A stretch of DNA of 64,000 nucleotides from positions 1-64,000 of the IMG/VR virus record IMGVR_UViG_3300044712_001218, one strand, 5' to 3'. Every line of letters begins with the position of its first letter. Within the stretch, counting starts at the first letter, position 1. The notes below the pieces were generated by a model, which was given only the letters and a program-made list of their open reading frames with translations, was not told the origin of the DNA and did not search any database. Origin of the DNA: a virus. Made by a program: the position numbers and the translations under genes. Shown one piece after another: positions 1 through 64,000 of the stretch.

Positions 1-491
1 TCCCCATCTTTCACCACTGCCCATTTCCCCCTCTGCCTTGCCGACAACCACAATTTTGCTGCAAAGGCGTCCGGCGGATAAAATTTCTTCACGGTTTCAT
101 GAATTACTTGCCCTTTATATATAAAGACCTGATCTTCCCAAATCCAAAACCCCGTTGCCTTTTTGTGGAGGCTTTCTACTACCCTACCATCTGCCACATC
201 TTTTCCATTCTCCCAAGCCTCCCTAAATTCCGGATACTTATTTTTCCATTCCTTTAACGTCTCCACATGAATTCCCATGACCCTTGCAATCTCCTTTTCC
301 GTATGCATTAACAAAGCCAACTGGTAAACCATTTGTACCATCCTCTTGGAATAAAACCCCCTATATTGAATGGAAAAAGTTTCCTCCTCAAATTCCTCCA
401 TTTGTTGTTCCGGAACATATTCTTGTTTATCTAACAGGAATTTTTCCTGCTCATTCCTGTCATTTTCCTTGTTTTTCTTATTCCTTGTCAT
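1..491 (-). CDS. terS: Terminase small subunit (HTH type), runs off the window edge
   Basis: Manually translated, not in the ORF track: MTRNKK...LALLMHTEKEIARVMGIHVETLKEWKNKYPEFREAWENGKDVADGRVVESLHKKATG...KKFYPPDAFAAKLWLSARQRGKW. This matches the typical HTH TerS pattern. Confidence 0.85.
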   Translation of the reverse strand, partial: MTRNKKNKENDRNEQEKFLLDKQEYVPEQQMEEFEEETFSIQYRGFYSKRMVQMVYQLALLMHTEKEIARVMGIHVETLKEWKNKYPEFREAWENGKDVADGRVVESLHKKATGFWIWEDQVFIYKGQVIHETVKKFYPPDAFAAKLWLSARQRGKWAVVKDG

Positions 492-1454
492 AACCTTATT
501 GTTTTCCTATGTATACCAATACTTTCCTTATAAAAATGAAAAATTTTGAAAAATAATTTTTATAAATTTTGACAAACCCTAATTTCATTGATAGTTGGGA
601 GTTTATCGTCCATATCTAAGGGCCTATATTTTATGACAAGTCCAAAAAATTGAAAAATTTGGAAAAAATTGTCATATATTTTGAGTCTCCCTCCAACGCC
701 CCCCTGCGTTCTCAACACGCGGATTGCGGGGCGGGGTGTGGATTCCAGGTCTCCCAGAGGCCTACGGCAGTGGGTCATCCACAGCAATGCCTTGTCAATT
801 GTCATGTCTAGAAGCCTTGGTATCAGTGATGTTGATGATGTAGATAGATGATCTGAAATGCTGCTGGATTGATTAGGAGGGTAGGATTCGCGGGTGCGCG
901 GGCTAAACTGATGACAAATAAGATATAAACATCCTCCTACCCTACTATATGCCCTACCTAATACATGACATATACATCCACATATCCCCCTTCCCTGATC
1001 TATACCCTTATCCATATATCCATATAATTTATTCCGGATATTCCTGTCTTTTTTTCCTGTTTCCTGATCCCTGCCATGGGTTAGGATTAATGACAGATAT
1101 AGATATAAATATGTTTTGGTCCTGTTTATTAGGGAATTTGTTTGCATGACAAGATTCATACATATATACATAAACATATATATAGAAGAGGACTTATGCA
1201 TCTTTATATTTGATGGGAGATTCATATGATGAAATAGCAATATGTATATATGTAATATTGTAGGAGCTCATCCAATATACATCTATATATAGATATATGA
1301 TAATTGTCCTGATAATGCGTAGTATATTATCTTTTTAGCCCAGATCAGGATGAAATAAAGGATAATCCTGATTTCCAGGTCTTTAATAATCTTATCTGGA
1401 ATCAATCTAAATTACCGGTCAAATCAAAAAAAGATGAATTTTTGTGATAAAAAA

Positions 1455-1486
1455 GTTGGCGGATAAATGGATTATTCCGATATTTG
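1455..1486 (+). promoter_or_regulatory. Candidate Bacteroidota-type early promoter
   Basis: GTTG-N20-GATATTTG versus consensus TTTG-N19-21-TAnnTTTG (2 mismatches); lies upstream of the first early unit. Confidence 0.4.
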
Positions 1487-1487
1487 A

Positions 1488-1860
1488 TAAGGATTTAATC
1501 ATAATCCTTTTCCCGCCGGATCGCATAAGCCGATCATTTGGTTCATTGACATCGTGGAAATTATCTGATTGTGGACAACAAACAGGATTATCATCCTTGG
1601 TATGGATGCCTATTAACGGACTACCTGGTCTTTTATGTCGGGCATTAAGAATCGTTGAAAACAGCCTTTTAGGCATTATCAGATAGCAGTCCCACTGTGG
1701 ATATTATAAGCTCCGCTTAGATTAATCCAGAAAAGATTAATTGTCTGACAGCCTTGTAGCTAAATATCCCGAAAATATTGGATTTCGCGAGCGGAGGATT
1801 ACGACCTTTTCGCCAAGACCGGATATAATTAGGACGCCAATACGAACTTTTATCATCCTT
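1488..1860 (+). ncRNA. Candidate structured non-coding/leader RNA
   Basis: No convincing ORF. Many stems: AAGGATT/AATCCTT, GATCG/CGATC, TATCTGAT/ATCAGATA, ATGCCTA/TAGGCAT, CTCCGCT/AGCGGAG, TTAATC/GATTAA. Confidence 0.4.
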
Positions 1861-1864
1861 TCAA

Positions 1865-1939
1865 GATTAGCTGATGAGGATTAATTATCCGAAATCAGGA
1901 TGTCCGTCTCAAATAAATAAAGACATCCTGATCCTAATC
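1865..1939 (+). ncRNA. Type I hammerhead ribozyme HH1
   Basis: GATTAG-CTGATGA-GGAT(TAATT)ATCC-GAAA-TCAGGATGTC(17 nt)GACATCCTGA-TC^CTAATC. Full catalytic core and three perfect stems; cleavage predicted after 1933. Confidence 0.93.
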
Positions 1940-1951
1940 AAATTAATAAAG

Positions 1952-2167
1952 ATGAAAAAATCCATTTATTTGCCAGAAGACCTGATTGATTTTTTAGATG
2001 GTCATAAGATGACTATTTCAATTATTCAGGATATTGAATATGTTGCTGATAAAATATCAAACTGGATTGATTATGGCGGGATTAAATATTCGGACAAAAA
2101 AGCCCTTAAATTAGCCCAAACTTATTATGAGCTTAAATTATTAGAAAAGGAATATTATGAATTATAG
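1952..2167 (+). CDS. Hypothetical early protein (71 aa)
   Basis: ATG at 1952 after an A-rich leader. The track's upstream start at 1874 lies inside HH1. Confidence 0.7.
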   Translation: MKKSIYLPEDLIDFLDGHKMTISIIQDIEYVADKISNWIDYGGIKYSDKKALKLAQTYYELKLLEKEYYEL

Positions 2168-2222
2168 GTTAACTGATGAGTCTTTAATAGACGAAACAGG
2201 ACAAAAGCGTCCTGTATTAACC
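2167..2222 (+). ncRNA. Type I hammerhead ribozyme HH2
   Basis: GGTTAA-CTGATGA-GTCT(TTAAT)AGAC-GAAA-CAGGAC(AAAAGC)GTCCTG-TA^TTAACC; cleavage predicted after 2216. Confidence 0.95.
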
Positions 2223-2239
2223 AATTAAAAACTAGTAAA

Positions 2240-2638
2240 ATGTCAAAAGTAGCAAAATCACCCGTACAGGATGTAGACGTCCTGAATTCAACCAGTGTTG
2301 AAAATGTAAAAACTTTAGCCCCGGAGTTAAGCCCTGTCGAAAAGGCTAATGCTCGTTATGAAGCTCAGCTGGCAAGGATTGAAAAGAGCAGGCAGGCTTT
2401 TATTGAGAAGGAAACCAAAAAAGCCGAGCGGGAAGCCAAGAAGGCTGAAAACCCAACTCCCTGGTCCTCTACCATGGACATTATGGTCAAATCACCGGAC
2501 ATTGAAATGTCAGCTGTTTTGGAGCAGCTCAAGGCAAAAGGCGTTGATGTTGAGGCCAGCAAATCCACCATTCACACCACCTTTGCCTATGTACGCAGGG
2601 TAGTCAAGGGTCTGCGTGAGAATGGTTTGATGGCCTAA
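2240..2638 (+). CDS. Hypothetical early protein: coiled coil plus possible winged-helix-like C-terminus
   Basis: 132-aa ORF with AAAACTAGTAAA leader, followed by a terminator. Confidence 0.75.
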   Translation: MSKVAKSPVQDVDVLNSTSVENVKTLAPELSPVEKANARYEAQLARIEKSRQAFIEKETKKAEREAKKAENPTPWSSTMDIMVKSPDIEMSAVLEQLKAKGVDVEASKSTIHTTFAYVRRVVKGLRENGLMA

Positions 2639-2670
2639 TTCCCTAAGATATAGGGCAGATGATCAAAGAC

Positions 2671-2698
2671 AGGCTCCCCTAACACGGGAGCCTTTTTT
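2671..2698 (+). terminator. Intrinsic terminator
   Basis: GGCTCCC-CTAACAC-GGGAGCC followed by TTTTTT. Confidence 0.85.
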
Positions 2699-2861
2699 AT
2701 GCCCTTATGTGATCTGTTCGTTTAATTTGATCAAAAACTAGGTTTCAACCCAGTTTAAGATTAGGCATTCTTTATTAAATGAATAGGCATTCCTTAGATC
2801 AATTATTAATCATCCTATCAATGGATGATTTAATTAAATTTAATTAATTTCTTTTAATTAT

Positions 2862-2892
2862 TTTGTTTTATCAAAATTGTTTTGTATATTAG
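2862..2892 (+). promoter_or_regulatory. Bacteroidota-type promoter
   Basis: TTTG-N19-TATATTAG, downstream of the terminator and upstream of ATG 2916. Confidence 0.55.
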
Positions 2893-2915
2893 ATGATAAT
2901 TTTAAATCTAATAAA

Positions 2916-3152
2916 ATGAAAACTATCACAATTCAAATCATCCATCAAATTATCTCTGATGCTTTTGACATTTGTAGATCAAACAAAGATTACAAATTCA
3001 AAAATTATCATGATGCTTATAATTTAGCAATCAAAAAAGCAGGATTTGAAAATGTTGATGATTATAAAACAAGAATGGAGCCTATTTATCATGCTCATTT
3101 AGAAAAAAGAGTAAAAATGTATTATTTAACAAATCATCCTTGCAAAAATTAA
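2916..3152 (+). CDS. Hypothetical protein
   Basis: ORF; internal ATG with A-rich leader chosen as start. Confidence 0.65.
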   Translation: MKTITIQIIHQIISDAFDICRSNKDYKFKNYHDAYNLAIKKAGFENVDDYKTRMEPIYHAHLEKRVKMYYLTNHPCKN

Positions 3153-3172
3153 AGATCAGGATGAAAGGATAT

Positions 3173-3206
3173 AAGGAGTAGGATGTCTTCTGCTCCTTTT
3201 CTATTT
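3173..3206 (+). terminator. Possible terminator/attenuator hairpin
   Basis: AAGGAGTAGGA-TGTC-TTCTGCTCCTT followed by TTCTATTT. Confidence 0.45.
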
Positions 3207-3285
3207 CCCACCCATTAAAGGTCACCCAGACGGTTGAATTTCCTCCGGGGGTGATCACTATTTTTATTTAACTAAACTTAGGCTT

Positions 3286-3477
3286 ATGAAAAAACAACTA
3301 ATTTCAGACATCAGCTCTTGGGTATGTTATGCCAATGCTTTTACCTTCATGGTATTTCTTTTGTTTAGCACTCCTACATTAAGCCCTTTAAACTATGCCA
3401 TGGTTGGAACCTTGGTATCATGTTTCTTTATGGCAGTATCCTGTCTTATCTTTGTTTTTGTTAATTGGAATGACTGA
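3286..3477 (+). CDS. Small membrane protein
   Basis: Two hydrophobic segments; AAACTTAG leader. Confidence 0.65.
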   Translation: MKKQLISDISSWVCYANAFTFMVFLLFSTPTLSPLNYAMVGTLVSCFFMAVSCLIFVFVNWND

Positions 3478-3928
3478 TTCAGTAGTTGATTCCGGAAAGA
3501 TTAGCAAGCATGAATTAGATTTCATGTTGGCTGGTCGAGCTATCTTTACCCTACGTAGTGTTGAGACACAAACCAGGTATACGTATAAGATTAAAAATGT
3601 AATGGGTAAAGATAAGATGTGGTTTGTTAGTGTATTAAGAGGTCAGGATAATACCACCGATTATCTGTATATTGGAACTTTGTTTCAGGAAATGGATGGG
3701 TCATTCCATTTTAAACTCACCGCTGCTAGTAAACTTAGAAGTGACGATAAACGGGTATTGGCTTTTACCTTTACCTTAAATAAGTTACTTAAGGGAACCC
3801 CTGATCCACGGGTAGAGATTTGGCATGAGGGAAGATGTGGAAGATGTGGAAGACTCCTTACTGTACCAGAAAGTATTGCTTCTGGTTTTGGTCCTGAATG
3901 TTTAACCCAAATTAAATTCAGATTCTAA
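3470..3928 (+). CDS. DUF6011-like zinc-finger protein
   Basis: C-terminal GRCGRCGRLLTVPESIASGFGPEC. Confidence 0.75.
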   Translation: MTDSVVDSGKISKHELDFMLAGRAIFTLRSVETQTRYTYKIKNVMGKDKMWFVSVLRGQDNTTDYLYIGTLFQEMDGSFHFKLTAASKLRSDDKRVLAFTFTLNKLLKGTPDPRVEIWHEGRCGRCGRLLTVPESIASGFGPECLTQIKFRF

Positions 3929-4062
3929 TGGATGCTAAAACCAGGAATTGCCTATTTGGTTTTACTGAGGATAATCCCAGTGATGAAGTAGAAGATCAGA
4001 AAGAACCTATCAACTATTGTCCCGGATGTAAAAACCATGATTGTGATAATTGTGATCTATGA
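3928..4062 (+). CDS. Small Cys-rich protein (44 aa)
   Basis: TAATG coupling to the upstream gene; CPGC...CDNC. Confidence 0.5.
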   Translation: MDAKTRNCLFGFTEDNPSDEVEDQKEPINYCPGCKNHDCDNCDL

Positions 4063-4143
4063 ATAAACAACCAGCTCGTACTCTTAGGGGTACGGGCTTG
4101 TGGTGGTGAAAAGCCTTAGTAATTTCATAAAAACCTAGAAATC

Positions 4144-4245
4144 ATGAATGAAATAACCATTGCTTTATTATGCATTGGAATATTATTATTCCTCTGCTGG
4201 ATGGGTCGTGAATTAACTTCCTATCACAATAACAAACGTTCTTAA
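4144..4245 (+). CDS. Small membrane peptide (33 aa)
   Basis: MNEITIALLCIGILLFLCWMG...; AAAACCTAG leader. Confidence 0.5.
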   Translation: MNEITIALLCIGILLFLCWMGRELTSYHNNKRS

Positions 4246-4271
4246 TTATTAACCAACAAAAACTTAGTCAA

Positions 4272-4541
4272 ATGTTACAAAAAGATCAAATTTTAGTAGC
4301 AACTGAAGCTCAATTCTTCAGCTGTGGAAGAACCAAGTTGTACATGGATGCTATTGTAAAAGCAGCCAATTATGAGGATACTCATTCTCAGACAATAATA
4401 GTCTTTCTTTCCAAGAAAAGGGAACAGAAAAATGATTATGTCAGAGTTGATACGGATCGTGGAAAACTCAGACCTGCCAAACCCGAAGAAATTGAAATGT
4501 GGGAGGCTGGAATCCGTAATTGTAGGGGGGAATTGATATGA
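4272..4541 (+). CDS. Hypothetical protein
   Basis: ORF with AAAAACTTAGTCAA leader. Confidence 0.7.
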   Translation: MLQKDQILVATEAQFFSCGRTKLYMDAIVKAANYEDTHSQTIIVFLSKKREQKNDYVRVDTDRGKLRPAKPEEIEMWEAGIRNCRGELI

Positions 4542-4849
4542 TCAGGATTATTATAGCTATAGCACTGGTTGGTTATTGCTTTCAACTCATAAGCAATCCA
4601 CGGGAGGAGATGATCCTTAGCTTCTATGGAAGATGGTTATTAAGGCTCCACGATTCTGGTAAGTTCGGGAGATATATATACAAACCCCTTGGAGGATGTA
4701 TTGTCTGTAATACCACATGGATTGGTTTTCTCTGTGGCTGGTTTATCTTTCATCAATCCTTCTTTGTTGGTCTTGTTACTGGTCTTGCTTCTGCCGGACT
4801 AGCAAATTTCATTCAAATTCTTCATACATTAATCAAGAAAAACCTATAA
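4538..4849 (+). CDS. Membrane protein with CxxC
   Basis: Hydrophobic helices; KPLGGCIVCNTTW; ATGA overlap. Confidence 0.65.
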   Translation: MIRIIIAIALVGYCFQLISNPREEMILSFYGRWLLRLHDSGKFGRYIYKPLGGCIVCNTTWIGFLCGWFIFHQSFFVGLVTGLASAGLANFIQILHTLIKKNL

Positions 4850-4852
4850 ATT

Positions 4853-5008
4853 ATGGAAAACCAGGAATTGTACAAAGTAAGCAGGGTATTTAAAAATAGT
4901 ACTCAACGGATATTGATCAGAAAGAACCTGACATTGGAACAAGCTCAGGCATTGGTCAAATCGTTTCCAACAAAACCATTATCTATGGTTGTTTATGATA
5001 AACAGTAA
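4853..5008 (+). CDS. Hypothetical protein (51 aa)
   Basis: MENQELYKVSRVF...LTLEQAQALVKSFP...; ends just before HH3. Confidence 0.6.
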   Translation: MENQELYKVSRVFKNSTQRILIRKNLTLEQAQALVKSFPTKPLSMVVYDKQ

Positions 5009-5009
5009 A

Positions 5010-5069
5010 GGTTAACTGATGAGGGTTTAATACCCGAAACAGACCTATTCATTTAGGTCTGTATTAACC
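5010..5069 (+). ncRNA. Type I hammerhead ribozyme HH3
   Basis: GGTTAA-CTGATGA-GGGT(TTAAT)ACCC-GAAA-CAGACCTA(TTCATT)TAGGTCTG-TA^TTAACC; cleavage predicted after 5063. Confidence 0.95.
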
Positions 5070-5084
5070 AAAAAACTTAGTAAA

Positions 5085-5288
5085 ATGAAAGATCAAAGCA
5101 TTCTTAATAATCCTTATATTGTCCCTCATCGTGGCTTGGGATTATTTACGGTGTTCCATTTATCTCAATATGGAACTTTTCTTTCAGGAACTAACAGTTT
5201 CCATTTAATGGAACATTTGAACTATGAATATTTGGCTTATGGGATGTATATTCATCAGCCAATAGTTTGCAAATTCAATATGAATTAA
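5085..5288 (+). CDS. Hypothetical protein
   Basis: ORF directly after HH3 with consensus leader. Confidence 0.6.
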   Translation: MKDQSILNNPYIVPHRGLGLFTVFHLSQYGTFLSGTNSFHLMEHLNYEYLAYGMYIHQPIVCKFNMN

Positions 5289-5290
5289 TT

Positions 5291-5719
5291 ATGAAACGAG
5301 TATTAATTTCAGCCATCCTCTTTCCGCTTACCCTTTGTGTTAGCCCTGCTATACACCGAGCGGATATTTCTGATCATATAACTACCCTTGTTAAGTATGA
5401 GAAATTTGTCAATGCTTTAACATGGGTTGAATCAAGACATGATTCATTAGCCGTGGGCTCTGCTCATGACTTAGGTTTATTCCAAATTACCCCTATTCGC
5501 TTATTGGATTATAATAGACGTACCGGTAAGCATTATACTGATCAGGATTTGTTTAACCCCCGTATTAGTCGTATTATCTTTGATTATTATTCAAAAGACC
5601 TCCCATTTGAGGAAGCAGCCCGTAAATGGAATAGGGCATATCAGTGGAGGGATTCTCTTGGAACGGTATATTGGAATAGAGTTTCTAAACAATTAAATAA
5701 ACTTAGTAATGAAAACTGA
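5291..5719 (+). CDS. Lysozyme-like / lytic transglycosylase-fold protein with N-terminal signal peptide
   Basis: VES catalytic Glu motif, GLFQI motif, WN motif; hydrophobic N-terminus. Confidence 0.7.
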   Translation: MKRVLISAILFPLTLCVSPAIHRADISDHITTLVKYEKFVNALTWVESRHDSLAVGSAHDLGLFQITPIRLLDYNRRTGKHYTDQDLFNPRISRIIFDYYSKDLPFEEAARKWNRAYQWRDSLGTVYWNRVSKQLNKLSNEN

Positions 5720-6233
5720 AATTGATCAATTTAGCCCGTGCCGGGAGGCATTGGAATTTCGCAGACAATACCCAACTTTTGAACAGGCATGGAAGGAATG
5801 TCCACGAGGAGATTGGATGTTATGGATTGCAAAAAGGTTAAAAATTGATAATAGAAAATTAACTCTTGCAAAAGGATTTTGTGCTAATACGGTTATTCAT
5901 TTAATGAAAGATCAAAAAAGTAAAGATGCAGTGAAAGCCGCTATTGATTATGGAAATAATCAGATAGATGAAGATCAGTTGAAAACTGCTGCTGATGCTG
6001 CTGCTGCTGCTTATGCTGCTGATGCTGCTGCTGCTATTGCTGCTTATGCTGCTGCTTATGCTGCTGCTGCTACTACTGCTGCTGATGCTGCTGCTGCTTA
6101 TGCTGCTGCTGCTGCTGCTGCTTATGCTGCTACTGCTAAAAAGCAAAATCAGATGATTACTGCTAACATATGCAGGAATATTCTTACGGAAGTGGTGATG
6201 GAAAAGATTAAAAGGTTAACTGATGAAGATTAA
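5709..6233 (+). CDS. Ala-rich repeat protein (Imm5-like phage family)
   Basis: CPRGDWMLW N-terminal motif followed by an AAAAY/AADAA tract. Confidence 0.7.
   Translation: MKTEIDQFSPCREALEFRRQYPTFEQAWKECPRGDWMLWIAKRLKIDNRKLTLAKGFCANTVIHLMKDQKSKDAVKAAIDYGNNQIDEDQLKTAADAAAAAYAADAAAAIAAYAAAYAAAATTAADAAAAYAAAAAAAYAATAKKQNQMITANICRNILTEVVMEKIKRLTDED
5988..6137 (+). repeat. Imperfect (GCT)n trinucleotide tract of about 50 codons
   Basis: GCT runs interrupted by GAT/TAT/ATT/ACT. Confidence 0.9.
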
Positions 6234-6271
6234 TTATCCGAAAGCCTTTCTAACAAGGAAGGTTATTAACC
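6214..6271 (+). ncRNA. Type I hammerhead ribozyme HH4 (variant; overlaps upstream CDS end)
   Basis: GGTTAA-CTGATGA-AGAT(TAATT)ATCC-GAAA-GCCTTTC(TAACAA)GGAAGGT-TA^TTAACC; A-C mismatch at the base of stem II. Confidence 0.85.
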
Positions 6272-6288
6272 AATTAAAAACTTAGTAT

Positions 6289-6672
6289 ATGAAAACTGAA
6301 GAAAAAGTAAACACCGAAGCATTGGAAACTAAAGCTATTAATCCCTTTGCTGTAGTCAGTCATTTTGTATCTGGCGAAAATGAAGATGATCGTATTATTC
6401 ATTCCGATCTTGGAATATCAGAAGAAAGAAACCATGAACTTTGCCAGAGAATGCAGGATTTTGTGGATAGAAGGAAAGTAGGTGATGAGATAAATATAAA
6501 CTGGCCTGAAGCCTTTCAGGAACTTACTTATGATGTTACTAATACCAATGAAGCAGTTTATATTGCTTTTTCCCTGACATATTCCATATTGGATGTACAA
6601 ATAGATACGTTAAAACGGATATTGCATAAACAGCAAATAATAATGACTATGCAAAACATTTTTGAGAAATAA
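6289..6672 (+). CDS. Hypothetical protein
   Basis: ORF after HH4 with consensus leader. Confidence 0.75.
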   Translation: MKTEEKVNTEALETKAINPFAVVSHFVSGENEDDRIIHSDLGISEERNHELCQRMQDFVDRRKVGDEININWPEAFQELTYDVTNTNEAVYIAFSLTYSILDVQIDTLKRILHKQQIIMTMQNIFEK

Positions 6673-6673
6673 T

Positions 6674-6855
6674 CGACGGTTCACAGTCCGTTTTAATTGT
6701 GGTGACAGTCCTGCCTGTGAAGGTCGGGCTGGAAACAAACCGATTGCTAAAAACTTAGTTAAAGACTTTCTCATGTGGAGAGCAACTTGTGGGTTTACTA
6801 AGTTTTCCCGACAATAACACATGGGCGGCCTGACCCCCTCCGTAATGGGGGTTTA
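6674..6855 (+). ncRNA. Candidate structured intergenic RNA
   Basis: Hairpins GACGG/CCGTT, CAGTCC..CCT-GTGA-AGG..GGGCTG, AAAACTTAGT/ACTAAGTTTT, ACCCCC/GGGGGT. Confidence 0.5.
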
Positions 6856-6913
6856 TTTTAAATTTGGAGTATTAAATGGAATTAATTATATTTAACCACT
6901 AAACTTAGTAATT

Positions 6914-7414
6914 ATGATACACTTTACTAAAATTACCATTGATTCGGCGTACGCTAAAAAGTGGAATGTCGATATGAATGATTTCATTGTTCTCACGAAT
7001 GATGAAGGCAATCCCATTCGTAATACCCTTTATCGTAAAGGAGGAATGGGAGGAACATGGAAAGATGGATATTGTGAGCTGATTAAATACATAGAAGAAG
7101 AGTATTCTGATAGCATCACAAAGATCGCTGCTGATAAGCCTCACTTAGCTGGTCATTGGTGTATCATCAATGAGAAGGGGGAGGAAAAGGTGGTGACTAA
7201 GCAGTTCGAATACATCTATCATCAGGGAGGCATAATCTACTCCATTAACAATACCTATTACAATATTGAGACAGGAGAGGTATATTGTAAAGGAAATCAT
7301 TCTATAAGCTCCTCTCAATTCATATTCGCCGATAATATTTATCACACTGATAAAGAAAAAATGGGAATATGGAAGATTAACAAGTTTGATGGAACCTATG
7401 AAATATTTAAATAA
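6914..7414 (+). CDS. Hypothetical protein
   Basis: 166-aa ORF with consensus leader. Confidence 0.75.
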   Translation: MIHFTKITIDSAYAKKWNVDMNDFIVLTNDEGNPIRNTLYRKGGMGGTWKDGYCELIKYIEEEYSDSITKIAADKPHLAGHWCIINEKGEEKVVTKQFEYIYHQGGIIYSINNTYYNIETGEVYCKGNHSISSSQFIFADNIYHTDKEKMGIWKINKFDGTYEIFK

Positions 7415-7417
7415 TAT

Positions 7418-7771
7418 ATGAAAGTACTGGCTAAAGCTCACCCTAATAAGAAGTATATCTACCATAACAACTTAGATAAACTATATCTGGAGGCGAGACT
7501 GGAAAATAATAAAGTCAGTTTTGTAGAAGTCTCTACTACCGTTCCTATTAAGGAACATCTATTAAAAGAAGAGACCGTCTTATCTTTATTCCCAGTGGAT
7601 GTGGAAGAAACCAGTAGACCCTTCTTAATTCAGGAAAACTTGGATTTCTATGCTATCTTACATAGAGATAAACCAAGGTATCAAAAAAGATTTATTGAAC
7701 TTAAAACCGGAAATAGTAATGGAACCTTATCCCGAACAAGTCCCTCGTTGGGCCGGCTTAGCCACCGATGA
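7418..7771 (+). CDS. Hypothetical protein
   Basis: ORF in operon. Confidence 0.6.
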   Translation: MKVLAKAHPNKKYIYHNNLDKLYLEARLENNKVSFVEVSTTVPIKEHLLKEETVLSLFPVDVEETSRPFLIQENLDFYAILHRDKPRYQKRFIELKTGNSNGTLSRTSPSLGRLSHR

Positions 7772-9362
7772 CGAAGGGAGTAAATCTATCAGGGTATTAT
7801 TTCCATTTAATGAGGAAGACTTAAGAAATGTTAAGAGTCTTCCTTCTAGAAGATGGGATGCCAAGAATAGATGTTGGTATGTTCCTTATTCCATTCAGAG
7901 TGCCCAAAGACTAAAGGAATGGGGTTTTAATATAGGGGCTGGTCTTCTTAAGAGAATTGAACAGTCCATGGAAGAATCTACCAAGATTGATATTACGAAA
8001 CTTGACAAGTTGAATATTCCTGGTTTAAAAGGGGAACTTAGACCATTCCAAAAGCAGGCAGTATTGTTTACCGAAATGAAAGAGGGTAGAATACTCAACG
8101 CGGATGAAATGGGAATGGGAAAAACGGTAGAGACTCTGGCATGGATTCAACTTCATAGGGATAGAATTCCGGTAGTCATTGTTTGTCCGGCTACTCTTAA
8201 GTGGAATTGGGAAAGGGAAACTATTAAGTGGTTACCAGATCCAAAGGTTCAGGTATTAGAGGGAACTAAACCCTACCGTATTACCGGAAGGATTATCATA
8301 TTGAATTATGATATTCTTCCTAACTGGGTTCAAACGTTAAAAGCCTTACATCCTCAGATTCTTATTACAGATGAAAGCCATTACTTTAAATCCAATAAGG
8401 CTAAAAGAACCAAGGCTATTAAACAATTAGGGAAGAATATACCCCATGTCCTTGCTTTATCCGGCACCCCGATCGTTAACCGGCCGGTGGAAGCTTTTAA
8501 TGCCATTCATCTGGTTAATCATAATATTGTTCCTACCTATTGGGAATTTGCCCAAAGGTATTGTGCCCCCAAACATAATGGGTATGGTTGGGATTTCAGT
8601 GGAGCAAGCAATACAGATGAGTTACATGAATTACTTATCAATAGCATTATGATTAGAAGGCTTAAGAAGGATTATTTAAAGGAGCTGCCTGACAAAGTAC
8701 ATTCCTTTATCCCTATTGAGTTAGATAATCAGGGAGAATATAACCTTGCTGAATCTGACTTTATTTCCTTTGTAAGGAATAGTAAAGGGAGAGAAGCAGC
8801 TGAACGGGCATCCAATGCTCAGGCATTTGCAGAAATTGAAGGATTAAAACAGATTGCCGTCAAAGGAAAAATCAGTCAGGCTGTCACATGGGTGGAAGAT
8901 TTCTTTACTTCTGACTCAGGTAAGCTGGTTGTTTATGCCAGACATAAATTTGTTATAGATGCGTTAATGACTGTCTTTAATGAGATTGCTGTTAAAATAG
9001 ACGGGTCTATTGCCGTTAATAAAAGACAGAATGTTATTGATCAATTCCAGAATAATCCTGATGTAAAATTAATTGTGATCAGTGATGCCGGAGGAGTTGG
9101 TATTACTCTTACTGCTGCTTCTACCATTGCTATACTTGAATTGCCATGGACTCCGGGGCAACTTGATCAGATTATTGACCGGCTTCATCGTATTGGACAA
9201 AAGGATACAGTAAACATCTATTATCTTCTTGCTCGTGATACCATTGAGGAAAAGATTGCTTATCTGCTTGATAAAAAAAGAAAAGTGATCAGCAGTGTAC
9301 TTGATGGAGAAGATGTGGAAATGGAATCATTACTTATGGAACTTATGAATGAATATAATTAA
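7719..9362 (+). CDS. SNF2/HARP-like SF2 helicase (start uncertain, 7650 or 7719)
   Basis: LRPFQ, ADEMGMGKT, DESH, LSGTP, GVGITLT, QIIDRLHRIGQ; N-terminal HARP-like domain. Confidence 0.92.
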   Translation: MEPYPEQVPRWAGLATDDEGSKSIRVLFPFNEEDLRNVKSLPSRRWDAKNRCWYVPYSIQSAQRLKEWGFNIGAGLLKRIEQSMEESTKIDITKLDKLNIPGLKGELRPFQKQAVLFTEMKEGRILNADEMGMGKTVETLAWIQLHRDRIPVVIVCPATLKWNWERETIKWLPDPKVQVLEGTKPYRITGRIIILNYDILPNWVQTLKALHPQILITDESHYFKSNKAKRTKAIKQLGKNIPHVLALSGTPIVNRPVEAFNAIHLVNHNIVPTYWEFAQRYCAPKHNGYGWDFSGASNTDELHELLINSIMIRRLKKDYLKELPDKVHSFIPIELDNQGEYNLAESDFISFVRNSKGREAAERASNAQAFAEIEGLKQIAVKGKISQAVTWVEDFFTSDSGKLVVYARHKFVIDALMTVFNEIAVKIDGSIAVNKRQNVIDQFQNNPDVKLIVISDAGGVGITLTAASTIAILELPWTPGQLDQIIDRLHRIGQKDTVNIYYLLARDTIEEKIAYLLDKKRKVISSVLDGEDVEMESLLMELMNEYN

Positions 9363-9374
9363 AAACTTAGTAAA

Positions 9375-9665
9375 ATGAAAACTGTAAAATTCAAAAAATG
9401 GATTTGTACCATTCATATTCATCATTATCTGAATGGTCGTCCAGCAATCCAATTAAGAAGTGCTGACAAACTCGATCCGGGTCCGGTATTAACTGCTACT
9501 GTCAATCTTCCTGAAATCCCTATCGAAACAGATGAGGTAATTATTAAGGATTATTCTGAAAATGAAGGAATATTGGAAGTTCTTATTGAGGCCGGTATTA
9601 TAAGTGAACCAAACTGGACTATAAAAAGTGATCATGTAACCTTTCCTGTTTGTAGACTGCTATGA
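9375..9665 (+). CDS. Hypothetical protein (DUF4313-like)
   Basis: Y..GR.AI.L, TVNL, IKDYSENEG pattern. Confidence 0.6.
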   Translation: MKTVKFKKWICTIHIHHYLNGRPAIQLRSADKLDPGPVLTATVNLPEIPIETDEVIIKDYSENEGILEVLIEAGIISEPNWTIKSDHVTFPVCRLL

Positions 9666-9957
9666 AAATATACTTCACCAAACATGCCTTAACCAAAGGT
9701 ATTATCACTCAGGAATGTAATGAGAGGGATTGGAAAATTAAAGGAAATTGTTTAACCCAATACCATTCCTCTCTCTCTATAATGTGAATCCTATTACTAA
9801 ATCCAAAGTAAGGATACCTCTACAATATTGGTATCGTCCTGATTGGCATTTAGATAAACAGGAAGCAATAGCTCAAGCAGAATATATGCGTGGTAAAGCC
9901 ATACAAGCTATTCAAAGGAGATTAGATCGGTTAAATAATCTTAAATTTATATTATAA
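9662..9957 (+). pseudogene. Frameshifted small phage protein
   Basis: N-terminal MKIYFTKHALTKGI and C-terminal WH...EAIAQAEYMR...L are in different frames, with (CT)5 at 9769-9778 in the overlap. Confidence 0.55.
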
Positions 9958-10133
9958 TGAAAGAGGAAATATGTGATTTGATTGCTGGTTATAAAAGAAA
10001 AATCAGGATCAAACAAAAACAGATAGAATATAATGAGAAGTTAGGAAAAGGAGGAGTATGTATTTCAATTAATGGCGAAATACAAATGCTAAATGCTGTT
10101 ATTTCTGATCTACAAAAGATTGCTTATAAATGA
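9957..10133 (+). CDS. Hypothetical protein (58 aa)
   Basis: TAATG and ATGA coupling on both sides. Confidence 0.55.
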   Translation: MKEEICDLIAGYKRKIRIKQKQIEYNEKLGKGGVCISINGEIQMLNAVISDLQKIAYK

Positions 10134-11062
10134 ATATAATTGAATTATATAGAGATTTTAATGTACCTCATGCTACAGAAGGTCACAAACATTGCAGACC
10201 GGGATGGGTAAATGTAGAGTGCCCTTTTTGTACAGGAAACCCCGGTCTACATTTGGGTTATAACTTAGCATCCGGTGGATTCGTTTGTTGGAGATGTGGT
10301 TGGCATCCGCCAATCCTTACTATCAGTAAACTTATTCATATATCAGAACCGGAGGCAAAAGCCCTTATAAAATTATACGGTGGTATTGTTTCTTCTGCCA
10401 AATTTACCCCTATTACTAAAATTAAGGGCAAAGATCACCAATTACCTAGCAATACAAGCCCTTTACAATCAAATCACCGGCATTATTTAGAAGGACGTGG
10501 ATTTGATCCTGATAAATTGATTAAAGAGTGGAATTTGCTTGGAACCGGCCCCATTTCTCTTCTATCTACTGGAAAAGGAAAAGATAAAAAAGAAATTAAT
10601 TTTAAACATAGGATTATTGCCCCTATTATTTGGGATGGAATAGAGGTATCCTTTCAGGGAAGAGATATTACTGATAAGGCTAGTTTAAAATATATTACCT
10701 GTCCCAAAGATCGGGAACTAATATTTCATAAACATATTTTATATGGAAAACAAGAATATTGGAAGGAATCTGTTATACTCGTTGAAGGGATCACTGACGT
10801 ATGGAGATTTGGAAGATATAGTATGGCTTGTTTTGGTATTAAATTCACTCCAGTTCAGGTACGAGAAATCGCTAAAAGATTTAGAACCGTGGCAGTCTGC
10901 TTTGATGGTGGCGAATTACAGGCTATTAGTCAATCTAATAAAATCGTTGCAGAATTACGCTTCCGGGGAGTCGATGCCTTCAGAGTGGATATAGAAGGTG
11001 ATCCCGGAGAAATGAAACAAGAAGAAGCTGATTATTTAGTTAACCAATTAATAAAAACTTAG
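10130..11062 (+). CDS. DNA primase (Zn finger plus TOPRIM)
   Basis: CPFC...CWRCG, YLEGRG, RIIAPI, FQGR, VEGITD, CFDG. Confidence 0.88.
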   Translation: MNIIELYRDFNVPHATEGHKHCRPGWVNVECPFCTGNPGLHLGYNLASGGFVCWRCGWHPPILTISKLIHISEPEAKALIKLYGGIVSSAKFTPITKIKGKDHQLPSNTSPLQSNHRHYLEGRGFDPDKLIKEWNLLGTGPISLLSTGKGKDKKEINFKHRIIAPIIWDGIEVSFQGRDITDKASLKYITCPKDRELIFHKHILYGKQEYWKESVILVEGITDVWRFGRYSMACFGIKFTPVQVREIAKRFRTVAVCFDGGELQAISQSNKIVAELRFRGVDAFRVDIEGDPGEMKQEEADYLVNQLIKT

Positions 11063-11067
11063 AAATC

Positions 11068-11745
11068 ATGAGAACAAAAAAGTTTATGTCTACCTTTTAT
11101 AAAGTAGACGAAATAAAAAGAGAGGATAATAAAATTACACTTTCTTTAAATCAATATGATCGAATGGATGATGAATCTGAAGAAAGAGGATCACCAAACT
11201 ATAAATGGGATTATAAGATAGAATTAGAAATAACAAATCATTGTTTTCGGCTACAAAAAATTCATCCATTTCATACTATGAATACAGCTGATGCTAATTT
11301 TACTATACGGATAGATACCATAAATAATCAGTTATATATTGATTTTGAATAAACAATTAATATTATGACAAGAGAACAAGAACTTAAATTGAAGGAGGAA
11401 CTGACTAAAAAGTTTGATCCTTTATCCATTCAGGTAGCAACCAACGCTATTGTACGGTATGAAGTAGAAATTTCTTATTTAGAAACCACTTGGAAAAAAG
11501 GATTGGTTTTCCTTAATGAACTGAATAAATTAGGATATAGAATAACTAAAAAATAACTAAAAATGAAAACAATAGTAGTACAATGGAGAAAAACATTACC
11601 TGATGATCTTTATGATCAAGAAATGAGGGTAATGGCTAGTGGGCATCCTCGTTTTGTACCGGGATCAAGATTTGATTTCGGGTTCTTCCAAATAGCTACA
11701 AATGAAGGGTACACTATAATCTCATTACCTTATGAAAACAATTAA
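11068..11745 (+). CDS. Three small hypothetical ORFs (11068-11352, 11365-11556, 11563-11745)
   Basis: Tightly packed co-oriented ORFs. Confidence 0.6.
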
Positions 11746-12271
11746 CTTAGCATGGGGGCTTCATGACTTTATGAAGCTTCCCGGCGATTCCAAGTACGGG
11801 GTGGATAAATGGAAGTGTAGAAAATGTGGAGTGATCGGTCTACGAGTTGGATTTTCTCAATTCATTGACGTGGATCAAACAGTATCTGATCAAATTGTTC
11901 ATAATTGTAATTTACAAACAGAAATGAATAAATTAAATGCTACACATATCATTATCTACCTTGATAGAAGCCACCCTGATCTGGAAATAAAATCAGTACA
12001 TCCCTTAATTACTCCTCCTCCGGGGAAACAACATTGGAATGGAGGAGTGTGGATTGCCCACCCAGTAGATAAACATCCAATACTAATTCCTTATGGGGAA
12101 TTCATGATTTATTGGAAAGACCCTACTCATACTATGGTCAGGGCTAAGAAATCTGAACCTACTATGACCAGATTAAAAAGAAATCCTCCTCCAGCCCCTA
12201 AAATGACAAGGGGAAAGAAGGAAGAGATTAAACCAGTAATGACCAGAAATAAACAAAAACCATTATTATGA
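11732..12271 (+). CDS. Hypothetical Zn-ribbon protein with four C-terminal MxRxK repeats
   Basis: CRKCG; MVRAKK, MTRLKR, MTRGKK, MTRNKQ. Confidence 0.7.
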   Translation: MKTINLAWGLHDFMKLPGDSKYGVDKWKCRKCGVIGLRVGFSQFIDVDQTVSDQIVHNCNLQTEMNKLNATHIIIYLDRSHPDLEIKSVHPLITPPPGKQHWNGGVWIAHPVDKHPILIPYGEFMIYWKDPTHTMVRAKKSEPTMTRLKRNPPPAPKMTRGKKEEIKPVMTRNKQKPLL

Positions 12272-12380
12272 CTCCTGATCCTATCTTTTATCTCATCTAC
12301 CGTATTATATGGTGGGCTATTAGTATAGCAGTGATATTCCTTGTATATCTTATTTTCTATCCACCAGATAAAAAAGAAGA

Positions 12381-12794
12381 ATGATTAGATATTGCCTCAC
12401 TCCCGGATGTCATAATAGGGCAATACCAAAAAGGAAGTATTGTCACACCTGTCATCACAGAAAATGGAAAGAGAAATATCCCATCAAGTATGCTTTTCAG
12501 ACTCATAAAGACAATGCTCGTAGGAGAGGGAAGGAATATTCTCTCACCTACGAGCAATTTTGTGCCTTTGTAATAAGGGTCGATTATATGACCAAGAAAG
12601 GAATACATAGAGACTCTTATCATATTGATAGGGTAATAGAAGAAGAAGGGTATCATGAATGGAATCTACAGATATTACCGAATGCTGCTAATGTCAGGAA
12701 GTATTTACATTATCGCTGGGATGAAGAAACCAGGAAAATGGTATATGATGTAAAATTAGTCAAACAAATAGAAGATGATAATAATCCATTTTAA
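12381..12794 (+). CDS. HNH-like endonuclease
   Basis: N-terminal Cys cluster; HIDR...GYHEWNLQIL...N. Confidence 0.65.
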   Translation: MIRYCLTPGCHNRAIPKRKYCHTCHHRKWKEKYPIKYAFQTHKDNARRRGKEYSLTYEQFCAFVIRVDYMTKKGIHRDSYHIDRVIEEEGYHEWNLQILPNAANVRKYLHYRWDEETRKMVYDVKLVKQIEDDNNPF

Positions 12795-12806
12795 AACAAT
12801 TAATGT

Positions 12807-13318
12807 ATGAAACAATTAACAAGTAAACAAGCAATAGCTTTCCATGACAGTAAAGTATGGGAAAGTTGGACGGATGAACAAATAGCAGGCTTTCAATTAT
12901 TTCAAAAATACCTAGCTGTGCCTTTTGATAGATTTCATCAAGCTATGGAAAAAGTATTAGGAAGACTAATTTTTACTCATGAATTTGGGTCTGCCGGAAA
13001 TCTTGAAAAGGAATTTTTAGGATTGAAAAAAGCTCCCACTTTTGAAGAAATATTAAACCTAATTCCTAAAGATAAACAAATAATAATTGGCATATGAATA
13101 ATTCCACGGAAATGACTCGTTCCACTTCTCCAAGGTACAAACACATAAGTGCTAGGAAAGCTGCTATCAGAAGTGCTATGGCAGTAAATAATGTTTTAAC
13201 AGAATATTATCTTTTCACTAAATCGGACGAAGAGGTCCTATGTTTCGTCCATCCTGCGTATCGACAGGAAATAGGAGATAAACTGGGCATTTCCACCATT
13301 AAAAGGCATGGGTGGTAA
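12807..13318 (+). CDS. Two hypothetical proteins (12807-13097, 13094-13318)
   Basis: ORF track; ATGA coupling. Confidence 0.65.
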
Positions 13319-13383
13319 ATTGATCAGGAATGCCTTATATTCCTTATAAAATTGATATGTTTTTAAATTCATATCAAGGAAAA

Positions 13384-13415
13384 TTTGGAGGTATTAATGG
13401 TGATATTTATCTTTG
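13384..13415 (+). promoter_or_regulatory. Bacteroidota consensus promoter
   Basis: Exact TTTG-N20-TATCTTTG in the intergenic region upstream of the initiator gene. Confidence 0.65.
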
Positions 13416-13588
13416 ATCTGTTATTAAAAAATAGTGCGAGTCATGGAAAAGATACTAAGATATTCATCGTTAATGCCTCCAACAAGGCATTCAATTACCC
13501 ACAAAAGGATCATGACTCGCAATCAAACCTTAGTGGGTTTTTGTTTGTCTCTTGGGGGCATTTTTTCATTTCATAATTTAATTTCATT

Positions 13589-14320
13589 ATGGAAAGATTA
13601 AAAGCTCCTTCTCATATCAGATATGCCTTGGAATTATTTTCCTCAGATGCTTATCTCACCATTAACAAGAAACTCCTTCAACATTATGGTCCTAATATAG
13701 CAGTATTCCTATCTAATTTGGTGGATAAATATAAATACTTTAAGGAAAAAGGATTATTGGAAGATGACCGATTTTTCCAAACTCATAAACAACAAATGGA
13801 ATGGACTGGTTTAACCATCGAAAAACTTAGATCATGTAAGGTACTTTTAATAAAGGATGGGGTACTTGATTCTCTTATGAAAGGCTTGCCTCCTAAGGAA
13901 TGGTTCTATATTGATTTTGACAAATTAATGACAATTATATATCCCACGAATATTCGTCGGAAAACACGACGATTGATCATCGGAAAACACGACGAATATA
14001 AGGATAATAAATTTAAGGATAATAAAAATTATATAAAAAGTTTTGACAAAAAGACAATTCCTCCAACAATAGATATGGTCAAGGAGTATTGTAAGGAAAG
14101 AAGAAACAAAATCAATCCAGAAACCTTTATAGATTTCTACACCATGAAAGACTGGATGGTTGGTAAGACTAGAATGAAGGATTGGCAGGCAGCAGTCAGG
14201 ACATGGGAAAAGAACCACCAGAATGGAAATAATAGACCAAAGTATGCTTCTTCTGATGAAGACGATTATGATGATAAACCCTTACCTGACCACATAAAGA
14301 AATTATACGATAAAAGATGA
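13589..14320 (+). CDS. Phage replication initiator-like protein
   Basis: N-terminal HTH-type domain; C-terminal PPT..V..YC.ER...F.DFY...W.VGK..MKDWQAAVRTWE; directly upstream of the helicase. Confidence 0.75.
   Translation: MERLKAPSHIRYALELFSSDAYLTINKKLLQHYGPNIAVFLSNLVDKYKYFKEKGLLEDDRFFQTHKQQMEWTGLTIEKLRSCKVLLIKDGVLDSLMKGLPPKEWFYIDFDKLMTIIYPTNIRRKTRRLIIGKHDEYKDNKFKDNKNYIKSFDKKTIPPTIDMVKEYCKERRNKINPETFIDFYTMKDWMVGKTRMKDWQAAVRTWEKNHQNGNNRPKYASSDEDDYDDKPLPDHIKKLYDKR
13957..14026 (+). repeat. Iteron-like direct repeats (candidate origin)
   Basis: TCGGAAAACACGACGA at 13957 and 13980; TAAGGATAATAAA at 13999 and 14014. Confidence 0.6.
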
Positions 14321-15852
14321 TTGAAAGGAAACTTATACAGGGTCTTATTATATCCACCCAATTCATTCAGCGTATTTATCAACACTGGAACATCCAGTTA
14401 ATTGAATCATCTGCTGCAAAAAGATTGGCTTCATGGATCATTATTTATTACGAGCAGTATAATAAAGCCCCGGGCAAGGATATAGAAGGAATATTCCTTG
14501 AACGGGCAAGACTACTTGCTCCTGATCTTGCAGAAGATATTGAAAATATATTAGCAGAATTAAGTGATGAGTTTGAAGAGGAAGGATTAAACATAGATTA
14601 TTTAGTAGACCAAACCATAAAATATTTTAATGAACGTTCCCTCACTATTTTATGTGATCAGATACAGGCTAATCTACAAAATGGTGATTTAATTGAAGCA
14701 GAAAAACTAGCTATTGGGTATAAGAATATACAAAAGCAGACTGGTACATGGGTTGATCTAGGTTCTCCGGAGGTAATGGAAAAGATTGACCAAGCTTTTG
14801 ATATAAGCAACCAAGTGCTTATAAAATATCCACGAGCATTAGGAGAATTTTGGAATGATCAGCTGGTTAGGGGTGGCTTTGTTGCACTCATGGCTCCTGA
14901 AAAACGCGGCAAAACCTTTTGGTTGCTTGATCTTGCTATCCGAGCAGCAAGACAAGGCAGGAGAGTGGCATTCTTTCAAGCAGGAGATATGAGCGAAGGA
15001 CAGCAATTAAAGCGGATTGGTGTTTATCTGACTAAAAAGAGCAATATTGAGAAGTATTCCGGAAAGATGTTTGAACCGGTAAAGGATTGTATATTTAACC
15101 AGATGGGTACCTGTAAGAAAAAAGAAAGGGAATGTGACTCAGCTGTTTTTGAAGGAAGGACGGAAAAGGAATTAAGAAGAGAAATTACCATTGATGAGTT
15201 AAAAGAGGCCTATGAAGAGAATCCTGATTATTCTGCCTGTACTAATTGTGCGGAATATGAAGGTTCCAAATGGGGGTGTGTTTGGTTAAAGGAAGTTAAT
15301 ACCGGGGCTCCCTTAACCAGTACAGAAGCCAAGGAAGCGGTAGGGGAATTCTTCGCCAAAGAATCAAGAAACTTTAGATTATCCACTCATGTCAACGGTA
15401 CCTTAACCGTCAGGGAAGCCTCCTCTATTCTGGAGATATGGGAAAGGCAGGATAATTTTGTGCCTGATGTCATTCTCTTTGACTACGCTGACATTATGAT
15501 GGATAATGATCATACCAAAGAATTCCGACATAAACAGAATAACATATGGATGCAGCTTAGGGGATTATCACAGGAAAGATTTGCTTTGGTTATTACCGCT
15601 ACTCAGGCTGACGCTAACAGTTATACCAAGGATTTATTAAAACTGGAAAACTTCTCAGAGGACAAAAGGAAATATGCTCATGTAACCGCTATGTATGGCC
15701 TTAACCAAGATCATAATGGAAGGGAGAAGGCAATAGGTATTATGAGAATAAATGAGTTGGTGGTAAGGGAAGGAGACTTTAACAATAAGAATCAGATTAA
15801 CGTACTACAGAATCTTAAAAGAGGCATTCCATTCATTGGGAGCTATTGGTGA
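14317..15852 (+). CDS. dnaB: DnaB-like replicative helicase
   Basis: APEKRGKT Walker A, DYAD, TATQA motifs; Cys-rich insertion. Confidence 0.85.
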   Translation: MIERKLIQGLIISTQFIQRIYQHWNIQLIESSAAKRLASWIIIYYEQYNKAPGKDIEGIFLERARLLAPDLAEDIENILAELSDEFEEEGLNIDYLVDQTIKYFNERSLTILCDQIQANLQNGDLIEAEKLAIGYKNIQKQTGTWVDLGSPEVMEKIDQAFDISNQVLIKYPRALGEFWNDQLVRGGFVALMAPEKRGKTFWLLDLAIRAARQGRRVAFFQAGDMSEGQQLKRIGVYLTKKSNIEKYSGKMFEPVKDCIFNQMGTCKKKERECDSAVFEGRTEKELRREITIDELKEAYEENPDYSACTNCAEYEGSKWGCVWLKEVNTGAPLTSTEAKEAVGEFFAKESRNFRLSTHVNGTLTVREASSILEIWERQDNFVPDVILFDYADIMMDNDHTKEFRHKQNNIWMQLRGLSQERFALVITATQADANSYTKDLLKLENFSEDKRKYAHVTAMYGLNQDHNGREKAIGIMRINELVVREGDFNNKNQINVLQNLKRGIPFIGSYW

Positions 15853-15875
15853 AAATTAATTTAATAAATAAAATT

Positions 15876-16895
15876 ATGAAAGTAGAGGTAAAAGTAAAAG
15901 ATTTATTTCCTAATCCATATCGTAATATGAAAGAATATCCAGTGGATAGAGAAAAAATAGAAGCCCTTAAAAACTCAATAGAACAAACTGAATTTTGGGA
16001 TAATTTAGTAGCAAGAAAAGAAAATGGACAAATTCAAATTGCTTATGGTCATCATAGATTGATAGCTTTACAAGAGTTAGAGATAGAAAAAATCGGAATT
16101 ACTATAAGAGATTTAGATGATTCCACAATGCTTCAAATAATGGCCAATGAAAATATGGAGCAATGGAGTAGTTCTACTTCTGTAGTAATTGAAACCGTCA
16201 AAGCTACCCGGGATTTTCTAAACTCGGAATTGGCGAAGTATGATAGCTGGGAGGAATTTAGAGCTAATAGATTTATTAGCTCACTTATTGATGGTGAAAG
16301 AGGTTATAGAAGTGCTAAAGGGCAAGGTGTCGGTCAAACCACCATCCTCAAGTTCTTAGGGAAGAACTGGGAAAAGAAACAACATTTGATTCAGGATGCG
16401 TTGCATACATTGGATCTTATCAAAGATGATATAATTGATGAAAAGGCGATAAAACAATTAGAGGTAAAACATTTAAAAGAATTTACCTCCAACGTTGAAA
16501 AAAATAAGACATCAAAAAAAGACCAAGTAAAATATGCTAAAATAATAAAAGAGGAAGAAGTAAAAGCAAATAAAGTTAAAGATATTTTTGTGCGAGAAAA
16601 ATATGAAACACCTAAAAAAAATAAACTAGAATTAGATAATAGAAAAATAAAATTTGAGGATATAATAGCAGAAACAACTAATAATGCTGATGAATTATCT
16701 GAAAAACTAAAAATAATAATAAAATATAAAGAAGATTTTGATTCTGTTTACTATAGACAAACTATAGAGCGTCTTCGATTATTAATGAGTATAGATTCAT
16801 TAAAAAAACAATTTGTAATATTAACTAAACAAATAAAAGAATATGAAGAAGAAACCGTCACTGGAGAAGATGATACTCTCCGTATTGGAAGATGA
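15876..16895 (+). CDS. ParB/Srx N-terminal domain protein
   Basis: PNPYR, L..SI...., IAYGHHRL.A, ANEN. Confidence 0.8.
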   Translation: MKVEVKVKDLFPNPYRNMKEYPVDREKIEALKNSIEQTEFWDNLVARKENGQIQIAYGHHRLIALQELEIEKIGITIRDLDDSTMLQIMANENMEQWSSSTSVVIETVKATRDFLNSELAKYDSWEEFRANRFISSLIDGERGYRSAKGQGVGQTTILKFLGKNWEKKQHLIQDALHTLDLIKDDIIDEKAIKQLEVKHLKEFTSNVEKNKTSKKDQVKYAKIIKEEEVKANKVKDIFVREKYETPKKNKLELDNRKIKFEDIIAETTNNADELSEKLKIIIKYKEDFDSVYYRQTIERLRLLMSIDSLKKQFVILTKQIKEYEEETVTGEDDTLRIGR

Positions 16896-17280
16896 ATTGA
16901 ATGAATCAACTTCATCATTTTTAACTATTCCTAATATAGCAGAGGCCATATATGGATATGGATATGGAAAAAGAACTGCTTTTATTTATAATAAACAAAT
17001 AAGAGAAAGAATGGGAAAAGTTCGATTATTAGCAGAACAAAATGGAATGATAGTGATTCCTTTAAGAAAGGCAATCAAAAACGATCCATCAAAGAAATTT
17101 AGAATAGTTGGATGGAAAATTGCAGATGAAAGTGATCAAAAATATATATTTGATGAATTATTATTTATAAAAAGAAAGGGAGAAGAACATTCCAATACTT
17201 TTTTAAAATTAAAAACAGAAGCAAAACAACAGGGAATCCTGACTTATGAAAAAATAAGAGAGTTGAGAGAATTAAACTAA
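16843..17280 (+). CDS. Hypothetical protein (possible HTH)
   Basis: ORF overlapping the end of the ParB-domain gene. Confidence 0.65.
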   Translation: MKKKPSLEKMILSVLEDELNESTSSFLTIPNIAEAIYGYGYGKRTAFIYNKQIRERMGKVRLLAEQNGMIVIPLRKAIKNDPSKKFRIVGWKIADESDQKYIFDELLFIKRKGEEHSNTFLKLKTEAKQQGILTYEKIRELRELN

Positions 17281-17297
17281 TCTAAATATCTAAATAT

Positions 17298-17654
17298 ATG
17301 TTTAAAATAAGAAAAGAGTTTACTTTTTCAGCCAGCCATCAACTCAGAGGATTACCGGAAACACATCCCTGCAGTAGGCTTCATGGACATAATTACATAG
17401 TTACGGTGGAATTAAAATCTACCCATGTGAGTGATATTGGTTTTGTAAGGGATTATCATGAACTGGATGAAATAAAAAAGTATATTGATACCAAGTGGGA
17501 TCATAGACATTTAAACGATCAAATGTTGGATAATCCTACTGCTGAGAATATGGCCCAGCATCTTTTCATGACCTTTAAATCTCAGTTCCCGGAACTCTGT
17601 GCTATTGAAGTAAGTGAAACCCCCAAAACAAATGCCATTTATTATGAGTTTTGA
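17298..17654 (+). CDS. queD: 6-carboxytetrahydropterin synthase
   Basis: FSASH, CSRLHGHNY, WDHRHLN, PTAENMA, ETP. Confidence 0.95.
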   Translation: MFKIRKEFTFSASHQLRGLPETHPCSRLHGHNYIVTVELKSTHVSDIGFVRDYHELDEIKKYIDTKWDHRHLNDQMLDNPTAENMAQHLFMTFKSQFPELCAIEVSETPKTNAIYYEF

Positions 17655-18408
17655 AATAATTAAAGCAAACCCTGACTTTAAGAAGGAAGCTCCTTTTTCC
17701 AGCAATTTCTTAGAAGTAGCAGAATTCTTTTGCGATACCATACAAGGAGAAAATTTTATTGGTTATCCAGCAGCCTTTCTCAGACTTCAAAACTGTACAT
17801 TAAACTGTGCGTGGTGTGACACTAGTGAAGTCTGGAGATATGGGAACCCTTATTCCTTTGATGAAATATTTGAGTTAATGGATCAGGCCGACCTACCAAG
17901 AAAGCTCCACGATGGTCAACATCTTATTTTAACCGGTGGTAGTCCATTAAAACAACAAATCCCATTAATTAATTTTATTGATGCCTTTATTACCTTATAC
18001 GGATTTGGGCCTTATATTGAAGTGGAAAATGAATGTGTAGTAAGGCCCCTTGATAGGATGATAAATTATGTGGATTGTTGGAATAATTCCCCTAAACTAT
18101 CTACCAGTGGTAATCCAAAGAGTAAAAGATATAAACCAGAGATATTGAAGATAATGTCTGAACTGGATAATTCTTGGTTTAAGTTTGTAATCACGGAAGA
18201 ATCAGATGACGATTGGAATGAAATAGTAACTGATTATTTAGACCCCGGTCTTATAAGAAAAGACCAAATCGTACTGATGCCATGCGGAGCTACCAAATTA
18301 GAGTTAGAGGAAAATAGGCAAAGGGTAGTTGATCTGGCAGTGGAATTCAACGTACGATATACAAGCCGCGAACATATAATTTTGTGGGATAAACGTACTG
18401 GCGTATGA
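17644..18408 (+). CDS. queE: 7-carboxy-7-deazaguanine synthase (radical SAM)
   Basis: TIQGE, FLRL, CTLNCAWCDT, LTGG, SPKL. Confidence 0.92.
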   Translation: MSFEIIKANPDFKKEAPFSSNFLEVAEFFCDTIQGENFIGYPAAFLRLQNCTLNCAWCDTSEVWRYGNPYSFDEIFELMDQADLPRKLHDGQHLILTGGSPLKQQIPLINFIDAFITLYGFGPYIEVENECVVRPLDRMINYVDCWNNSPKLSTSGNPKSKRYKPEILKIMSELDNSWFKFVITEESDDDWNEIVTDYLDPGLIRKDQIVLMPCGATKLELEENRQRVVDLAVEFNVRYTSREHIILWDKRTGV

Positions 18409-18746
18409 TTGATGCCAGTCAATTAATAAGTATTGTGGAGGAACTAAACGTGGTTCTTGAATTAGACCCTCCCATTGACCCAACTCTTCCGGTAAACGTT
18501 TTATTAGAGGAGGTGGAGGCAGTATTTTTAATGACTGAAGAGGAAGACAAATTTTCAGATAATACCAGACTAACCATAAATTCATATCTTAGAGAAAGGA
18601 GGAAAAATAAGACCTGTAACGAATATTTCCCTTACTTTGAAAATACGGAACTAGCTAGGCTTGATCACCGTATATATAAACTCAAACTAACCAAGTGGGA
18701 GCATTTAAACAAAAATATAATTGCCAAAACCCTTGGAAGGAATTAA
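18405..18746 (+). CDS. Hypothetical protein; N-terminus paralogous to 18810-19604
   Basis: ELNVVLELDPPID versus EMNDVMSLNPPID. Confidence 0.7.
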   Translation: MIDASQLISIVEELNVVLELDPPIDPTLPVNVLLEEVEAVFLMTEEEDKFSDNTRLTINSYLRERRKNKTCNEYFPYFENTELARLDHRIYKLKLTKWEHLNKNIIAKTLGRN

Positions 18747-18764
18747 AAATTATTTGTATATTTA
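18732..18764 (+). promoter_or_regulatory. Candidate promoter
   Basis: CTTG-N21-TATATTTA upstream of 18810. Confidence 0.45.
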
Positions 18765-18809
18765 TTCTTTATTAATCATTTATTATAAACCAATTAAATT
18801 TTTTGACAA

Positions 18810-19604
18810 ATGGCAACATTAAAACAGTTGAAAGCAGCAGCAGTAGAAATGAATGACGTAATGTCATTAAATCCTCCTATTGATGTTAAGTTGGCAGAAG
18901 ACGAACTGACTGAGAAGATTAAGGAAGCTATCGGTATTATGGAACCGGAAGATGAATTCGGAGAAGCCACTCAGGCAGTTATTGATGAGCTCAGTGCCAA
19001 GAAAGCTAAACCCGCTCGTGGCAAAGCAGCCAAAGAAGAAGAACCGGAAGAGGAAGAAGAACCTGTCGAAGAAGCTGAAGAAGCAGAGGAAGAACCTGAA
19101 GCTGAAGAAGCAGAGGAAGAACCTGAAGCTGAAGAAGAACCGGAAGAAGATGATCTGACCACTCAGGTGGAAGATGCTGAAAAGCTCAGTGAATTGAAAG
19201 ACCTTGCCAAGGAGAATGAGGAATTCAAACCTCTCCGTAGCAAACTGAGTTCTTATAAGACAGCATCCGAACTGAGAAAGGAAATGCTGAAGCTTCTGGA
19301 GAAACCGGCAAAGAAAGCAGCTCCTAAGGAAGCAGCTAAAGCAGAGAAGAAGGCTGAAAAGAAAGAGAAAAAGGAACCTAAGGAAAAAGGCCCGGGCGTA
19401 ATCGCTACGATCGTGGACATTCTGGAGAAGGCAGGAAAGAAAGGAATCACCAAGGAAGAAATCCATGCCAAACTCGTTCCTATGTTCCCTGACAAATCAC
19501 CTGACTCTTTAAAAGCTACCATTTCCGTTCAGGTTCCTTATCGCGTTAACAAAGAGCGCTGGGAAGTTGTTAAGTTGGAAGGTGGTCGTTTTGCCAAGAA
19601 GTAA
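18810..19604 (+). CDS. Acidic/basic low-complexity protein with C-terminal winged-helix-like domain
   Basis: E-rich 9-aa repeats, K/A-rich linker, GVIATIVDIL...ITKEEIHAKL...FPD. Confidence 0.75.
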   Translation: MATLKQLKAAAVEMNDVMSLNPPIDVKLAEDELTEKIKEAIGIMEPEDEFGEATQAVIDELSAKKAKPARGKAAKEEEPEEEEEPVEEAEEAEEEPEAEEAEEEPEAEEEPEEDDLTTQVEDAEKLSELKDLAKENEEFKPLRSKLSSYKTASELRKEMLKLLEKPAKKAAPKEAAKAEKKAEKKEKKEPKEKGPGVIATIVDILEKAGKKGITKEEIHAKLVPMFPDKSPDSLKATISVQVPYRVNKERWEVVKLEGGRFAKK

Positions 19605-19616
19605 TTATTGCTCCCG

Positions 19617-20342
19617 ATGCGTAAAGTGGTCATAGGCTTAAGCGGAGGGATGGATTCGGCCACCCTACTGGGGTATTACCTCAGTTTGGGTGCCGAAGTC
19701 CATTGTTGTTCTTTCTATTATGGTTCTAAACATGGTCAATGGGAAGGCAGAGCAGCCAATAATCTGTTTGAATTTTATAATCAAAGAGGCTTTCCGATCA
19801 TCCGTCATTTCTTTGACTTAAGATCAGTGTTTACGAATTTTCAATCTAATCTCCTCAAATCAGGAGGAGCTATCCCTGAAGGACATTATGATGATGAGAG
19901 CATGCGTTTGACCGTTGTGCCGGGGAGAAATATGATTTTTGCTTCCATTATGGCAGGACTGGCAGAATCTATAAAAGCAGATACTATTGCCCTTGGGGTT
20001 CATTCTGGAGATCATCATATATACCCTGATTGCCGACCTGAATTCATTCGTGCTTTAATGGATACTATTGAATTCTCCACTGATGGTGGAGTAAGAGTAG
20101 AAGCTCCTTTTATCTATGAAGACAAATCAACCATACTTAAAATGGGGTATGGTTTTGAACAAAATGTTCCATATCAACTCACCCGTACCTGTTATAAAGA
20201 TCAGGAGAAGAGTTGTGGAAAATGTGGTTCATGTACAGAAAGAATATTTGCATTTAATGAATTAGGATTACAAGATCCCATTCCTTATGAAAATGATTGG
20301 AATATTGTTTTAAAAACTGCTTTAGCTCTAAAAGGAGAATAA
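19617..20342 (+). CDS. queC: 7-cyano-7-deazaguanine (preQ0) synthase
   Basis: LSGGMDS, VPGRNMIF, YPDCRPEF, TCY...CGKCGSC.ER. Confidence 0.96.
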   Translation: MRKVVIGLSGGMDSATLLGYYLSLGAEVHCCSFYYGSKHGQWEGRAANNLFEFYNQRGFPIIRHFFDLRSVFTNFQSNLLKSGGAIPEGHYDDESMRLTVVPGRNMIFASIMAGLAESIKADTIALGVHSGDHHIYPDCRPEFIRALMDTIEFSTDGGVRVEAPFIYEDKSTILKMGYGFEQNVPYQLTRTCYKDQEKSCGKCGSCTERIFAFNELGLQDPIPYENDWNIVLKTALALKGE

Positions 20343-20345
20343 AAT

Positions 20346-21071
20346 ATGCCTAATCCCAAAGATCCTATAAAACTTGCCGAATATAAAGAGAATATGAGAA
20401 ATATTGCTCTTGAAAAAGGGTATGGTAAATGGATGAAAGGACGTAAAAATACTCCCGGAGCTTTAGCATTGAATTTATATATTAAATCAATTAAAGGAGA
20501 ATTAATTAAAATGAGGAGAATCCACTATTGTATAGTATGTGGCTCCTCATTTTATGATTATCCTTATAAAAAAGGTTTAAAATTTTGTTCAAAAAGCTGT
20601 TATTTGATAAATCATAAAAAATTACCAGAAGAAATTATTATCAAATTAATAAAAGCTGGTAAAAGATTACATCCAAAAAATGAGAGAATTTCAAATAATG
20701 GATTTGCTAATCCTGAGAATAGAAAAGGGAAAACATATAACGAAATATATGGAGATGATGCAGAAAAAGAAAAATTAAAAAGAAGTTTAGGCCATTTAAA
20801 AAGATTTAAAAATAAACTTAGAAATGGATGTCGTGATAAAATAAATGGGGAAACTAAATATAAAATTTGGAGGAATACCATTTTTAAAAGAGACAATTAT
20901 ACTTGTGTTGATTGTGGAAAAAAGGGAGGAAAATTACATGCTCATCATATTTATAATTGGGCCAAGAATCCTAAGTTAAGATATAGAACTTCCAATGGAA
21001 TAACTTTATGTACTAAATGCCATTCAGAAAAACACCCAAACATTAAAAAATTAATATTAAGTAATTCTTAA
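20346..21071 (+). mobile_element. Free-standing HNH homing endonuclease
   Basis: RDNYTCVDCG...LHAHHI...NGITLCTKCH; very A-rich; sits between queC and folE. Confidence 0.85.
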
Positions 21072-21075
21072 AATT

Positions 21076-21951
21076 ATGAATAAACTATATTTAACTTGGG
21101 AAGACGTAATGAATAAATTACGCACCGTAGACTTATTAAATAAAAAGGTCTACGGTGTCCCTAATGGCGGTATGATTGCTGCCGGATTCCTTAATTATGC
21201 CAAGAAGGTATATAAACCGGAATTTGCTGATATTATTCTTGATGATATTATTGATTCCGGAGGGACACAGAAGTGGTATAAGAAACAATTTCCCGATACC
21301 GTTTTTCATGCCTTATTTGATAAACAACTGGATCCTCAACTTCATGATCAGTGGGTAGTTTTTCCATGGGAAGCTCAACATCCTAATGGTGAGAATACAG
21401 TTCAGCATAATATTATCAGACAGCTCCAGTATATTGGAGAAGATGTTAATAGGGAAGGATTATTGAAAACTCCTGATAGAGTAGTAAAGATGTGGGGTGA
21501 AATCTTTTCCGGATATGATAAAGATGCCAAAGAACTTCTTACCACCTTTGATGCTGACGGTTATGCTGATCATTATGATGAGATTGTACTATTGAAGGAC
21601 ATTGAAGTTTATTCCATGTGTGAACATCACATGCTGCCTTTCTTCGGTAAAGCTCATGTAGCCTATATTCCTGGAAAAAAGATTGTAGGTATAAGTAAAC
21701 TGGCAAGACTGGTAGATATGTATGCTAGAAGACTTCAAATACAAGAGCGTATTGGTGATCAGGTCACTTCGAGCATTATGGAGTTATTAGAACCAAAAGG
21801 AGCTGCTTGCATAATAGAGGCAACTCATATGTGTATGCGGATGAGAGGAGTTCAGAAGCAGAACTCTATTATGACTACCTCCAGCATGAAGGGAGCCTTC
21901 TTGGATAAGCCGGCCGCTCGTAATGAACTCATGGAATTAATACGGCGATGA
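21076..21951 (+). CDS. folE: Phosphoribosyltransferase-like domain fused to GTP cyclohydrolase I
   Basis: N-terminal [21 protein letters not shown]; C-terminal [37 protein letters not shown]. Confidence 0.93.
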
Positions 21952-23000
21952 ATATTTATACCGCTGGGAATGTAGGAATAATTTCCCGTGAAAAAGCCTT
22001 AAGTAAGGTTATCCTTAGAAGACTATTATCCTTCTATGAAATACATGGGAAATTATTCGCTGCAGACCAATCATTTGAATTTATAACTAAAAAAATGGAA
22101 AGAAATAAAAAGGTAGAATTGTTTTTGGATTCAGGGGCTTTCTCTGCTTGGAGCCAAGGGGTTTCTATTGATATTAATGATTATATCCAATTTATCAAGG
22201 AAAATATGGCCGTAATAGGCATTTATGCCAATCTGGATGTCATTGGAGATGTCAGGGCAACTTGGAACAATCAAAAGATAATGGAGGCGGCAGGATTAAA
22301 GCCATTGCCCGTATTTCATTATGGGGAGGATGAAAAGTGGCTTGAGCGATTACTACGTCAGGGTTATGATTATATCAGTTTAGGAGGCATGGTTCCGATC
22401 AGTACAGATAATCTTATCCTTTGGTTGGATAGAATCTATTCCAAATATCTTACGGATTCAAAAGGAATGCCTTGTGTAAAAGTACATGGTTTTGGTCTTA
22501 CCAGTTTAAGACTAATGTTACGCTATCCTTGGTTCTCAGTTGATTCTACCAGTTGGGTAGTAACAGGGAGGATGGGAGGAATTTATATTCCACGTTTTCA
22601 TCATGGTCAATGGATGTATGATGAGAATTCATGGAAGGTGACTGTTTCAGGAAGAAGTCCTAACAAAATAAGTAAAGGAAAACATATATTGACTATGAAT
22701 ATTCTTGAGAAAAAAGTATTTATGGATTATATAGAAATGAAGGGATACGCTATCGGTAAGTCAGAATTTAAAAAAGTTGATCAATCACATAAATTAGAAA
22801 AGAATGAAAAGTGGATTGATAAAAAGCCATCCAATAAAACAGTTAAAAGAGAAATGGAAATTATACTGGAACCTGGTATTTCTAATACTTACCAGTTACG
22901 TGATGAAATGAATATAGTATTTTTTAATGATCTTGAAAAAAGTATGCAATCATGGCCATGGTCTTTTAAAACAAAAAGTCAGAATTCAATATTTAATTAA
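21948..23000 (+). CDS. dpdA: DpdA-like DNA 7-deazaguanine transglycosylase (TGT fold)
   Basis: [33 protein letters not shown]; adjacent to que genes. Confidence 0.8.
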
Positions 23001-23025
23001 TCATAAACCTTTAAACATTAATCAT

Positions 23026-23875
23026 ATGTCAATAAAAGGAGCTAATTTTAGGTTAACTCGGGATTTAACTATACAAAATCCTGATTGGTCTTTAAGAAAA
23101 GTACGTTCTGTGATGGAAAGTAGAGGAGAAATAATTGAAAATGAAGCTTATCATTTATCCAGAACTCTTAGAAAATTCTTTAAAAAGTCTTTAAAGACAA
23201 AAGGAATTGTAAATGCTATTAAAGGAAATTATATTCCCGGAATCTCTAAAAATGATCTTATAGAAAAATTAAAAGAACAACAATTTGATGTATTTAAGCT
23301 TAGTGATACTATAACAAAACAATTTAATAATCTCAGGAGATGTGAAGAAGGATTTATAAAGCATGGTTATTGTATAAAGGAGGATAAATAAAATGACAAA
23401 GAGACAGGAAGATTGGGAAAAAGCACAGGAGAAGAGGGATGAGACTGCCAATGATCTTAACTTTTATCTACTCATCTCCGGACTATCATTCAAAAGAGTG
23501 GATGATACCATTCATTATCAGTTAAATTCAAAGAATGGAAAGAATATTCCTTTTATATTTATGTACAAAGATAGTGGTGGATTCTATCTCAAAGTACCTA
23601 AGGAATTTCTGGATAATCCGGTAACCTACTTAGATCATCTGATAAAAGAAAACTACTACTCTATCATAGTAGATGGGGAAAATAGGGAATATACGGTTCC
23701 TATTAGTTTTATGACCATCAAGAAATACTGGAAATGGAAAATGGAGACTTCGGAAGGAAATAAAAATAGAATGCAATTCCGTAGTTTAATAGGAAGAATG
23801 ACCTATCGTAGACCACTGGAAGGTTCTGCTTTTTCTCCATGCCTTGTTGATGAACTAAATAAACTCTTATCATGA
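23026..23875 (+). CDS. Two hypothetical proteins (23026-23391, 23393-23875)
   Basis: ORF track; in operon. Confidence 0.65.
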
Positions 23876-24048
23876 ACATCTATTTGAGTACATGGTTAAC
23901 AGATCGTTCCCTTGGAAACAGTATGACTAAGAAGAAAGCATCCAAACGATTGCTATCATATTTTTTCCTGAAGGAGCAGGATATTTCACAAGAACATTTT
24001 GATGAATACGTAGAGACTGGGAGATGTGATCCTAGGAAAAGAAAATGA
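23872..24048 (+). CDS. Mini-protein resembling the DpdA N-terminus, copy 1 (58 aa)
   Basis: MNIYLS...KRLLSYFF; ATGA overlaps on both sides. Confidence 0.65.
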   Translation: MNIYLSTWLTDRSLGNSMTKKKASKRLLSYFFLKEQDISQEHFDEYVETGRCDPRKRK

Positions 24049-24227
24049 AAATCTATTTAGCCGGAGTACCAAAAGCCTATGGGAAATTACCCTATAAGGT
24101 ACTTTTTAGTTACTTTACTATTAAATATCCTGACCAGAAATGGGGAGCTAAATCTAATTTTAACTATTATACCAATGAAAATATACTTAGCAGCAGTTTG
24201 GCCTCCCAATCATCTGAAGATAACTAA
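24045..24227 (+). CDS. Mini-protein resembling the DpdA N-terminus, copy 2 (60 aa)
   Basis: MKIYLAG...KVLFSYF. Confidence 0.65.
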   Translation: MKIYLAGVPKAYGKLPYKVLFSYFTIKYPDQKWGAKSNFNYYTNENILSSSLASQSSEDN

Positions 24228-24369
24228 ACGAGTTCTGCTTAGTTATTATGATTTAGATGTATCTACAATACCTTTTAGAAATGAAACCTTTAATACTATA
24301 ACCAATGCTAATAAACAAAAACGACCTCTTACACGCCTTAGAAGTAGTAAAACCGGGCTTAGCCAGTAA
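24175..24369 (+). CDS. Mini-protein resembling the DpdA N-terminus, copy 3 (64 aa)
   Basis: MKIYLAA...RVLLSYY. Confidence 0.6.
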   Translation: MKIYLAAVWPPNHLKITKRVLLSYYDLDVSTIPFRNETFNTITNANKQKRPLTRLRSSKTGLSQ

Positions 24370-25357
24370 AGAAATCATTGAACAGGCTACTTCCTTTGCC
24401 TTTATGGATAATCGGGTAGTAACCTATAATGATGAAATAAGTATTTCTCACCCAGTAAAAGACCTTGATGTTACTGGGGCAGTAAAAGCAGATAAGCTCT
24501 ACCAATTTTTAGGTAAGGTAAAGATTGATGAGATTGAGATTGTAGAAGAAGATAATGCCATTACTCTTACTACCGGTAAAGCTAAAGCTGGATTAGCAAT
24601 GCAGGCTGAAATTAAACTACCTCTTGATCAGGTAGGAGATATTGAAGACTGGGAAGATTTGCCGGAAAACTTTATAGAGGCCTTAAAGTTTGTCTATCCT
24701 TCCTGTGGACATGATATGAGCCGACCCCTGTTAACCTGCGTCCATGTCAACCATGATGGATTTATAGAGGGTAGTGATAGCAATTGTATCACCCGTTATA
24801 CTCTGGAAGAATTTTCCTTTGATACCTTTTTATTACCTTCGAGTTCAGCATCAACTGTAGTAAAGCTTAACCCTACTCAAATATCGCTCGGGAAATCATG
24901 GGTACATTTTAAAACAGAGGATGACAGTATTATATCCTGCCGTATCTTTAGCAATAAGGATAAGTTTGTAGATACTACTCCATTTCTTGATGTGGAAGGA
25001 ATTGAGGTGACTCTTCCGGAAGCTATCACAGAAATAATGGATAGGGCTATGGTTTTTGCCAAGCAGGATCACCAGCTGGATGAAACCATTAAGATCACTC
25101 TGAAAGAAAGTAGGATGATAATGGAATGTAAATCAGAATCTGATAATTCCTGGTTTAGGGAGGAAGCAAGAATGAGATATAAACAGGATCCATTAACTTT
25201 CTTTATCACTCCTTATTTGCTTAACTGGATTATATCAAAGACAAAGGATTGTACTATTGCTGAAGATCGTTTGTGTTTTAAGAGTCCAGCAAAGGAAGAA
25301 GGAGATACCTCTGGTGATTGGATTTATGTAACGGCTTTGAAAAATAAGATTGACTGA
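24305..25357 (+). CDS. dnaN: DNA sliding clamp (beta-clamp-like)
   Basis: 350 aa; MLINKNDLLHAL N-terminus, D.SRPLLTCVH, GSD motif; replication context. Confidence 0.75.
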   Translation: MLINKNDLLHALEVVKPGLASKEIIEQATSFAFMDNRVVTYNDEISISHPVKDLDVTGAVKADKLYQFLGKVKIDEIEIVEEDNAITLTTGKAKAGLAMQAEIKLPLDQVGDIEDWEDLPENFIEALKFVYPSCGHDMSRPLLTCVHVNHDGFIEGSDSNCITRYTLEEFSFDTFLLPSSSASTVVKLNPTQISLGKSWVHFKTEDDSIISCRIFSNKDKFVDTTPFLDVEGIEVTLPEAITEIMDRAMVFAKQDHQLDETIKITLKESRMIMECKSESDNSWFREEARMRYKQDPLTFFITPYLLNWIISKTKDCTIAEDRLCFKSPAKEEGDTSGDWIYVTALKNKID

Positions 25358-26199
25358 TGATCAGGGGATACAGCTTAATAAGTCTCGGGGTAGGAGTTCA
25401 GAGTTCTGCTCTCTACTATATGAGTTCTATGGGAATTCTACCAAGAATAAATATGGCAATCTTTGCCGATACTGGTGGAGAGAAGTCTAAAACTCTGGAG
25501 TATTTACAATACCTGCAAAAGTGGAAGAAGGATAATAATGGAATACCAATTCATGTGGCAAATTTCATTAATCTGGAGAATGACTTATTAAGGGAGGATG
25601 AAGGCAGATTTTCTTCTATTCCGGCTTTTACTCTTAATGAAGATGGAGAGAAAGGAATGCTCAGACGTCAATGTACCGGAGAATATAAAATAGCCCAGAT
25701 TAACAAGAAGTATCGAGAGCTGATGAAACTGGGTAATAAGTATTTCCCTAAAACAGAAGTGTGGATAGGAATTACTCAGGAGGAGAAAGATAGAATGGCC
25801 ATCCCGCTGGAGCAGTGGAAAATAAATGTATATCCTTTCTGTGGATATAAGATTTATCACGATGGTCACTTTGAGCTATTTCCAGGTTTTGAATCAACCC
25901 GTACTTCTATTCTTTCGTGGTATAAGGAGAATAATCTTCCAATCCCTGAGAAGTCTTCCTGTAAATTTTGCCCATTTCATGGCTACAATAGCTGGAAGAG
26001 ACTTAAGGAGATAAGTCCTAGTGATTTTGAAGATGCCTGTAAAGTGGATGATAAGATAAGACATTCATCCATGAAAGGAGTTAAGAATCCTATCTATCTC
26101 CACGAGTCTTTAAAACCACTAAGAGAAGTAAAATTTAATACCCGTACCATTGGATTCTTTGATGATCACGGTAATTGTTCTGATAATTGTGGAATATGA
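25357..26199 (+). CDS. PP-loop / PAPS-reductase-family protein
   Basis: SLGVGVQSS, ADTGGE, RQCT..YKI, KSSCKFCPF. Confidence 0.7.
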   Translation: MIRGYSLISLGVGVQSSALYYMSSMGILPRINMAIFADTGGEKSKTLEYLQYLQKWKKDNNGIPIHVANFINLENDLLREDEGRFSSIPAFTLNEDGEKGMLRRQCTGEYKIAQINKKYRELMKLGNKYFPKTEVWIGITQEEKDRMAIPLEQWKINVYPFCGYKIYHDGHFELFPGFESTRTSILSWYKENNLPIPEKSSCKFCPFHGYNSWKRLKEISPSDFEDACKVDDKIRHSSMKGVKNPIYLHESLKPLREVKFNTRTIGFFDDHGNCSDNCGI

Positions 26200-28511
26200 G
26201 CGGATTTTTTACAAAAAAGGAAACTGAATCAAAGACTAGACCAGATGGTCGAAATCTTTCCTGTATTTCTTGTGGACTTTATAAGAATTGTAATTCCCCT
26301 AGAATGAATCCTTATGGTGAATTCAAAAAGGGAATTATGGTGGTTGGAGAAGCCCCGGGAGAAATAGAAGATAGCCGGGGTAAACCTTTTCAGGGAAAGA
26401 CTGGGAAGCTTCTTCAAAGAACTTTGGCAAAGTATGGAATAGATTTATTTGAAGATTGTGTTAGTTTAAACTCAGTTAATTGCCGGCCGGAGGATAATAG
26501 AACTCCTAGTACTTATGAAATGGATTGTTGTAGATCAGTCAAAGTAACCAAAGCTATTGAGCAATATAAACCAAAGATCATAATTGTACTTGGTGGAAGT
26601 GCCTTATATAGCATAATAGGAAATAGATGGAAAAAGGAATTGGGTGGAATAACGAAATGGAGAGGGTTTTGTATTCCGGATCAAGATTTGCATTCGTGGG
26701 TTTGTCCGGTATTCCACCCATCTTTTGTCGAACGTGATGATACCGGAGTAGCTCAGGTAGTATGGGAAAATGATCTGCAGGAAATATTTAAACTGATTGA
26801 GGATAAAGTTCCTTTCCCAATTTATAAGAAACCTAAAATTGAAATAATAGATGATCTGCAGATTCTTGATACTATCAAATCTACCAGAATCGCCTTTGAT
26901 TATGAGACTACCGGATTAAAACCTCATGGATTAGGACAGGAAATAGTATGTTGTTCAATAGCTCCTTCATCAAATATGGCCTACTCCTTTATGATGCCAT
27001 CTACAAGGATAGAGAGGATGCCATTCATTAGACTCTTACGGAATCCACTAATTGAGAAAATGGCACATAATTGTTTACATGCACGATCATTAGTATTAAT
27101 GGCAGATGGAAGTAAGAAATATATAAGTTATTTAGTCAATAATAAAATTAAAGACCCGGTATTGTGCTTTAATACAAAAACAAAGAAGATTGAAGAAAAA
27201 CCTATAATAAATTGGTATAAAGAAGAAGATTCTAAAGTGATTTGGAAAAAAGTAATTACAAAAAATAGTATTAATGGAAAACAATCACATTGCTTAACTA
27301 ATGACCATAAAGTATACACTATTGAAAGAGGAATGGTAAAAGTAGATGATTTAAAAATAGGAGAAAATCTTTTAATAAAAAAAGAAGGACTATCTGATAT
27401 TCAATTGCAATTAATATTAGGGAGTGGATTAGGTGATGGGAGTATAGTTTTAAATAAGAAAAATAATAAGGCAAAAAATGCATATTTTGTAGTTACACAT
27501 GGGGAAAAACAAGAACAATATATAAAATGGAAAAGAAAAATATTAAATAATATAAGTGATGATGTAAAGAAGAAAAATAATAATAAAGGATTTAGTAGAA
27601 AAGATGGAATATCTTACGCTTTTCATACTAAATCTCTACCAGAAATCACCCCATTAAGAAGACAACTATATAGTAGAAATGGAAAGAAAATAATAACAGA
27701 AACATATCTTAATAAATTAGAACCATTAGCATTAGCAGTGTGGTATATGGATGATGGTTCTGTTTATAAAACAAATATGAATTTACATATTGCCGGATAT
27801 TCAGAAACCTCTTGTGAAAAAATAATTGAATATTTTGCTAAAAAATATGAAATATATTTTAGATTAGAAAGAGATTCATTTAATAAACCAAGAACTTTAC
27901 ATTTGGGTAAAAAAGCAGGAGGTTATAAATTTTGTGAATTAATAGCGCCATATATTCATGATGATTTAAAATATAAAATTCCAAAATATTATAAAAAGGA
28001 GGTGGGAAAATTAGTAAATAAAGTAATTAATAGTCAAAAGAATTATACCCAATCAGAAATTACTGATATAATTGATTCTGTTCCAAGAATGTCTAAAAAG
28101 ATTAAATTTTGTATAGAGGTTCCTGATAACCATAATTTCTTTACAACTATGGGATTAGTGAGTAATTGCAAATATGAAGAAACATGGAGTGCTGTTAAAC
28201 TTAGACAACCGGTAAAGAATTGGATTTGGGATACTATGTTAGCAGCCCATATATTTGATAATCGACCGGGGATAACCAATCTGAAGATTCAAACTTATCT
28301 TATGTTTGGAATCATTGATTATGCCAGTGAAGTTTCTCCCTACTTAGAAGGAGTAGGAGAGGGAGGGAATTCGTTAAATAGAATAAAGGAGTTATTGAAA
28401 CTTCCCGGTGGAAAAGTTAAAGTATTAACTTATTGTGGATATGATTCAGTATATCAATATAGATTAGCAGAATTACAAATGTCAAAAACTAATTTTGACT
28501 TGCCCTTTTAG
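26196..28511 (+). CDS. Split DNA polymerase, N-part: family-4 UDG-like domain plus 3'-5' exonuclease, containing an intein
   Basis: CxxC..C, GEAPG, CRP..NR.P, FHPS (UDG); FDYETTG, AHN^CKYE, YCGYD (Exo I-III). Confidence 0.88.
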   Translation: MSGFFTKKETESKTRPDGRNLSCISCGLYKNCNSPRMNPYGEFKKGIMVVGEAPGEIEDSRGKPFQGKTGKLLQRTLAKYGIDLFEDCVSLNSVNCRPEDNRTPSTYEMDCCRSVKVTKAIEQYKPKIIIVLGGSALYSIIGNRWKKELGGITKWRGFCIPDQDLHSWVCPVFHPSFVERDDTGVAQVVWENDLQEIFKLIEDKVPFPIYKKPKIEIIDDLQILDTIKSTRIAFDYETTGLKPHGLGQEIVCCSIAPSSNMAYSFMMPSTRIERMPFIRLLRNPLIEKMAHNCLHARSLVLMADGSKKYISYLVNNKIKDPVLCFNTKTKKIEEKPIINWYKEEDSKVIWKKVITKNSINGKQSHCLTNDHKVYTIERGMVKVDDLKIGENLLIKKEGLSDIQLQLILGSGLGDGSIVLNKKNNKAKNAYFVVTHGEKQEQYIKWKRKILNNISDDVKKKNNNKGFSRKDGISYAFHTKSLPEITPLRRQLYSRNGKKIITETYLNKLEPLALAVWYMDDGSVYKTNMNLHIAGYSETSCEKIIEYFAKKYEIYFRLERDSFNKPRTLHLGKKAGGYKFCELIAPYIHDDLKYKIPKYYKKEVGKLVNKVINSQKNYTQSEITDIIDSVPRMSKKIKFCIEVPDNHNFFTTMGLVSNCKYEETWSAVKLRQPVKNWIWDTMLAAHIFDNRPGITNLKIQTYLMFGIIDYASEVSPYLEGVGEGGNSLNRIKELLKLPGGKVKVLTYCGYDSVYQYRLAELQMSKTNFDLPF
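27072..28166 (+). mobile_element. Intein (365 aa) with LAGLIDADG endonuclease
   Basis: Starts CLHARSLVLMADG; block B LTNDHKV; LGSGLGDG and WYMDDG; ends HNFFTTMGLVSN followed by Cys. Confidence 0.92.
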
Positions 28512-28528
28512 AATTAATTAGGAATATT

Positions 28529-28666
28529 ATGGAAACTAAGAAATGTTTTAAATGTTTAAAAGTTAAAAAGATATATAACTTTTACACCCATCCTAAAATG
28601 AAGGATGGTCATTTAAATAAGTGTATTAGGTGTTCTAAAAAAGATGTTAAAGAAAGATGGGAGTGA
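28529..28666 (+). pseudogene. Truncated homing-endonuclease-type Zn-finger remnant (45 aa)
   Basis: KKCFKCLKVK...FY.HPKMKDGHLNKC..C followed by an early stop. Confidence 0.55.
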
Positions 28667-28716
28667 CTTATGTTGACTAAAGAGTTTGAAGACAAGGAAT
28701 TATTTGATCAAAAATC

Positions 28717-28935
28717 ATGAAAGAAGCTATAGCAGTACTAGAAAAAGAATTAAATGAACTCACTCATCACTTTACTAAAGTCAGTGAGGCCTTTATAGAA
28801 AAGAAACTTTCTGAAAAAGATTATATCAGAATAGTTACTCAAACAACCCGTAAAATTAGTGAATTAATCGGAGCTATTGAAATATTAGAAAGTATACCAG
28901 AAAAGACAAATATAAACAATAATTGTAGTTTATGA
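28717..28935 (+). CDS. Hypothetical protein
   Basis: ORF; ATGA overlap with the polymerase gene. Confidence 0.6.
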   Translation: MKEAIAVLEKELNELTHHFTKVSEAFIEKKLSEKDYIRIVTQTTRKISELIGAIEILESIPEKTNINNNCSL

Positions 28936-30365
28936 TAATTAGTCCACATACTCACAAAGCGGTTAGACTTCTAATGGAAGGAACTCAATCTCTGGCAAGA
29001 GCAGAACAGGCCGGTATTCGGGTTGATATGGATTATATTCAAAAGAAGAAACGTCAACTGACCAATCGGATAGAGAGCATGGAGGAGGAATTTAGAGAAA
29101 CTAAATTTTATCGCCGGTGGGCTCATTCAGTAAAGGGTAATATCAATATCCATGCCAACCAACAGCTTAGTCATTATTTGTATGATATTCTAAAGCTTGA
29201 TCCGGCTAAGAGGACTAAAAAGTCTGATCAAGGTTCTACAGATGAGGAGGCTTTAAAACAATTACAAATACCAGAAGTAAATGCATTACTTGAAATTAGA
29301 AAACTTAAAAAGGTCAGGGATACATATCTTGAAGGTTTTGCTAGAGAGCAGGTAGATGGGTATATTCATCCATTCTTTAATTTACATCTAGTCCGTACTT
29401 TTCGTTCCAGTTCGGACCATCCCAACTTCCAGAATATTCCCAAGAGGGATGAAGAGGCAATGCAGATTTGTAGACAGGCTTTATTTGCTCGCCCGGGACA
29501 TCAGTTATTGGAAGTGGACTTTAGTGGATTAGAAGTAAGGATAGCAGCCGCTTATCATAAGGACCCTACCATGTTAGCTTATCTATGGGACCCAAGTAGT
29601 GATATGCATGGAGATATGGCAAAACAAATCTTTCTTATTGACAAGTATGATAAGACTATTCCAGCTCACTATACCATGCGTCAGGCAGCTAAGAACGGAT
29701 TTGTCTTTCCTCAGTTTTATGGTGATTATTTTAAGAATAATGCAGAGGGAATATGTGAGTGGATGAAGCTTCCTCAGACTAAATGGAAAGCTGGTCAGGG
29801 TATTCCTCTACTTGATGGTACGGTAAGTGATCATTTGATTGCAAAGGGAATTAAAGAGTTTGGTTCCATGAGAAGAGGAGAGCATGGAAAACCTATTGTA
29901 ACCGGATTCCTTAAGCATATCAAGAATATTGAAACAGACTTTTGGGAAAATAGGTTTCCGGTATATGCCAAGTGGAAAGAGCAATGGTGGAATCAATATC
30001 TCGCCAAGGGATATATCGACATGTATACCGGATTCCGTTGTAGTGGAATGATGGGAAAGAATGACTGCATTAATTACCCAGTACAAGGTGCTGCTTTCCA
30101 TTGTCTACTCTATCTACTTAACCGGTTGGATGGTATTATTATAGAGGAAGAACTGGATAGTAGAATTATTGGACAGATTCATGACTCTATTATCATTGAT
30201 ACTCATCCAGAAGAACTCAATTACATTGCTCACTTAGCTCATGAGATTGTGGTGGAAGAATTGCCAAAGGTATGGGACTGGATCAATGTGCCTCTTGATA
30301 TTGATGCAGAACTAGCTCCTATTGATCATCCGTGGAGTGAAAAGTGTAAGTACGTTTTAAATTAA
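28932..30365 (+). CDS. polA: Split DNA polymerase, C-part: family A polymerase domain
   Basis: RSSSDHPNFQNIP, motif A DFSGLEVR, motif B RQAAKNGFVFPQFYG, NYPVQG, motif C QIHDS. Confidence 0.93.
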   Translation: MIISPHTHKAVRLLMEGTQSLARAEQAGIRVDMDYIQKKKRQLTNRIESMEEEFRETKFYRRWAHSVKGNINIHANQQLSHYLYDILKLDPAKRTKKSDQGSTDEEALKQLQIPEVNALLEIRKLKKVRDTYLEGFAREQVDGYIHPFFNLHLVRTFRSSSDHPNFQNIPKRDEEAMQICRQALFARPGHQLLEVDFSGLEVRIAAAYHKDPTMLAYLWDPSSDMHGDMAKQIFLIDKYDKTIPAHYTMRQAAKNGFVFPQFYGDYFKNNAEGICEWMKLPQTKWKAGQGIPLLDGTVSDHLIAKGIKEFGSMRRGEHGKPIVTGFLKHIKNIETDFWENRFPVYAKWKEQWWNQYLAKGYIDMYTGFRCSGMMGKNDCINYPVQGAAFHCLLYLLNRLDGIIIEEELDSRIIGQIHDSIIIDTHPEELNYIAHLAHEIVVEELPKVWDWINVPLDIDAELAPIDHPWSEKCKYVLN

Positions 30366-30529
30366 AAATGTAAAATATGCTAATCTGGAAAAGAGTAAAA
30401 CAGCTTTTTATCTATAAAGGTAAAACAATAGAGATTCTCATGGATCAAGTAGAACATATCAAAGTCGAATTAGACCCAAAAGAACTTAAATCAATTAAGA
30501 ATATTTGTAAAAATTAAAAAACTAACTTT

Positions 30530-30775
30530 ATGAAACTAATCATTTTAAAAAAGAGAGAAAAGATTCACGAATTCAGTGGTATTGATAATACCCCGGGAGG
30601 TATGTTATTACAATTGGAAAAAGCCCTTATCAAAAAAGAAACCTTGGCAGTGGAATCTACTCATCAGGGATTACATGTTTTCCCTTACAAAGTTTATAGT
30701 AAATATACTTTTATAATGAAGGAGGAAATAGAATATGAAACTTCCAATATGGATAAAGGTGAAAAATCTGCGTAA
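30530..30775 (+). CDS. Hypothetical protein
   Basis: ORF track. Confidence 0.55.
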   Translation: MKLIILKKREKIHEFSGIDNTPGGMLLQLEKALIKKETLAVESTHQGLHVFPYKVYSKYTFIMKEEIEYETSNMDKGEKSA

Positions 30776-30888
30776 AGTCCATAATTCTATTGAAATTCAA
30801 TTCAAAATACGCTGGTGGTATCATTGGATATTATGGATTAAAGCATTATTTATAGTAATAAAAGAAGTAATACAAGAAAGGAAAAAGA

Positions 30889-31800
30889 ATGAACCTATAC
30901 AATAAATATAGACCAACTACCTTAGAAGGAATAAAGGGAAATGAGGAAATACTTCCTACCCTTGAGACTATGCTTTCTGATCTTTCTAAATGCCCTCATT
31001 CCTTTCTACTCACAGGTCCTACCGGATGTGGAAAAACAACCCTTGCTCGTATTATTGCAGAAAGAGTAGGATGTCAGCCAAAGGATATGGTGGAAATGAA
31101 TATAAGTGATCTTCGGGGTATTGATAATGTTCGGGATATAATTAGGAGCACTTCTTTTTTACCTATGGGAAGCACTGCCAGAGTTTGGTTACTTGACGAA
31201 TTTCATAAGGCTACCAATGATGCTCAGAATGCTCTTCTTAAGATTCTGGAAGATACCCCTGATCATGTTTACTTTATACTTTGCTCTACCGATCCACAAA
31301 AGATTATATCCACCATTAAAGGGAGATGTTCTACCTTCCAAATGAGTCTTCTTAATGATGCTTTAATGACCGGATTACTCAGAAGGGTAGCAAGGGCAGA
31401 AGGAGTAAAGCTGGAAGAAAAAGTAATGGAGCAGATTGTTCAGGATAGTTTAGGTCATCCTAGAAATGCTTTGAATATACTGGAACAGGTAATCAGTACG
31501 GAACCTGATCAGAGACTGGCTATGGCTACCAAAACGGCAGAGCAACAGAATCAGGTAATTGAACTCTGCAGGGCTATGTTAAAGAATGCTGGTTGGAAAG
31601 AAATAAGAGTTATACTTACTGGTTTATCCGATCAGGAACCCGAGCAGGTTCGTAGAGCTATTATGGGATATAGTCAGGCTGTTCTATTGAAGGAAGATAA
31701 TCCCAAAGCCGGATTAATGCTGGAATCTATGCTGGAGCCATTCTATGATTCGGGTTTTCCAGGTTTGACGTACGCATGTTATCGAATTACTAAATCTTAA
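30889..31800 (+). CDS. Clamp loader AAA+ subunit (DnaX-like)
   Basis: KYRP, GPTGCGKTT, LDEFH, AQNALLKILE, TIKGRC, PRNALNILEQ. Confidence 0.9.
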   Translation: MNLYNKYRPTTLEGIKGNEEILPTLETMLSDLSKCPHSFLLTGPTGCGKTTLARIIAERVGCQPKDMVEMNISDLRGIDNVRDIIRSTSFLPMGSTARVWLLDEFHKATNDAQNALLKILEDTPDHVYFILCSTDPQKIISTIKGRCSTFQMSLLNDALMTGLLRRVARAEGVKLEEKVMEQIVQDSLGHPRNALNILEQVISTEPDQRLAMATKTAEQQNQVIELCRAMLKNAGWKEIRVILTGLSDQEPEQVRRAIMGYSQAVLLKEDNPKAGLMLESMLEPFYDSGFPGLTYACYRITKS

Positions 31801-31980
31801 AGAAATGGAAATATATGCTGGGAAATTAAGAGTAAAAGTATTTATATGTACTGCCGAAGACCTTCAAAAGGAAATAACAGAATGGTTAGTTAATAATACT
31901 ACCACTATAATTAGTACGGAAACGGTAATAGCTGGAATGTTTAGAGTTATCCATATTATTTATTTTAAACCCTTATAATT

Positions 31981-32472
31981 ATGAATTATGAAGAAGATGT
32001 AAGAATTGATCCTGATGCACTGGATGTAGAGTGGTTAGAGCAACCAAGTCTACTTATGAGATATGCCAGAAATGCAGCAGAATGTCGAATGGAAGTAGAT
32101 CGTGCCAAAGAACTAGTAGATGTGACCAAAGCTAAACTTGATAAGAAGATTCGGAATGATCCGGAAGCTTATCATGTGGAGAAAGTTACTGAAACTGCTG
32201 TGCAGGCTGCTATAATCAGTCATAAGGATTTTCAGGCAGCAAATGATTCCTATTTAACTGCTAAGTTTGAAGCAGACATTGCTCAGGGAGCAGTCAATGC
32301 TATCAATCAAAGGAAGGATGCTCTGGAGAATCTGGTACGCCTTCATGGATTACAATACTTTGCCGGTCCACGTATTCCTAGGGATTTATCCAAAGAGGCC
32401 ATGGCAAAGGCTCAACAAAAGAAAGTAAATGCCGGTATAGCTGGTAAAATGAAAAGAAATCTTGATAGTTAA
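31981..32472 (+). CDS. UvsY-like recombination mediator
   Basis: Helical protein with IDPDALD.EW.EQP and K.TE motifs; lies upstream of SSB and RecA. Confidence 0.55.
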   Translation: MNYEEDVRIDPDALDVEWLEQPSLLMRYARNAAECRMEVDRAKELVDVTKAKLDKKIRNDPEAYHVEKVTETAVQAAIISHKDFQAANDSYLTAKFEADIAQGAVNAINQRKDALENLVRLHGLQYFAGPRIPRDLSKEAMAKAQQKKVNAGIAGKMKRNLDS

Positions 32473-32493
32473 CCAATTTAATAATCACTTATT

Positions 32494-33693
32494 ATGAGTA
32501 AAAAAAGAGAAAGTATGTTCAAGGGCAAGGTGATCAATAGTGCTCAGAAACAGAAAAAAGAGAGATCATCTTATGGTTATTTAAATCTTCCTAAGAATGT
32601 GAAAGTATTCTCAGTGGAAGATAAGGCTAAATCAGTAAAGTTAGACTTTTTAGCTTATACAATCACTGATAAGAAACATCCTGAAATGGATGCTGAAGCC
32701 GGAGTAGCCCAGCAGGGTGATCAGTGGTATCGTAGACCTTTCAAAATACATAGGGATATTGGTGCCGATAATGAGGTGATTGTTTGCCCTACATCTATTG
32801 GAAAGAAGTGTCCGGTATGTGAGTATCAATTAAAAAGGTTTAAAGCAGGAGCCCCAAAGGAAGAAACCAAACCATTGCTGGCAAAGCTCAGGAGTTTATA
32901 TATAGTGGTACCTCTCGAATCAAAGAAGTTTGAAGAAGAGCCTCATATTTGGGATATGTCAGATGCTCTATTTCATGAAGAATTGATTAATACTCTGGAG
33001 GAAGACCCCGATAATGAAGACTTTGCCGCTCTTTCTGGTGGCAAGACTGCTACAGTCAGGTTCCGCTGGGAGAGTTTAGGAGGTCATAGTTATCCGGAAA
33101 CTCGTAAAATTGAATTTGAAGATCGTGGTGATTATGATGATAATTACCTTGATGATTTTCCCAGTCTTGATGAAGTACTGAAGATTCAGACTTATGAGGA
33201 GATCGAAGCCAAATTCTTTCAACTTGATGGTGATAAGGAAGAGGATGAGGAACCCAAGAAAAAGAAAAGGGTAAAAGATGAAGAAGAGGAGGAAGATGAC
33301 GATCCTCCAGTAAGGAAACGTAAAAAAGTAGTTGAAGAGGAAGAGGAAGAAGAGGAGGAAAAACCTGCTCGTAAGAAAAAACCGGCACCTAAAGAAGAAG
33401 AGGAGGAAGAACCGGAAGAGGAACCTGAGGAAGAAGAGGAGGAGGAAAAACCTAAGAAAAAGACTCCACCTAAGAAACCAGTAAAAGATGAGGAAGAGGA
33501 GGAAGAGGAAGAACCTAAGAAAAAACCTATTGGTCGTGGAGTAGCAAAGACTGCTACTAAACCATCTGCCTCATTAGTATGTGCTTATAAGCATGTTTTT
33601 GGTAAGGATACTGATAAATATCCAAAGGATTGTGATCGTTGTGATATTTGGGAAGAGTGTACTGATGAAAAAGATAAAAACAAAAGAAAATGA
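32494..33693 (+). CDS. Single-stranded DNA-binding protein (gp32-like) with E/K-rich tail
   Basis: H...VCP...GKKCPVCE Zn motif; acidic/basic tail; terminal Cys cluster. Confidence 0.65.
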   Translation: MSKKRESMFKGKVINSAQKQKKERSSYGYLNLPKNVKVFSVEDKAKSVKLDFLAYTITDKKHPEMDAEAGVAQQGDQWYRRPFKIHRDIGADNEVIVCPTSIGKKCPVCEYQLKRFKAGAPKEETKPLLAKLRSLYIVVPLESKKFEEEPHIWDMSDALFHEELINTLEEDPDNEDFAALSGGKTATVRFRWESLGGHSYPETRKIEFEDRGDYDDNYLDDFPSLDEVLKIQTYEEIEAKFFQLDGDKEEDEEPKKKKRVKDEEEEEDDDPPVRKRKKVVEEEEEEEEEKPARKKKPAPKEEEEEEPEEEPEEEEEEEKPKKKTPPKKPVKDEEEEEEEEPKKKPIGRGVAKTATKPSASLVCAYKHVFGKDTDKYPKDCDRCDIWEECTDEKDKNKRK

Positions 33694-34037
33694 GTATACT
33701 CAATGAAACTAGGCATACCGGGGTTCAATTACCCCGGACTGCCTTCTCTTATCTCACTTTGTATGCCTTATCAAAAGGCACTACTAGAACCCAAATACTA
33801 AGGGAAATTGTCGAAGATTGGATTTCCAATCAGTCAGAACAGGATTTATTATCTGGTGTGGTTGAAAAGGTTAGAAGAAAATGGATTTTAGAAAAAGCTA
33901 ATACTCCACATCTAGGTGCTGGTCGTTTATTTGAGGAATTTAAAATTAAACTTAAAAAAGAACTACAAAAGAAAGAAATAGAAGAAGACAAAATTGATTT
34001 AATATTAAATAATCTCAATAGCAATGGAAAGACTTAA
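33690..34037 (+). CDS. Ribbon-helix-helix-like DNA-binding protein
   Basis: TGVQLP...L..YA...GTTRTQILREIV. Confidence 0.55.
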   Translation: MSILNETRHTGVQLPRTAFSYLTLYALSKGTTRTQILREIVEDWISNQSEQDLLSGVVEKVRRKWILEKANTPHLGAGRLFEEFKIKLKKELQKKEIEEDKIDLILNNLNSNGKT

Positions 34038-35097
34038 GAAAGAAGATCAACCATTAAGTAGACAAATGGAAAGGCATGCTAAAACTAAACCAAAGAAGGA
34101 AGAGGAATTAAAAGGTAATTTTAATTTGATTATATCTACAGGAAGCACTTTACTTGATTTAGCTATATCTGGAAAGAGAATACGTGGTGGAGGACTTCCC
34201 GGGGGAATAGTAGTAGAAGCTTTTGGACCTAGTCAAAGCGGTAAGACTGCTTTACTTAGTGAGATTGCCGGAGCCGTACAAAGAAAAGGAGGAGATGCTT
34301 TATTTCATGATCCTGAGGCCAGACTAGATAATGAATTTGCTGCTATGTTTGGTATGCATATTCCAGAGGAGAAATACTTTCAACCTGATACCGTTACAGA
34401 AGTATTTAAGGAATCAAGAAAATGGATTCCTGATAATACCAATTATGATGAAGTAGTTAATGGTATATTTGCTGATTCCCTTGCTGCCTTATCCACTAAA
34501 ATGGAAATGGAAGAAGAAGATGGTGATAAAATGGGAATGAGAAGGGCAAAAGAATTCTCAGAGCAATTAAGAAAGTTTTGTAGGATAATCAATAAGAAAA
34601 ACTACTTAATGGTTTGTAGTAATCAGGTTCGGGTGAATATGGATGGTCAAAATAAATACAGTCCAAAGTATACCGTTCCAGGTGGACTTGCATTTAGTTT
34701 TTATGCCAGTGTACGATTAAAATTTGGGACTCCTTCTAAGATTTACAAAGAGATTACTTTTAATGGAAAGAAAATTAAAGAGGTAGTAGGAATAGAGGTA
34801 GAAATTGAAGTAATCAAAACCGTAGATTCCCCTTATCGTAAAGCTCCCATTTATATAATGTATGATTATGGAATAGATGATATTCGTGGAAATCTACAAT
34901 ACATAAAAGATCATACTAAGAATACTACCTTTATGGTAGGTGATAGAAAATTAGATCCTTCTCTGGAAAAGTCAGTTAAGATGGTAGAGCATTATAATCT
35001 GGAAAAGGAACTAAAAAATGAAGTAATTGATCTTTGGCAGGCTATTCAGGATGAACTTAAAGTAGAAAGGAAATCACGCCATGGAGAGGGGAACTAA
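34024..35097 (+). CDS. recA: RecA/UvsX recombinase
   Basis: ISTGSTLLDLAI, GPSQSGKT, DSLAAL, NQVR, PGG.AF.FYASVRL. Confidence 0.92.
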   Translation: MERLKKEDQPLSRQMERHAKTKPKKEEELKGNFNLIISTGSTLLDLAISGKRIRGGGLPGGIVVEAFGPSQSGKTALLSEIAGAVQRKGGDALFHDPEARLDNEFAAMFGMHIPEEKYFQPDTVTEVFKESRKWIPDNTNYDEVVNGIFADSLAALSTKMEMEEEDGDKMGMRRAKEFSEQLRKFCRIINKKNYLMVCSNQVRVNMDGQNKYSPKYTVPGGLAFSFYASVRLKFGTPSKIYKEITFNGKKIKEVVGIEVEIEVIKTVDSPYRKAPIYIMYDYGIDDIRGNLQYIKDHTKNTTFMVGDRKLDPSLEKSVKMVEHYNLEKELKNEVIDLWQAIQDELKVERKSRHGEGN

Positions 35098-35677
35098 ACT
35101 GGAATCTTTTTCAAAGCGTGATATTGAATTATTATCACAGGCAAAGATCAGACAAAATGGAACTATTCTTACTAATGATCCAAGTATGACTGCTTGGGGA
35201 TGGGCTATTATAGATTATATGGGAAATATATTATCTACTGGTTGTATTAAAACTAAAACAGAAGGAAAGAAAAGAAGAATCCGTAAGAGTGATGAGACCT
35301 GTCAAAGGATAAGTGAAATTAACAATATATTAATAGACCTTATCAAAAAGAATAATGTTAAATATATTTTGACAGAAGCTCCTCATGGTTCTCAGAATGC
35401 ATCAGCTGCTGTAATGATAGGGGTGGTAGCTGCTATTACTCAAACTATTTCTGATTGCCTTCAAATTGGAATTGAATATTATTCAGAAGGTGATTCAAAA
35501 AAATGTTTATTAAATAAAATAGCAGCTACTAAACAGGAAACCATTAATGCTATTGGTAAGATATATAAAGTTCCATGGACTGGCATTAAATGGAGAGATG
35601 AAGCAGTAGCTGATGCTATTTCTGTCTATCATGTAGCAAGTAAACAATCTTCCACTCTTAAACTACTTAAATCTTAA
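35081..35677 (+). CDS. RuvC-like Holliday junction resolvase
   Basis: DPSMTAWGWAI, TEAP, ATK, EAVADAI. Confidence 0.8.
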   Translation: MERGTKLESFSKRDIELLSQAKIRQNGTILTNDPSMTAWGWAIIDYMGNILSTGCIKTKTEGKKRRIRKSDETCQRISEINNILIDLIKKNNVKYILTEAPHGSQNASAAVMIGVVAAITQTISDCLQIGIEYYSEGDSKKCLLNKIAATKQETINAIGKIYKVPWTGIKWRDEAVADAISVYHVASKQSSTLKLLKS

Positions 35678-35807
35678 ATGAAAAGGATTGAACCTATTTT
35701 AGACTCATACAATAGACCAATTAAAAAGTACAAGGTTTGTGATGAAAATGATAATATTTGGTTTATTGGTACTTATAAAGAATGTCATAAATATAAAATA
35801 GAACATA

Positions 35808-36857
35808 ATGCTGAAGTCACTCAAACTCAGAAACTTTCAAAGCCATAAAAGAACCATTTTAGAATTTCATCCGGGGGTCAACGTAATTGTTGGCCCTTCG
35901 GATAGTGGAAAAACTGCTATCCTGCGTGGATTGAATCTAGTAGTAAATAATCGACCTACCGGAGAAGAATACCGTTCTAGTTGGGGCGGGGCAACTTCGG
36001 TTATCCTTGAAACTGATCAGGATGTAATCACCCGTCTTCGATCTGATAGCGAAAATGTCTATATATTGAATGATCAGGAATTTAAAGCTAATAAAACAGA
36101 AGTACCGGAAGAAATAGTAAAAGCCTTAAACCTCAATGAAATCAATCTCCAAAGACAACTTGATTCTCCATTCCTCCTTAGTCAGACTCCGGGAGCAGTA
36201 GCAGAGTTTTTTAATAGAATTGCTAACCTTGATCAAATTGACAAAGCTACACAATCTGTTAATTCATCTATTAGAAAGATTACTAGTAGTATTGAATCGA
36301 AGGCAGAGCAAAGAAAATCTGCCAAAGAGGATTTACAAAATTATAAAAACTTGGATGAGATCGAAGTAGAAGTAGAAATTCTGGAACGGTTAGAAAAGGA
36401 TTTATATTCTCAAAATAGCAATCTCTCTGTTTTAAAAAGACTAATCACTCAAATTGAAAGAACAAATGATCAGATTGAGGAGATAGAACCCATGTTGGAA
36501 ATGGAACCAATTCTAAATGGATTACTCGAAAAGGTATCCATAAAGAAAGAGAAAGAGGCAGAACTCAGCAGATTATCCAATATATGCCGGGAAATTAAGG
36601 AAAAAGATAGGGAAATCAGGAAATCTGAGGCAATAATCCCGGCGGGTGATAAAATTGATAGTCTTTTAATCCTGATCAGGGAATTCAAACAAAAAGAACA
36701 AGATCATTCCAAACTATCAGAATTATTGAGAAAAATAGAAGATTGTAGTGATAATATTGCTTTTATGGATGAGGAATATACCAAACTCCATAAACAATTT
36801 GAACAGGAGATGGGAGATGTCTGTTTATTATGTGGACAACCAATTAAAACCAAATAA
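35808..36857 (+). CDS. sbcC: SbcC/Rad50 N-terminal half (Walker A to Zn hook)
   Basis: NFQSH, GPSDSGKT, QRQLD, coiled coil, ends CLLCGQ. Confidence 0.88.
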   Translation: MLKSLKLRNFQSHKRTILEFHPGVNVIVGPSDSGKTAILRGLNLVVNNRPTGEEYRSSWGGATSVILETDQDVITRLRSDSENVYILNDQEFKANKTEVPEEIVKALNLNEINLQRQLDSPFLLSQTPGAVAEFFNRIANLDQIDKATQSVNSSIRKITSSIESKAEQRKSAKEDLQNYKNLDEIEVEVEILERLEKDLYSQNSNLSVLKRLITQIERTNDQIEEIEPMLEMEPILNGLLEKVSIKKEKEAELSRLSNICREIKEKDREIRKSEAIIPAGDKIDSLLILIREFKQKEQDHSKLSELLRKIEDCSDNIAFMDEEYTKLHKQFEQEMGDVCLLCGQPIKTK

Positions 36858-36860
36858 TCT

Positions 36861-38615
36861 ATGAAAACTTTACGCTCTATCTGCTTTGCCTTCTTTATCG
36901 CAACCTGCATATATCTTTTATGTGCCTTATTCGTCCATGAATTTGACTTCCGGCTGTGGTCAATTGATACCCAGCTGGCATGTGCTATCCCGATGGCCAT
37001 CTTCGGGTATGTAGCTTATGCCCTTGCTGAAATGTTGCAAACCAATTAAAACCAACTAACACGAAAACACCACCAGTAGAAACAAACCGAAAAACCTTCA
37101 TTATTGAACAGGTTGAATTTTCAGACGAAACAAGTACTATACATTTTGAAGGGAAGGGATTTAACATGAATGAATTATTTGGCGTTCTGTTTCGTGCAAC
37201 ATCTTACGTAAAGAAGGCATTAAAGAAAGAGAAAATGGCCCCACCCCCTCACCCGATCAATTAACCAAATAAATAAACTGAGATGAAAGCAATTATCACA
37301 ACCATCACCTTATGCCTATTGGCGGTACTATTCTGGTATGGATTTTTCGCATTTATAATGTGGAATTTAAATCCAGCAACATGGATAAATGATTCAAGAT
37401 TTGTTTGTGGCTGTCTTATGGCTGTAAGCGTAATCGCTTTGTTGGGAGCGGCTGCATCTGTTTATTCCAGTAACAACTAACCCCTGCCCAATGGCGGGAT
37501 AAAACAAGATAAGAGATGAACGCACCATTTGAACTAAAAGACATTGAAGATGTGAGAATCATCATCAAGGCAAAAGGAAAGCATTATTCCATCATGCCGA
37601 ATAAGGACGTTGTAACTGATGAAATTGGTCGGGCGCAAAGACGATCCTGTTTGCATTTATTAATGGAAAGCCATGTGATTGTAGAACCCTCATTAGAGGA
37701 AATTAAAGGAGAATGAAATGTCCCAACAATCTGAATCCACAAAAGAAATAGCCCGTAAAGCATTTGAGGCTGGAATGCATTGGGAGGCTTGCCCCAATGG
37801 AACAATAATAAATACAGAAACCCATGAGGCAACGCCCATTACTAATTTTGAATTATGGTGGAAATCAATCAATCCTCCCGAAGATAAGCCTAAACGGAGT
37901 AAGGAAGAGATATTGAGCGAAGTAACTCACCTTCACATCGAATTGATTATGGATGGAACAATTGAATATTTCAGTATTCTTGATGTATGTAAAGCAATGG
38001 AAGAATACGCCTCACAATTCAAAGACAGTGGGATTGAACTTCCGAGTGAAATGGAATCTGAAAAGAAATTAGTGGAAATGGCTGATAAAAATAAAATTAA
38101 TTTCTTTTATCCCAGTGATTATGCTTTAGCGTGGAGAAATTGTTTCGATTGGCTCCGTGATCGCATCAAATCCCAAATGAAATGAAAACTCTATATGGTT
38201 CACTTCAACTAGGAGATCGTTTTACTTATGATGGTTCTGGTGATGCATTTGTTGTATATGAAGTTGATGTATTTAACAGATACCGATATTGTAGAAATGA
38301 AAATAATCCAAATGACAAAAGGGCATTGTATGATGGAATAACAGTAAATAAATTATGAAACAATTTAAAGACTATTATGGTTTCGATGAAAAGGATGTGC
38401 GAGCAGTAATACATACCCCTGTACGACAGGCACGTAATGTATATACCGCCGGGCGATCACTTGTAACGTATAAAGCATTAGGTGTAGTAATATATCTATT
38501 TAGCTTTGTGGCTTTTTACAAATCCTTTAACACTCCACAAATGAAATGGATACCGATAGGTTTTGGCTTATGTTGTTTGCTATTTGGTAGTTATTTAATA
38601 ATTAATAAGAAATGA
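36861..38615 (+). CDS. Cluster of small hypothetical/membrane ORFs (36861-37049, 37283-37480, 37516-37716, 37718-38185, 38355-38615)
   Basis: ORF track; several two-helix hydrophobic peptides. Confidence 0.55.
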
Positions 38616-39529
38616 TAAGACAAACTAAACATAGAGGATCAGTATCAGCTATCCTATGTAGTGATATTCATCTACGAGAGGATAAACCAATTTGTCGTAC
38701 TGATGACTATTGGAATGCTCAGTGGAAGAAAATGGATTATATTGGTTATCTTCAAGGTAAATATGATTGCCCTGTACTTTGTGGAGGAGATTTATTTAAC
38801 CATTGGAAACCTTCCCCAATGCTTCTTTCTGAAACAATTAAACATATTCCAAAACAATTCTTTACTGTTTATGGACAACACGATCTTCCTCAGCATAATT
38901 TAGATTTAGCATATAAAAGTGGAATATTTACTTTGTGGATGGGAGGTCATATAGAATTATTAGCTCAAGGACATTGGGGACAGGAAATAGATATAAATAA
39001 ATCCAGTATAACATTAGAAAAAATTCCAATACTTGTGTTGCATATTACTACTTATGTAGGTTCTCTTCCTTTTGAAGCTACTCCAGCTAGCAAAATTCTC
39101 AAAGACTATCCTCAGTACAAACTTATTTTGACAGGAGATAATCATCAACCTTTTGTCACAAGGATACAAGATAGTTATGTTAATGGAGTTGAAAAATTTA
39201 GACTCTTAGTTAATCCCGGTAGTATGATGAGAATGACTGCTGATCAAATCAACCACGATCCACGGGTTTATCTTTGGTATGCTGAAAGTAATACGGTGGA
39301 ACCTATTTATCTTCCTATTGAAGAGGATGTAATAAGCCGGGAGCATATTGATATTCAACAAAAGAGAGATGCCCGTATAGATGCTTTTATTAGTAGTCTT
39401 GATGGTGATTGGAAAGCAACTATGTCTTTTGAAGATAATCTCCAGGTTTTTGAAAAGAAGAATAATGTGGAAAAAGAAGTAATGAATATAATCTATAAAT
39501 CACTTGAAAATGAAAAATCTCAAATCTAA
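38612..39529 (+). CDS. sbcD: SbcD/Mre11 nuclease
   Basis: SDIH, GGDLF, GQHD, GDNH, NPGS. Confidence 0.88.
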   Translation: MIRQTKHRGSVSAILCSDIHLREDKPICRTDDYWNAQWKKMDYIGYLQGKYDCPVLCGGDLFNHWKPSPMLLSETIKHIPKQFFTVYGQHDLPQHNLDLAYKSGIFTLWMGGHIELLAQGHWGQEIDINKSSITLEKIPILVLHITTYVGSLPFEATPASKILKDYPQYKLILTGDNHQPFVTRIQDSYVNGVEKFRLLVNPGSMMRMTADQINHDPRVYLWYAESNTVEPIYLPIEEDVISREHIDIQQKRDARIDAFISSLDGDWKATMSFEDNLQVFEKKNNVEKEVMNIIYKSLENEKSQI

Positions 39530-39694
39530 AACCTTTTTGATGTATGCTTTTATAATATTACTAACTGGAATGTTATATCTTGTTATTAAATATGAATTAC
39601 TAGCAAAGATAATTGCCATAATAGCTGTTCTCTTTGGAGGGGGAATAATATTTTGGGGTCTTGGTGAAATTGATAATGACTAAATATAAATAAT

Positions 39695-39928
39695 ATGACA
39701 GAACAAGAATTACTCAGATTAAAAAAGAAAGTTGAGGATACTAAACAACAAAAATCTCAACTGGAAGGACAGAAGGTAGCTTTAATGAAACAACTCAAAG
39801 ATGATTGGAAAGTGAAATCATTGGAAGAAGCTACTGCCAAAATGAACTCATTAGCTGAAGAAGTAGAGCAGCTAACTAAACAAATTGAAAAGGGTAGTAA
39901 AGAACTAGAAGAAAAATATGAGCTATGA
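39695..39928 (+). CDS. Small coiled-coil protein
   Basis: Heptad pattern; lies between sbcD and the SbcC C-half. Confidence 0.7.
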   Translation: MTEQELLRLKKKVEDTKQQKSQLEGQKVALMKQLKDDWKVKSLEEATAKMNSLAEEVEQLTKQIEKGSKELEEKYEL

Positions 39929-40007
39929 CCTACGATGAATTTGCAATAGCCTGTGCTATTATAGGAGTCCTTCTTCTCATCATAGCTAAAAACATTAAAA
40001 TAAAGAA

Positions 40008-40613
40008 ATGATACCAATACAAGAACTCAGGAATAGATTAGAACGAAGGAAAGGGAAAAAACAACAAATAATTGAAACCCTTTCTATCCTTCGAGCAGAA
40101 CTACAAGCCTTATCTAAGTCATTAGTCTTACATGAAAAGGCAAAAGAAGTAATCAGGGAAGTTGGAATAAAAACCCAACAACAATTGGTTTATCATATCA
40201 GTGATATTACTTCTTTAGCTTTAGATACTATTTTTGATGATCCATATTCTCTAGAAGTAGAGTTTGTTCAGAGGAGGAATAAAAATGAATGTGATCTCCT
40301 TTTTGTCCGTAATGGTGAGCGGATAGATCCCTTGAGTGCATCAGGTGGAGGAGCGGTTGATGTGGCTTCCTTTGCCCTTAGAATAGCCAGTTGGAGTATG
40401 CAGATGCCTCATTCCAGAAATACTATTATACTAGATGAACCTTTGAAATTTCTTAGTATGGATCATCAGGAACAGGCAAGTCAGATGATAAAGGAAATTT
40501 CAAAAAGACTGAATATTCAGTTCATTATAATTACTCATAACGAAGTGCTCGCCAGTTATGCGGATAAGACTTTTACAACCAGTATTAATAACGGTAAAAC
40601 TACAGTAACATGA
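40008..40613 (+). CDS. SbcC/Rad50 C-terminal half
   Basis: Coiled coil, signature ASGGG, Walker B IILDEP, ITH. Confidence 0.88.
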   Translation: MIPIQELRNRLERRKGKKQQIIETLSILRAELQALSKSLVLHEKAKEVIREVGIKTQQQLVYHISDITSLALDTIFDDPYSLEVEFVQRRNKNECDLLFVRNGERIDPLSASGGGAVDVASFALRIASWSMQMPHSRNTIILDEPLKFLSMDHQEQASQMIKEISKRLNIQFIIITHNEVLASYADKTFTTSINNGKTTVT

Positions 40614-41304
40614 AAGTATCAATAGGAGGGCGTACTGAAATTACAGTAGAACCTATGGAATTATTTAAACCTGACGAACTTACAGTAGAGTTTTATTATA
40701 GGCGCGGTACACATTACTTCTTTCGTGGAGAAGGTGAAAAATTAGAAATCACAACACCTGAATTATTACCAAATAAAACTCTTATAAAAGGACATTATTA
40801 TACCATTAAAATTGAATACAAATGAATGAACAAGAATTTAAACCTGAAACAGGACAAACCCATTGGGGAGTAATAATATGGGTAGTTGTTATGATGCTAT
40901 TGTTATTTGCATGGACTAAACGCGATTCTATTGAAAAGCTGTTCCATAGGAATACTACACAAATACAGGATATCACTACAGGAGGAGTAGTTGGGCAAAG
41001 AGTATATATACCAAAAGAAGATATTCCATGTGATTTTAAAATAACAGGTTGTTATAAAATGCTTTATAGTGAAGATAAAGGAGTTTACATTATTAGAAAA
41101 AATGAAGGGTATAAGCAAGGGTTTGATCTCTATAGTTATATGTGTACAGGTAGAGGAACTAAAGATTTATTCTTTTGGTTGCCTGAAGATTATCCTCCAA
41201 ATATGTATTTAGATAGTTGTCAAGCTAAAAATGATTTGAAAAGGTACTTAGATGCAGAATATAAAAAGACACATAAAAATGATTACTTAAAAGAATTTAA
41301 ATGA
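40610..41304 (+). CDS. Two hypothetical proteins (40610-40825; 40822-41304 membrane-anchored)
   Basis: ORF track. Confidence 0.6.
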
Positions 41305-41615
41305 CTCACATAGAACGACTACTCGCAGAACTACAATCAAGAGCCCATCTCAGCACTTATCAGTTAGAGTTAGTAAAGCAATACATGGAATATACGTATG
41401 GTGTAGGATTTGATGAAGCACGACTAACAATAGGTGGGCAAACAAGACGTCCCATACAGCAAATAAAAGATGGAAAAGTAGTAGCTACATATGAAAGTCA
41501 AACAGAAGCTGCCCGTGCTATGGGTTGTAATCAAGCCAGTATTTCAAGAGTTGTTTCAGGGATACGGGAATCTGTAAAAGGATATAAATTCAAGAATGTA
41601 AAACAAAGTGCATAA
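41301..41615 (+). CDS. NUMOD1/IENR1-type HTH protein
   Basis: PIQQIKDGKVVATYESQTEAARAMG....ISRV.SG.R.SVKGYKF. Confidence 0.75.
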   Translation: MTHIERLLAELQSRAHLSTYQLELVKQYMEYTYGVGFDEARLTIGGQTRRPIQQIKDGKVVATYESQTEAARAMGCNQASISRVVSGIRESVKGYKFKNVKQSA

Positions 41616-41654
41616 AAAACCGGGGATAGGAAAACCCTTAAAACCTACCCCCGG
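41613..41654 (-). terminator. Terminator of the late operon at the convergence point
   Basis: Minus strand CCGGGGGTAGG...CCTATCCCCGG followed by TTTTTT. Confidence 0.7.
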
Positions 41655-41694
41655 ATAACCAACTAAACCCTAAACAACAAAAACAGAACAAACA

Positions 41695-42441
41695 CTAATC
41701 AAGATCAGCAATCACGCCTTTCAAAATTTTAAGGACACCAAGAACGACATCCTTTACTGCTTGTTTTAATCCAGTTTTGTTTATGAGCTGAACCAATGTA
41801 TCAATAGCCTCAGCCCCAGCATCATCATAATCACCAGCAACAACTAAATCCATAGCCTGATGAAACTCAGGTTTAAATTCGTCAGGGATATCATCACTGA
41901 CATTATTGTTAATAGCATTTAAGATAAGCCTATACATCAGGTTATCTACTTTGTCTCCAAAACCTTTTTTAAAGGTCCATTTATCCAATAAATTTGCTTG
42001 CCAATCAATATGAGCAGCAAGAAACAGTGGAATTGTGTTTGTTCCCATGATAATAAAATTTAAATTGTTTAAAAACTAAATAGCCTTTTTTAATTGATCA
42101 ATTTCTTCTTTAACAAGCCCTGCCTTTTTAATATCATCCTTTTTATCCACCTCTGCTTGTTTTACCACCTCTACTGCCTGTTTAACTGCTGCCACATCAT
42201 CCTTAAAACAATTAGTTAGGAATTTAGCACTGGCAGCACATATTACGGATACTGCCGCCACAATTGGATTCTTTGATACGGCAGCAATAGCCGAAGTTAC
42301 AGAACCAGCAAACAATAGCCAATCTCCCAATTTTCTAAAGAATTTTGGAGTTGGCTTATAATAAGTATCACTGAATGGTAATCCTACTCGTAAAGTTCCA
42401 TTACCTACAGGAATGCTTCCTTTTTTGATTTTATCAATCAT
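41695..42441 (-). CDS. Two lysis-region proteins (41695-42048 hypothetical; 42076-42441 holin-like)
   Basis: TPKFFRKLG plus two TM helices in the second ORF; adjacent to the endolysin. Confidence 0.6.
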
Positions 42442-42465
42442 TTTGTAATTTTTAATTTGTTTATA

Positions 42466-42927
42466 TTAGACCATTTTCATATAATGACCATTTACACATC
42501 GTAACACTTCTTTCCTATTATGACCTTCCCAATAACTCACATGAACCCAGTCTGGAGAATTATTATCACCATATTCCCATATAAGTTGGTCGAAGGTTAA
42601 ATTATTCTTTATACAATAGAATATATCCTTATTGGAAGGTCCTGCCGGATTATTATCATTGTCAATATCAATTGCAGCCCCTGCATCACAAAGATGCTGA
42701 CTAGTAGGACTTCCCCCTACTACTTTGTTTAACGCATCACATCTAAAAAATGAATTAATCCACAAAGCTTTTCCACCAAGCAATAATCGTAGGGGTTCAA
42801 ATAGATTCATCCCTATCTTATGCATAAAAGCTAATTGCTCCACATTAGGAGTATTTAAAATACCCTTCTTGATGGCAGTTCTGGAGAAAGTTGCTTCTCT
42901 ATAAGTAATATGTTCCGATATATTCAT
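42466..42927 (-). CDS. Endolysin, peptidase M15A-like
   Basis: SFFR...LN..VGGS.TSQH...AAID, DQLIWE, WVHVS. Confidence 0.88.
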   Translation of the reverse strand: MNISEHITYREATFSRTAIKKGILNTPNVEQLAFMHKIGMNLFEPLRLLLGGKALWINSFFRCDALNKVVGGSPTSQHLCDAGAAIDIDNDNNPAGPSNKDIFYCIKNNLTFDQLIWEYGDNNSPDWVHVSYWEGHNRKEVLRCVNGHYMKMV

Positions 42928-43424
42928 TTGAATATCTCCATTATGGTTTTAATAATAGGCTGTATGTTTTGTAACTTATCAGCTACCCATGCTCCTATAA
43001 CTACTAAGGTTAAAAATATCATAATAGCTTTCAGTGGTTTTTGTTTTATGTACTGAATAATAGCAGTGTCCCGCTGAATCTGATCAATTACTTTATCACG
43101 GGCTATTAATTGTTCCGCTTGGCGTTTAAGTAACTGGTCATGTTCTAATACATTTCCATTAGTTTTATCCTGCTTTTTTAACATTTGCCTCATCATCTCT
43201 ACTTCCACATCGTGATTGGAAATCATCTCCGCATGAAAAGCGGTCACTCTTTCCTCCAAAATCCCTTTGGTCTCTTTAATAGATTCTTTGATATTGAGAT
43301 GCTCCTCTTTCTTAATCTCCTTTAAATCATTTAATGCTTCTTTAATATTCCCTACTTCGGTTTGGATGTTTTTAATCGGTTCCTCTTGAGGACACGGAAA
43401 GGAATGCATAGTTTCATCAGCCAT
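42924..43424 (-). CDS. Coiled-coil plus C-terminal TM protein (lysis module)
   Basis: KTNG motif and C-terminal TM helix. Confidence 0.6.
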   Translation of the reverse strand: MADETMHSFPCPQEEPIKNIQTEVGNIKEALNDLKEIKKEEHLNIKESIKETKGILEERVTAFHAEMISNHDVEVEMMRQMLKKQDKTNGNVLEHDQLLKRQAEQLIARDKVIDQIQRDTAIIQYIKQKPLKAIMIFLTLVVIGAWVADKLQNIQPIIKTIMEIFK

Positions 43425-43457
43425 TACTTTAAGTTTTTTAATGGTTAATACTCGTTT

Positions 43458-46400
43458 TTATTGTTTATCATATTTAATTGCTTGACTCTTGGTTACTCCC
43501 GTACTCCATCCTGAATGGATCTCAATCGTAAACGGCCCGGTTATGCTGTATGTTCCTGATGGCGCTTCATAAGCCGGTAATCCGTTTCTGCTTGTCCTTC
43601 CGAAGGTGTGTTGTAGGACTTTCCCTGCTCCTACTCCACTGTATACCTTGACCCAGGCATCCTGATTTGGTTCATCCGGTCCATATCCCCATTCAGCGGT
43701 AACAAATCTGTAATTTACAGTACCTGTTACGTTGATTACTTTTGTGGTGTACCCGTGATTGTTCGGGGGATTCAGAATATAGAACTTGTTATTTCCGGCA
43801 TCATAAACCGTGTCATGATCGGCGGTGTAGGTTTCATCAGTGAATAATGACGGTTTTTTATATGAATCAACCGGAGGGGTAACCTGGGATATTCTATGCC
43901 CCAAAGCATGAGCTTTTGGTGTAAAATTCACCGCACCTGGTTTATATTTCCACACTACGAAATTATCCAACCGGATCCATTCATCGGATTGGGCTGCATA
44001 GTTGTAATTCTCTGAACCACCGTGAAAAAATGACATATTAATCATTTCCACCTTTCCGAAATCCTTACCCCCGTCCCCTGCATGAAATTCCTGTGTCTGG
44101 CTTCTGAATTTAAAATGAGTATATCGTGCTGTTAAAATTCCATTTATGTATACTTCGCATATGGCATCATGGGTACTTGGCTTTCCTACATACCAGTGAT
44201 GAATCACATTTTGCCACACACCAAGCGGGCGGGACCAGTATCCGGAATCAGCCCTTACAAATCCATCCCACCATACATGCCCGGCGTTTCCTTCAATAAA
44301 TGGAATCATATCCTGATTATAGATATAAGCCATTTGATTTGATCCACCTACATCATGAAACCATCCTGCGCGACCCGAAACCGTTACGGTGTCTACTATT
44401 CCACCGGGATAATTCGCTGCAAAATCTATGTTATTCCCTGCGGTAAATCCGGTAGATGCTTTATAGGATGTTGAGCCACCCATCCCGGCCGCAAGGAAGT
44501 TAGGGTCCATATAAACATCAGCCGACATCCAAATATCGGAAGCGGTATCCATAAGACAAACGTCAAAAGCAAAACTATTCCAACAATCCGTTGGCGCATG
44601 GGCGTAACTCTTTATATACCCTCTCCAGACATTCCCGTGTGTCCCACCTGTATTTTCAATTGATAATTGAGAGAAATGGTTATTGGTATAAGCAATTGGC
44701 CATCTTTTCTCTAAACTGTCAGCTGTATTAACAGAGGAGTTTGTCCATCCAGTAAATGTTTCTGCAAATAAATATTCAATAGTATCATTTGCTGGAGGTT
44801 GAGGAGGCGTAACTTCATCCAAAGCTCGGTATACCCGATTATAAGACAATAAATTATTCGCTTTCATTTTACGTGGTTTACTTACAACCTCTCCCCCCGG
44901 CCATGGGTAAGTTTGCCCAGTACCATAATTGTAATCTACGGTTAGATCACTGGATGATAAAGCAGAATTGAAATAGGCAATTTCATCTATTGTACCAATA
45001 AATTTCTGCACATTATTATACATTTGCCCAATCAAATTACTATAAGCCCCAGCTGTAAATTCCGTAGAATAATTGGTTAGAGTTTGTACATCCCCGTTAA
45101 CGCAATATAAAACGGTATTCGTAGTTTGATTATATGATACTGCTATATAATTCCACTGATTTAAAGTAACAGCCATTGTACTAGGTGTAGCATTATTATA
45201 ATTATTCTTACCCAACACTAACTTCCTATTATTATCTATAAATATAGTCATGCAATTATCCTGCCCACCAACAATTCCATTCTGAGTTTGCAGGGTAAGA
45301 TTGGTTGGGTAAATCCATGCACGGACAGTAAAGTTTTCCGCAGCAAATTCAAATACTGAATTATTAGGAACTGTTATACGGCTATTATTAGCTCCATTGA
45401 AAGCATAACCTGTACCAAACATGCCTGTTTGGTTTACAGTGACGCCAGCCCCAGTAGTCCCATTATTACCTGAAGATATTTCTTCAACCGCTACCAATCC
45501 ACTAGATTCATCCAACTTGTAATAAGCCATTGGAGCAGTAAAAGAAGCTATACTTATACGTTCATCTAATACATTAGAATATACTGTACCGCATGTAGCA
45601 TCTGTTACTCTCCGTACGAAGTAAGTTCTTTCTGCAATAGTCCCATAATCATATGTGGTAGAGTTGCTACTATTAATAGTAGTCCACCCTGTAGCTGCCC
45701 CCGGTACAGTGGTTGTGGTAGAGTATTGCCAAGCATAGGTATAAGACCCTGTACCACCGTTAGCAGGGGTTATAGAACGGAAAGCAGGTAAATTAGCTCC
45801 AGATGATACTGTACGACTATCCGCTATCACCCCAGCCTGTAAAGGATCACGTACCGTAATGGTTACTGTATTACTATATGCATAACAATAATTATCATTC
45901 ACCCTACGTCGGTATTCTGTAGTAGTGTATAAAGCAGGTGGATCATATACATTACTGGAAGCCATTGTTGATATCAAAGTCCATGTACCTCCCGGTGGAC
46001 GTGTTTCCCATGCATAAGTTAATCCTCCACTACCCCCTGAAGCATTTACAGTACTAGTTAAAACGGCCGGATTAACTCCATTGCATTGGGTAGCAGAAGT
46101 AGCTATTGTACCCCCTAATAATTCTGTGCGAGCTGTAATTGTAGCTACGTTTGAATAAGCTATTGTAAAAGCATCATATACTTTACGAACAAAATACGTG
46201 GTGGAAGTAATTCCATCAGAAGGATTATATGCCACCCCGGTAGCTCCTGGTATATCTGTCCACACACCTACTCCCGGCTGGGAGCTAGTAGTGGATTTTT
46301 GCCATTGGTAAATATAATAACGACTACCTCCTAATGCACCATATTGATTAGTAAAGTAACCGGGGTCATCATTATAACAAGTTGTATATATACTTTGCCC

Positions 46401-47102
46401 GATAACTCCTCCGGTTAAAACATCACCAGAATTACCACATTCAAAATTATCTATTAACGTATATAAATTATTATTTATGTCTGAAGCCCCATAAGCTACA
46501 ATACCAGCATAAGAATGTGAAGGATAATTTCCCGGAATATCTATATCCGTAACAATACCATCTCCACTAATACTAGCATCTAATATACCATTTCGATAAA
46601 AATATAATACATTCCTTTTTGCCACTAGTTTTACTACATCATTCATAGTCCAAGATAATCCCGTAGCCATAATAAATTTAAAACCATTTATTACTTTAAA
46701 GAAATATGATTTTGTGGAATCACTAGACCAACCATAATAATTCCCACCATTTACTGTATTCATCCTTACAGCCACCCCCATTGCCAGACTACCATATTCT
46801 TTTATATAAGTAACTTGAGCGTATTGATCATCCATTAAATCACCACCACCACCTACATACATCATTGCATTATCTGCGGTACCAGAACAATATAGTGTAT
46901 AAGAACCACCATATGAAGTAATACAAAAATAAAAAGGGCCTCCTGTATAATTATTACTACCATGAGTAACTAAAGTCCAATTTGACCAATTTTCAATACC
47001 CCTTCCAAGAGGACCATACGTATTGAAATTGTCTATGTAGGCCTGTCCATAAGACAGCACCACCATACATACACTAATTAAAGTAAGTGTAAAACGTTTC
47101 AT
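43458..47102 (-). CDS. Large signal-peptide protein: SprB-like repeats, LamG/ConA domain, polysaccharide-lyase-like jelly roll
   Basis: GG.I...YQWQ.S repeats; YYKLDE...WIYP...F.GTIDEIAYFN; located at the tail-fibre position. Confidence 0.7.
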   Translation of the reverse strand: MKRFTLTLISVCMVVLSYGQAYIDNFNTYGPLGRGIENWSNWTLVTHGSNNYTGGPFYFCITSYGGSYTLYCSGTADNAMMYVGGGGDLMDDQYAQVTYIKEYGSLAMGVAVRMNTVNGGNYYGWSSDSTKSYFFKVINGFKFIMATGLSWTMNDVVKLVAKRNVLYFYRNGILDASISGDGIVTDIDIPGNYPSHSYAGIVAYGASDINNNLYTLIDNFECGNSGDVLTGGVIGQSIYTTCYNDDPGYFTNQYGALGGSRYYIYQWQKSTTSSQPGVGVWTDIPGATGVAYNPSDGITSTTYFVRKVYDAFTIAYSNVATITARTELLGGTIATSATQCNGVNPAVLTSTVNASGGSGGLTYAWETRPPGGTWTLISTMASSNVYDPPALYTTTEYRRRVNDNYCYAYSNTVTITVRDPLQAGVIADSRTVSSGANLPAFRSITPANGGTGSYTYAWQYSTTTTVPGAATGWTTINSSNSTTYDYGTIAERTYFVRRVTDATCGTVYSNVLDERISIASFTAPMAYYKLDESSGLVAVEEISSGNNGTTGAGVTVNQTGMFGTGYAFNGANNSRITVPNNSVFEFAAENFTVRAWIYPTNLTLQTQNGIVGGQDNCMTIFIDNNRKLVLGKNNYNNATPSTMAVTLNQWNYIAVSYNQTTNTVLYCVNGDVQTLTNYSTEFTAGAYSNLIGQMYNNVQKFIGTIDEIAYFNSALSSSDLTVDYNYGTGQTYPWPGGEVVSKPRKMKANNLLSYNRVYRALDEVTPPQPPANDTIEYLFAETFTGWTNSSVNTADSLEKRWPIAYTNNHFSQLSIENTGGTHGNVWRGYIKSYAHAPTDCWNSFAFDVCLMDTASDIWMSADVYMDPNFLAAGMGGSTSYKASTGFTAGNNIDFAANYPGGIVDTVTVSGRAGWFHDVGGSNQMAYIYNQDMIPFIEGNAGHVWWDGFVRADSGYWSRPLGVWQNVIHHWYVGKPSTHDAICEVYINGILTARYTHFKFRSQTQEFHAGDGGKDFGKVEMINMSFFHGGSENYNYAAQSDEWIRLDNFVVWKYKPGAVNFTPKAHALGHRISQVTPPVDSYKKPSLFTDETYTADHDTVYDAGNNKFYILNPPNNHGYTTKVINVTGTVNYRFVTAEWGYGPDEPNQDAWVKVYSGVGAGKVLQHTFGRTSRNGLPAYEAPSGTYSITGPFTIEIHSGWSTGVTKSQAIKYDKQ

Positions 47103-49048
47103 AATTTCTGGAATGTTAAGTTAACAAGTAATCCATACGGAGCCGTTGTACCAGTACCAAGTGTCCAAACTAATTTAATCCTATCTCCACGTATTACATC
47201 ATCATTCGCTTCATTAATATCAGCATCAGTAGTAAAATTAGCCCCTACACTGGTCATGTTAGCCTCTACACCTCCGCGATTCCTCCATACGGTAACCGTA
47301 GGTACTCGGTCACCTTGGCTATTAGCATAATACAATTCAGCCCCTATTAAGGTATACCCATCTAGGGCACTTGTAATAGGATATTGATAAGGAGTGCTTC
47401 CACTACTAGCTGCAATGGTATCAGTGGCCGTATATACTATACTTATCGGTGGATTAGCCCGTTTAATTGCTCCAGTACTGGTTACTGTAAGAAGTATATT
47501 AGATTCCCCGGTATATTGTTTTAAATATACACTATCTCCCACAACCGTAAATATATTAGTCCCTCCTGTCTTTTTAACAGCAAAGGATGTATCAGCAGTA
47601 GATTGTATTCTTAACCCTCCTGCCAATCCTATTTTAGTATTGCTTTCATACTTATTACCGTGTATATTAGCCGTATATTTATAAAGAGCTGGAAATACGG
47701 TAGTATCACCTATACCTATTCTACCAATGGAAGCTCCTGAGGCGTATAACATCCCGTTATAATTCATACGCGTACGATTAGATGGGTTGTTTGTACCAGA
47801 GTACCAAGCTCCTGCTGTTTTAGTTGTTCCGGTGTATAACCATGCCGGATAACCTAACATTGTAGAAGCACTAGCCCATACTCCAATCTGCCCAGCTGCA
47901 GGTGTACCGACCGCAACCATATTACCAGTTCCTCCTTCCCCTCCAGTACCATGAGCCCTTGAATAAGCATTAGTAGCTAATGTATCCGTATTACTACGCC
48001 AATACGTTCCATCAAATGCATACATTCCTGCTCCATGTGTAAATTCTATGGCTGTACTAGTTAAAGCTATATCATTATTTCCCACAACTCCATCATTGAT
48101 TCCCGGAATACCAGTGTTAATATTTAATCTACCTCCCCCCGGATAATCACTACCAAATTCAATTTCATAATTAGAATATCCTTTTGCATAAGCATAAGGA
48201 CCGTAACGAACAGTATCCGTATTAGATAATCCTCCACCACCACTTACTAAATCATTCAAATAATATGTTCCTGTAGCATCCGATAGTACCAAACTATCTC
48301 CTTCCATCCCGACCTGAGGATGACCCGTTCCATATAAACTTCCTACTCCTTTAAAATCTATATAATTCCCCATATAAAGATTTCCCGTAACTTCAGCATC
48401 TCCCGTAACTTTTAATTTGCGGGTGGTAGCAGTACTACCCCCTAAATGCCAATTCAAAGATGTGCTGGTGGAATAACTGGTTAAAGTGGTTGAAGATAAT
48501 CCTGCTGTGAAAGTCCGACTGAACGGACCTCCTTCGATTAATGAAGATAGAGTTTTACCGGAAGGATTATTAGCATCCTTTAAATACAAATCATCTCCAA
48601 TAGAATAAATATCTCCCGTTCCTCCTCCAACAGCATCTAATAAAACATGATTAACATGAAAATCTCCATAAACTCTACTATTTCCTGTTACATCTAATTT
48701 GTAACTAGGAACTCCCCCAACACCTAAAGAATCTAAGACATTAGTAACGGTTAATCTCCTCCCAGTTCTACTGAAATAACCTCCTCCCCCTATATCTAAT
48801 CGCAAAGCTGCCAAACTATCTACTGTTCTTTGCCACCGTGCAATTAAGCTATCACTAACAGCTTCCATAAACGTATTACCAGATATCCGCTTACTGCCCA
48901 CACCTTGATCCATAGTATAAAACCAGTCGTTTAAATGAAATGTATTATCTACATTCATATTCATAAGCGGTTTAGGGGTAAGTACAGTTTGGGCAGTACA
49001 ATTTAATACTATTATTACTAAACCAAGAACTATTATTAGCTTTTTCAT
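47099..49048 (-). CDS. Tail-fibre-like protein with N-terminal signal peptide
   Basis: G/T-rich; GVGGVPSYKLDVTG repeats; MKKLIIVLGLVIIVLNCTAQ N-terminus. Confidence 0.65.
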   Translation of the reverse strand: MKKLIIVLGLVIIVLNCTAQTVLTPKPLMNMNVDNTFHLNDWFYTMDQGVGSKRISGNTFMEAVSDSLIARWQRTVDSLAALRLDIGGGGYFSRTGRRLTVTNVLDSLGVGGVPSYKLDVTGNSRVYGDFHVNHVLLDAVGGGTGDIYSIGDDLYLKDANNPSGKTLSSLIEGGPFSRTFTAGLSSTTLTSYSTSTSLNWHLGGSTATTRKLKVTGDAEVTGNLYMGNYIDFKGVGSLYGTGHPQVGMEGDSLVLSDATGTYYLNDLVSGGGGLSNTDTVRYGPYAYAKGYSNYEIEFGSDYPGGGRLNINTGIPGINDGVVGNNDIALTSTAIEFTHGAGMYAFDGTYWRSNTDTLATNAYSRAHGTGGEGGTGNMVAVGTPAAGQIGVWASASTMLGYPAWLYTGTTKTAGAWYSGTNNPSNRTRMNYNGMLYASGASIGRIGIGDTTVFPALYKYTANIHGNKYESNTKIGLAGGLRIQSTADTSFAVKKTGGTNIFTVVGDSVYLKQYTGESNILLTVTSTGAIKRANPPISIVYTATDTIAASSGSTPYQYPITSALDGYTLIGAELYYANSQGDRVPTVTVWRNRGGVEANMTSVGANFTTDADINEANDDVIRGDRIKLVWTLGTGTTAPYGLLVNLTFQKL

Positions 49049-49057
49049 ATCATTTAT

Positions 49058-51106
49058 TTATAAAGGTATATATTGATCACTTTCAGTTGCTAAAATATCA
49101 CCACTACTCTCTAAACCAAGAATTTCTACATACTCTCCTATTTGTAAAAGGGTAACTTCAGTTTGAGCTGTATGTATATCAAATATCATAGAGGCAATCA
49201 TATATGTTTTACCCTTGTACGTAAAAACAGTACCTATGTCAAATTGTCCTAATATTCTACCAGTCACCTGCCACCGTAACATTGAATGTAATGCCATAAT
49301 GTCTTGAGCAAGGGCTATTTCAAGTTTAACAGGGTCTACAACTGTTGATTTATCATAATATACCCATTTACAAGGAATATACAAAGCTCCACTTTTGTAT
49401 AGCAGTAATCCCGGATAAGCAAGCTGCGGATTTAAGTAATACCTAAAGTAATGATCACGTGAAACTCCCGGTACATCATAATAATCCTGCCGCATGCAAG
49501 GTGCTGTATAAATATCAGAAGGATACTCTTTTGTATTGGTTTGTATAGTGTTTAAATCAATGGCATAATTATTATCTGATGTTTTACACTCATTCCAGGT
49601 AACACTTAAACTATCTGTATTTATCTTTAGTATTGGTGAACGGGATATTCCCTGAGTAGCCCACCATGGAGGGCAAATCTGCAAATACATTTGCCCACTA
49701 AAGTTTGCCCCAAAAGTATTAATATCTACCACTTCGTCAAAACTAACCTCATTAGTGGTATCATTTTCAAGATATATAATACTTCCAAATCCTGTAGCAG
49801 CATTAGTCACTTCTTCATACCAGCCAGTGGCTATTGTTTTATCATTTATATGTAATTCATCTGTATAAAAATATCTTTTACCACTAACAACATCATCTAT
49901 ATAAAGTCGTATACGCATACGCCCACGAAACATTCCTGATATGTTCAATGTCATAAAGGCTTTACTAATATTAACACTATCAGGTTGTGTATTTAAAGCC
50001 CCCCAAGCATTTGAATAACCAAGATTATATATTATCCCCTGTGTAACCGGATAAAAAGCATTATTAATATTCCTAAATGAAAGTAGCATTACATAATTAC
50101 TATCCTCCGTAACAAGTGAATATGTTATTGGGCCGATTACTGTATTAGGCTTTTCAGGATAACGCACCATATTATTATTTAAAGCATAATTTGTCTTAAT
50201 GGTTAGTTTAGTATATGGTCGTATAGTCTTTTTAGTTAATGTCATATCTACCGGAACATTCATCGGTGAACCAAATTGGGTTGTAATTGCCTTAAAAAGA
50301 TTTTCAGTAGTTATAAGTACAGTTCCTCCAAATGTTGAATCATACGTTCTGTATGAAATTTCCCCTGTAATTAATTGCTGAGTTCGATCCATATACCAAT
50401 GTCCATTCTTCTGATACAACCGCCCACCTACACAAGGATTAAAAAGAATAAAAGAAAGGATTTCATACAAACTTTTATATTTCCCATTACCTAAATAAAA
50501 TGCCCATGTATCAAGATAATGTTCATATAATGGACTCAATACTTTTGCTGTGCCATAAGCATAAATATCAAAACTTTCATATATAGTTAAATCTAAACCA
50601 ATTTTATTAAATGCTTGCCTAAAGTATTTGTATAAAGCGTATGGTCCGGGACTGCTTATACCAGTAGCACCAGTTTCATCAAGGGTGAGTTCCATTGAAT
50701 TTAAAAAAGTCAATCCACATACTGCTGTTACAGTAATTGGCTTAGGAGGAAGATTATAAAGAGTTTCATATTCACCCGCCTTTGTCCAACCCATCCAAAA
50801 GATAGTTTCATTTTCACCTTCAGGCTTACGAGTTACTTCAACCATTGCTTTACGGTCGTACTCAAATAGCTCTAAGTATTTATCTTCGGTAAATTCCATT
50901 AAATCCATTTCCAAAAATGAAGCCTTAATAGGACTGTGGGTATCTTCATCGTTAGATTCATAATTAAGTCTGGCAGGTGATATACCAGCCCCTTTTATAT
51001 ATTCTATAACACCAACATAATCCTCTAGCTTAAAACGGATATTCCATTCCGTATAAAACGGAGGAGCATCTTGCCATTGTACTATATATCTTGTTCCCCA
51101 GCTCAT
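49058..51106 (-). CDS. Tail tip/baseplate hub-like protein
   Basis: Follows the tape measure gene; FWMGW, TAVCGL..L pattern. Confidence 0.65.
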   Translation of the reverse strand: MSWGTRYIVQWQDAPPFYTEWNIRFKLEDYVGVIEYIKGAGISPARLNYESNDEDTHSPIKASFLEMDLMEFTEDKYLELFEYDRKAMVEVTRKPEGENETIFWMGWTKAGEYETLYNLPPKPITVTAVCGLTFLNSMELTLDETGATGISSPGPYALYKYFRQAFNKIGLDLTIYESFDIYAYGTAKVLSPLYEHYLDTWAFYLGNGKYKSLYEILSFILFNPCVGGRLYQKNGHWYMDRTQQLITGEISYRTYDSTFGGTVLITTENLFKAITTQFGSPMNVPVDMTLTKKTIRPYTKLTIKTNYALNNNMVRYPEKPNTVIGPITYSLVTEDSNYVMLLSFRNINNAFYPVTQGIIYNLGYSNAWGALNTQPDSVNISKAFMTLNISGMFRGRMRIRLYIDDVVSGKRYFYTDELHINDKTIATGWYEEVTNAATGFGSIIYLENDTTNEVSFDEVVDINTFGANFSGQMYLQICPPWWATQGISRSPILKINTDSLSVTWNECKTSDNNYAIDLNTIQTNTKEYPSDIYTAPCMRQDYYDVPGVSRDHYFRYYLNPQLAYPGLLLYKSGALYIPCKWVYYDKSTVVDPVKLEIALAQDIMALHSMLRWQVTGRILGQFDIGTVFTYKGKTYMIASMIFDIHTAQTEVTLLQIGEYVEILGLESSGDILATESDQYIPL

Positions 51107-54100
51107 AATACTTGTTTCATATATTCTTCAGTATTTTTTAAAACTATTCTGAGTTTTCTTCCATCTACTATTATATCATCTACTACTATATGTGATCCAG
51201 TATCTCTTAATTTCTTTGGTGGAGTGACCGTTTCCCCTGATGTGAGTAAAGCAGGATAAGTATCATGGGGGTATCCCGGAGGAACTACTCCACCACCAGC
51301 CATCTTAGCTGCTTGTTTAGCACTTGATTTAGCTCCTGCCATCATAGCAGTAATAGCAGCAATTCCCACGGCTGCAAGAATTAAACCTGGAAGTCCCTTT
51401 TTAGCCTCTTTAACAAGCATTTCACTATCCGCTAATATAATATTAGCAATAGCTTGTTCTAATAAAGCATTTATAATCTGCCCAGTTGCTTGTAAAACTG
51501 CTCCAGCCAATGCTTGAAAAGCGTTTGCCCCTTCTCCTATTGCAGTACCTAAAGCATTTATTATATCAATAGTTCCACTTACTATTCCCTGACTAATCAA
51601 CATTTCTTTATTATGATTATACTGGGCTAATTGAGCTTGTTCTAATTCCTTCGATAATTTTTGTAATAATAATATCTTGTAAAGTAAATCAGTATTATCT
51701 TTTTGAATAGATGATCGTAATTCCTCAATTCTAGAAGTTAATATTGATACTTTAGCTCCAGCCAAATCATAGGAATTACCAAGTAAACCACCCATATAAT
51801 CAGCTACCGTCATTTGATCAGCCAAATCCTTCATTATAGGACCAACCCCATTAACTTCCCGATTAAAGGTAGAGATCATTCCTCTTAAATACTCAATATC
51901 TTTCCCACTAACCACTCCAGCCTTAGCCATCTTCTCTAAAGCATTGGTAAAAGCATTCAAAGACTCTACATTAGTCTGGTCAGTAGACCATCCTAAACTA
52001 CCCATTGCTTTAATGAAGGCAAGTTCCCCTGCCAAATCATCCATGATCTTAGTAGTCCGTTTTGTAGATTCTCCTACCTGAGCCAATTTCTTTGCTACCT
52101 GCTCTTGTTCTGCTGCTGCCTCCCTACCATAAGTAACCAATTCTTTTAAGGTCTTTACATATAAGGAGGTATATTCTGCATTGGCATCATATTCTTTTCC
52201 GGCTTTCTTCATTAATGGAATCATGGCATTTATGACAGCCTCTTCCAATTTCATATTTGCCATAGCTTCAGCAATACCGGGATTCTTTACATGAACTTCC
52301 GGAAGCCTTTTTATTGCTGCTTCTACTTGAGTTTGATATTCCTTGAGTTGTTTTAAAGATTGTTGATTTCCCTGATATTGACTTTCTAATTCCTGAGCAA
52401 TCTGATTTCTCCTTACTTCTATTAAAGCAGCAGCAGCAACTTTTGCCTGTACTGTAGATGATTTATCATAATCCTGTTGTAGTTTCTTAAGTTGTTCATC
52501 TGCCCAAAGCCTCTTCTGTAATTCCCCTTTTAAGAATACAGTATAATCTTCTTCCTGTTCCTTTTGATTTTGAATCCTCCCAGCCAAAGTTTCCAATTGC
52601 CTACGATTCATAGTATTTACCATGATCATGGAGGTTCCAATATCTTTTACATCTGCTTTTAATTGGTTAAATATTTCTAATTGTTTATTCATCTCTGCCT
52701 GAGCAGTTGCTGCTTTCTGTGTTTCTCTCTGAGATTTAGCGTAAGCGATTGATATAGCCGCTAGTATTGCAATTACCCCCCATGCAATAGGACCCATTGC
52801 CGAAAGGCCAGATATCATAGCATTCCATCCCACAATAAAAGCCGGAATAACATACCTTATCATAAAACCTATACCAGCAGCTAATGGACCAAGAGCAGCA
52901 GTAATACCAGTTAATACCCCAATCACTGCTCTGGCTACCGGGGGTAATTCGGAAAACCAATCCGCCAGACCAGAAATAGCTTTGGTTAATACCTCTAATA
53001 TTGGAAGCAATAAATCCTTCATTGCTAATCCAACCTTGATAAGAGCAGCCTGCATAGTAGCCAATGACTGATTCCATTTGAACTGAATAGTATTAGCCAC
53101 TGCCTCAAATGCTTTATTCATATCTCCGGTAGAAGCATATACTTGTCTAAATATTTCCAAATTATGTTCATAATTCTTTCCTAACAAAGACATAAATCCA
53201 GTCATTGCCCTAACATTGGGAATAACTTTACTTACCATATTCTCCCCATACTTAGCAGTTAAATCACTGATCTTTTTGAGAGCAGGAAGTAATCCTTGTT
53301 CACTTATAACCTTTCTTAACTCTTCTCCTGATGTTCCCATTAAACGAAGAGAATCTTCCGCCTCTTTAGCAGGATCAAGCAGGGAGTTTAATATACCTCT
53401 CAAGTATACGGCTCCCTGCGATGCATTGGTTCCTGTCAATGACATACTTGCCATAGCAGCAGCAAGTTCATCAAATTGAACTCCCATTTCAGCAGCAACA
53501 GGAATGACCTGACCAATCTCCTGCGTAAAACTAGCAGCCTCCAATTTCCCTTCCCTTACAGCAGCAGTTAAAATATCCATTACCTTTGCTGCACTCAATC
53601 CGGTACCAGCATAAGCATTTAAAACAGATGTAGTAAAATCAGCAATCTTATTAACATCTCCTAATCCTGTAGCAGCAGCTTTAGCAGATTTCTCCAGAAT
53701 ATCCATTGCCTCCGCTCCTTTAAATCCTGATGAGGTAATAAAATACATACCTTCCGCCAGAGCTTTAGGCATCTGCCCTAAACTGGGTCCTAACTTTAAA
53801 ATAGATTCACTCCATTGAGCAACCTGTTGTTTTGACTCTCCAACCAACCCTATAATCTTTGCCATGGAAAATTCAAAATCTTTTGCTGCTTTCATAGAAG
53901 CAATACCAAATATAGTAATAGGGGCAGTCAAATACATACTAGCATACCAACCAAAGTATTGCATAGACCGCCCAGCATTATTCCAATTCTTTGCCATACC
54001 AGTTGACACGGCATTTGCTGTTGCTGCTACTTTTTTGAGTTCTGTACTTGCAAATCCTAAAGCAGTAGTATCAGTCTCAAATCTTACAGTAAGGTGTCCT

Positions 54101-54114
54101 ATTACGTCTGCCAT
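51103..54114 (-). CDS. Tape measure protein (TP901 family)
   Basis: 1003 aa helical protein; FEFSMAKI, LA.GMYFI.SSG, C-terminal MAGGGVV. Confidence 0.92.
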   Translation of the reverse strand: MADVIGHLTVRFETDTTALGFASTELKKVAATANAVSTGMAKNWNNAGRSMQYFGWYASMYLTAPITIFGIASMKAAKDFEFSMAKIIGLVGESKQQVAQWSESILKLGPSLGQMPKALAEGMYFITSSGFKGAEAMDILEKSAKAAATGLGDVNKIADFTTSVLNAYAGTGLSAAKVMDILTAAVREGKLEAASFTQEIGQVIPVAAEMGVQFDELAAAMASMSLTGTNASQGAVYLRGILNSLLDPAKEAEDSLRLMGTSGEELRKVISEQGLLPALKKISDLTAKYGENMVSKVIPNVRAMTGFMSLLGKNYEHNLEIFRQVYASTGDMNKAFEAVANTIQFKWNQSLATMQAALIKVGLAMKDLLLPILEVLTKAISGLADWFSELPPVARAVIGVLTGITAALGPLAAGIGFMIRYVIPAFIVGWNAMISGLSAMGPIAWGVIAILAAISIAYAKSQRETQKAATAQAEMNKQLEIFNQLKADVKDIGTSMIMVNTMNRRQLETLAGRIQNQKEQEEDYTVFLKGELQKRLWADEQLKKLQQDYDKSSTVQAKVAAAALIEVRRNQIAQELESQYQGNQQSLKQLKEYQTQVEAAIKRLPEVHVKNPGIAEAMANMKLEEAVINAMIPLMKKAGKEYDANAEYTSLYVKTLKELVTYGREAAAEQEQVAKKLAQVGESTKRTTKIMDDLAGELAFIKAMGSLGWSTDQTNVESLNAFTNALEKMAKAGVVSGKDIEYLRGMISTFNREVNGVGPIMKDLADQMTVADYMGGLLGNSYDLAGAKVSILTSRIEELRSSIQKDNTDLLYKILLLQKLSKELEQAQLAQYNHNKEMLISQGIVSGTIDIINALGTAIGEGANAFQALAGAVLQATGQIINALLEQAIANIILADSEMLVKEAKKGLPGLILAAVGIAAITAMMAGAKSSAKQAAKMAGGGVVPPGYPHDTYPALLTSGETVTPPKKLRDTGSHIVVDDIIVDGRKLRIVLKNTEEYMKQVL

Positions 54115-54883
54115 TATTTTTTGGTATTTGTGCTCTTGTTAAGATCCTTTCGACTTTTAATTTCCGGATTTTTTCTTCTTGCTATCTGCATTATTGCCTG
54201 TTTCATTTCTTCCACACTTTGTTTCTTTACTTCTTTTTCTTCTGCTCTTTCCCACTTTGGCATATAATCATTTGGCGTGGTCATCTTAGTCCCCTTCTTC
54301 CCGTATGCCCACCTAAATCCATTTTCATTCTCTGAACATATTTTTGCCATCCTAAAATCAGCCCTCCACTCTCCTATTGGATCAATCTGATCATAAGCTT
54401 CCCATTCCCCTAATTGAGCTGCCGTCAGATGATCCAGTAGGAAATCTGGATGAATTATTCCGATTTCTTTACAGAGTCGGAATTGGAATTGTCGGCTGGG
54501 ATGGCTTCTAAGTTTTTTACTATAGCCTCTTTATCCTCATCAGTGATTAAATTTAATTTCTGAGCAGCACGGATAATCTTTGATAATTTAGCAGCACTTA
54601 TATTTTGACTCAATGTAGCAGCATCCTTTGGATCAAATATGAGATTTCCTTCCTCATCACATACTGTAGCACAAGCAAGCTTAGCCCGAAAGTCTTCCAA
54701 GGTTTGAGAATAAACAACTTCACCTTTTGGTCCTTTTGATTCCACTGTCATTGATTTTTCCCAGCGATCTTTAGCACGAGCAGTCATTTCCGTGACACAT
54801 ACAAACTCATCGTTTCCAAGATCAACTTTTACAATTTGAAGTTTTTCCTTCTGTAATAATTCTTTTCTACCTAAAAATGCCAT
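54114..54883 (-). CDS. Tail assembly chaperone gpG (54455-54883) and -1 frameshift product gpGT (to 54114)
   Basis: Slippery A AAA AAC at 54518-54512. The -1 frame is open through EWEAYDQIDPIGEWRADFR into ORF 54114-54350. Confidence 0.88.
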
Positions 54884-54950
54884 GATTAGTTTCCTCCTTT
54901 AATTAATTGTTTAAAATATAAAAAGTCCTTGATTAGAACCATGTTTAGTC

Positions 54951-55388
54951 CTAGATTCCTGAAGATGCTCCGGAATCAGTAGTAGGCATTCCACTGACTT
55001 TGATAGTAACATCCATAGTTACTTTGTCATCAGTAGGAATAGTCAACGGCATTTCCGTAACTAACCCGGCAAAGCTAATAGATGTATTTTCATTATCAGG
55101 AAGCACTATATTATAATGCTGTAAATCATCACTCTCAAAATCAGCCAGCATCAGATCCCATGTAATACGAGTCATGTTCATAGAAAGGGAAACATTTCCC
55201 CCATCCCTAAAACCCGTAATATATTCACGGTATCCTCCGGTAGAGTCAAGAGAAGTGACGTCAATAAAATCCTTGGTCATTCCGGGACCTGTAATGGAAT
55301 TTACCTCTGCAATGTTTTCCCACTCGCTAGTAGTGGAATTCCATCTGCGGAATAAAGTCCCTACACCGGAAAAAGCATTACTTGGCAT
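54951..55388 (-). CDS. Major tail tube protein
   Basis: IAEV.SITGPG...IDVTSLDSTGGYREYITG.RDGG, KVSG.P. Confidence 0.88.
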   Translation of the reverse strand: MPSNAFSGVGTLFRRWNSTTSEWENIAEVNSITGPGMTKDFIDVTSLDSTGGYREYITGFRDGGNVSLSMNMTRITWDLMLADFESDDLQHYNIVLPDNENTSISFAGLVTEMPLTIPTDDKVTMDVTIKVSGMPTTDSGASSGI

Positions 55389-55393
55389 AGTTT

Positions 55394-55786
55394 TTACCTC
55401 CTTTGTACATTTAAGTTTAGAATAAATTGTGCTCTGTTTTTCTCATCCCATTCCAAAAAAGCAGGGCTTCCCGAACTGGCTATGAGAGAATATAATGTAC
55501 CATTCCATGTCTCTTGTGCCCGGCCATGTAATGAATCCATTATGTTTTTAATCAGGGTATATCCTGTATCATATTTTATACTCCTGACCATGATTTGTAC
55601 TGTTGGGTATTCGTATGATTTGCTATCCATTGTTAAATGAGGGGGTCTTCCAGAATAATCCCAAATACAAACACAATCATTTGGTTTATCAGGTTGAAGG
55701 CCACGAAATAAGTTAGTTCCTGATACTAAGCCCAATGAGCTTTCAGCATCTAACATATCACATATATCTTTGGATGTACTATTCAT
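55394..55786 (-). CDS. Tail terminator / minor capsid-type protein
   Basis: QPD.P, PTVQIMVR, D...R..F.LN; position in operon. Confidence 0.7.
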   Translation of the reverse strand: MNSTSKDICDMLDAESSLGLVSGTNLFRGLQPDKPNDCVCIWDYSGRPPHLTMDSKSYEYPTVQIMVRSIKYDTGYTLIKNIMDSLHGRAQETWNGTLYSLIASSGSPAFLEWDEKNRAQFILNLNVQRR

Positions 55787-56289
55787 TTGTTTTTTACATT
55801 ATTTTTGATAGTCTGCAAAATAAGATTGTGATTTCTAGATACTGCTTCTTGAAACCACTTTGCTCCAGCTCCTCTACGTTTCCAATTCGTTCTAGAAGAT
55901 TTTTCATGTACCGCCTGAGCATAATTAGCAGTATAACCCATATATACTATTTGTTTCTTTGCTGCCCTAGCCTGTTCTTTATAAGTAGATACTATAGAAT
56001 TATGTTCTCCTTGCATAACTGCTGCTTTCCTTTTCTCTGATGAGGTCCTTCCTACAAACTTAGGAGATGATCCTTCCTCTACTTTATCAGCAGTCACAAT
56101 AAATAAACTACTCCTTAAATTACCAGTATCAACAGGAGTAAGGGGAGGAGTCGATTCCATATCTCTCTTAATAATTTTGGCTGCTTTGATCAAGCCTTTT
56201 GTATTGGCTCCCTCAATTGCCTTAATCTCTTTATTGAGGTTTCTCATAATCCTCCTCAGCTCCTCTGGAGCAGTCATTCCCCTGTTCAT
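55783..56289 (-). CDS. HK97 gp10-like neck protein
   Basis: TPVDTGNLRSS, GYTANYA..VHE, AKW. Confidence 0.8.
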   Translation of the reverse strand: MNRGMTAPEELRRIMRNLNKEIKAIEGANTKGLIKAAKIIKRDMESTPPLTPVDTGNLRSSLFIVTADKVEEGSSPKFVGRTSSEKRKAAVMQGEHNSIVSTYKEQARAAKKQIVYMGYTANYAQAVHEKSSRTNWKRRGAGAKWFQEAVSRNHNLILQTIKNNVKNK

Positions 56290-56297
56290 TTCCTTAA

Positions 56298-56741
56298 TTA
56301 TAAATATGCAATACGAACAAAAACACTGGTTGATCTAAACATTGGTATTTTATCGAATCTCTTTATCTCCCATGCTCCATTCACTTCATGAGGATCAGTA
56401 GAACCAGTCCCAGTATTATCCATTGTAATATCAGTATCATCCATAGTATATTCTGTATTATCCATAGTAATCACTTCATCTATACTAATACCTAATGTAG
56501 CTATTGTTCCTAAACAAATATATCCTCCTTCATCCACATCCTGAGTAACTAATAATCGGGCTTTACTTATTACATCCTTTCCTTCCCCATCACTTATAAC
56601 TTCAGTATGTCCTTCCCATCTACAAAAGATTTCAACAGGAGAATCAAAGGTATAATTTCCCTGAGCATCAGGAACTGGATTGCCCCAATACACTGCGGGT
56701 TGTACGCAGACTCGATTTAAGAACCTTTCTAAACTACTCAT
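56298..56741 (-). CDS. Head closure protein
   Basis: Q.AVYW, PVEI.CRWE; position in operon. Confidence 0.7.
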   Translation of the reverse strand: MSSLERFLNRVCVQPAVYWGNPVPDAQGNYTFDSPVEIFCRWEGHTEVISDGEGKDVISKARLLVTQDVDEGGYICLGTIATLGISIDEVITMDNTEYTMDDTDITMDNTGTGSTDPHEVNGAWEIKRFDKIPMFRSTSVFVRIAYL

Positions 56742-57106
56742 TCGTCAAAGCTTTTAACTGCTGTTATCTTTGCTGCTCTTCCAGATAAAGTTGCCATCTT
56801 TCCAGTAGTATCCAATGTTAATACCATCTGCCCATAAGTAGTAGATTTTAATCCAGCATCATACTTTCCAGTATATTTTATCTTAGCTCCTCCGGCTTCC
56901 TCACTCTCTGCCTGCCTCTCCCGAGTAGAAACTATAAGATGAGCAGTTAACCACTTTTCAATCTCTGTTAGCAAATCAGTGGTTCCTGTTCCAAGAACAT
57001 CATTTACTAATACATTAGCCGTTACAATATAGGAATCAATATCAGTATCACTAAGAGCGGTACTATCCAGTATCTTTTTTACTTCAGTTGCTGTTGTCCT
57101 TGGCAT
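56738..57106 (-). CDS. Head-tail adaptor (DUF4054-like)
   Basis: WLTAHL, LKSTTYGQ....LD.TG. Confidence 0.7.
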   Translation of the reverse strand: MPRTTATEVKKILDSTALSDTDIDSYIVTANVLVNDVLGTGTTDLLTEIEKWLTAHLIVSTRERQAESEEAGGAKIKYTGKYDAGLKSTTYGQMVLTLDTTGKMATLSGRAAKITAVKSFDE

Positions 57107-57774
57107 TATATTGTCCTCCTACTTTTAGTTAACATTGGGTCTATCGTTTCAAATATTTTGCTATTCCATTTTAATCCTAACCACTCAAGCATTTCATAAA
57201 TCTGTTCATAATCCCCATGAACCATTCTCTCCGGCCATATTTGCTTACAATTTACTCCGGCCTCAATCATATCCCTAAACCGATGTTCATATTCATGTAT
57301 CCACCATAACCATCCAGCTTCTTCTGAATCTACCTTTATTTTATTCCGATTTACTTCATCTTTAAAAGTATTCATATATCCGGTTTTCAAACAGGATTGA
57401 ATAATATCACCAGTTCTTCTTCTTACTATAATCCAACGGGCATTCGGATAAGCATAATTCCAGATTGGCCATGATTGGGTTAATTTAGCATCTTTATACA
57501 TCCATACCCCTTTTTCATACCTATCATATTTTACTAAACTTCTATGTATTCTCTCTTTCCAATTATTTGGTATATAAAGATTCTTAGTAGAAGGGATTAA
57601 TTCATTCATTGGATTAGCATCAAGATAATCCCATAACATTTCTTTAATATGTATATTTTCACACATATTATTAACCTCTCCGGTAAATACTCCACAAATA
57701 CTGAGTATTCTAGCTATCATAGAACTTCCACTACGTTCAATGCCTGTTATAAATATGGGAGATTTTTCTATCAT
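57106..57774 (-). CDS. Sulfotransferase-family protein
   Basis: PIFITGIERSGSSMIARIL (5'-PSB-like loop), W.YKD, WIIVRR...IIQS. Confidence 0.7.
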   Translation of the reverse strand: MIEKSPIFITGIERSGSSMIARILSICGVFTGEVNNMCENIHIKEMLWDYLDANPMNELIPSTKNLYIPNNWKERIHRSLVKYDRYEKGVWMYKDAKLTQSWPIWNYAYPNARWIIVRRRTGDIIQSCLKTGYMNTFKDEVNRNKIKVDSEEAGWLWWIHEYEHRFRDMIEAGVNCKQIWPERMVHGDYEQIYEMLEWLGLKWNSKIFETIDPMLTKSRRTI

Positions 57775-59063
57775 TTCATGTACCTTTTTCTGATCATATT
57801 CCTTTTCTCATTCTGAATCTTTACCTGAGTTGTCCTTACTTTTTGACTACCATGCCGACGATAAATAGCTAAAGGTCCGGTTGAACAATAACCAAGTTTC
57901 ATCCCATTAGCTAAACATTTAAGATTAAATTCATAATCTTCACTTGTGTTTAGATCAGGGTCAAATCCTCCCAATTTCTCAAAAACCTCCCGACGATAAA
58001 ACATAGAGGCACTATGCATTGTATTTTTAAAAAGTAGGTCTTTTAAGGTCGGGACAGCAATAGGAGGTCTCCAGAGTAATTGCCTGCCTGTATTTTGATG
58101 TAATTCGATTACATCACCATGAATAAAATCAACTCCTAACCCCTCAATAGCCTTAATTGATTCCTCTATGGAATTCTCTGTCAACATATCATCCTCATGA
58201 AGATACTTGATGTATTTTCCCCTGACCTTTGGTAAAGCCCTGTTAAAATCTTCTGACCAGCTATTATTACCCTGACTAAGTATAAGCTGAACATCACTTG
58301 GTATGCTATCAATAGCATCCTTCAACCATCCTCTATCTTCTTTGTATGATATAATAACTGTAGCTTTTGCCCTATTATCAGCTATATATTGATTGACATA
58401 ATTATTAATCCAGTCAATACTCATACTGGATTCGACTGCTTGAAATATCCTTGGTTTCCCATGAAAACAGATCAGGTTCATTCCTGGTTCGATGTTAGTC
58501 ACCACTTTTGCATTCTGTGGTTTAAAATCTACTATTCCATTATTTTGAATCGCCTGCCAAAATAAATCAGGTTTAACCACCTTTCTCAGGAAATAATCCA
58601 TCCTATTTCCAGTCACCCCTTCTTTATTAAAAGACTTCCATATCTTTTTTATCTTATCTGAATTGGCAGGGACCCATACCAAACCGGTGGCTAGTTGACC
58701 TTTCTGATAAAAATCTTCCAAGGTTATAAACATAGAAGGGTCCCTTACCAATTCAAATATATTCTCAATAGACTCAATAATAGCTGTATCCAAATCAACA
58801 TATAAAAATGGTCTGTATTTCTCCATCTCCGGGGAATATAAAGCCATCCGTGACCAAGTCCCGGGCAATTCATTCTTAAGAGGAATTACCTGCAGATTAC
58901 CAAGGTCATATTCCTGACTAGCTTTATCTGATAAACAAATAATACGTGGACGTTCTATTGCCTCCCATTTCATATTAATATGACGGGAAATCAATTCAAC
59001 ATCCCTAAAAGCAAAATCACCTCCACTCCTAAGAACAACTACTATAGTCGGTTGGGTATTCAT
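57771..59063 (-). CDS. Bifunctional glycosyltransferase (GT8-like plus GT2)
   Basis: LYVDLD, CFHGKP; LHEDD, GGFD...SEDYEF. Confidence 0.8.
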   Translation of the reverse strand: MNTQPTIVVVLRSGGDFAFRDVELISRHINMKWEAIERPRIICLSDKASQEYDLGNLQVIPLKNELPGTWSRMALYSPEMEKYRPFLYVDLDTAIIESIENIFELVRDPSMFITLEDFYQKGQLATGLVWVPANSDKIKKIWKSFNKEGVTGNRMDYFLRKVVKPDLFWQAIQNNGIVDFKPQNAKVVTNIEPGMNLICFHGKPRIFQAVESSMSIDWINNYVNQYIADNRAKATVIISYKEDRGWLKDAIDSIPSDVQLILSQGNNSWSEDFNRALPKVRGKYIKYLHEDDMLTENSIEESIKAIEGLGVDFIHGDVIELHQNTGRQLLWRPPIAVPTLKDLLFKNTMHSASMFYRREVFEKLGGFDPDLNTSEDYEFNLKCLANGMKLGYCSTGPLAIYRRHGSQKVRTTQVKIQNEKRNMIRKRYMK

Positions 59064-59710
59064 AATATTTTATAATTTTTAACAGCCAATATATCTGTAC
59101 TCTCTTTTGTAATGGTATATCCTAAATTCAATAACATATGTGCTACAAATCTCATTCCACTCACTCCATAATCTTTTCCTTTATTCCCATGCCTTTGAAA
59201 GCTATCCTCAGAAAAAGACCAATCTTCATATTTAATTATATCAATATTTACTTTCTTAAAATCAATAGACTTAATAATTTCAGCATCATACCCTTCCGTA
59301 TCTATCTGCAGATAATGAATATCTTTTATATTATTCATCTTACAAATATCAGTAAAAGTAATACTAGGAGCCTGTATTTCTACAAAATCATCTCCCCAAT
59401 CATCCATAGGAAGAAGACTAAAATGTTTATCAATATAATGCCCATTACTCACACATTTTCCATTTCCATTAAATCTATTCTTAGGATGTACCAGTTTTAC
59501 CAAGCCTCTGGTCTTATCCATCACAGCAGCATTTATAATAGTACAAGAAATTCCTTTATAACTTTCCTTTATTTTATCATTTAAATCAGAATTAGGCTCC
59601 ACCAAAATCAATTGGGAGGGATGATAAGAGCGGACAAATTTATTGAATTCATCATCACCATCATTTGTACCAATCTGTACAAATACTTTATTTTGTTGTA
59701 ATTTAATCAT
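59060..59710 (-). CDS. FkbM-family methyltransferase
   Basis: QIGTNDG, VEP, LQIDTEGYD. Confidence 0.8.
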   Translation of the reverse strand: MIKLQQNKVFVQIGTNDGDDEFNKFVRSYHPSQLILVEPNSDLNDKIKESYKGISCTIINAAVMDKTRGLVKLVHPKNRFNGNGKCVSNGHYIDKHFSLLPMDDWGDDFVEIQAPSITFTDICKMNNIKDIHYLQIDTEGYDAEIIKSIDFKKVNIDIIKYEDWSFSEDSFQRHGNKGKDYGVSGMRFVAHMLLNLGYTITKESTDILAVKNYKIL

Positions 59711-60573
59711 AATAGGTTATCTGCTTTTAATAGGGTTTCCAAATAATCTTCCAACCAAATTTGATTTTCACTGTGTCCTAATTTACATTTATCAATAAGA
59801 TCAGGAACTTCCTCAGCATCCTGAAAGAATAAACAATCCTCAAATCCTGATTCAATATCATACATTTCCAAAGTATCTGATTTAACTTGCTGAATTGGAA
59901 TTGAATTTACTAATAGAGCTTCATAGAATCTGGATACCAAACCATTAGCATTTCCTAATGGGGATAAGACAAAACGATATACTGCCATCTTCTGCAAATA
60001 AGCTTCCCAGCGCTGGATTTGTGGGTCAAATACATCCAATGGACAAGTTTTTTGTAATTTCCTTATCAATTCCTTTCTCTGAGTATATTGTCCAGCAGGT
60101 CCATTCAAACTTCCAATAAACACAGCCCTATCACATTTATAGTCATAATCAATACAAATAATATCCTGATAGTTCTTAGATGGACAAAGTCTGTGTAATT
60201 TAGTCCCCAAGCGTTTGCAATCATCCACATCATAATTATAATGATAGAGATTATCAAATCCCTGTAAGAATTTATAATTATCCTCATTCCAAGAGAAAAT
60301 GGTTCCAAATATTCTCTCTGCTCCAAATACTACCACTTTTATTCCCTTATTATTACACTTCTCCACAAATCCCGGCTGATTAATTATACATTTATGAACA
60401 GAATAATGATCATCCCCTATGAATAGTATTCCAACATGATTTAAATCTTCCGTATGTAATACAATCTTTACATTTCCATATAACGCTAATAAAGCAAAAT
60501 AGTAATTTCGGAACTCACTATGTTTAGTAAATCCGAGATCACAGACTAATCCTATTTCTAATTTCCGTTTCAT
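59707..60573 (-). CDS. Glycosyltransferase (exostosin/GT47-like)
   Basis: FIGS...QR, FVLSPLGN...RFYEAL...SIPI. Confidence 0.7.
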   Translation of the reverse strand: MKRKLEIGLVCDLGFTKHSEFRNYYFALLALYGNVKIVLHTEDLNHVGILFIGDDHYSVHKCIINQPGFVEKCNNKGIKVVVFGAERIFGTIFSWNEDNYKFLQGFDNLYHYNYDVDDCKRLGTKLHRLCPSKNYQDIICIDYDYKCDRAVFIGSLNGPAGQYTQRKELIRKLQKTCPLDVFDPQIQRWEAYLQKMAVYRFVLSPLGNANGLVSRFYEALLVNSIPIQQVKSDTLEMYDIESGFEDCLFFQDAEEVPDLIDKCKLGHSENQIWLEDYLETLLKADNLL

Positions 60574-62141
60574 AGTTTAGTTATGAGATTACGCCAATAC
60601 TCAAAGTTCATTTTTCCATAATTCCAATTTCTCAGTTTAATCCTTTCAAATTCCTTATTCAAAAAATCTTCAGTAATTCTACTCCAACTATCTACAAAAC
60701 AAATAGGGAGATCATCATAAAAACGATTATTCAAATCACTCAATACAATAGGAATAGAACCCATATATAAAGTTTCCCATAACCGATGAGTATCTATTCC
60801 GTTTCCATCAGGACAAGCTACAAATTTATGATTATACACTTGATCAATATAAGTTTTAAAGGGAACCCTTTTTTCAACAGTCACCCACGATTTATCAGAA
60901 AAAAGAGTAGCTATAATTGGTCTTATATAATTAGTTTTATTATTATGATTGACATATAATAAATTCCGGAATTTCCTATCTTTCTTTAATCTCTCTACCA
61001 TATCAGTTCTATTCACTAATCCTTTATCCCACATTGTATTAGGTATTCCTATCGGAATAGATTGTACTTTTGGATTAGGAGTATTAACATTTTGAGTATA
61101 CCATTTAATAACATTATCAGGTATTTCAAAACTATCATCAACATTAATATCACTATTATGAGTGATCACAATAAATTCACCTGACAAATGACGGAGTATA
61201 TTGAATAACTGATTTACATAAAAGGTATGAGTATAAACAATATTAACATCTTTTAAATTGAAAGGATCGAATGTATTTTCCAATTTACTATAATCATCGC
61301 GGTGTTTAATATTTGGAGAATAAATAGAATCGGCAATCTTCCAAAATCTTTCACCTTGTATCCAATCAATATTTCCAGATTTGGTAGCCCACGAAATTTC
61401 CCAATAATGAACAGCATAAGATTCTGGTAATATGAATTTCTTCCCATCTCTCTTTTCAAATCCTCTATTATTAGGAAAAGGATAAAAGTAATTAGGTGGT
61501 AAAGCAACCACCCCGGGCATATATCCTTTTATCACATCAAAGAAACAACGGGTAAAGAAATAGCTACTAATCACTTTTAAAACCTCTGCCTGAGTCATAT
61601 CATGGTTCCTTTTACTTATCTCCGATACCAGATATTCAGTAATAGGATGATGAGGAATACTTCCAATTAATCCAACATATAATTCCGGTTTCATTGGATA
61701 ACCTATTCCGGTTATAAATTCAGCATAGGATAATTCATCAAAAGGTTTTAAACATTCAAAATCAGTATCAACATATAATCCACCAAACTGATTTAATATA
61801 TGATACCTTAAAAAATCACTCTTTGGTCCGTAATTACTCATAGAAGCATAGAGTGATCTATTGATTATATTTAATTCATCCAAATCTCCTTCAGTCCACA
61901 AACGGTATTCCCAATCCGGATTCATATCCCTCCAAGTGTTGGCCCACTTTTTATACTTATCCGGAAAGGGACTACCTAACCAAATTTGATGTATCTTTTT
62001 TGGAATGCTACTTTTTGATTTATCAGCATTAATAAAGTTCCGATCATAGAGTCGATCAAGAATAGCCCAGTTAGGAAAACTATCGTACTGCCTCTGGTTA
62101 AAAGCGTATGACTTTTTCATTAATATACTAAAATTACTCAT
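60570..62141 (-). CDS. Bifunctional glycosyltransferase (GT32/Och1-like plus exostosin-like)
   Basis: IPKKIHQIWLG, SDFLRY..L..FGGLYVDTD; CPDGNGIDTHRLWETLY.GSIPIV. Confidence 0.82.
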   Translation of the reverse strand: MSNFSILMKKSYAFNQRQYDSFPNWAILDRLYDRNFINADKSKSSIPKKIHQIWLGSPFPDKYKKWANTWRDMNPDWEYRLWTEGDLDELNIINRSLYASMSNYGPKSDFLRYHILNQFGGLYVDTDFECLKPFDELSYAEFITGIGYPMKPELYVGLIGSIPHHPITEYLVSEISKRNHDMTQAEVLKVISSYFFTRCFFDVIKGYMPGVVALPPNYFYPFPNNRGFEKRDGKKFILPESYAVHYWEISWATKSGNIDWIQGERFWKIADSIYSPNIKHRDDYSKLENTFDPFNLKDVNIVYTHTFYVNQLFNILRHLSGEFIVITHNSDINVDDSFEIPDNVIKWYTQNVNTPNPKVQSIPIGIPNTMWDKGLVNRTDMVERLKKDRKFRNLLYVNHNNKTNYIRPIIATLFSDKSWVTVEKRVPFKTYIDQVYNHKFVACPDGNGIDTHRLWETLYMGSIPIVLSDLNNRFYDDLPICFVDSWSRITEDFLNKEFERIKLRNWNYGKMNFEYWRNLITKL

Positions 62142-62755
62142 ATTTTAAAGTATAAAGCATCTCCCCAACTTCTTGGTTTATCATTTGTGCAAAGGCGATG
62201 AAATCCAAACTCCACTAAAAATCGGTCTAAATCCCTAACTAAACAACATCCTTTATAAACTTCTTCAAAATTAACTTCGGAATATATAATATCAATATAT
62301 TTCAAAGTATTTACTGCTCCTTTAAATACCTCCAACTCATATCCCTGAACATCTATATTAATCATATTATATTTTGAATGATCAAACATTATCATGTCTA
62401 ACTTTTCCATCATTACCGTTTCCCTCTGATCAAACACAATCTGAGGATATTGTTTTAAATGAGTCCCGGGCTCCAATACACTACTACTCATTCCATTATT
62501 TACCGTCTCTACAAACATCTGAACTTCCCCTACCTGATTTCCTAAGGCTAATTTAAAAGGAACCGCTGTAGAATCATTAGCCAAGGTTTTTAGTAACTGA
62601 TCATAATTAGATTGAAGAGGCTCAAAGAAAAGCATATTCTTTATCCCATTCCTCTTATAAATAGGATATTCCTGACCATAATGGGCTCCTATATGGATAA
62701 CTCCATTAATTTTCAAGCAATACTTCCTGATTATATCTTCCAGTTTTATAAGCAT
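62138..62755 (-). CDS. FkbM-family methyltransferase
   Basis: HIGAHYGQE, FEP, NIDVQGYELEVFKG, WGDALY. Confidence 0.85.
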   Translation of the reverse strand: MLIKLEDIIRKYCLKINGVIHIGAHYGQEYPIYKRNGIKNMLFFEPLQSNYDQLLKTLANDSTAVPFKLALGNQVGEVQMFVETVNNGMSSSVLEPGTHLKQYPQIVFDQRETVMMEKLDMIMFDHSKYNMINIDVQGYELEVFKGAVNTLKYIDIIYSEVNFEEVYKGCCLVRDLDRFLVEFGFHRLCTNDKPRSWGDALYFKI

Positions 62756-63546
62756 ACTATCCTCCCCGGTGATTCTAATCTAGTCCATCCAGCAGGACAC
62801 ATAAAATCCATATCAGTCATTGCTGGGTCATTTATATCTTTCCTCCATTGAATTGGAGTTATTACTTGTTTATCAATATTCTGATTTAAATATGCTGCCC
62901 ACCAACTAAATGTACTATTTGCAATTATATTATTATTACAGAGTCTCATCAAATCAAAGGACAAATAGTCAGGCAGATGTACTAAAGTAGCATTTTCAAA
63001 CTTATCACCACACCACGGTAGATCATCACTAAAAACATAAATATCACCTTTATCCTTTATACTATCTAAAGCATTCCTATAATAATCCAAGCCCAACAAA
63101 TAATGACCATTAGCCTGCAGATAATCACCTCTACGTACATGAATAGAAGTAGATTGATTCAATATAATCTTTTCCCTTAATTCCATATACTCTTCCGTAT
63201 ACCACCCTATAGTTACTTTGAAAATATTATATAGTTTAGGAAGGATTTCCTGAAAGTATCCCGGATGTTGCCAATATCCATAGAAATAACAATTATCCAT
63301 GGTAAGGTAGTTCATATTTTTAACATATCCGGTCTTTACTTCATTTATAATGGTACCCTTCATTCTTGGAAGAGGATGAACTATTGTATAAAATTTGTTA
63401 AGTCGGTAAGGTCTTGTTTCATCACGGTATCCATTAAACCAAGAGAGATCATAACGTACAATATGCCCATGATGTTCCAAAGTATGCCCAAAAGCATACT
63501 GGAATAATTGATTTCCCAAACCACCATATATTTTAACAATATTCAT
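62746..63546 (-). CDS. Alpha-1,2-fucosyltransferase-like (GT11)
   Basis: GGLGNQLFQY, GYWQ, HVRRGDY, FSDD..W, IIANSTFSWWAAYL. Confidence 0.9.
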   Translation of the reverse strand: MNIVKIYGGLGNQLFQYAFGHTLEHHGHIVRYDLSWFNGYRDETRPYRLNKFYTIVHPLPRMKGTIINEVKTGYVKNMNYLTMDNCYFYGYWQHPGYFQEILPKLYNIFKVTIGWYTEEYMELREKIILNQSTSIHVRRGDYLQANGHYLLGLDYYRNALDSIKDKGDIYVFSDDLPWCGDKFENATLVHLPDYLSFDLMRLCNNNIIANSTFSWWAAYLNQNIDKQVITPIQWRKDINDPAMTDMDFMCPAGWTRLESPGRIVCL

Positions 63547-64000
63547 AGCATTCTTCTAAAGCAACTTTTCTAAACTGAGTTATAGAACTATCTGGTGATA
63601 AATTGAGTATTTCTACCCCTAATTTCTTAGCATCAATGTCAATTTGTTTAAATCCCATTAGATGCATATCAAAAGGCATTTCCATTGCTTTGCGAGGATT
63701 ACGTGATTCCATCCTATGATAAACATCATGCCAATGTTGTGCCTTATTATCCCCTAACTTCATATCAAATCCCAATAACATTATTCTCTTTGCCCCCATA
63801 TGAACTGCCAAACTGATGGAAGCAGCTCCTGAATTATGATTCCAACTTACTTTTCTAGGATCAGGACTTATTCCTTTTACATGATTAACATCTCTAGCTA
63901 CATATTTAATCCATGGTTCTCTTGCAGCATGAGGATCACAGCAAACCTTTAAACCTGGAAATTCAGCTAACTTATGTTCATTCTTAAGGAAAAAGCTATG
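63533..64000 (-). CDS. DUF115/Maf-like transferase (5' partial)
   Basis: Frame open to the window edge; NSGAASISLAVHMGAKRIMLLGFDM, NLSPDS. Confidence 0.6.
   Translation of the reverse strand, partial: HSFFLKNEHKLAEFPGLKVCCDPHAAREPWIKYVARDVNHVKGISPDPRKVSWNHNSGAASISLAVHMGAKRIMLLGFDMKLGDNKAQHWHDVYHRMESRNPRKAMEMPFDMHLMGFKQIDIDAKKLGVEILNLSPDSSITQFRKVALEECYEYC

What the first reader, a model, noticed from the sequence alone, without database searches (positions are those of the whole stretch)
1865..6271. Four hammerhead ribozymes positioned to cut the early transcripts just ahead of start codons
Seen: four type I hammerheads (1865-1939, 2167-2222, 5010-5069, 6214-6271), each with CUGAUGA/GAAA/UH cores. 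Stems II and III differ in sequence but keep their pairing. All are on the coding strand at gene junctions, and predicted cuts fall 18, 23, 21 and 23 nt upstream of ATGs 1952, 2240, 5085 and 6289. In HH2-HH4 the 3' strand of stem I (UUAACC) is also the start of the phage's translation leader. Established: hammerheads occur in bacterial and phage contexts, mostly without known function; cleavage leaves 5'-OH and 2',3'-cyclic phosphate ends. Inference: a protein-independent system that splits early mRNA into short-leader messages, functionally analogous to RNase III processing of T7 early RNA, which could tune stability or translation.
Basis: partly seen in the sequence, partly recalled or inferred. 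Interest (0 to 1): 0.92.

Follow-up and report, generated by a model that had tools for sequence, protein, structure and literature searches.

The report
Hammerhead ribozymes before phage early genes
Four genuine-looking self-cutting hammerhead RNAs sit just in front of small early genes of an uncultured phage; they belong to a widespread phage subfamily, and the idea that such ribozymes chop long phage messages into single-gene pieces was already published in 2011.

Summary
The predicted cuts lie 18, 23, 21 and 23 nt before the ATGs. No Rfam hammerhead model reaches its curated threshold.

Comparative evidence is strong. 112 IMG/VR contigs carry the same stem I. Over 150 aligned copies, stems II and III covary heavily. 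In 120 of 150 the cut lies 15-26 nt before an ORF start, against 213 of 3000 random positions. Arrays reach 8 copies per locus.

- HH1 lies in the 5' leader of the first gene, not at a gene junction.
- HH4 has an A.C mismatch next to the core, and its hammerhead fold is not the minimum-energy fold.
- The leader motif also precedes genes that have no hammerhead.
- A borderline twister-P3 candidate at 6669-6747 was missed.

Processing of phage polycistronic RNA by clustered hammerheads was proposed, with in vitro cleavage shown, by Perreault et al. 2011. This scan has noted many similar arrays on other DNA. Cleavage is untested here, and no RNA run was listed. Verdict: a new member of a known kind, of moderate interest.

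The parts
1865..1939 (+). HH1, a type I hammerhead. Stem I is GAUUAG/CUAAUC, stem II GGAU/AUCC, stem III 11 bp. The cut falls after C1933. It lies in the 5' leader of the first + strand gene (ATG 1952).
   Evidence: Own descriptor. Model R1: 39.7 bits, E 2e-8. Minimum-energy fold equals the hammerhead fold, z -3.17.
2167..2222 (+). HH2, a type I hammerhead. Stem I is GGUUAA/UUAACC. The cut falls after A2216. The upstream ORF's stop codon TAG (2165-2167) overlaps the first base of the element, and ATG 2240 follows 23 nt after the cut.
   Evidence: z -3.97. Weak Rfam hits only: 16.9 and 22.6 bits.
5010..5069 (+). HH3, a type I hammerhead. Stem I is GGUUAA/UUAACC. The cut falls after A5063. The upstream stop TAA lies at 5006-5008, and ATG 5085 follows 21 nt after the cut.
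   Evidence: z -4.14.
6214..6271 (+). HH4, a type I hammerhead with an A.C mismatch at pair 10.1/11.1. The cut falls after A6265. The upstream ORF 5709-6233 ends at a TAA inside loop II, and ATG 6289 follows 23 nt after the cut. This is the weakest of the four.
   Evidence: R1: 41.5 bits. Hammerhead fold -11.5 against a minimum of -13.5 kcal/mol. The same position is non-standard in 18 of 148 relatives; by eye, several rows printed show A.C there.
2217..2239 (+). Leader left on the downstream RNA after the HH2 cut (UUAACC + A-rich stretch). The equivalent leaders are 1934-1951, 5064-5084 and 6266-6288.
   Evidence: Direct reading. Family leaders are 61% A, and 3 of 122 carry a Shine-Dalgarno-like 4-mer.
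6669..6747 (+). Candidate twister ribozyme (type P3) directly after the stop codon of ORF 6289-6672. By the model alignment the cut falls between G6732 and A6733. The call is borderline.
   Evidence: Rfam RF03154: 40.3 bits against a gathering score of 39.9, E 4.6e-5. No relatives found by pattern. The minimum-energy fold does not reproduce the model fold.
6794..6806 (+). A 13-nt exact complement of the early leader AAAACUUAGUAAA (copies at 5072-5084 and 9362-9374). It lies between the twister candidate and the terminator.
   Evidence: First noted by another first-reader note, e1-6212774.
6832..6860 (+). Intrinsic-terminator-like hairpin plus a T run that ends the unit holding HH3, HH4 and the twister candidate. 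A similar one at 2671-2700 ends the unit holding HH1 and HH2.

Best explanation
The four elements are cis-acting type I hammerhead ribozymes transcribed as part of the phage's + strand early operons. They lie in two units, about 1840-2700 and about 3250-6860, each ending at a terminator-like hairpin.

The proposed steps are as follows.
- Once its 3' strand has been transcribed, each element folds and cuts itself after H17.
- Because the topology is type I, the whole ribozyme stays on the 3' end of the upstream RNA as a compact fold ending in a 2',3'-cyclic phosphate.
- The downstream RNA starts with a 5'-OH and only UUAACC (CUAAUC for HH1) plus an A-rich, Shine-Dalgarno-less stretch, 18-23 nt before the AUG.
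- HH1 trims the primary transcript's 5' leader. HH2-4 separate a gene or gene block from what lies upstream.
- The upstream reading frame remains intact, because its stop codon lies before or inside the ribozyme.

The likely effect is to uncouple the stability and translation of the downstream gene from upstream RNA and to standardise its leader.

Shown here: the motif, the covariation, and the conserved placement. Inferred: cleavage in vivo and its consequence.
For: - The core and three helices are complete in all four, and chance is excluded.
- The minimum-energy fold equals the hammerhead fold for HH1-3.
- The exact stem I pattern occurs in 112 IMG/VR contigs, giving 119 instances and 96 distinct sequences.
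- Model R1 gave 159 hits over 92 sources. On the best 150, 98.9% of cells are paired and 15 of 17 pairs show changes on both sides. 0 of 500 shuffles and none of the slid controls came near these values.
- The cut-to-ATG distance is 15-26 nt in 120 of 150 copies (115 of them in 18-24), against 213 of 3000 random same-strand positions.
- The upstream ORF's stop lies inside the ribozyme in 61 of 96 copies and within 25 nt before it in 27 of 96.
- All hits within a locus lie on one strand. Arrays reach 8 copies, with a median spacing of 515 nt and a median downstream ORF of 73 aa.
- Perreault et al. 2011 showed in vitro cleavage of three clustered prophage hammerhead arrangements and in vivo cleavage for one of them. 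They also noted a mapped transcript 5' end within 3 nt of a halovirus hammerhead cut, 13 nt before a start codon (PMC3088659, passages).
Against: - There are no RNA data of any kind for this phage.
- No hammerhead here, and 0 of 61 R1 hits in 13 related loci, reaches an Rfam gathering score.
- Stem I is only 6 A/U-rich base pairs. In sequence context, the predicted stem I pair probabilities are 0.17-0.68.
- I found no loop II-flank pseudoknot above a cross-pairing control. The tertiary contact needed for fast cutting at low Mg2+ is therefore unidentified.
- HH4 has a mismatch next to the core and a competing fold.
- Ribosomes terminating on stop codons inside the ribozyme would transiently unfold it.
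- Only 4 of about 20 early genes have a hammerhead, and the same leader works without one.
- The narrow cut-to-ATG distance could simply reflect tight gene packing (ribozyme, then a minimal initiation region) rather than selection for leader length.
Confidence: 0.65

Rival explanations
1. Cleavage is conditional rather than constitutive. The upstream ORF's stop codon lies in or at the 5' strand of the ribozyme, so ribosome traffic on the upstream gene (or Mg2+, or a factor) decides whether the ribozyme folds. The element would then be a switch that couples downstream mRNA fate to upstream translation.
For: Upstream stops lie inside the ribozyme in 61 of 96 family members, and in HH2 and HH4 of the window. 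Stem I is weak. Perreault et al. raise regulated cleavage for phage hammerheads (discussion passage).
Against: Nothing here measures regulation. In 27 of 96 copies the stop lies before the ribozyme, and 8 of 96 (like HH1) have no upstream ORF at all, yet these keep the same design.
Confidence: 0.15
2. The elements are mainly gene-cassette punctuation. Their invariant ends (A-GGUUAAC..., ...UAUUAACC-AA) act as short homologies for shuffling small early genes between phages, or as three-frame stop and insulator modules, and RNA cleavage is secondary.
For: - Stem I is sequence-invariant in 133 of 150 rows, and in 35 of 51 rows that were not selected for it.
- Downstream genes are diverse and tiny, and the window's have no, or only one distant, relative.
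- The ribozyme supplies stop codons in three frames.
Against: The catalytic core is intact in all 150 rows apart from the free position N7. Stems II and III are maintained by compensatory change. That pattern is selection on a folded, catalytic RNA, which punctuation alone would not need.
Confidence: 0.1
3. Shared stem I lets the 5'-OH end of a released fragment pair with the next ribozyme at that fragment's own 3' end. Fragments could then be ligated into circles or spliced, by hammerhead reversal or by an RtcB-type ligase.
For: HH2, HH3 and HH4 share one stem I, and GGTTAACC is a palindrome. Type I topology leaves the ribozyme body with a cyclic phosphate.
Against: - In the 9-copy array of L100 the copies carry different stem I sequences, each paired within its own copy, so neighbouring copies are not compatible.
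- HH1's 3' strand mismatches HH2's 5' strand at the pair next to the core.
- Perreault et al. looked for spliced or circular products and found none.
Confidence: 0.04
4. The matches are chance motif hits or decayed, inactive relics.
For: Rfam thresholds are not reached. HH4 is imperfect. L007 holds a core-less look-alike at 8608-8662.
Against: Shuffles gave 0.15 loose hits per window against 4 strong ones observed. There is massive covariation and conserved placement.
Confidence: 0.02

Closest known systems
Clustered hammerhead ribozymes flanking single genes or short gene blocks in prophages (Perreault et al. 2011, PLoS Comput Biol, PMC3088659; passages read)
   Same: Several cis hammerheads lie on the coding strand of one phage operon, with variable small genes between them. 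[quoted passage not shown] Cleavage was shown there in vitro for three arrangements and in vivo for one.
   Different: Here all copies are type I, with a near-invariant 6-bp stem I (GGUUAA/UUAACC), a 5-nt loop II (mostly UNAAU) and a cut 18-24 nt before the ATG. They lie in an apparently lytic phage's early region. The subfamily is rare in cellular genomes (5 contigs) and is not caught by Rfam thresholds. I could not see that paper's alignments (supplements closed), so I cannot say whether this subfamily is already in its data set.
HHphage of haloviruses HF1/HF2 (described in Perreault et al. 2011)
   Same: A hammerhead sits at the head of an early polycistronic transcript, 13 nt before the first start codon. 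The mapped 5' end lies within 3 nt of the cut. This matches the position of HH1 here.
   Different: It is an archaeal virus, its core carries a two-base insertion, and it depends on high salt.
[quoted passage not shown]
   Same: A type I hammerhead fills a short intergenic UTR with the cut a few nt (7) before the next ORF's start codon. A link to translation initiation is proposed.
   Different: These are eukaryotic RNA viruses, encoded in RNA, with a different translation machinery. The paper says that its type I hammerheads seem to lack the usual loop-loop contacts.
RNase III processing of phage T7 early mRNA
   Same: It splits an early polycistronic RNA between genes.
   Different: It depends on a host protein, leaves 5'-phosphate and 3'-OH ends, and leaves a hairpin on both products. 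It is a functional analogy only.
Twister ribozyme, type P3 (Rfam RF03154)
   Same: Window 6669-6747 matches the full model (positions 1-73) just above the gathering score. It lies in the same operon as hammerheads, an association that the 2019 review (PMC6765202) also mentions for mRNA processing.
   Different: The score is borderline. Several positions that are conserved in the model differ. No relatives were found. 13 related hammerhead loci hold no twister.

Membership tests
Hammerhead ribozyme (type I) | Catalytic core C3 U4 G5 A6 N7 G8 A9 / G12 A13 A14 / A15.1-U16.1 / H17 (the criteria quoted from Perreault et al. 2011) | tested here: met
   All four carry CUGAUGA, GAAA and U-H (C, A, A, A) in register. 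The 150 relatives have CUGA-N-GA throughout.
Hammerhead ribozyme (type I) | Three helices around the core, supported by covariation; stem I open, stems II and III closed by loops | tested here: met
   98.9% of cells are paired and 15 of 17 pairs show double changes. 0 of 500 shuffles reach this, and the slid controls give 20-45% paired. Caveat: the alignment was fitted to the model.
Hammerhead ribozyme (type I) | No mispair directly next to the core (10.1-11.1, 1.1-2.1, 15.1-16.1) | tested here: inconclusive
   Met in HH1-3. HH4 has A.C at 10.1/11.1. 18 of 148 relatives also lack a standard pair there. Perreault et al. report activity with a U.U mismatch there; A.C was not addressed in the passages read.
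Hammerhead ribozyme (type I) | Score at or above the Rfam gathering threshold of a hammerhead family | tested here: not met
   Best scores are Hammerhead_1 at 16.9 against 34 and RAGATH-1-hammerhead at 22.6 against 56.3, for HH2 only. 0 of 61 related copies pass. I read this as a gap in the models, given the covariation, but the test failed as stated.
Hammerhead ribozyme (type I) | Tertiary contact between stem I and loop II for fast cleavage at physiological Mg2+ | tested here: inconclusive
   No Watson-Crick loop II-flank pairing above the cross-pair control. The invariant stem I, the UNAAU loop II and the conserved A at -1 and AA at +1,+2 would fit a non-canonical contact, but that is inference.
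Hammerhead ribozyme (type I) | Self-cleavage giving 5'-OH and 2',3'-cyclic phosphate ends | not testable with these tools
   No RNA run was listed. This needs a bench assay.
Twister ribozyme type P3 (RF03154) | Full-length match at or above the gathering score | tested here: met
   40.3 against 39.9 bits, model positions 1-73 of 73. The margin is only 0.4 bits.
Twister ribozyme type P3 (RF03154) | Conserved loop nucleotides and pseudoknots, with support from relatives | tested here: inconclusive
   Several positions conserved in the model differ in the alignment. Two of them (UGA in the internal loop, UCA in the hairpin loop) would compensate each other if those segments pair, which I recall as a twister pseudoknot but did not verify. 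No relatives were found.

The most novel reading that the evidence does not exclude
The early region is a ribozyme-run expression programme in a host that hardly uses Shine-Dalgarno sites.

- Type I hammerheads with a frozen stem I manufacture standard 5'-OH, A-rich leaders for chosen early genes.
- At the end of the operon, a twister ribozyme and a terminator would release an RNA of about 125 nt (6733 to about 6860). This RNA carries a perfect 13-nt antisense to that leader, right up to the AUG.
- This RNA could shut early translation off as it accumulates.

The invariance of stem I, loop II and the flanking A residues would then mark a specific tertiary fold or a protein or ribosome recognition site, not just a helix.
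Probability: 0.1. Interest if true: 0.8.

Novelty: new member of a known kind. Interest (0 to 1): 0.4.

Why it matters
What genomically encoded hammerheads do in bacteria and phages is still called an open question (2019 review PMC6765202).

This window adds no new principle, but the family behind it is a clean natural data set. It holds at least 150 copies with one fixed stem I, a fixed 18-24 nt distance to the start codon, upstream stop codons embedded in the ribozyme, and leaders without Shine-Dalgarno sites.

That regularity makes the processing hypothesis directly testable with reporters, for example active against dead core, or altered spacing. It also shows that current Rfam thresholds miss a common phage hammerhead subfamily.

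Tried and rejected
- Rfam at gathering thresholds and at E <= 10 on 1-12000. No hammerhead passes. The other weak hits (isrG, miRNAs, snoRNAs) fall on the GCT repeat or are noise.
- megablast of 1-20000 against GenBank phages: no match.
- Relatives through the SNF2 helicase. 27 loci were found, at most 55% identical. Only L007 holds a clear hammerhead (7974-8068, at the head of its early block) plus a core-less look-alike at 8608-8662. Positional orthology of HH2-4 therefore could not be tested.
- Relatives of the hammerhead-adjacent proteins. ORF 2240-2638 gave one distant locus and ORF 6289-6672 gave none.
- PHROGs and Pfam on the early proteins: no informative function.
- RNA evidence: no RNA holder was listed by the look-up of sequencing runs.
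- Loop II-flank pseudoknot: not above the control.
- Neighbour-compatibility or circularisation reading of the shared stem I: not supported by the L100 array.
- Trans-cleavage of the hammerhead-less TTAACC leaders (a lead from note e1-6200246). All four ribozymes have closed stem III hairpins. By eye, the bases 5' of the U-H at 4272 and 43424(-) do not complement any stem III 5' strand. Rejected; no separate computation was run.
- Fold of the post-twister stretch 6733-6866: not more stable than shuffles, z -0.71.
- Twister relatives by pattern: none.
- Sigma-70-type promoter scan: no more hits than in shuffles, so transcription starts are unknown.
- Host. The hints towards Bacteroidota are 3 of 4 named MAG contigs and leaders poor in Shine-Dalgarno sites. 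Against this, several late genes of this phage carry strong AGGAGG sites. The host is left open.
- Literature searches found no paper on this stem I subfamily or on a fixed cut-to-ATG distance in phages. Subscription journals are largely unsearched, and the closed supplements of PMC3088659 could not be seen and may hold these sequences.

Full report
**What is there**

The window is the first 64 kb of a 73,401-bp IMG/VR virus record that CheckV rates as complete. Its + strand block, from about 1.8 to 42 kb, begins with small genes of unknown function. It then encodes an SNF2 helicase, a primase-like protein, a uracil-DNA-glycosylase-family protein with an intein, and a family A DNA polymerase. 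Calling the first few kilobases 'early' is a reasonable inference.

With one mismatch allowed in stem II it also finds HH4 (6214-6271). The loosened descriptor found nothing else in the window. In 200 dinucleotide shuffles it found 30 hits in all, never more than 2 per shuffle. A still looser scan of the whole genome added nothing convincing.

The cuts (after C1933, A2216, A5063 and A6265) lie 18, 23, 21 and 23 nt before ATGs 1952, 2240, 5085 and 6289. For HH1-3 the minimum-energy fold is the hammerhead fold, with z -3.2 to -4.1. HH4 has an A.C mismatch at the pair next to the core. Its hammerhead fold (-11.5 kcal/mol) loses to an alternative fold (-13.5).

At gathering thresholds no hammerhead is reported. 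At E <= 10 only HH2 appears, far below threshold. The same holds for relatives: 0 of 61 copies in 13 loci pass. I take this as a limit of the models, for the reasons in the next section.

**Comparative evidence**

A pattern copied from HH2/HH3 (stem I, core and GAAA) matches 112 IMG/VR contigs. That gives 119 instances and 96 distinct sequences.

A covariance model built from HH2 and HH3 finds all four window copies and L007. Over 92 sources it gives 159 hits. On the best 150:
- 98.9% of cells are paired.
- 15 of 17 pairs show changes on both sides.
- No shuffle or slid control comes near these values.

The alignment was fitted to the model, which favours the structure, but the size of the effect in stems II and III is far beyond that bias.

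Placement is conserved:
- The cut-to-ATG distance is 15-26 nt in 120 of 150 copies (115 of them in 18-24), against 213 of 3000 random same-strand positions.
- In the pattern-selected set, 77 of 96 lie in 18-24.
- The upstream ORF's stop codon lies inside the ribozyme in 61 of 96. The positions used are the TAA of GGTTAAC, the TGA of CTGATGA, a stop overlapping the first G, and a stop in loop II.
- The stop lies within 25 nt before the ribozyme in 27 of 96. 8 of 96 have no upstream ORF, as with HH1.
- Copies in a locus always share one strand. Arrays reach 8 copies per locus, median spacing is 515 nt, and the median downstream ORF is 73 aa.

**Features of the subfamily**

- Stem I is GGUUAA/UUAACC in 133 of 150 rows, and in 35 of 51 rows that were not selected for it.
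- The base before stem I is A in 91% of copies. The two bases after it are A in 91% and 86%.
- Loop II is mostly a 5-nt UNAAU.
- Stems II and III, by contrast, vary freely.

I found no Watson-Crick pairing between loop II and the flanks above a cross-pairing control. The reason for the invariance is therefore open. A non-canonical tertiary contact, the embedded stop codons and the leader function are all candidates.

The idea that a shared stem I lets neighbouring copies pair, allowing circularisation, is not supported. In L100 the copies carry different stem I sequences, each paired within itself.

Leaders after the ribozyme are 61% A, and 3 of 122 have a Shine-Dalgarno-like 4-mer. Other ORFs in these loci also rarely have one (43 of 668). 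The pattern occurs in only 5 contigs of 185,579 species genomes, 3 of them Bacteroidota MAGs. That hints at hosts poor in Shine-Dalgarno sites, but this phage's late genes do carry strong AGGAGG sites. I leave the host open.

- HH1 follows the divergent region and has no credible upstream gene. It would trim a primary transcript's leader, not split two genes.
- Terminator-like hairpins at 2671-2700, 3173-3206 and 6832-6860 suggest that HH1 and HH2 lie in one short unit and HH3 and HH4 in another.
- The leader motif is real but independent of the ribozymes. Versions of TTAACC...AAAACTTAGTAAA-ATG precede ATGs 4272, 6914, 11068, 32494 and 43424(-) without a ribozyme body.
- Only 4 of about 20 early genes have a hammerhead.
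It scores 0.4 bits above the Rfam threshold. It has no relatives that I could find, and several positions conserved in the model differ, so I call it a candidate only.

**Mechanism**

The best-supported reading is constitutive cis cleavage during or soon after transcription.

Type I topology leaves the whole ribozyme, with a cyclic phosphate, on the upstream RNA. It leaves only six bases plus an A-rich leader, with a 5'-OH, on the downstream RNA. The upstream ORF keeps its stop codon.

This would uncouple the downstream gene from upstream RNA and give it a standard short leader.

The tight distance may reflect selection on leader length or merely dense packing. The data cannot separate the two.

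**What is known**

- Perreault et al. 2011 (PMC3088659; passages) reported multiple hammerheads flanking single genes or short blocks in prophages. [quoted passage not shown] They also described a halovirus hammerhead 13 nt before a start codon.
- The 2019 review PMC6765202 (passages) repeats the hypothesis and calls the function unresolved.
- A 2026 paper (PMC13725137; abstract and passages) reports type I hammerheads a few bases before ORFs in RNA viruses.
- My four literature searches found nothing on this particular stem I subfamily.
- This scan itself holds 564 notes with the words hammerhead, ribozyme, phage, start and codon, including arrays of 9-30 copies on other DNA.

**Verdict**

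This is a new member of a known kind. The regular subfamily design and the possible twister plus anti-leader RNA are the parts worth a bench test.

Noticed in passing
window 6669-6747: Candidate twister-P3 ribozyme (Rfam RF03154, 40.3 against 39.9 bits), directly after the stop codon of ORF 6289-6672 and about 85 nt before a terminator.
   Followed up: partly
window 6794-6806: Exact 13-nt complement of the early-gene leader AAAACTTAGTAAA (copies at 5072-5084 and 9362-9374, near-copies before seven other early ATGs). It lies between the twister candidate and the terminator, and could be an antisense regulator released by the twister cut. The local fold is not unusually stable (z -0.71).
   Followed up: partly
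window 4240-4271, 6885-6913, 11040-11067, 32465-32493, 43425-43455 (- strand): Leaders that keep TTAACC (or TTTAACC / GTTAACC) plus the A-rich motif before an ATG but have no hammerhead body upstream. They may be lost ribozymes or a leader that predates them.
   Followed up: partly
L100 2808-6441; L139 5576-10953; L043 6226-11139: Other uncultured phages carry arrays of 7-9 hammerheads of this subfamily on one strand, about one per small gene. In L100 the stem I sequence differs from copy to copy.
   Followed up: partly
L035 4067-4135 and similar copies (L044, L061, L067, L089, L114, L117, L121, L126): A sub-group whose stem III ends in a GC-rich hairpin followed by a run of U (it looks like an intrinsic terminator inside the ribozyme). 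In this group the next ATG is about 44-45 nt from the cut instead of 18-24.
   Followed up: no
L007 8608-8662: A hammerhead look-alike that keeps stem I, stem II, GAAA, stem III and UA but lacks the CUGAUGA strand. It is probably a decayed copy.
   Followed up: no
window 5965-6139: A GCT-rich repeat inside ORF 5709-6233 encodes an alanine-rich stretch. It causes spurious Rfam hits (isrG, several miRNA families).
   Followed up: no
window 26187-28511: A uracil-DNA-glycosylase-family gene interrupted by an intein with a LAGLIDADG endonuclease domain (Pfam).
   Followed up: no
window, late genes on the - strand (for example ATGs at 54883, 55388, 57106): Late structural genes carry strong AAAGGAGG ribosome-binding sites, whereas early genes use A-rich leaders without them. 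This is a marked early/late difference in initiation signals.
   Followed up: no

Follow-up and report, generated by a model that had tools for sequence, protein, structure and literature searches.

Free-standing genes for a DpdA N-terminal module beside phage dpdA as candidate alternative subunits of a DNA-modifying enzyme

Results

Gene order at the dpdA locus

DpdA is the phage enzyme that swaps guanine in DNA for a 7-deazaguanine. The sequence analysed here (the window) is a stretch of 64,000 nucleotides, positions 1 to 64,000 of IMG/VR virus record IMGVR_UViG_3300044712_001218. Its dpdA region begins, on the + strand, with genes for two proteins of the preQ0 pathway, QueD of the 6-pyruvoyl-tetrahydropterin synthase family (17298..17654; Pfam PTPS, E 6e-30) and a probable QueE of the radical SAM type (17614..18408; weak matches to Pfam Fer4_12 / Radical_SAM, E ~3e-5). 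These are followed, on the same strand, by QueC (19608..20342; Pfam QueC, E 6e-50) and by GTP cyclohydrolase I (FolE, 21076..21951), which carries ~110 additional N-terminal residues ahead of its Pfam GTP_cyclohydroI match (residues 112-290, E 4e-72). A protein with a ParB_N domain is also encoded in the window (15846-16895), and no DpdB was identified there.

The dpdA gene (21948..23000, +; phrog_887, E 5e-57) encodes a 350-aa protein of the long form, in which an N-terminal quarter-barrel module, delimited by the predicted structure to residues 1-49 (21948..22094), is fused to a catalytic core. The codon that follows the module is an internal ATG (Met50, 22095..22097), a candidate start codon that matches the position at which short-form DpdA proteins begin. 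Further downstream on the + strand lie orfY (23393..23875), three small ORFs which we call mini1 (23872..24048; 58 aa), mini2 (24045..24227; 60 aa) and mini3 (24175..24369; 64 aa), and a gene for a sliding-clamp-like DNA polymerase processivity factor (24305..25357; phrog_947, E 1e-22). The 160-aa orfY product has no assigned function and matched no Pfam or PHROG family; its homologues sit between dpdA and the mini-gene array in nine related loci.

The original prediction, of three overlapping ORFs of ~60 aa with DpdA-like N-termini about 0.9 kb downstream of DpdA, was confirmed in its ORFs and sequences, and the distance from the end of dpdA at 23000 is 0.87 kb. The genes of the array are tightly packed. 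The stop of orfY overlaps the start of mini1, and the stop of mini1 that of mini2, in the sequence ATGA; mini3 overlaps the last 53 nt of mini2, and the clamp gene, starting at 24305, overlaps the last 65 nt of mini3. The mini3 start is an internal ATG within a longer ORF (24079-24369), and position 24175 is favoured because the called mini3 homologues in public data share the start MKIYLAA.

Contigs of two rhizosphere metagenome runs, one of which may be the source of the sequence, showed no differences from the window, the second run being without cover over 23658-24227. A promoter and terminator scan of 21000-26500, made with a consensus that may not suit the host, gave results indistinguishable from those for shuffled sequences, and from dpdA to the clamp gene the same scan placed no terminator on the + strand. 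None of the sequencing runs listed was an RNA run containing the locus.

Homology of the mini-genes to the DpdA N-terminus

To assess homology, 48 long-form homologues of DpdA, not counting the window's own protein, supplied the N-termini for an HMM, which was run over every six-frame piece of 20 aa or longer in the window (1659 pieces). DpdA ranked first (E 9e-15), and the mini-genes took ranks 2-4 (mini2, 7.6e-5; mini1, 2.2e-4; mini3, 0.012), with the next best piece at 0.1. A second HMM that additionally included free-standing copies from other contigs gave E values of 2.3e-17 for DpdA, 2.8e-11 for mini1, 5.8e-9 for mini2 and 6.4e-8 for mini3, with the next best at 0.055. Apart from DpdA itself, the three mini-ORFs are thus the sole matches to the DpdA N-terminus profile in the window. 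At the DNA level the copies have diverged, as had been noted from the sequence: pairwise nucleotide identity over the first 105 nt is 0.57-0.62, near the 0.55-0.57 (sd 0.03) of shuffled sequences.

General family collections are silent on these genes. Neither the three window minis nor ten other module types matched Pfam-A or PHROGs below E 0.05, a tblastn search of mini1 against 50,697 phage records (E<=1) matched nothing, and nor did a DNA search of 21948-25400 against these records. A sequence identical to mini1 is present in the ESM Atlas, where it has no structure model and a search with it returned no usable match. The mini1 ('type A') family comprises 329 clusters at E<=1e-3 among 1.84 billion representatives, and 144 of the 150 listed are shorter than 100 aa. 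Orthologues of mini1 number 22, across 22 other loci, and mini3 has six called homologues in a collection of 5.8 billion proteins.

The module in the predicted DpdA fold

The AF2 model of the window's DpdA (pLDDT 87.9) aligns over residues 1..335 with residues 40..363 of Z. mobilis TGT (Z 17.5, rmsd 3.5, 246 aligned). The module is predicted to consist of beta1 (2-5), alpha1 (12-18), beta2 (24-28) and alpha2 (39-51), and the model has eight barrel strands only when strands 2-5 and 24-28 are included. On this model the module makes up strands 1 and 2, with helices 1 and 2, of the DpdA/TGT TIM barrel, as originally proposed for the first strands of a TGT-type barrel, and is no lid or accessory domain. 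All aligned catalytic Asp/His/Gly positions lie in the catalytic body formed by strands 3-8; the family-invariant D61, D97, H180-G181 and D199 are confined to the core, and the module contains no catalytic residue. The minis stop short of strand 3 and are without the catalytic core positions, so that, judged by their sequence, they are not enzymes by themselves.

The best 120 DpdA homologues include 56 long forms and 61 proteins that start at strand 3. In 56/56 long forms a Met stands 8-16 residues before the DSG motif, compared with a chance expectation of ~25%, and these Met residues occupy the same positions as the starts of the 61 short forms. We infer from this that Met50 may act as the start codon of a module-less core in the window phage. 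Other grounds for keeping the Met before strand 3 are conceivable, and it might also be left over from a fusion of two genes.

Free, fused and permuted modules in related loci

The survey covered 85 related viral contigs or loci, chosen by the presence of dpdA; its counts depend on the HMM thresholds and on the regular expression used for the core. Module matches numbered 285, in 78 of the 85 loci, every one on the dpdA strand and, in these dpdA-selected loci, within ~2.5 kb of dpdA. With the first-pass profile, free-standing matches outnumbered fused ones by 167 to 38, and 128 of the free-standing matches were of full length (median 59 aa). This profile missed mini1 and mini3 of one related locus, L075, as well as the modules at the C-terminus of the L002 family described below (E 3).

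Clustering at 95% identity reduces the 77 cores found to 65 clusters. A fused module is absent in 33 of the 77 core-bearing loci, and free modules occur nearby in all 22 loci that combine a module-less core with adequate flanks, in 11 of them downstream only. Where a module gene lies upstream of a short core, it overlaps or abuts the core gene in another frame (5/5 junctions examined). Extra free modules are present also in 36 of the 37 fused loci with good flanks, so that they do not simply make up for a missing one. Different phages have different module types fused to DpdA, and in three other loci (L010, L011 and L013) free genes encode the orthologues of the window's fused module. Some modules in relatives contain (AG)n tracts with frame breaks.

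In one subfamily the module is found at the C-terminus (73 of the 75 proteins listed, aligned by eye). The AF2 model of its member L002 DpdA (pLDDT 92.3) ends in the elements E283-287, H292-304, E311-316 and H317-332, and residue 1 of this protein aligns with residue 82 of DpdA 7ui4 (Z 13.0) and residue 91 of TGT (Z 12.2). According to these models the subfamily is a circular permutant; the permutation rests on by-eye alignment and models because the first-pass profile had missed the C-terminal modules.

In this clade, then, the quarter exists as an N-terminal fusion, as a C-terminal fusion or as its own gene of ~55-60 aa. The arrangement had been taken for a peculiarity of one locus; within a large metagenomic clade it is instead the rule. 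In line with the lack of any prior description supposed at the outset, no account of free-standing DpdA module genes was found in the published literature; the alignments and gene lists in supplements to DpdA papers could mention N-terminal variation.

Conservation of the mini-genes

The mini1-mini2-mini3-clamp array recurs in the locus L075, overlaps included. Amino acid identity of the window to this locus is 53% for mini1 (pN 0.36), 60% for mini2 (pN 0.25, pS 0.73) and 65% for mini3 (pN 0.235, pS 0.735), the last counted over the 43 codons that precede the clamp gene, and pS lies at 0.73-0.79 for the three minis; the corresponding values are 56% for the DpdA core (pN 0.29, pS 0.79) and 51% for the clamp (pN 0.31, pS 0.79). 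With synonymous sites saturated, the minis are therefore conserved as strongly as the DpdA core and the clamp, and their tails beyond the module are conserved as well. Orthologues of mini1 show pN of 0.21-0.37 and pS of 0.76-0.95. This saturation means that a dN/dS ratio is not computable for most pairs; where computable, it is ~0.11. The suggestion that these are maintained genes and not debris is upheld by such low pN at saturated pS.

Predicted complex of mini1 with the DpdA core

A complex prediction for mini1 with truncated DpdA (residues 50-350) gave an ipSAE of 0.89, compared with 0.01 for the best of three controls. Of 80 solved complexes, 58 attain the ipSAE mark applied, as do 2 of 110 mismatched pairs, a calibration that is only roughly applicable to predictions from our own alignments. 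Contact agreement between the mini1 runs was at least 98%, and partner pLDDT at least 84. In the predicted complex mini1 is placed between core strands 8 and 3, its residues 25-31 pairing with the core strand 57-62 and its residues 2-4 with core residues 197-199; these are the positions taken by strands 2 and 1 in the model of fused DpdA. The high score may reflect likeness to known structures, since the TGT barrel has been solved as a single chain.

Discussion

A proposed role for the free modules

We propose that mini1-3 are probably alternative quarter-barrel subunits for the DpdA core, supplied in trans. Each mini would fit into the gap between strands 8 and 3 of a DpdA core without a module of its own and so complete the barrel, and in the window phage this core would be the product of internal initiation at Met50 of dpdA. 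The outcome would be several DpdA isoforms that have a common catalytic body and differ in the beta1/alpha1 and beta2/alpha2 loops, and such differences could affect which DNA contexts are modified, or the completeness of modification. Interchangeable use of the modules with the DpdA core, one of the roles first suggested for them, fits both the comparative genomics and the one complex prediction, and it is the model of this complex that points to binding in trans. A second DpdA-like core, which might have been the true partner of the minis, was not found in the whole 73.4-kb genome.

An effect of the minis on the specificity or the regulation of DpdA is suggested by the position of the module loops. 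According to the published description of bacterial DpdA (PMC10164549), Ins1, in the beta1/alpha1 loop, contributes to the surface that binds DNA, whereas Ins2 lies beside the active site, and it is for this reason that DNA context or completeness would be the likely target. The module itself is without a catalytic residue, so that any effect on chemistry or specificity is argued by analogy with the bacterial enzyme, with which the fold only is shared.

Several observations stand against the proposal. The free modules are not obviously needed in the window phage, since its DpdA is predicted, in the AF2 model, to close its own barrel with its fused module. The minis lie 0.9 kb downstream of the core with two unrelated ORFs between, and cultured DpdA1 phages modify their DNA without mini-genes. 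Fold fragments also tend to pass complex predictions through likeness to solved structures, and mini1 is the sole mini for which a complex was predicted. A second DpdA-like core, which might have been the true partner of the minis, was not found in the whole 73.4-kb genome.

It is unlikely that the minis bind DpdA, or a host barrel of the TGT/DpdA type, as regulators or decoys and not as productive subunits, for example by holding the core inactive until a given time, by competing with the fused module or by poisoning a host enzyme. Homology, conservation and the predicted interface would fit equally well, and the window's DpdA has a module of its own with which extra copies could compete. However, a productive role is favoured because free modules are the only source of strands 1-2 in the 22/22 short-core relatives with adequate flanks. 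Module genes also overlap short core genes in the manner of subunit pairs, and a given module orthologue may be fused to the core in one phage and free-standing in another.

Common ancestry with the DpdA quarter-barrel followed by an independent role, either in a small barrel formed by the modules themselves or with another partner such as the clamp, bound through the hydrophobic L-x-x-Y-Y stretch, appears improbable. The array does stand immediately before the clamp gene in the window and in L075, as does the module in L002, there as the C-terminal module; where a genome has several modules, as the window has four, these could conceivably make up a barrel, and free modules accompany nearly all fused ones. 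The order dpdA-clamp is, however, general and holds even without minis, as in the phages CAjan and Me-ZS1, so that the position of the minis follows dpdA. In loci that were chosen by dpdA, all 285 matches keep close to this gene. In the models the two conserved motifs correspond to the two barrel strands, and a clamp-binding (PIP-like) reading of L-L-S-Y-Y was set aside because this motif is one of them.

It is very improbable that the minis are non-functional remnants of duplicated genes, or silent cassettes that can recombine into dpdA at its 5' end: the fused module type differs between phages and frameshifts interrupt some modules in relatives, but all three minis have kept their own ATG, open frame, length and a conserved C-terminal tail while synonymous sites are saturated, and they equal the DpdA core and clamp in conservation, the window copies are without DNA similarity able to guide recombination, and most relatives carry the module family as called, free-standing genes, all of which disfavours the reservoir for recombinational swapping originally offered as an option.

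Implications

DpdA enzymes set the extent and the sequence contexts of the phage genome that are hidden from restriction enzymes. If the minis do act as alternative subunits, swappable barrel quarters near the DNA site would make DpdA specificity directly testable. More tentatively, the system could be a combinatorial enzyme in which one (beta-alpha)6 DpdA body combines with any of 3-7 (beta-alpha)2 quarters, some of them (AG)n-switched in relatives, each combination having its own DNA-context specificity and the set giving broader protection from restriction. It would then be the first natural present-day TIM barrel to be assembled with a separately encoded quarter, and one clade would contain its fused, permuted and split states. 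The clade shows the two-strand unit at either end of the TIM barrel or encoded alone, and a unit that may be fused or free is the kind of intermediate long postulated for a modular origin of the (beta-alpha)8 fold, reportedly studied until now only in engineered proteins. For annotation, hundreds of 'hypothetical' phage ORFs of 50-70 aa gain an assignment, and short-form DpdA genes are no longer to be taken as truncated.

Comparison with known systems

The nearest known counterparts are the DpdA1 enzymes of Escherichia phage CAjan and Microcystis phage Me-ZS1, which belong to the same family as the window's DpdA (39-42% identity), share with the window the gene order FolE-DpdA-clamp-polymerase and are recognised at their N-termini by the module profile (E 2e-4 and 0.0098). 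In contrast to the clade described here, they are single-chain proteins with one fused module only and no Met at the junction of module and core, and there are no free module genes in the 8.7 kb examined of each phage.

Bacterial DpdA (S. Montevideo, PDB 7ui4) is likewise a TIM-barrel DNA preQ0 insertase and the structure to which the permuted L002 protein is most similar; in the published description (PMC10164549) the Ins1 and Ins2 loops fall within the part that corresponds to the module. It differs in that it consists of one chain, for which free quarter-barrel partners are not known, and its partner DpdB is an ATPase and not a barrel fragment.

Barrels have reportedly been built from sub-domain pieces, as with the halves of HisA/HisF and quarter swapping in de novo TIM barrels. 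There too the (beta-alpha)8 fold is cut between beta-alpha units and circular permutation is tolerated, but those cases are engineered or inferred to be ancestral, whereas the modules described here are natural multi-copy genes under selection.

Type I restriction-modification systems use interchangeable HsdS specificity subunits, some of which are phase-variable. The shared plan would be a common catalytic body served by alternative small parts that determine specificity, and some related modules carry (AG)n tracts with frame breaks; HsdS is a separate folded protein, whereas a mini would supply two strands of the catalytic barrel itself. The archaeosine TGT of some archaea is split between its catalytic and C-terminal RNA-binding domains, with one copy of each. 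It is thus also a TGT-family enzyme made from two genes, but it is split outside the barrel and into single copies, whereas the proposed split of DpdA lies inside the barrel and involves multiple modules.

Genomic setting of the mini-genes

The window covers the first 64 kb of an IMG/VR virus record from rhizosphere metagenomes, 73.4 kb long, rated complete and with 35.5% G+C. The genes around the minis form a phage cassette for 7-deazaguanine DNA modification, in which every gene from QueD through the UDG-polymerase lies on the + strand. QueD (17298–17654) is followed by a probable QueE (17614–18408), two ORFs without assigned function, QueC (19608–20342), an HNH endonuclease (20346–21071), FolE with an extra N-terminal part (21076–21951) and DpdA (21948–23000; phrog_887, E = 5e-57). 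Then come orfX (22927–23391), for which no relatives were found, orfY (23393–23875), three mini-ORFs and, directly after them, a sliding-clamp-like gene (24305–25357), a PAPS-reductase-like gene and the UDG-polymerase gene with an intein.

The HNH endonuclease gene, between QueC and FolE, interrupts the modification cassette and is probably a mobile insertion. FolE, the GTP cyclohydrolase I gene, has ~110 additional N-terminal residues (21076–21420) without a Pfam match, whose sequence may resemble a phosphoribosyltransferase-type nucleotide-binding loop. The ORF at 18810–19604 (264 aa), which lies between the probable QueE and QueC genes, has no Pfam hit; parts of it are conserved upstream of dpdA in most related loci, and it is a candidate additional 7-deazaguanine pathway gene. 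The gene at 26187–28511 encodes a DNA polymerase that begins with a fused uracil-DNA-glycosylase-like domain and is interrupted by an intein carrying a LAGLIDADG endonuclease; the related contig L002 has the same UDG-polymerase gene without the intein insertion. A ParB_N-domain protein is encoded 5 kb upstream of dpdA (15846–16895, E = 9e-11). DpdB, the partner of bacterial DpdA, has a ParB-like N-terminal domain (PMC10164549), and the DGQQR motif of DpdB was not seen in the translated ParB_N-domain protein.

The mini-ORFs are related to the DpdA N-terminus

The original prediction described three small overlapping ORFs, here called mini1 (23872–24048), mini2 (24045–24227) and mini3 (24175–24369), and their translations read exactly as it gave them. 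The orfY/mini1 and mini1/mini2 junctions are ATGA overlaps, while mini3 starts 53 nt within mini2 and ends 65 nt into the clamp gene. For a first profile, the N-terminal parts of 48 long-form homologues among the best 120 DpdA matches were used; in long forms the N-terminal module (residues 1–49 of the window DpdA) is fused to the core. The window protein was excluded. Against 1659 six-frame pieces of the window, this profile placed DpdA top and the minis at ranks 2–4 (E = 7.6e-5, 2.2e-4 and 0.012; next piece 0.1). A second profile, with free-standing copies from other contigs added, gave E values of 2.8e-11, 5.8e-9 and 6.4e-8 (next piece 0.055), so that the proposed likeness to DpdA N-termini is significant. 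Compared as DNA, the mini copies are no more similar than shuffled sequence; the divergence claimed for them is therefore genuine, and they represent old paralogues instead of a repeat of recent origin. The whole genome contains a single DpdA core, and at these thresholds no module copies beyond DpdA and the three minis were found in it.

The 160-aa gene orfY has homologues in nine related loci, always located after dpdA and ahead of the mini-genes that follow it. The stop of orfY overlaps the start of mini1. The gene may be part of this system.

The module is a separable quarter of the barrel

AlphaFold2 models the window DpdA (pLDDT 87.9, pTM 0.84) with an initial strand (2–5), helix (12–18), strand (24–28) and helix (39–51), followed by six further strand–helix units, and residue 1 of the model aligns with Z. 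mobilis TGT residue 40 (Z 17.5, rmsd 3.5 Å, 246 residues). This strand order and the TGT alignment identify the module as β1-α1-β2-α2 of the (βα)8 barrel, which agrees with its predicted identity as the first strands of the TGT barrel. The invariant acidic and His-Gly positions of the DpdA family all lie beyond residue 56. Identification of the module with the N-terminal lid of TGTs was rejected, as in the model it consists of barrel strands and helices; according to PMC10164549, bacterial DpdA is without this lid.

The best 120 DpdA homologues include 56 long forms and 61 short forms of about 300 aa, which begin a few residues ahead of strand 3; the module is a separable unit within this clade. 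In L002, found via its clamp gene, DpdA begins at strand 3 and both module motifs lie in the terminal segment, immediately ahead of the clamp gene. The model of this DpdA (pLDDT 92.3) shows six strands and then a C-terminal strand-helix-strand-helix (283–332). Residue 1 aligns with residue 82 of the solved DpdA 7ui4 (Z 13.0) and with TGT residue 91 (Z about 12), a start about 50 residues beyond that of the window DpdA, and MetF, another TIM barrel, aligns along the whole chain. The L002-type DpdA is a circular permutation of the barrel, starting at strand 3 and carrying β1-α1-β2-α2 at its C-terminus. Permuted DpdA is a family of its own, with a C-terminal module in 73 of the 75 proteins listed, judged by eye. 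The subfamily takes in L002:574–1572 and the proteins P0121–P0193.

Free-standing modules are the rule in this clade

Six-frame translations were scanned for 80 loci retrieved through a DpdA alignment and 5 retrieved through the clamp; these loci were picked by likeness to the window DpdA and describe one clade, and the counts depend on the profiles and thresholds used. The first pass gave 205 significant matches, all on the dpdA strand, with 38 fused to DpdA and 167 free-standing (128 full length; median ORF 59 aa; 55 upstream and 106 downstream of the core). The second profile gave 285 matches in 78 of the 85 loci, all on the + strand. The core is present in 77 loci (65 clusters at 95% identity) and lacks a fused module in 33 of them. 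Among loci with adequate flanks (at least 1.5 kb upstream and at least 2.5 kb downstream), free modules occur in 22/22 unfused loci, in 11 of these downstream only, and additional free modules occur in 36/37 fused loci; mean numbers per locus are 3.05 (fused) versus 3.9 (unfused). The module type that the window DpdA carries in fused form exists as a separate gene in L010, L011 and L013. At 5/5 junctions examined where a module gene directly precedes a short core gene, the genes overlap or adjoin and use different frames, as is often seen for subunit genes. None of these free or split features was seen in cultured DpdA1 phages.

In many module genes of the related loci, an (AG)n tract encodes the conserved R-E-R-E residues (for example L012:5010–5019, L018:209–222 and 374–383, L037:4993–5008, L068:6280–6289 and L071:4709–4718). 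The loci, 806 kb in total, contain 34 (AG)5–8 tracts, every one on the + strand, and 33 lie within module regions, which cover 7% of bases. In about half, the reading frame breaks precisely at the tract (15 script-flagged and 3 more with split matches). The pattern resembles on/off switching of individual modules by strand slippage, or an assembly error that recurs; no tract of this kind occurs in the modules of the window itself.

The minis are maintained

The mini1 cluster has 23 members in 23 loci, and a mini1-family profile (21 members), run against 1.84 billion proteins, matched 329 representative clusters with E ≤ 1e-3, 144 of the 150 matches listed being under 100 aa. A few public proteins among the matches (P0250, P0273 and P0248) have two modules in a single ORF of 99–207 aa, and could be natural fusions or run-together gene calls. 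Support for mini2 and mini3 comes from few orthologues, with six called homologues for mini3 (identity up to 66%). In the related contig L075 the mini1-mini2-mini3-clamp array is preserved, its ATGA junction and nested starts included, at identities of 53, 60 and 65% for the minis, 56% for the DpdA core and 51% for the clamp. The pN values for mini1, mini2 and mini3 are 0.36, 0.25 and 0.235 (pS 0.73–0.79), compared with 0.29 for the core and 0.31 for the clamp (pS 0.79 for both). The nonsynonymous/synonymous ratio is about 0.11 where computable, which it mostly is not because synonymous sites are saturated. Neutral decay of the minis is excluded, and the suggestion that they are maintained genes rather than debris holds.

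Proposed mode of action

Since a short core lacks two of the eight strands and free modules are always present in such genomes, the simplest reading of this wholly computational analysis is that free modules supply the missing strands and would close the DpdA barrel in trans. A complex prediction was made for one pair, DpdA 50–350 (57-sequence alignment) with mini1 (21 sequences), giving an ipSAE of 0.89 versus 0.01 for the best of three controls. The ipSAE mark is reached by 58/80 solved complexes and 2/110 mismatched pairs, a rough guide only given the custom alignments, and the score may partly reflect fold memory because the TGT barrel was solved as a single chain. Contact agreement between runs was at least 98% and partner pLDDT at least 84, with the predicted contacts as expected: the second motif of mini1 beside core strand 57–62 and the first beside 197–199. 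The same predicted interface is compatible with the minis being regulators or decoys, which fits less well, as it matches the short-core genomes more poorly. A role independent of DpdA, for example self-assembly or binding to the clamp, is a further candidate; the position before the clamp simply follows that of dpdA. That the minis are debris or silent cassettes is contradicted by the selection data.

For barrel closure in trans in phages with a fused dpdA, such as this one, a module-less core could come from an internal start at the junction Met. A Met lies exactly at the short-form start position in 56/56 long forms (chance about 25%), and none occurs at this junction in cultured single-chain DpdA enzymes. 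Sequence variation among modules is greatest in the segments that follow strands 1 and 2. The corresponding loops of bacterial DpdA, Ins1 and Ins2, are reported to contribute to the DNA-binding surface and to flank the active site (PMC10164549). By this analogy, we propose that modules may tune the DNA-context specificity or efficiency of DpdA.

Comparison with known systems

Literature searches on the DpdA N-terminus or split barrel, quarter-barrels, split archaeosine TGT and natural split TIM barrels returned nothing on such modules. Passages of PMC10516641 and PMC10164549 describe the subfamilies bDpdA and DpdA1–4 and a single-chain structure, and in these passages neither free-standing N-terminal modules nor split or permuted forms are mentioned. 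The FolE-DpdA-clamp-polymerase gene order also occurs in the cultured phages CAjan and Me-ZS1. The enzyme family is known, whereas the literature searched does not describe this architecture, in which free barrel quarters are encoded by a family of several genes and the fused, permuted and split states all occur.
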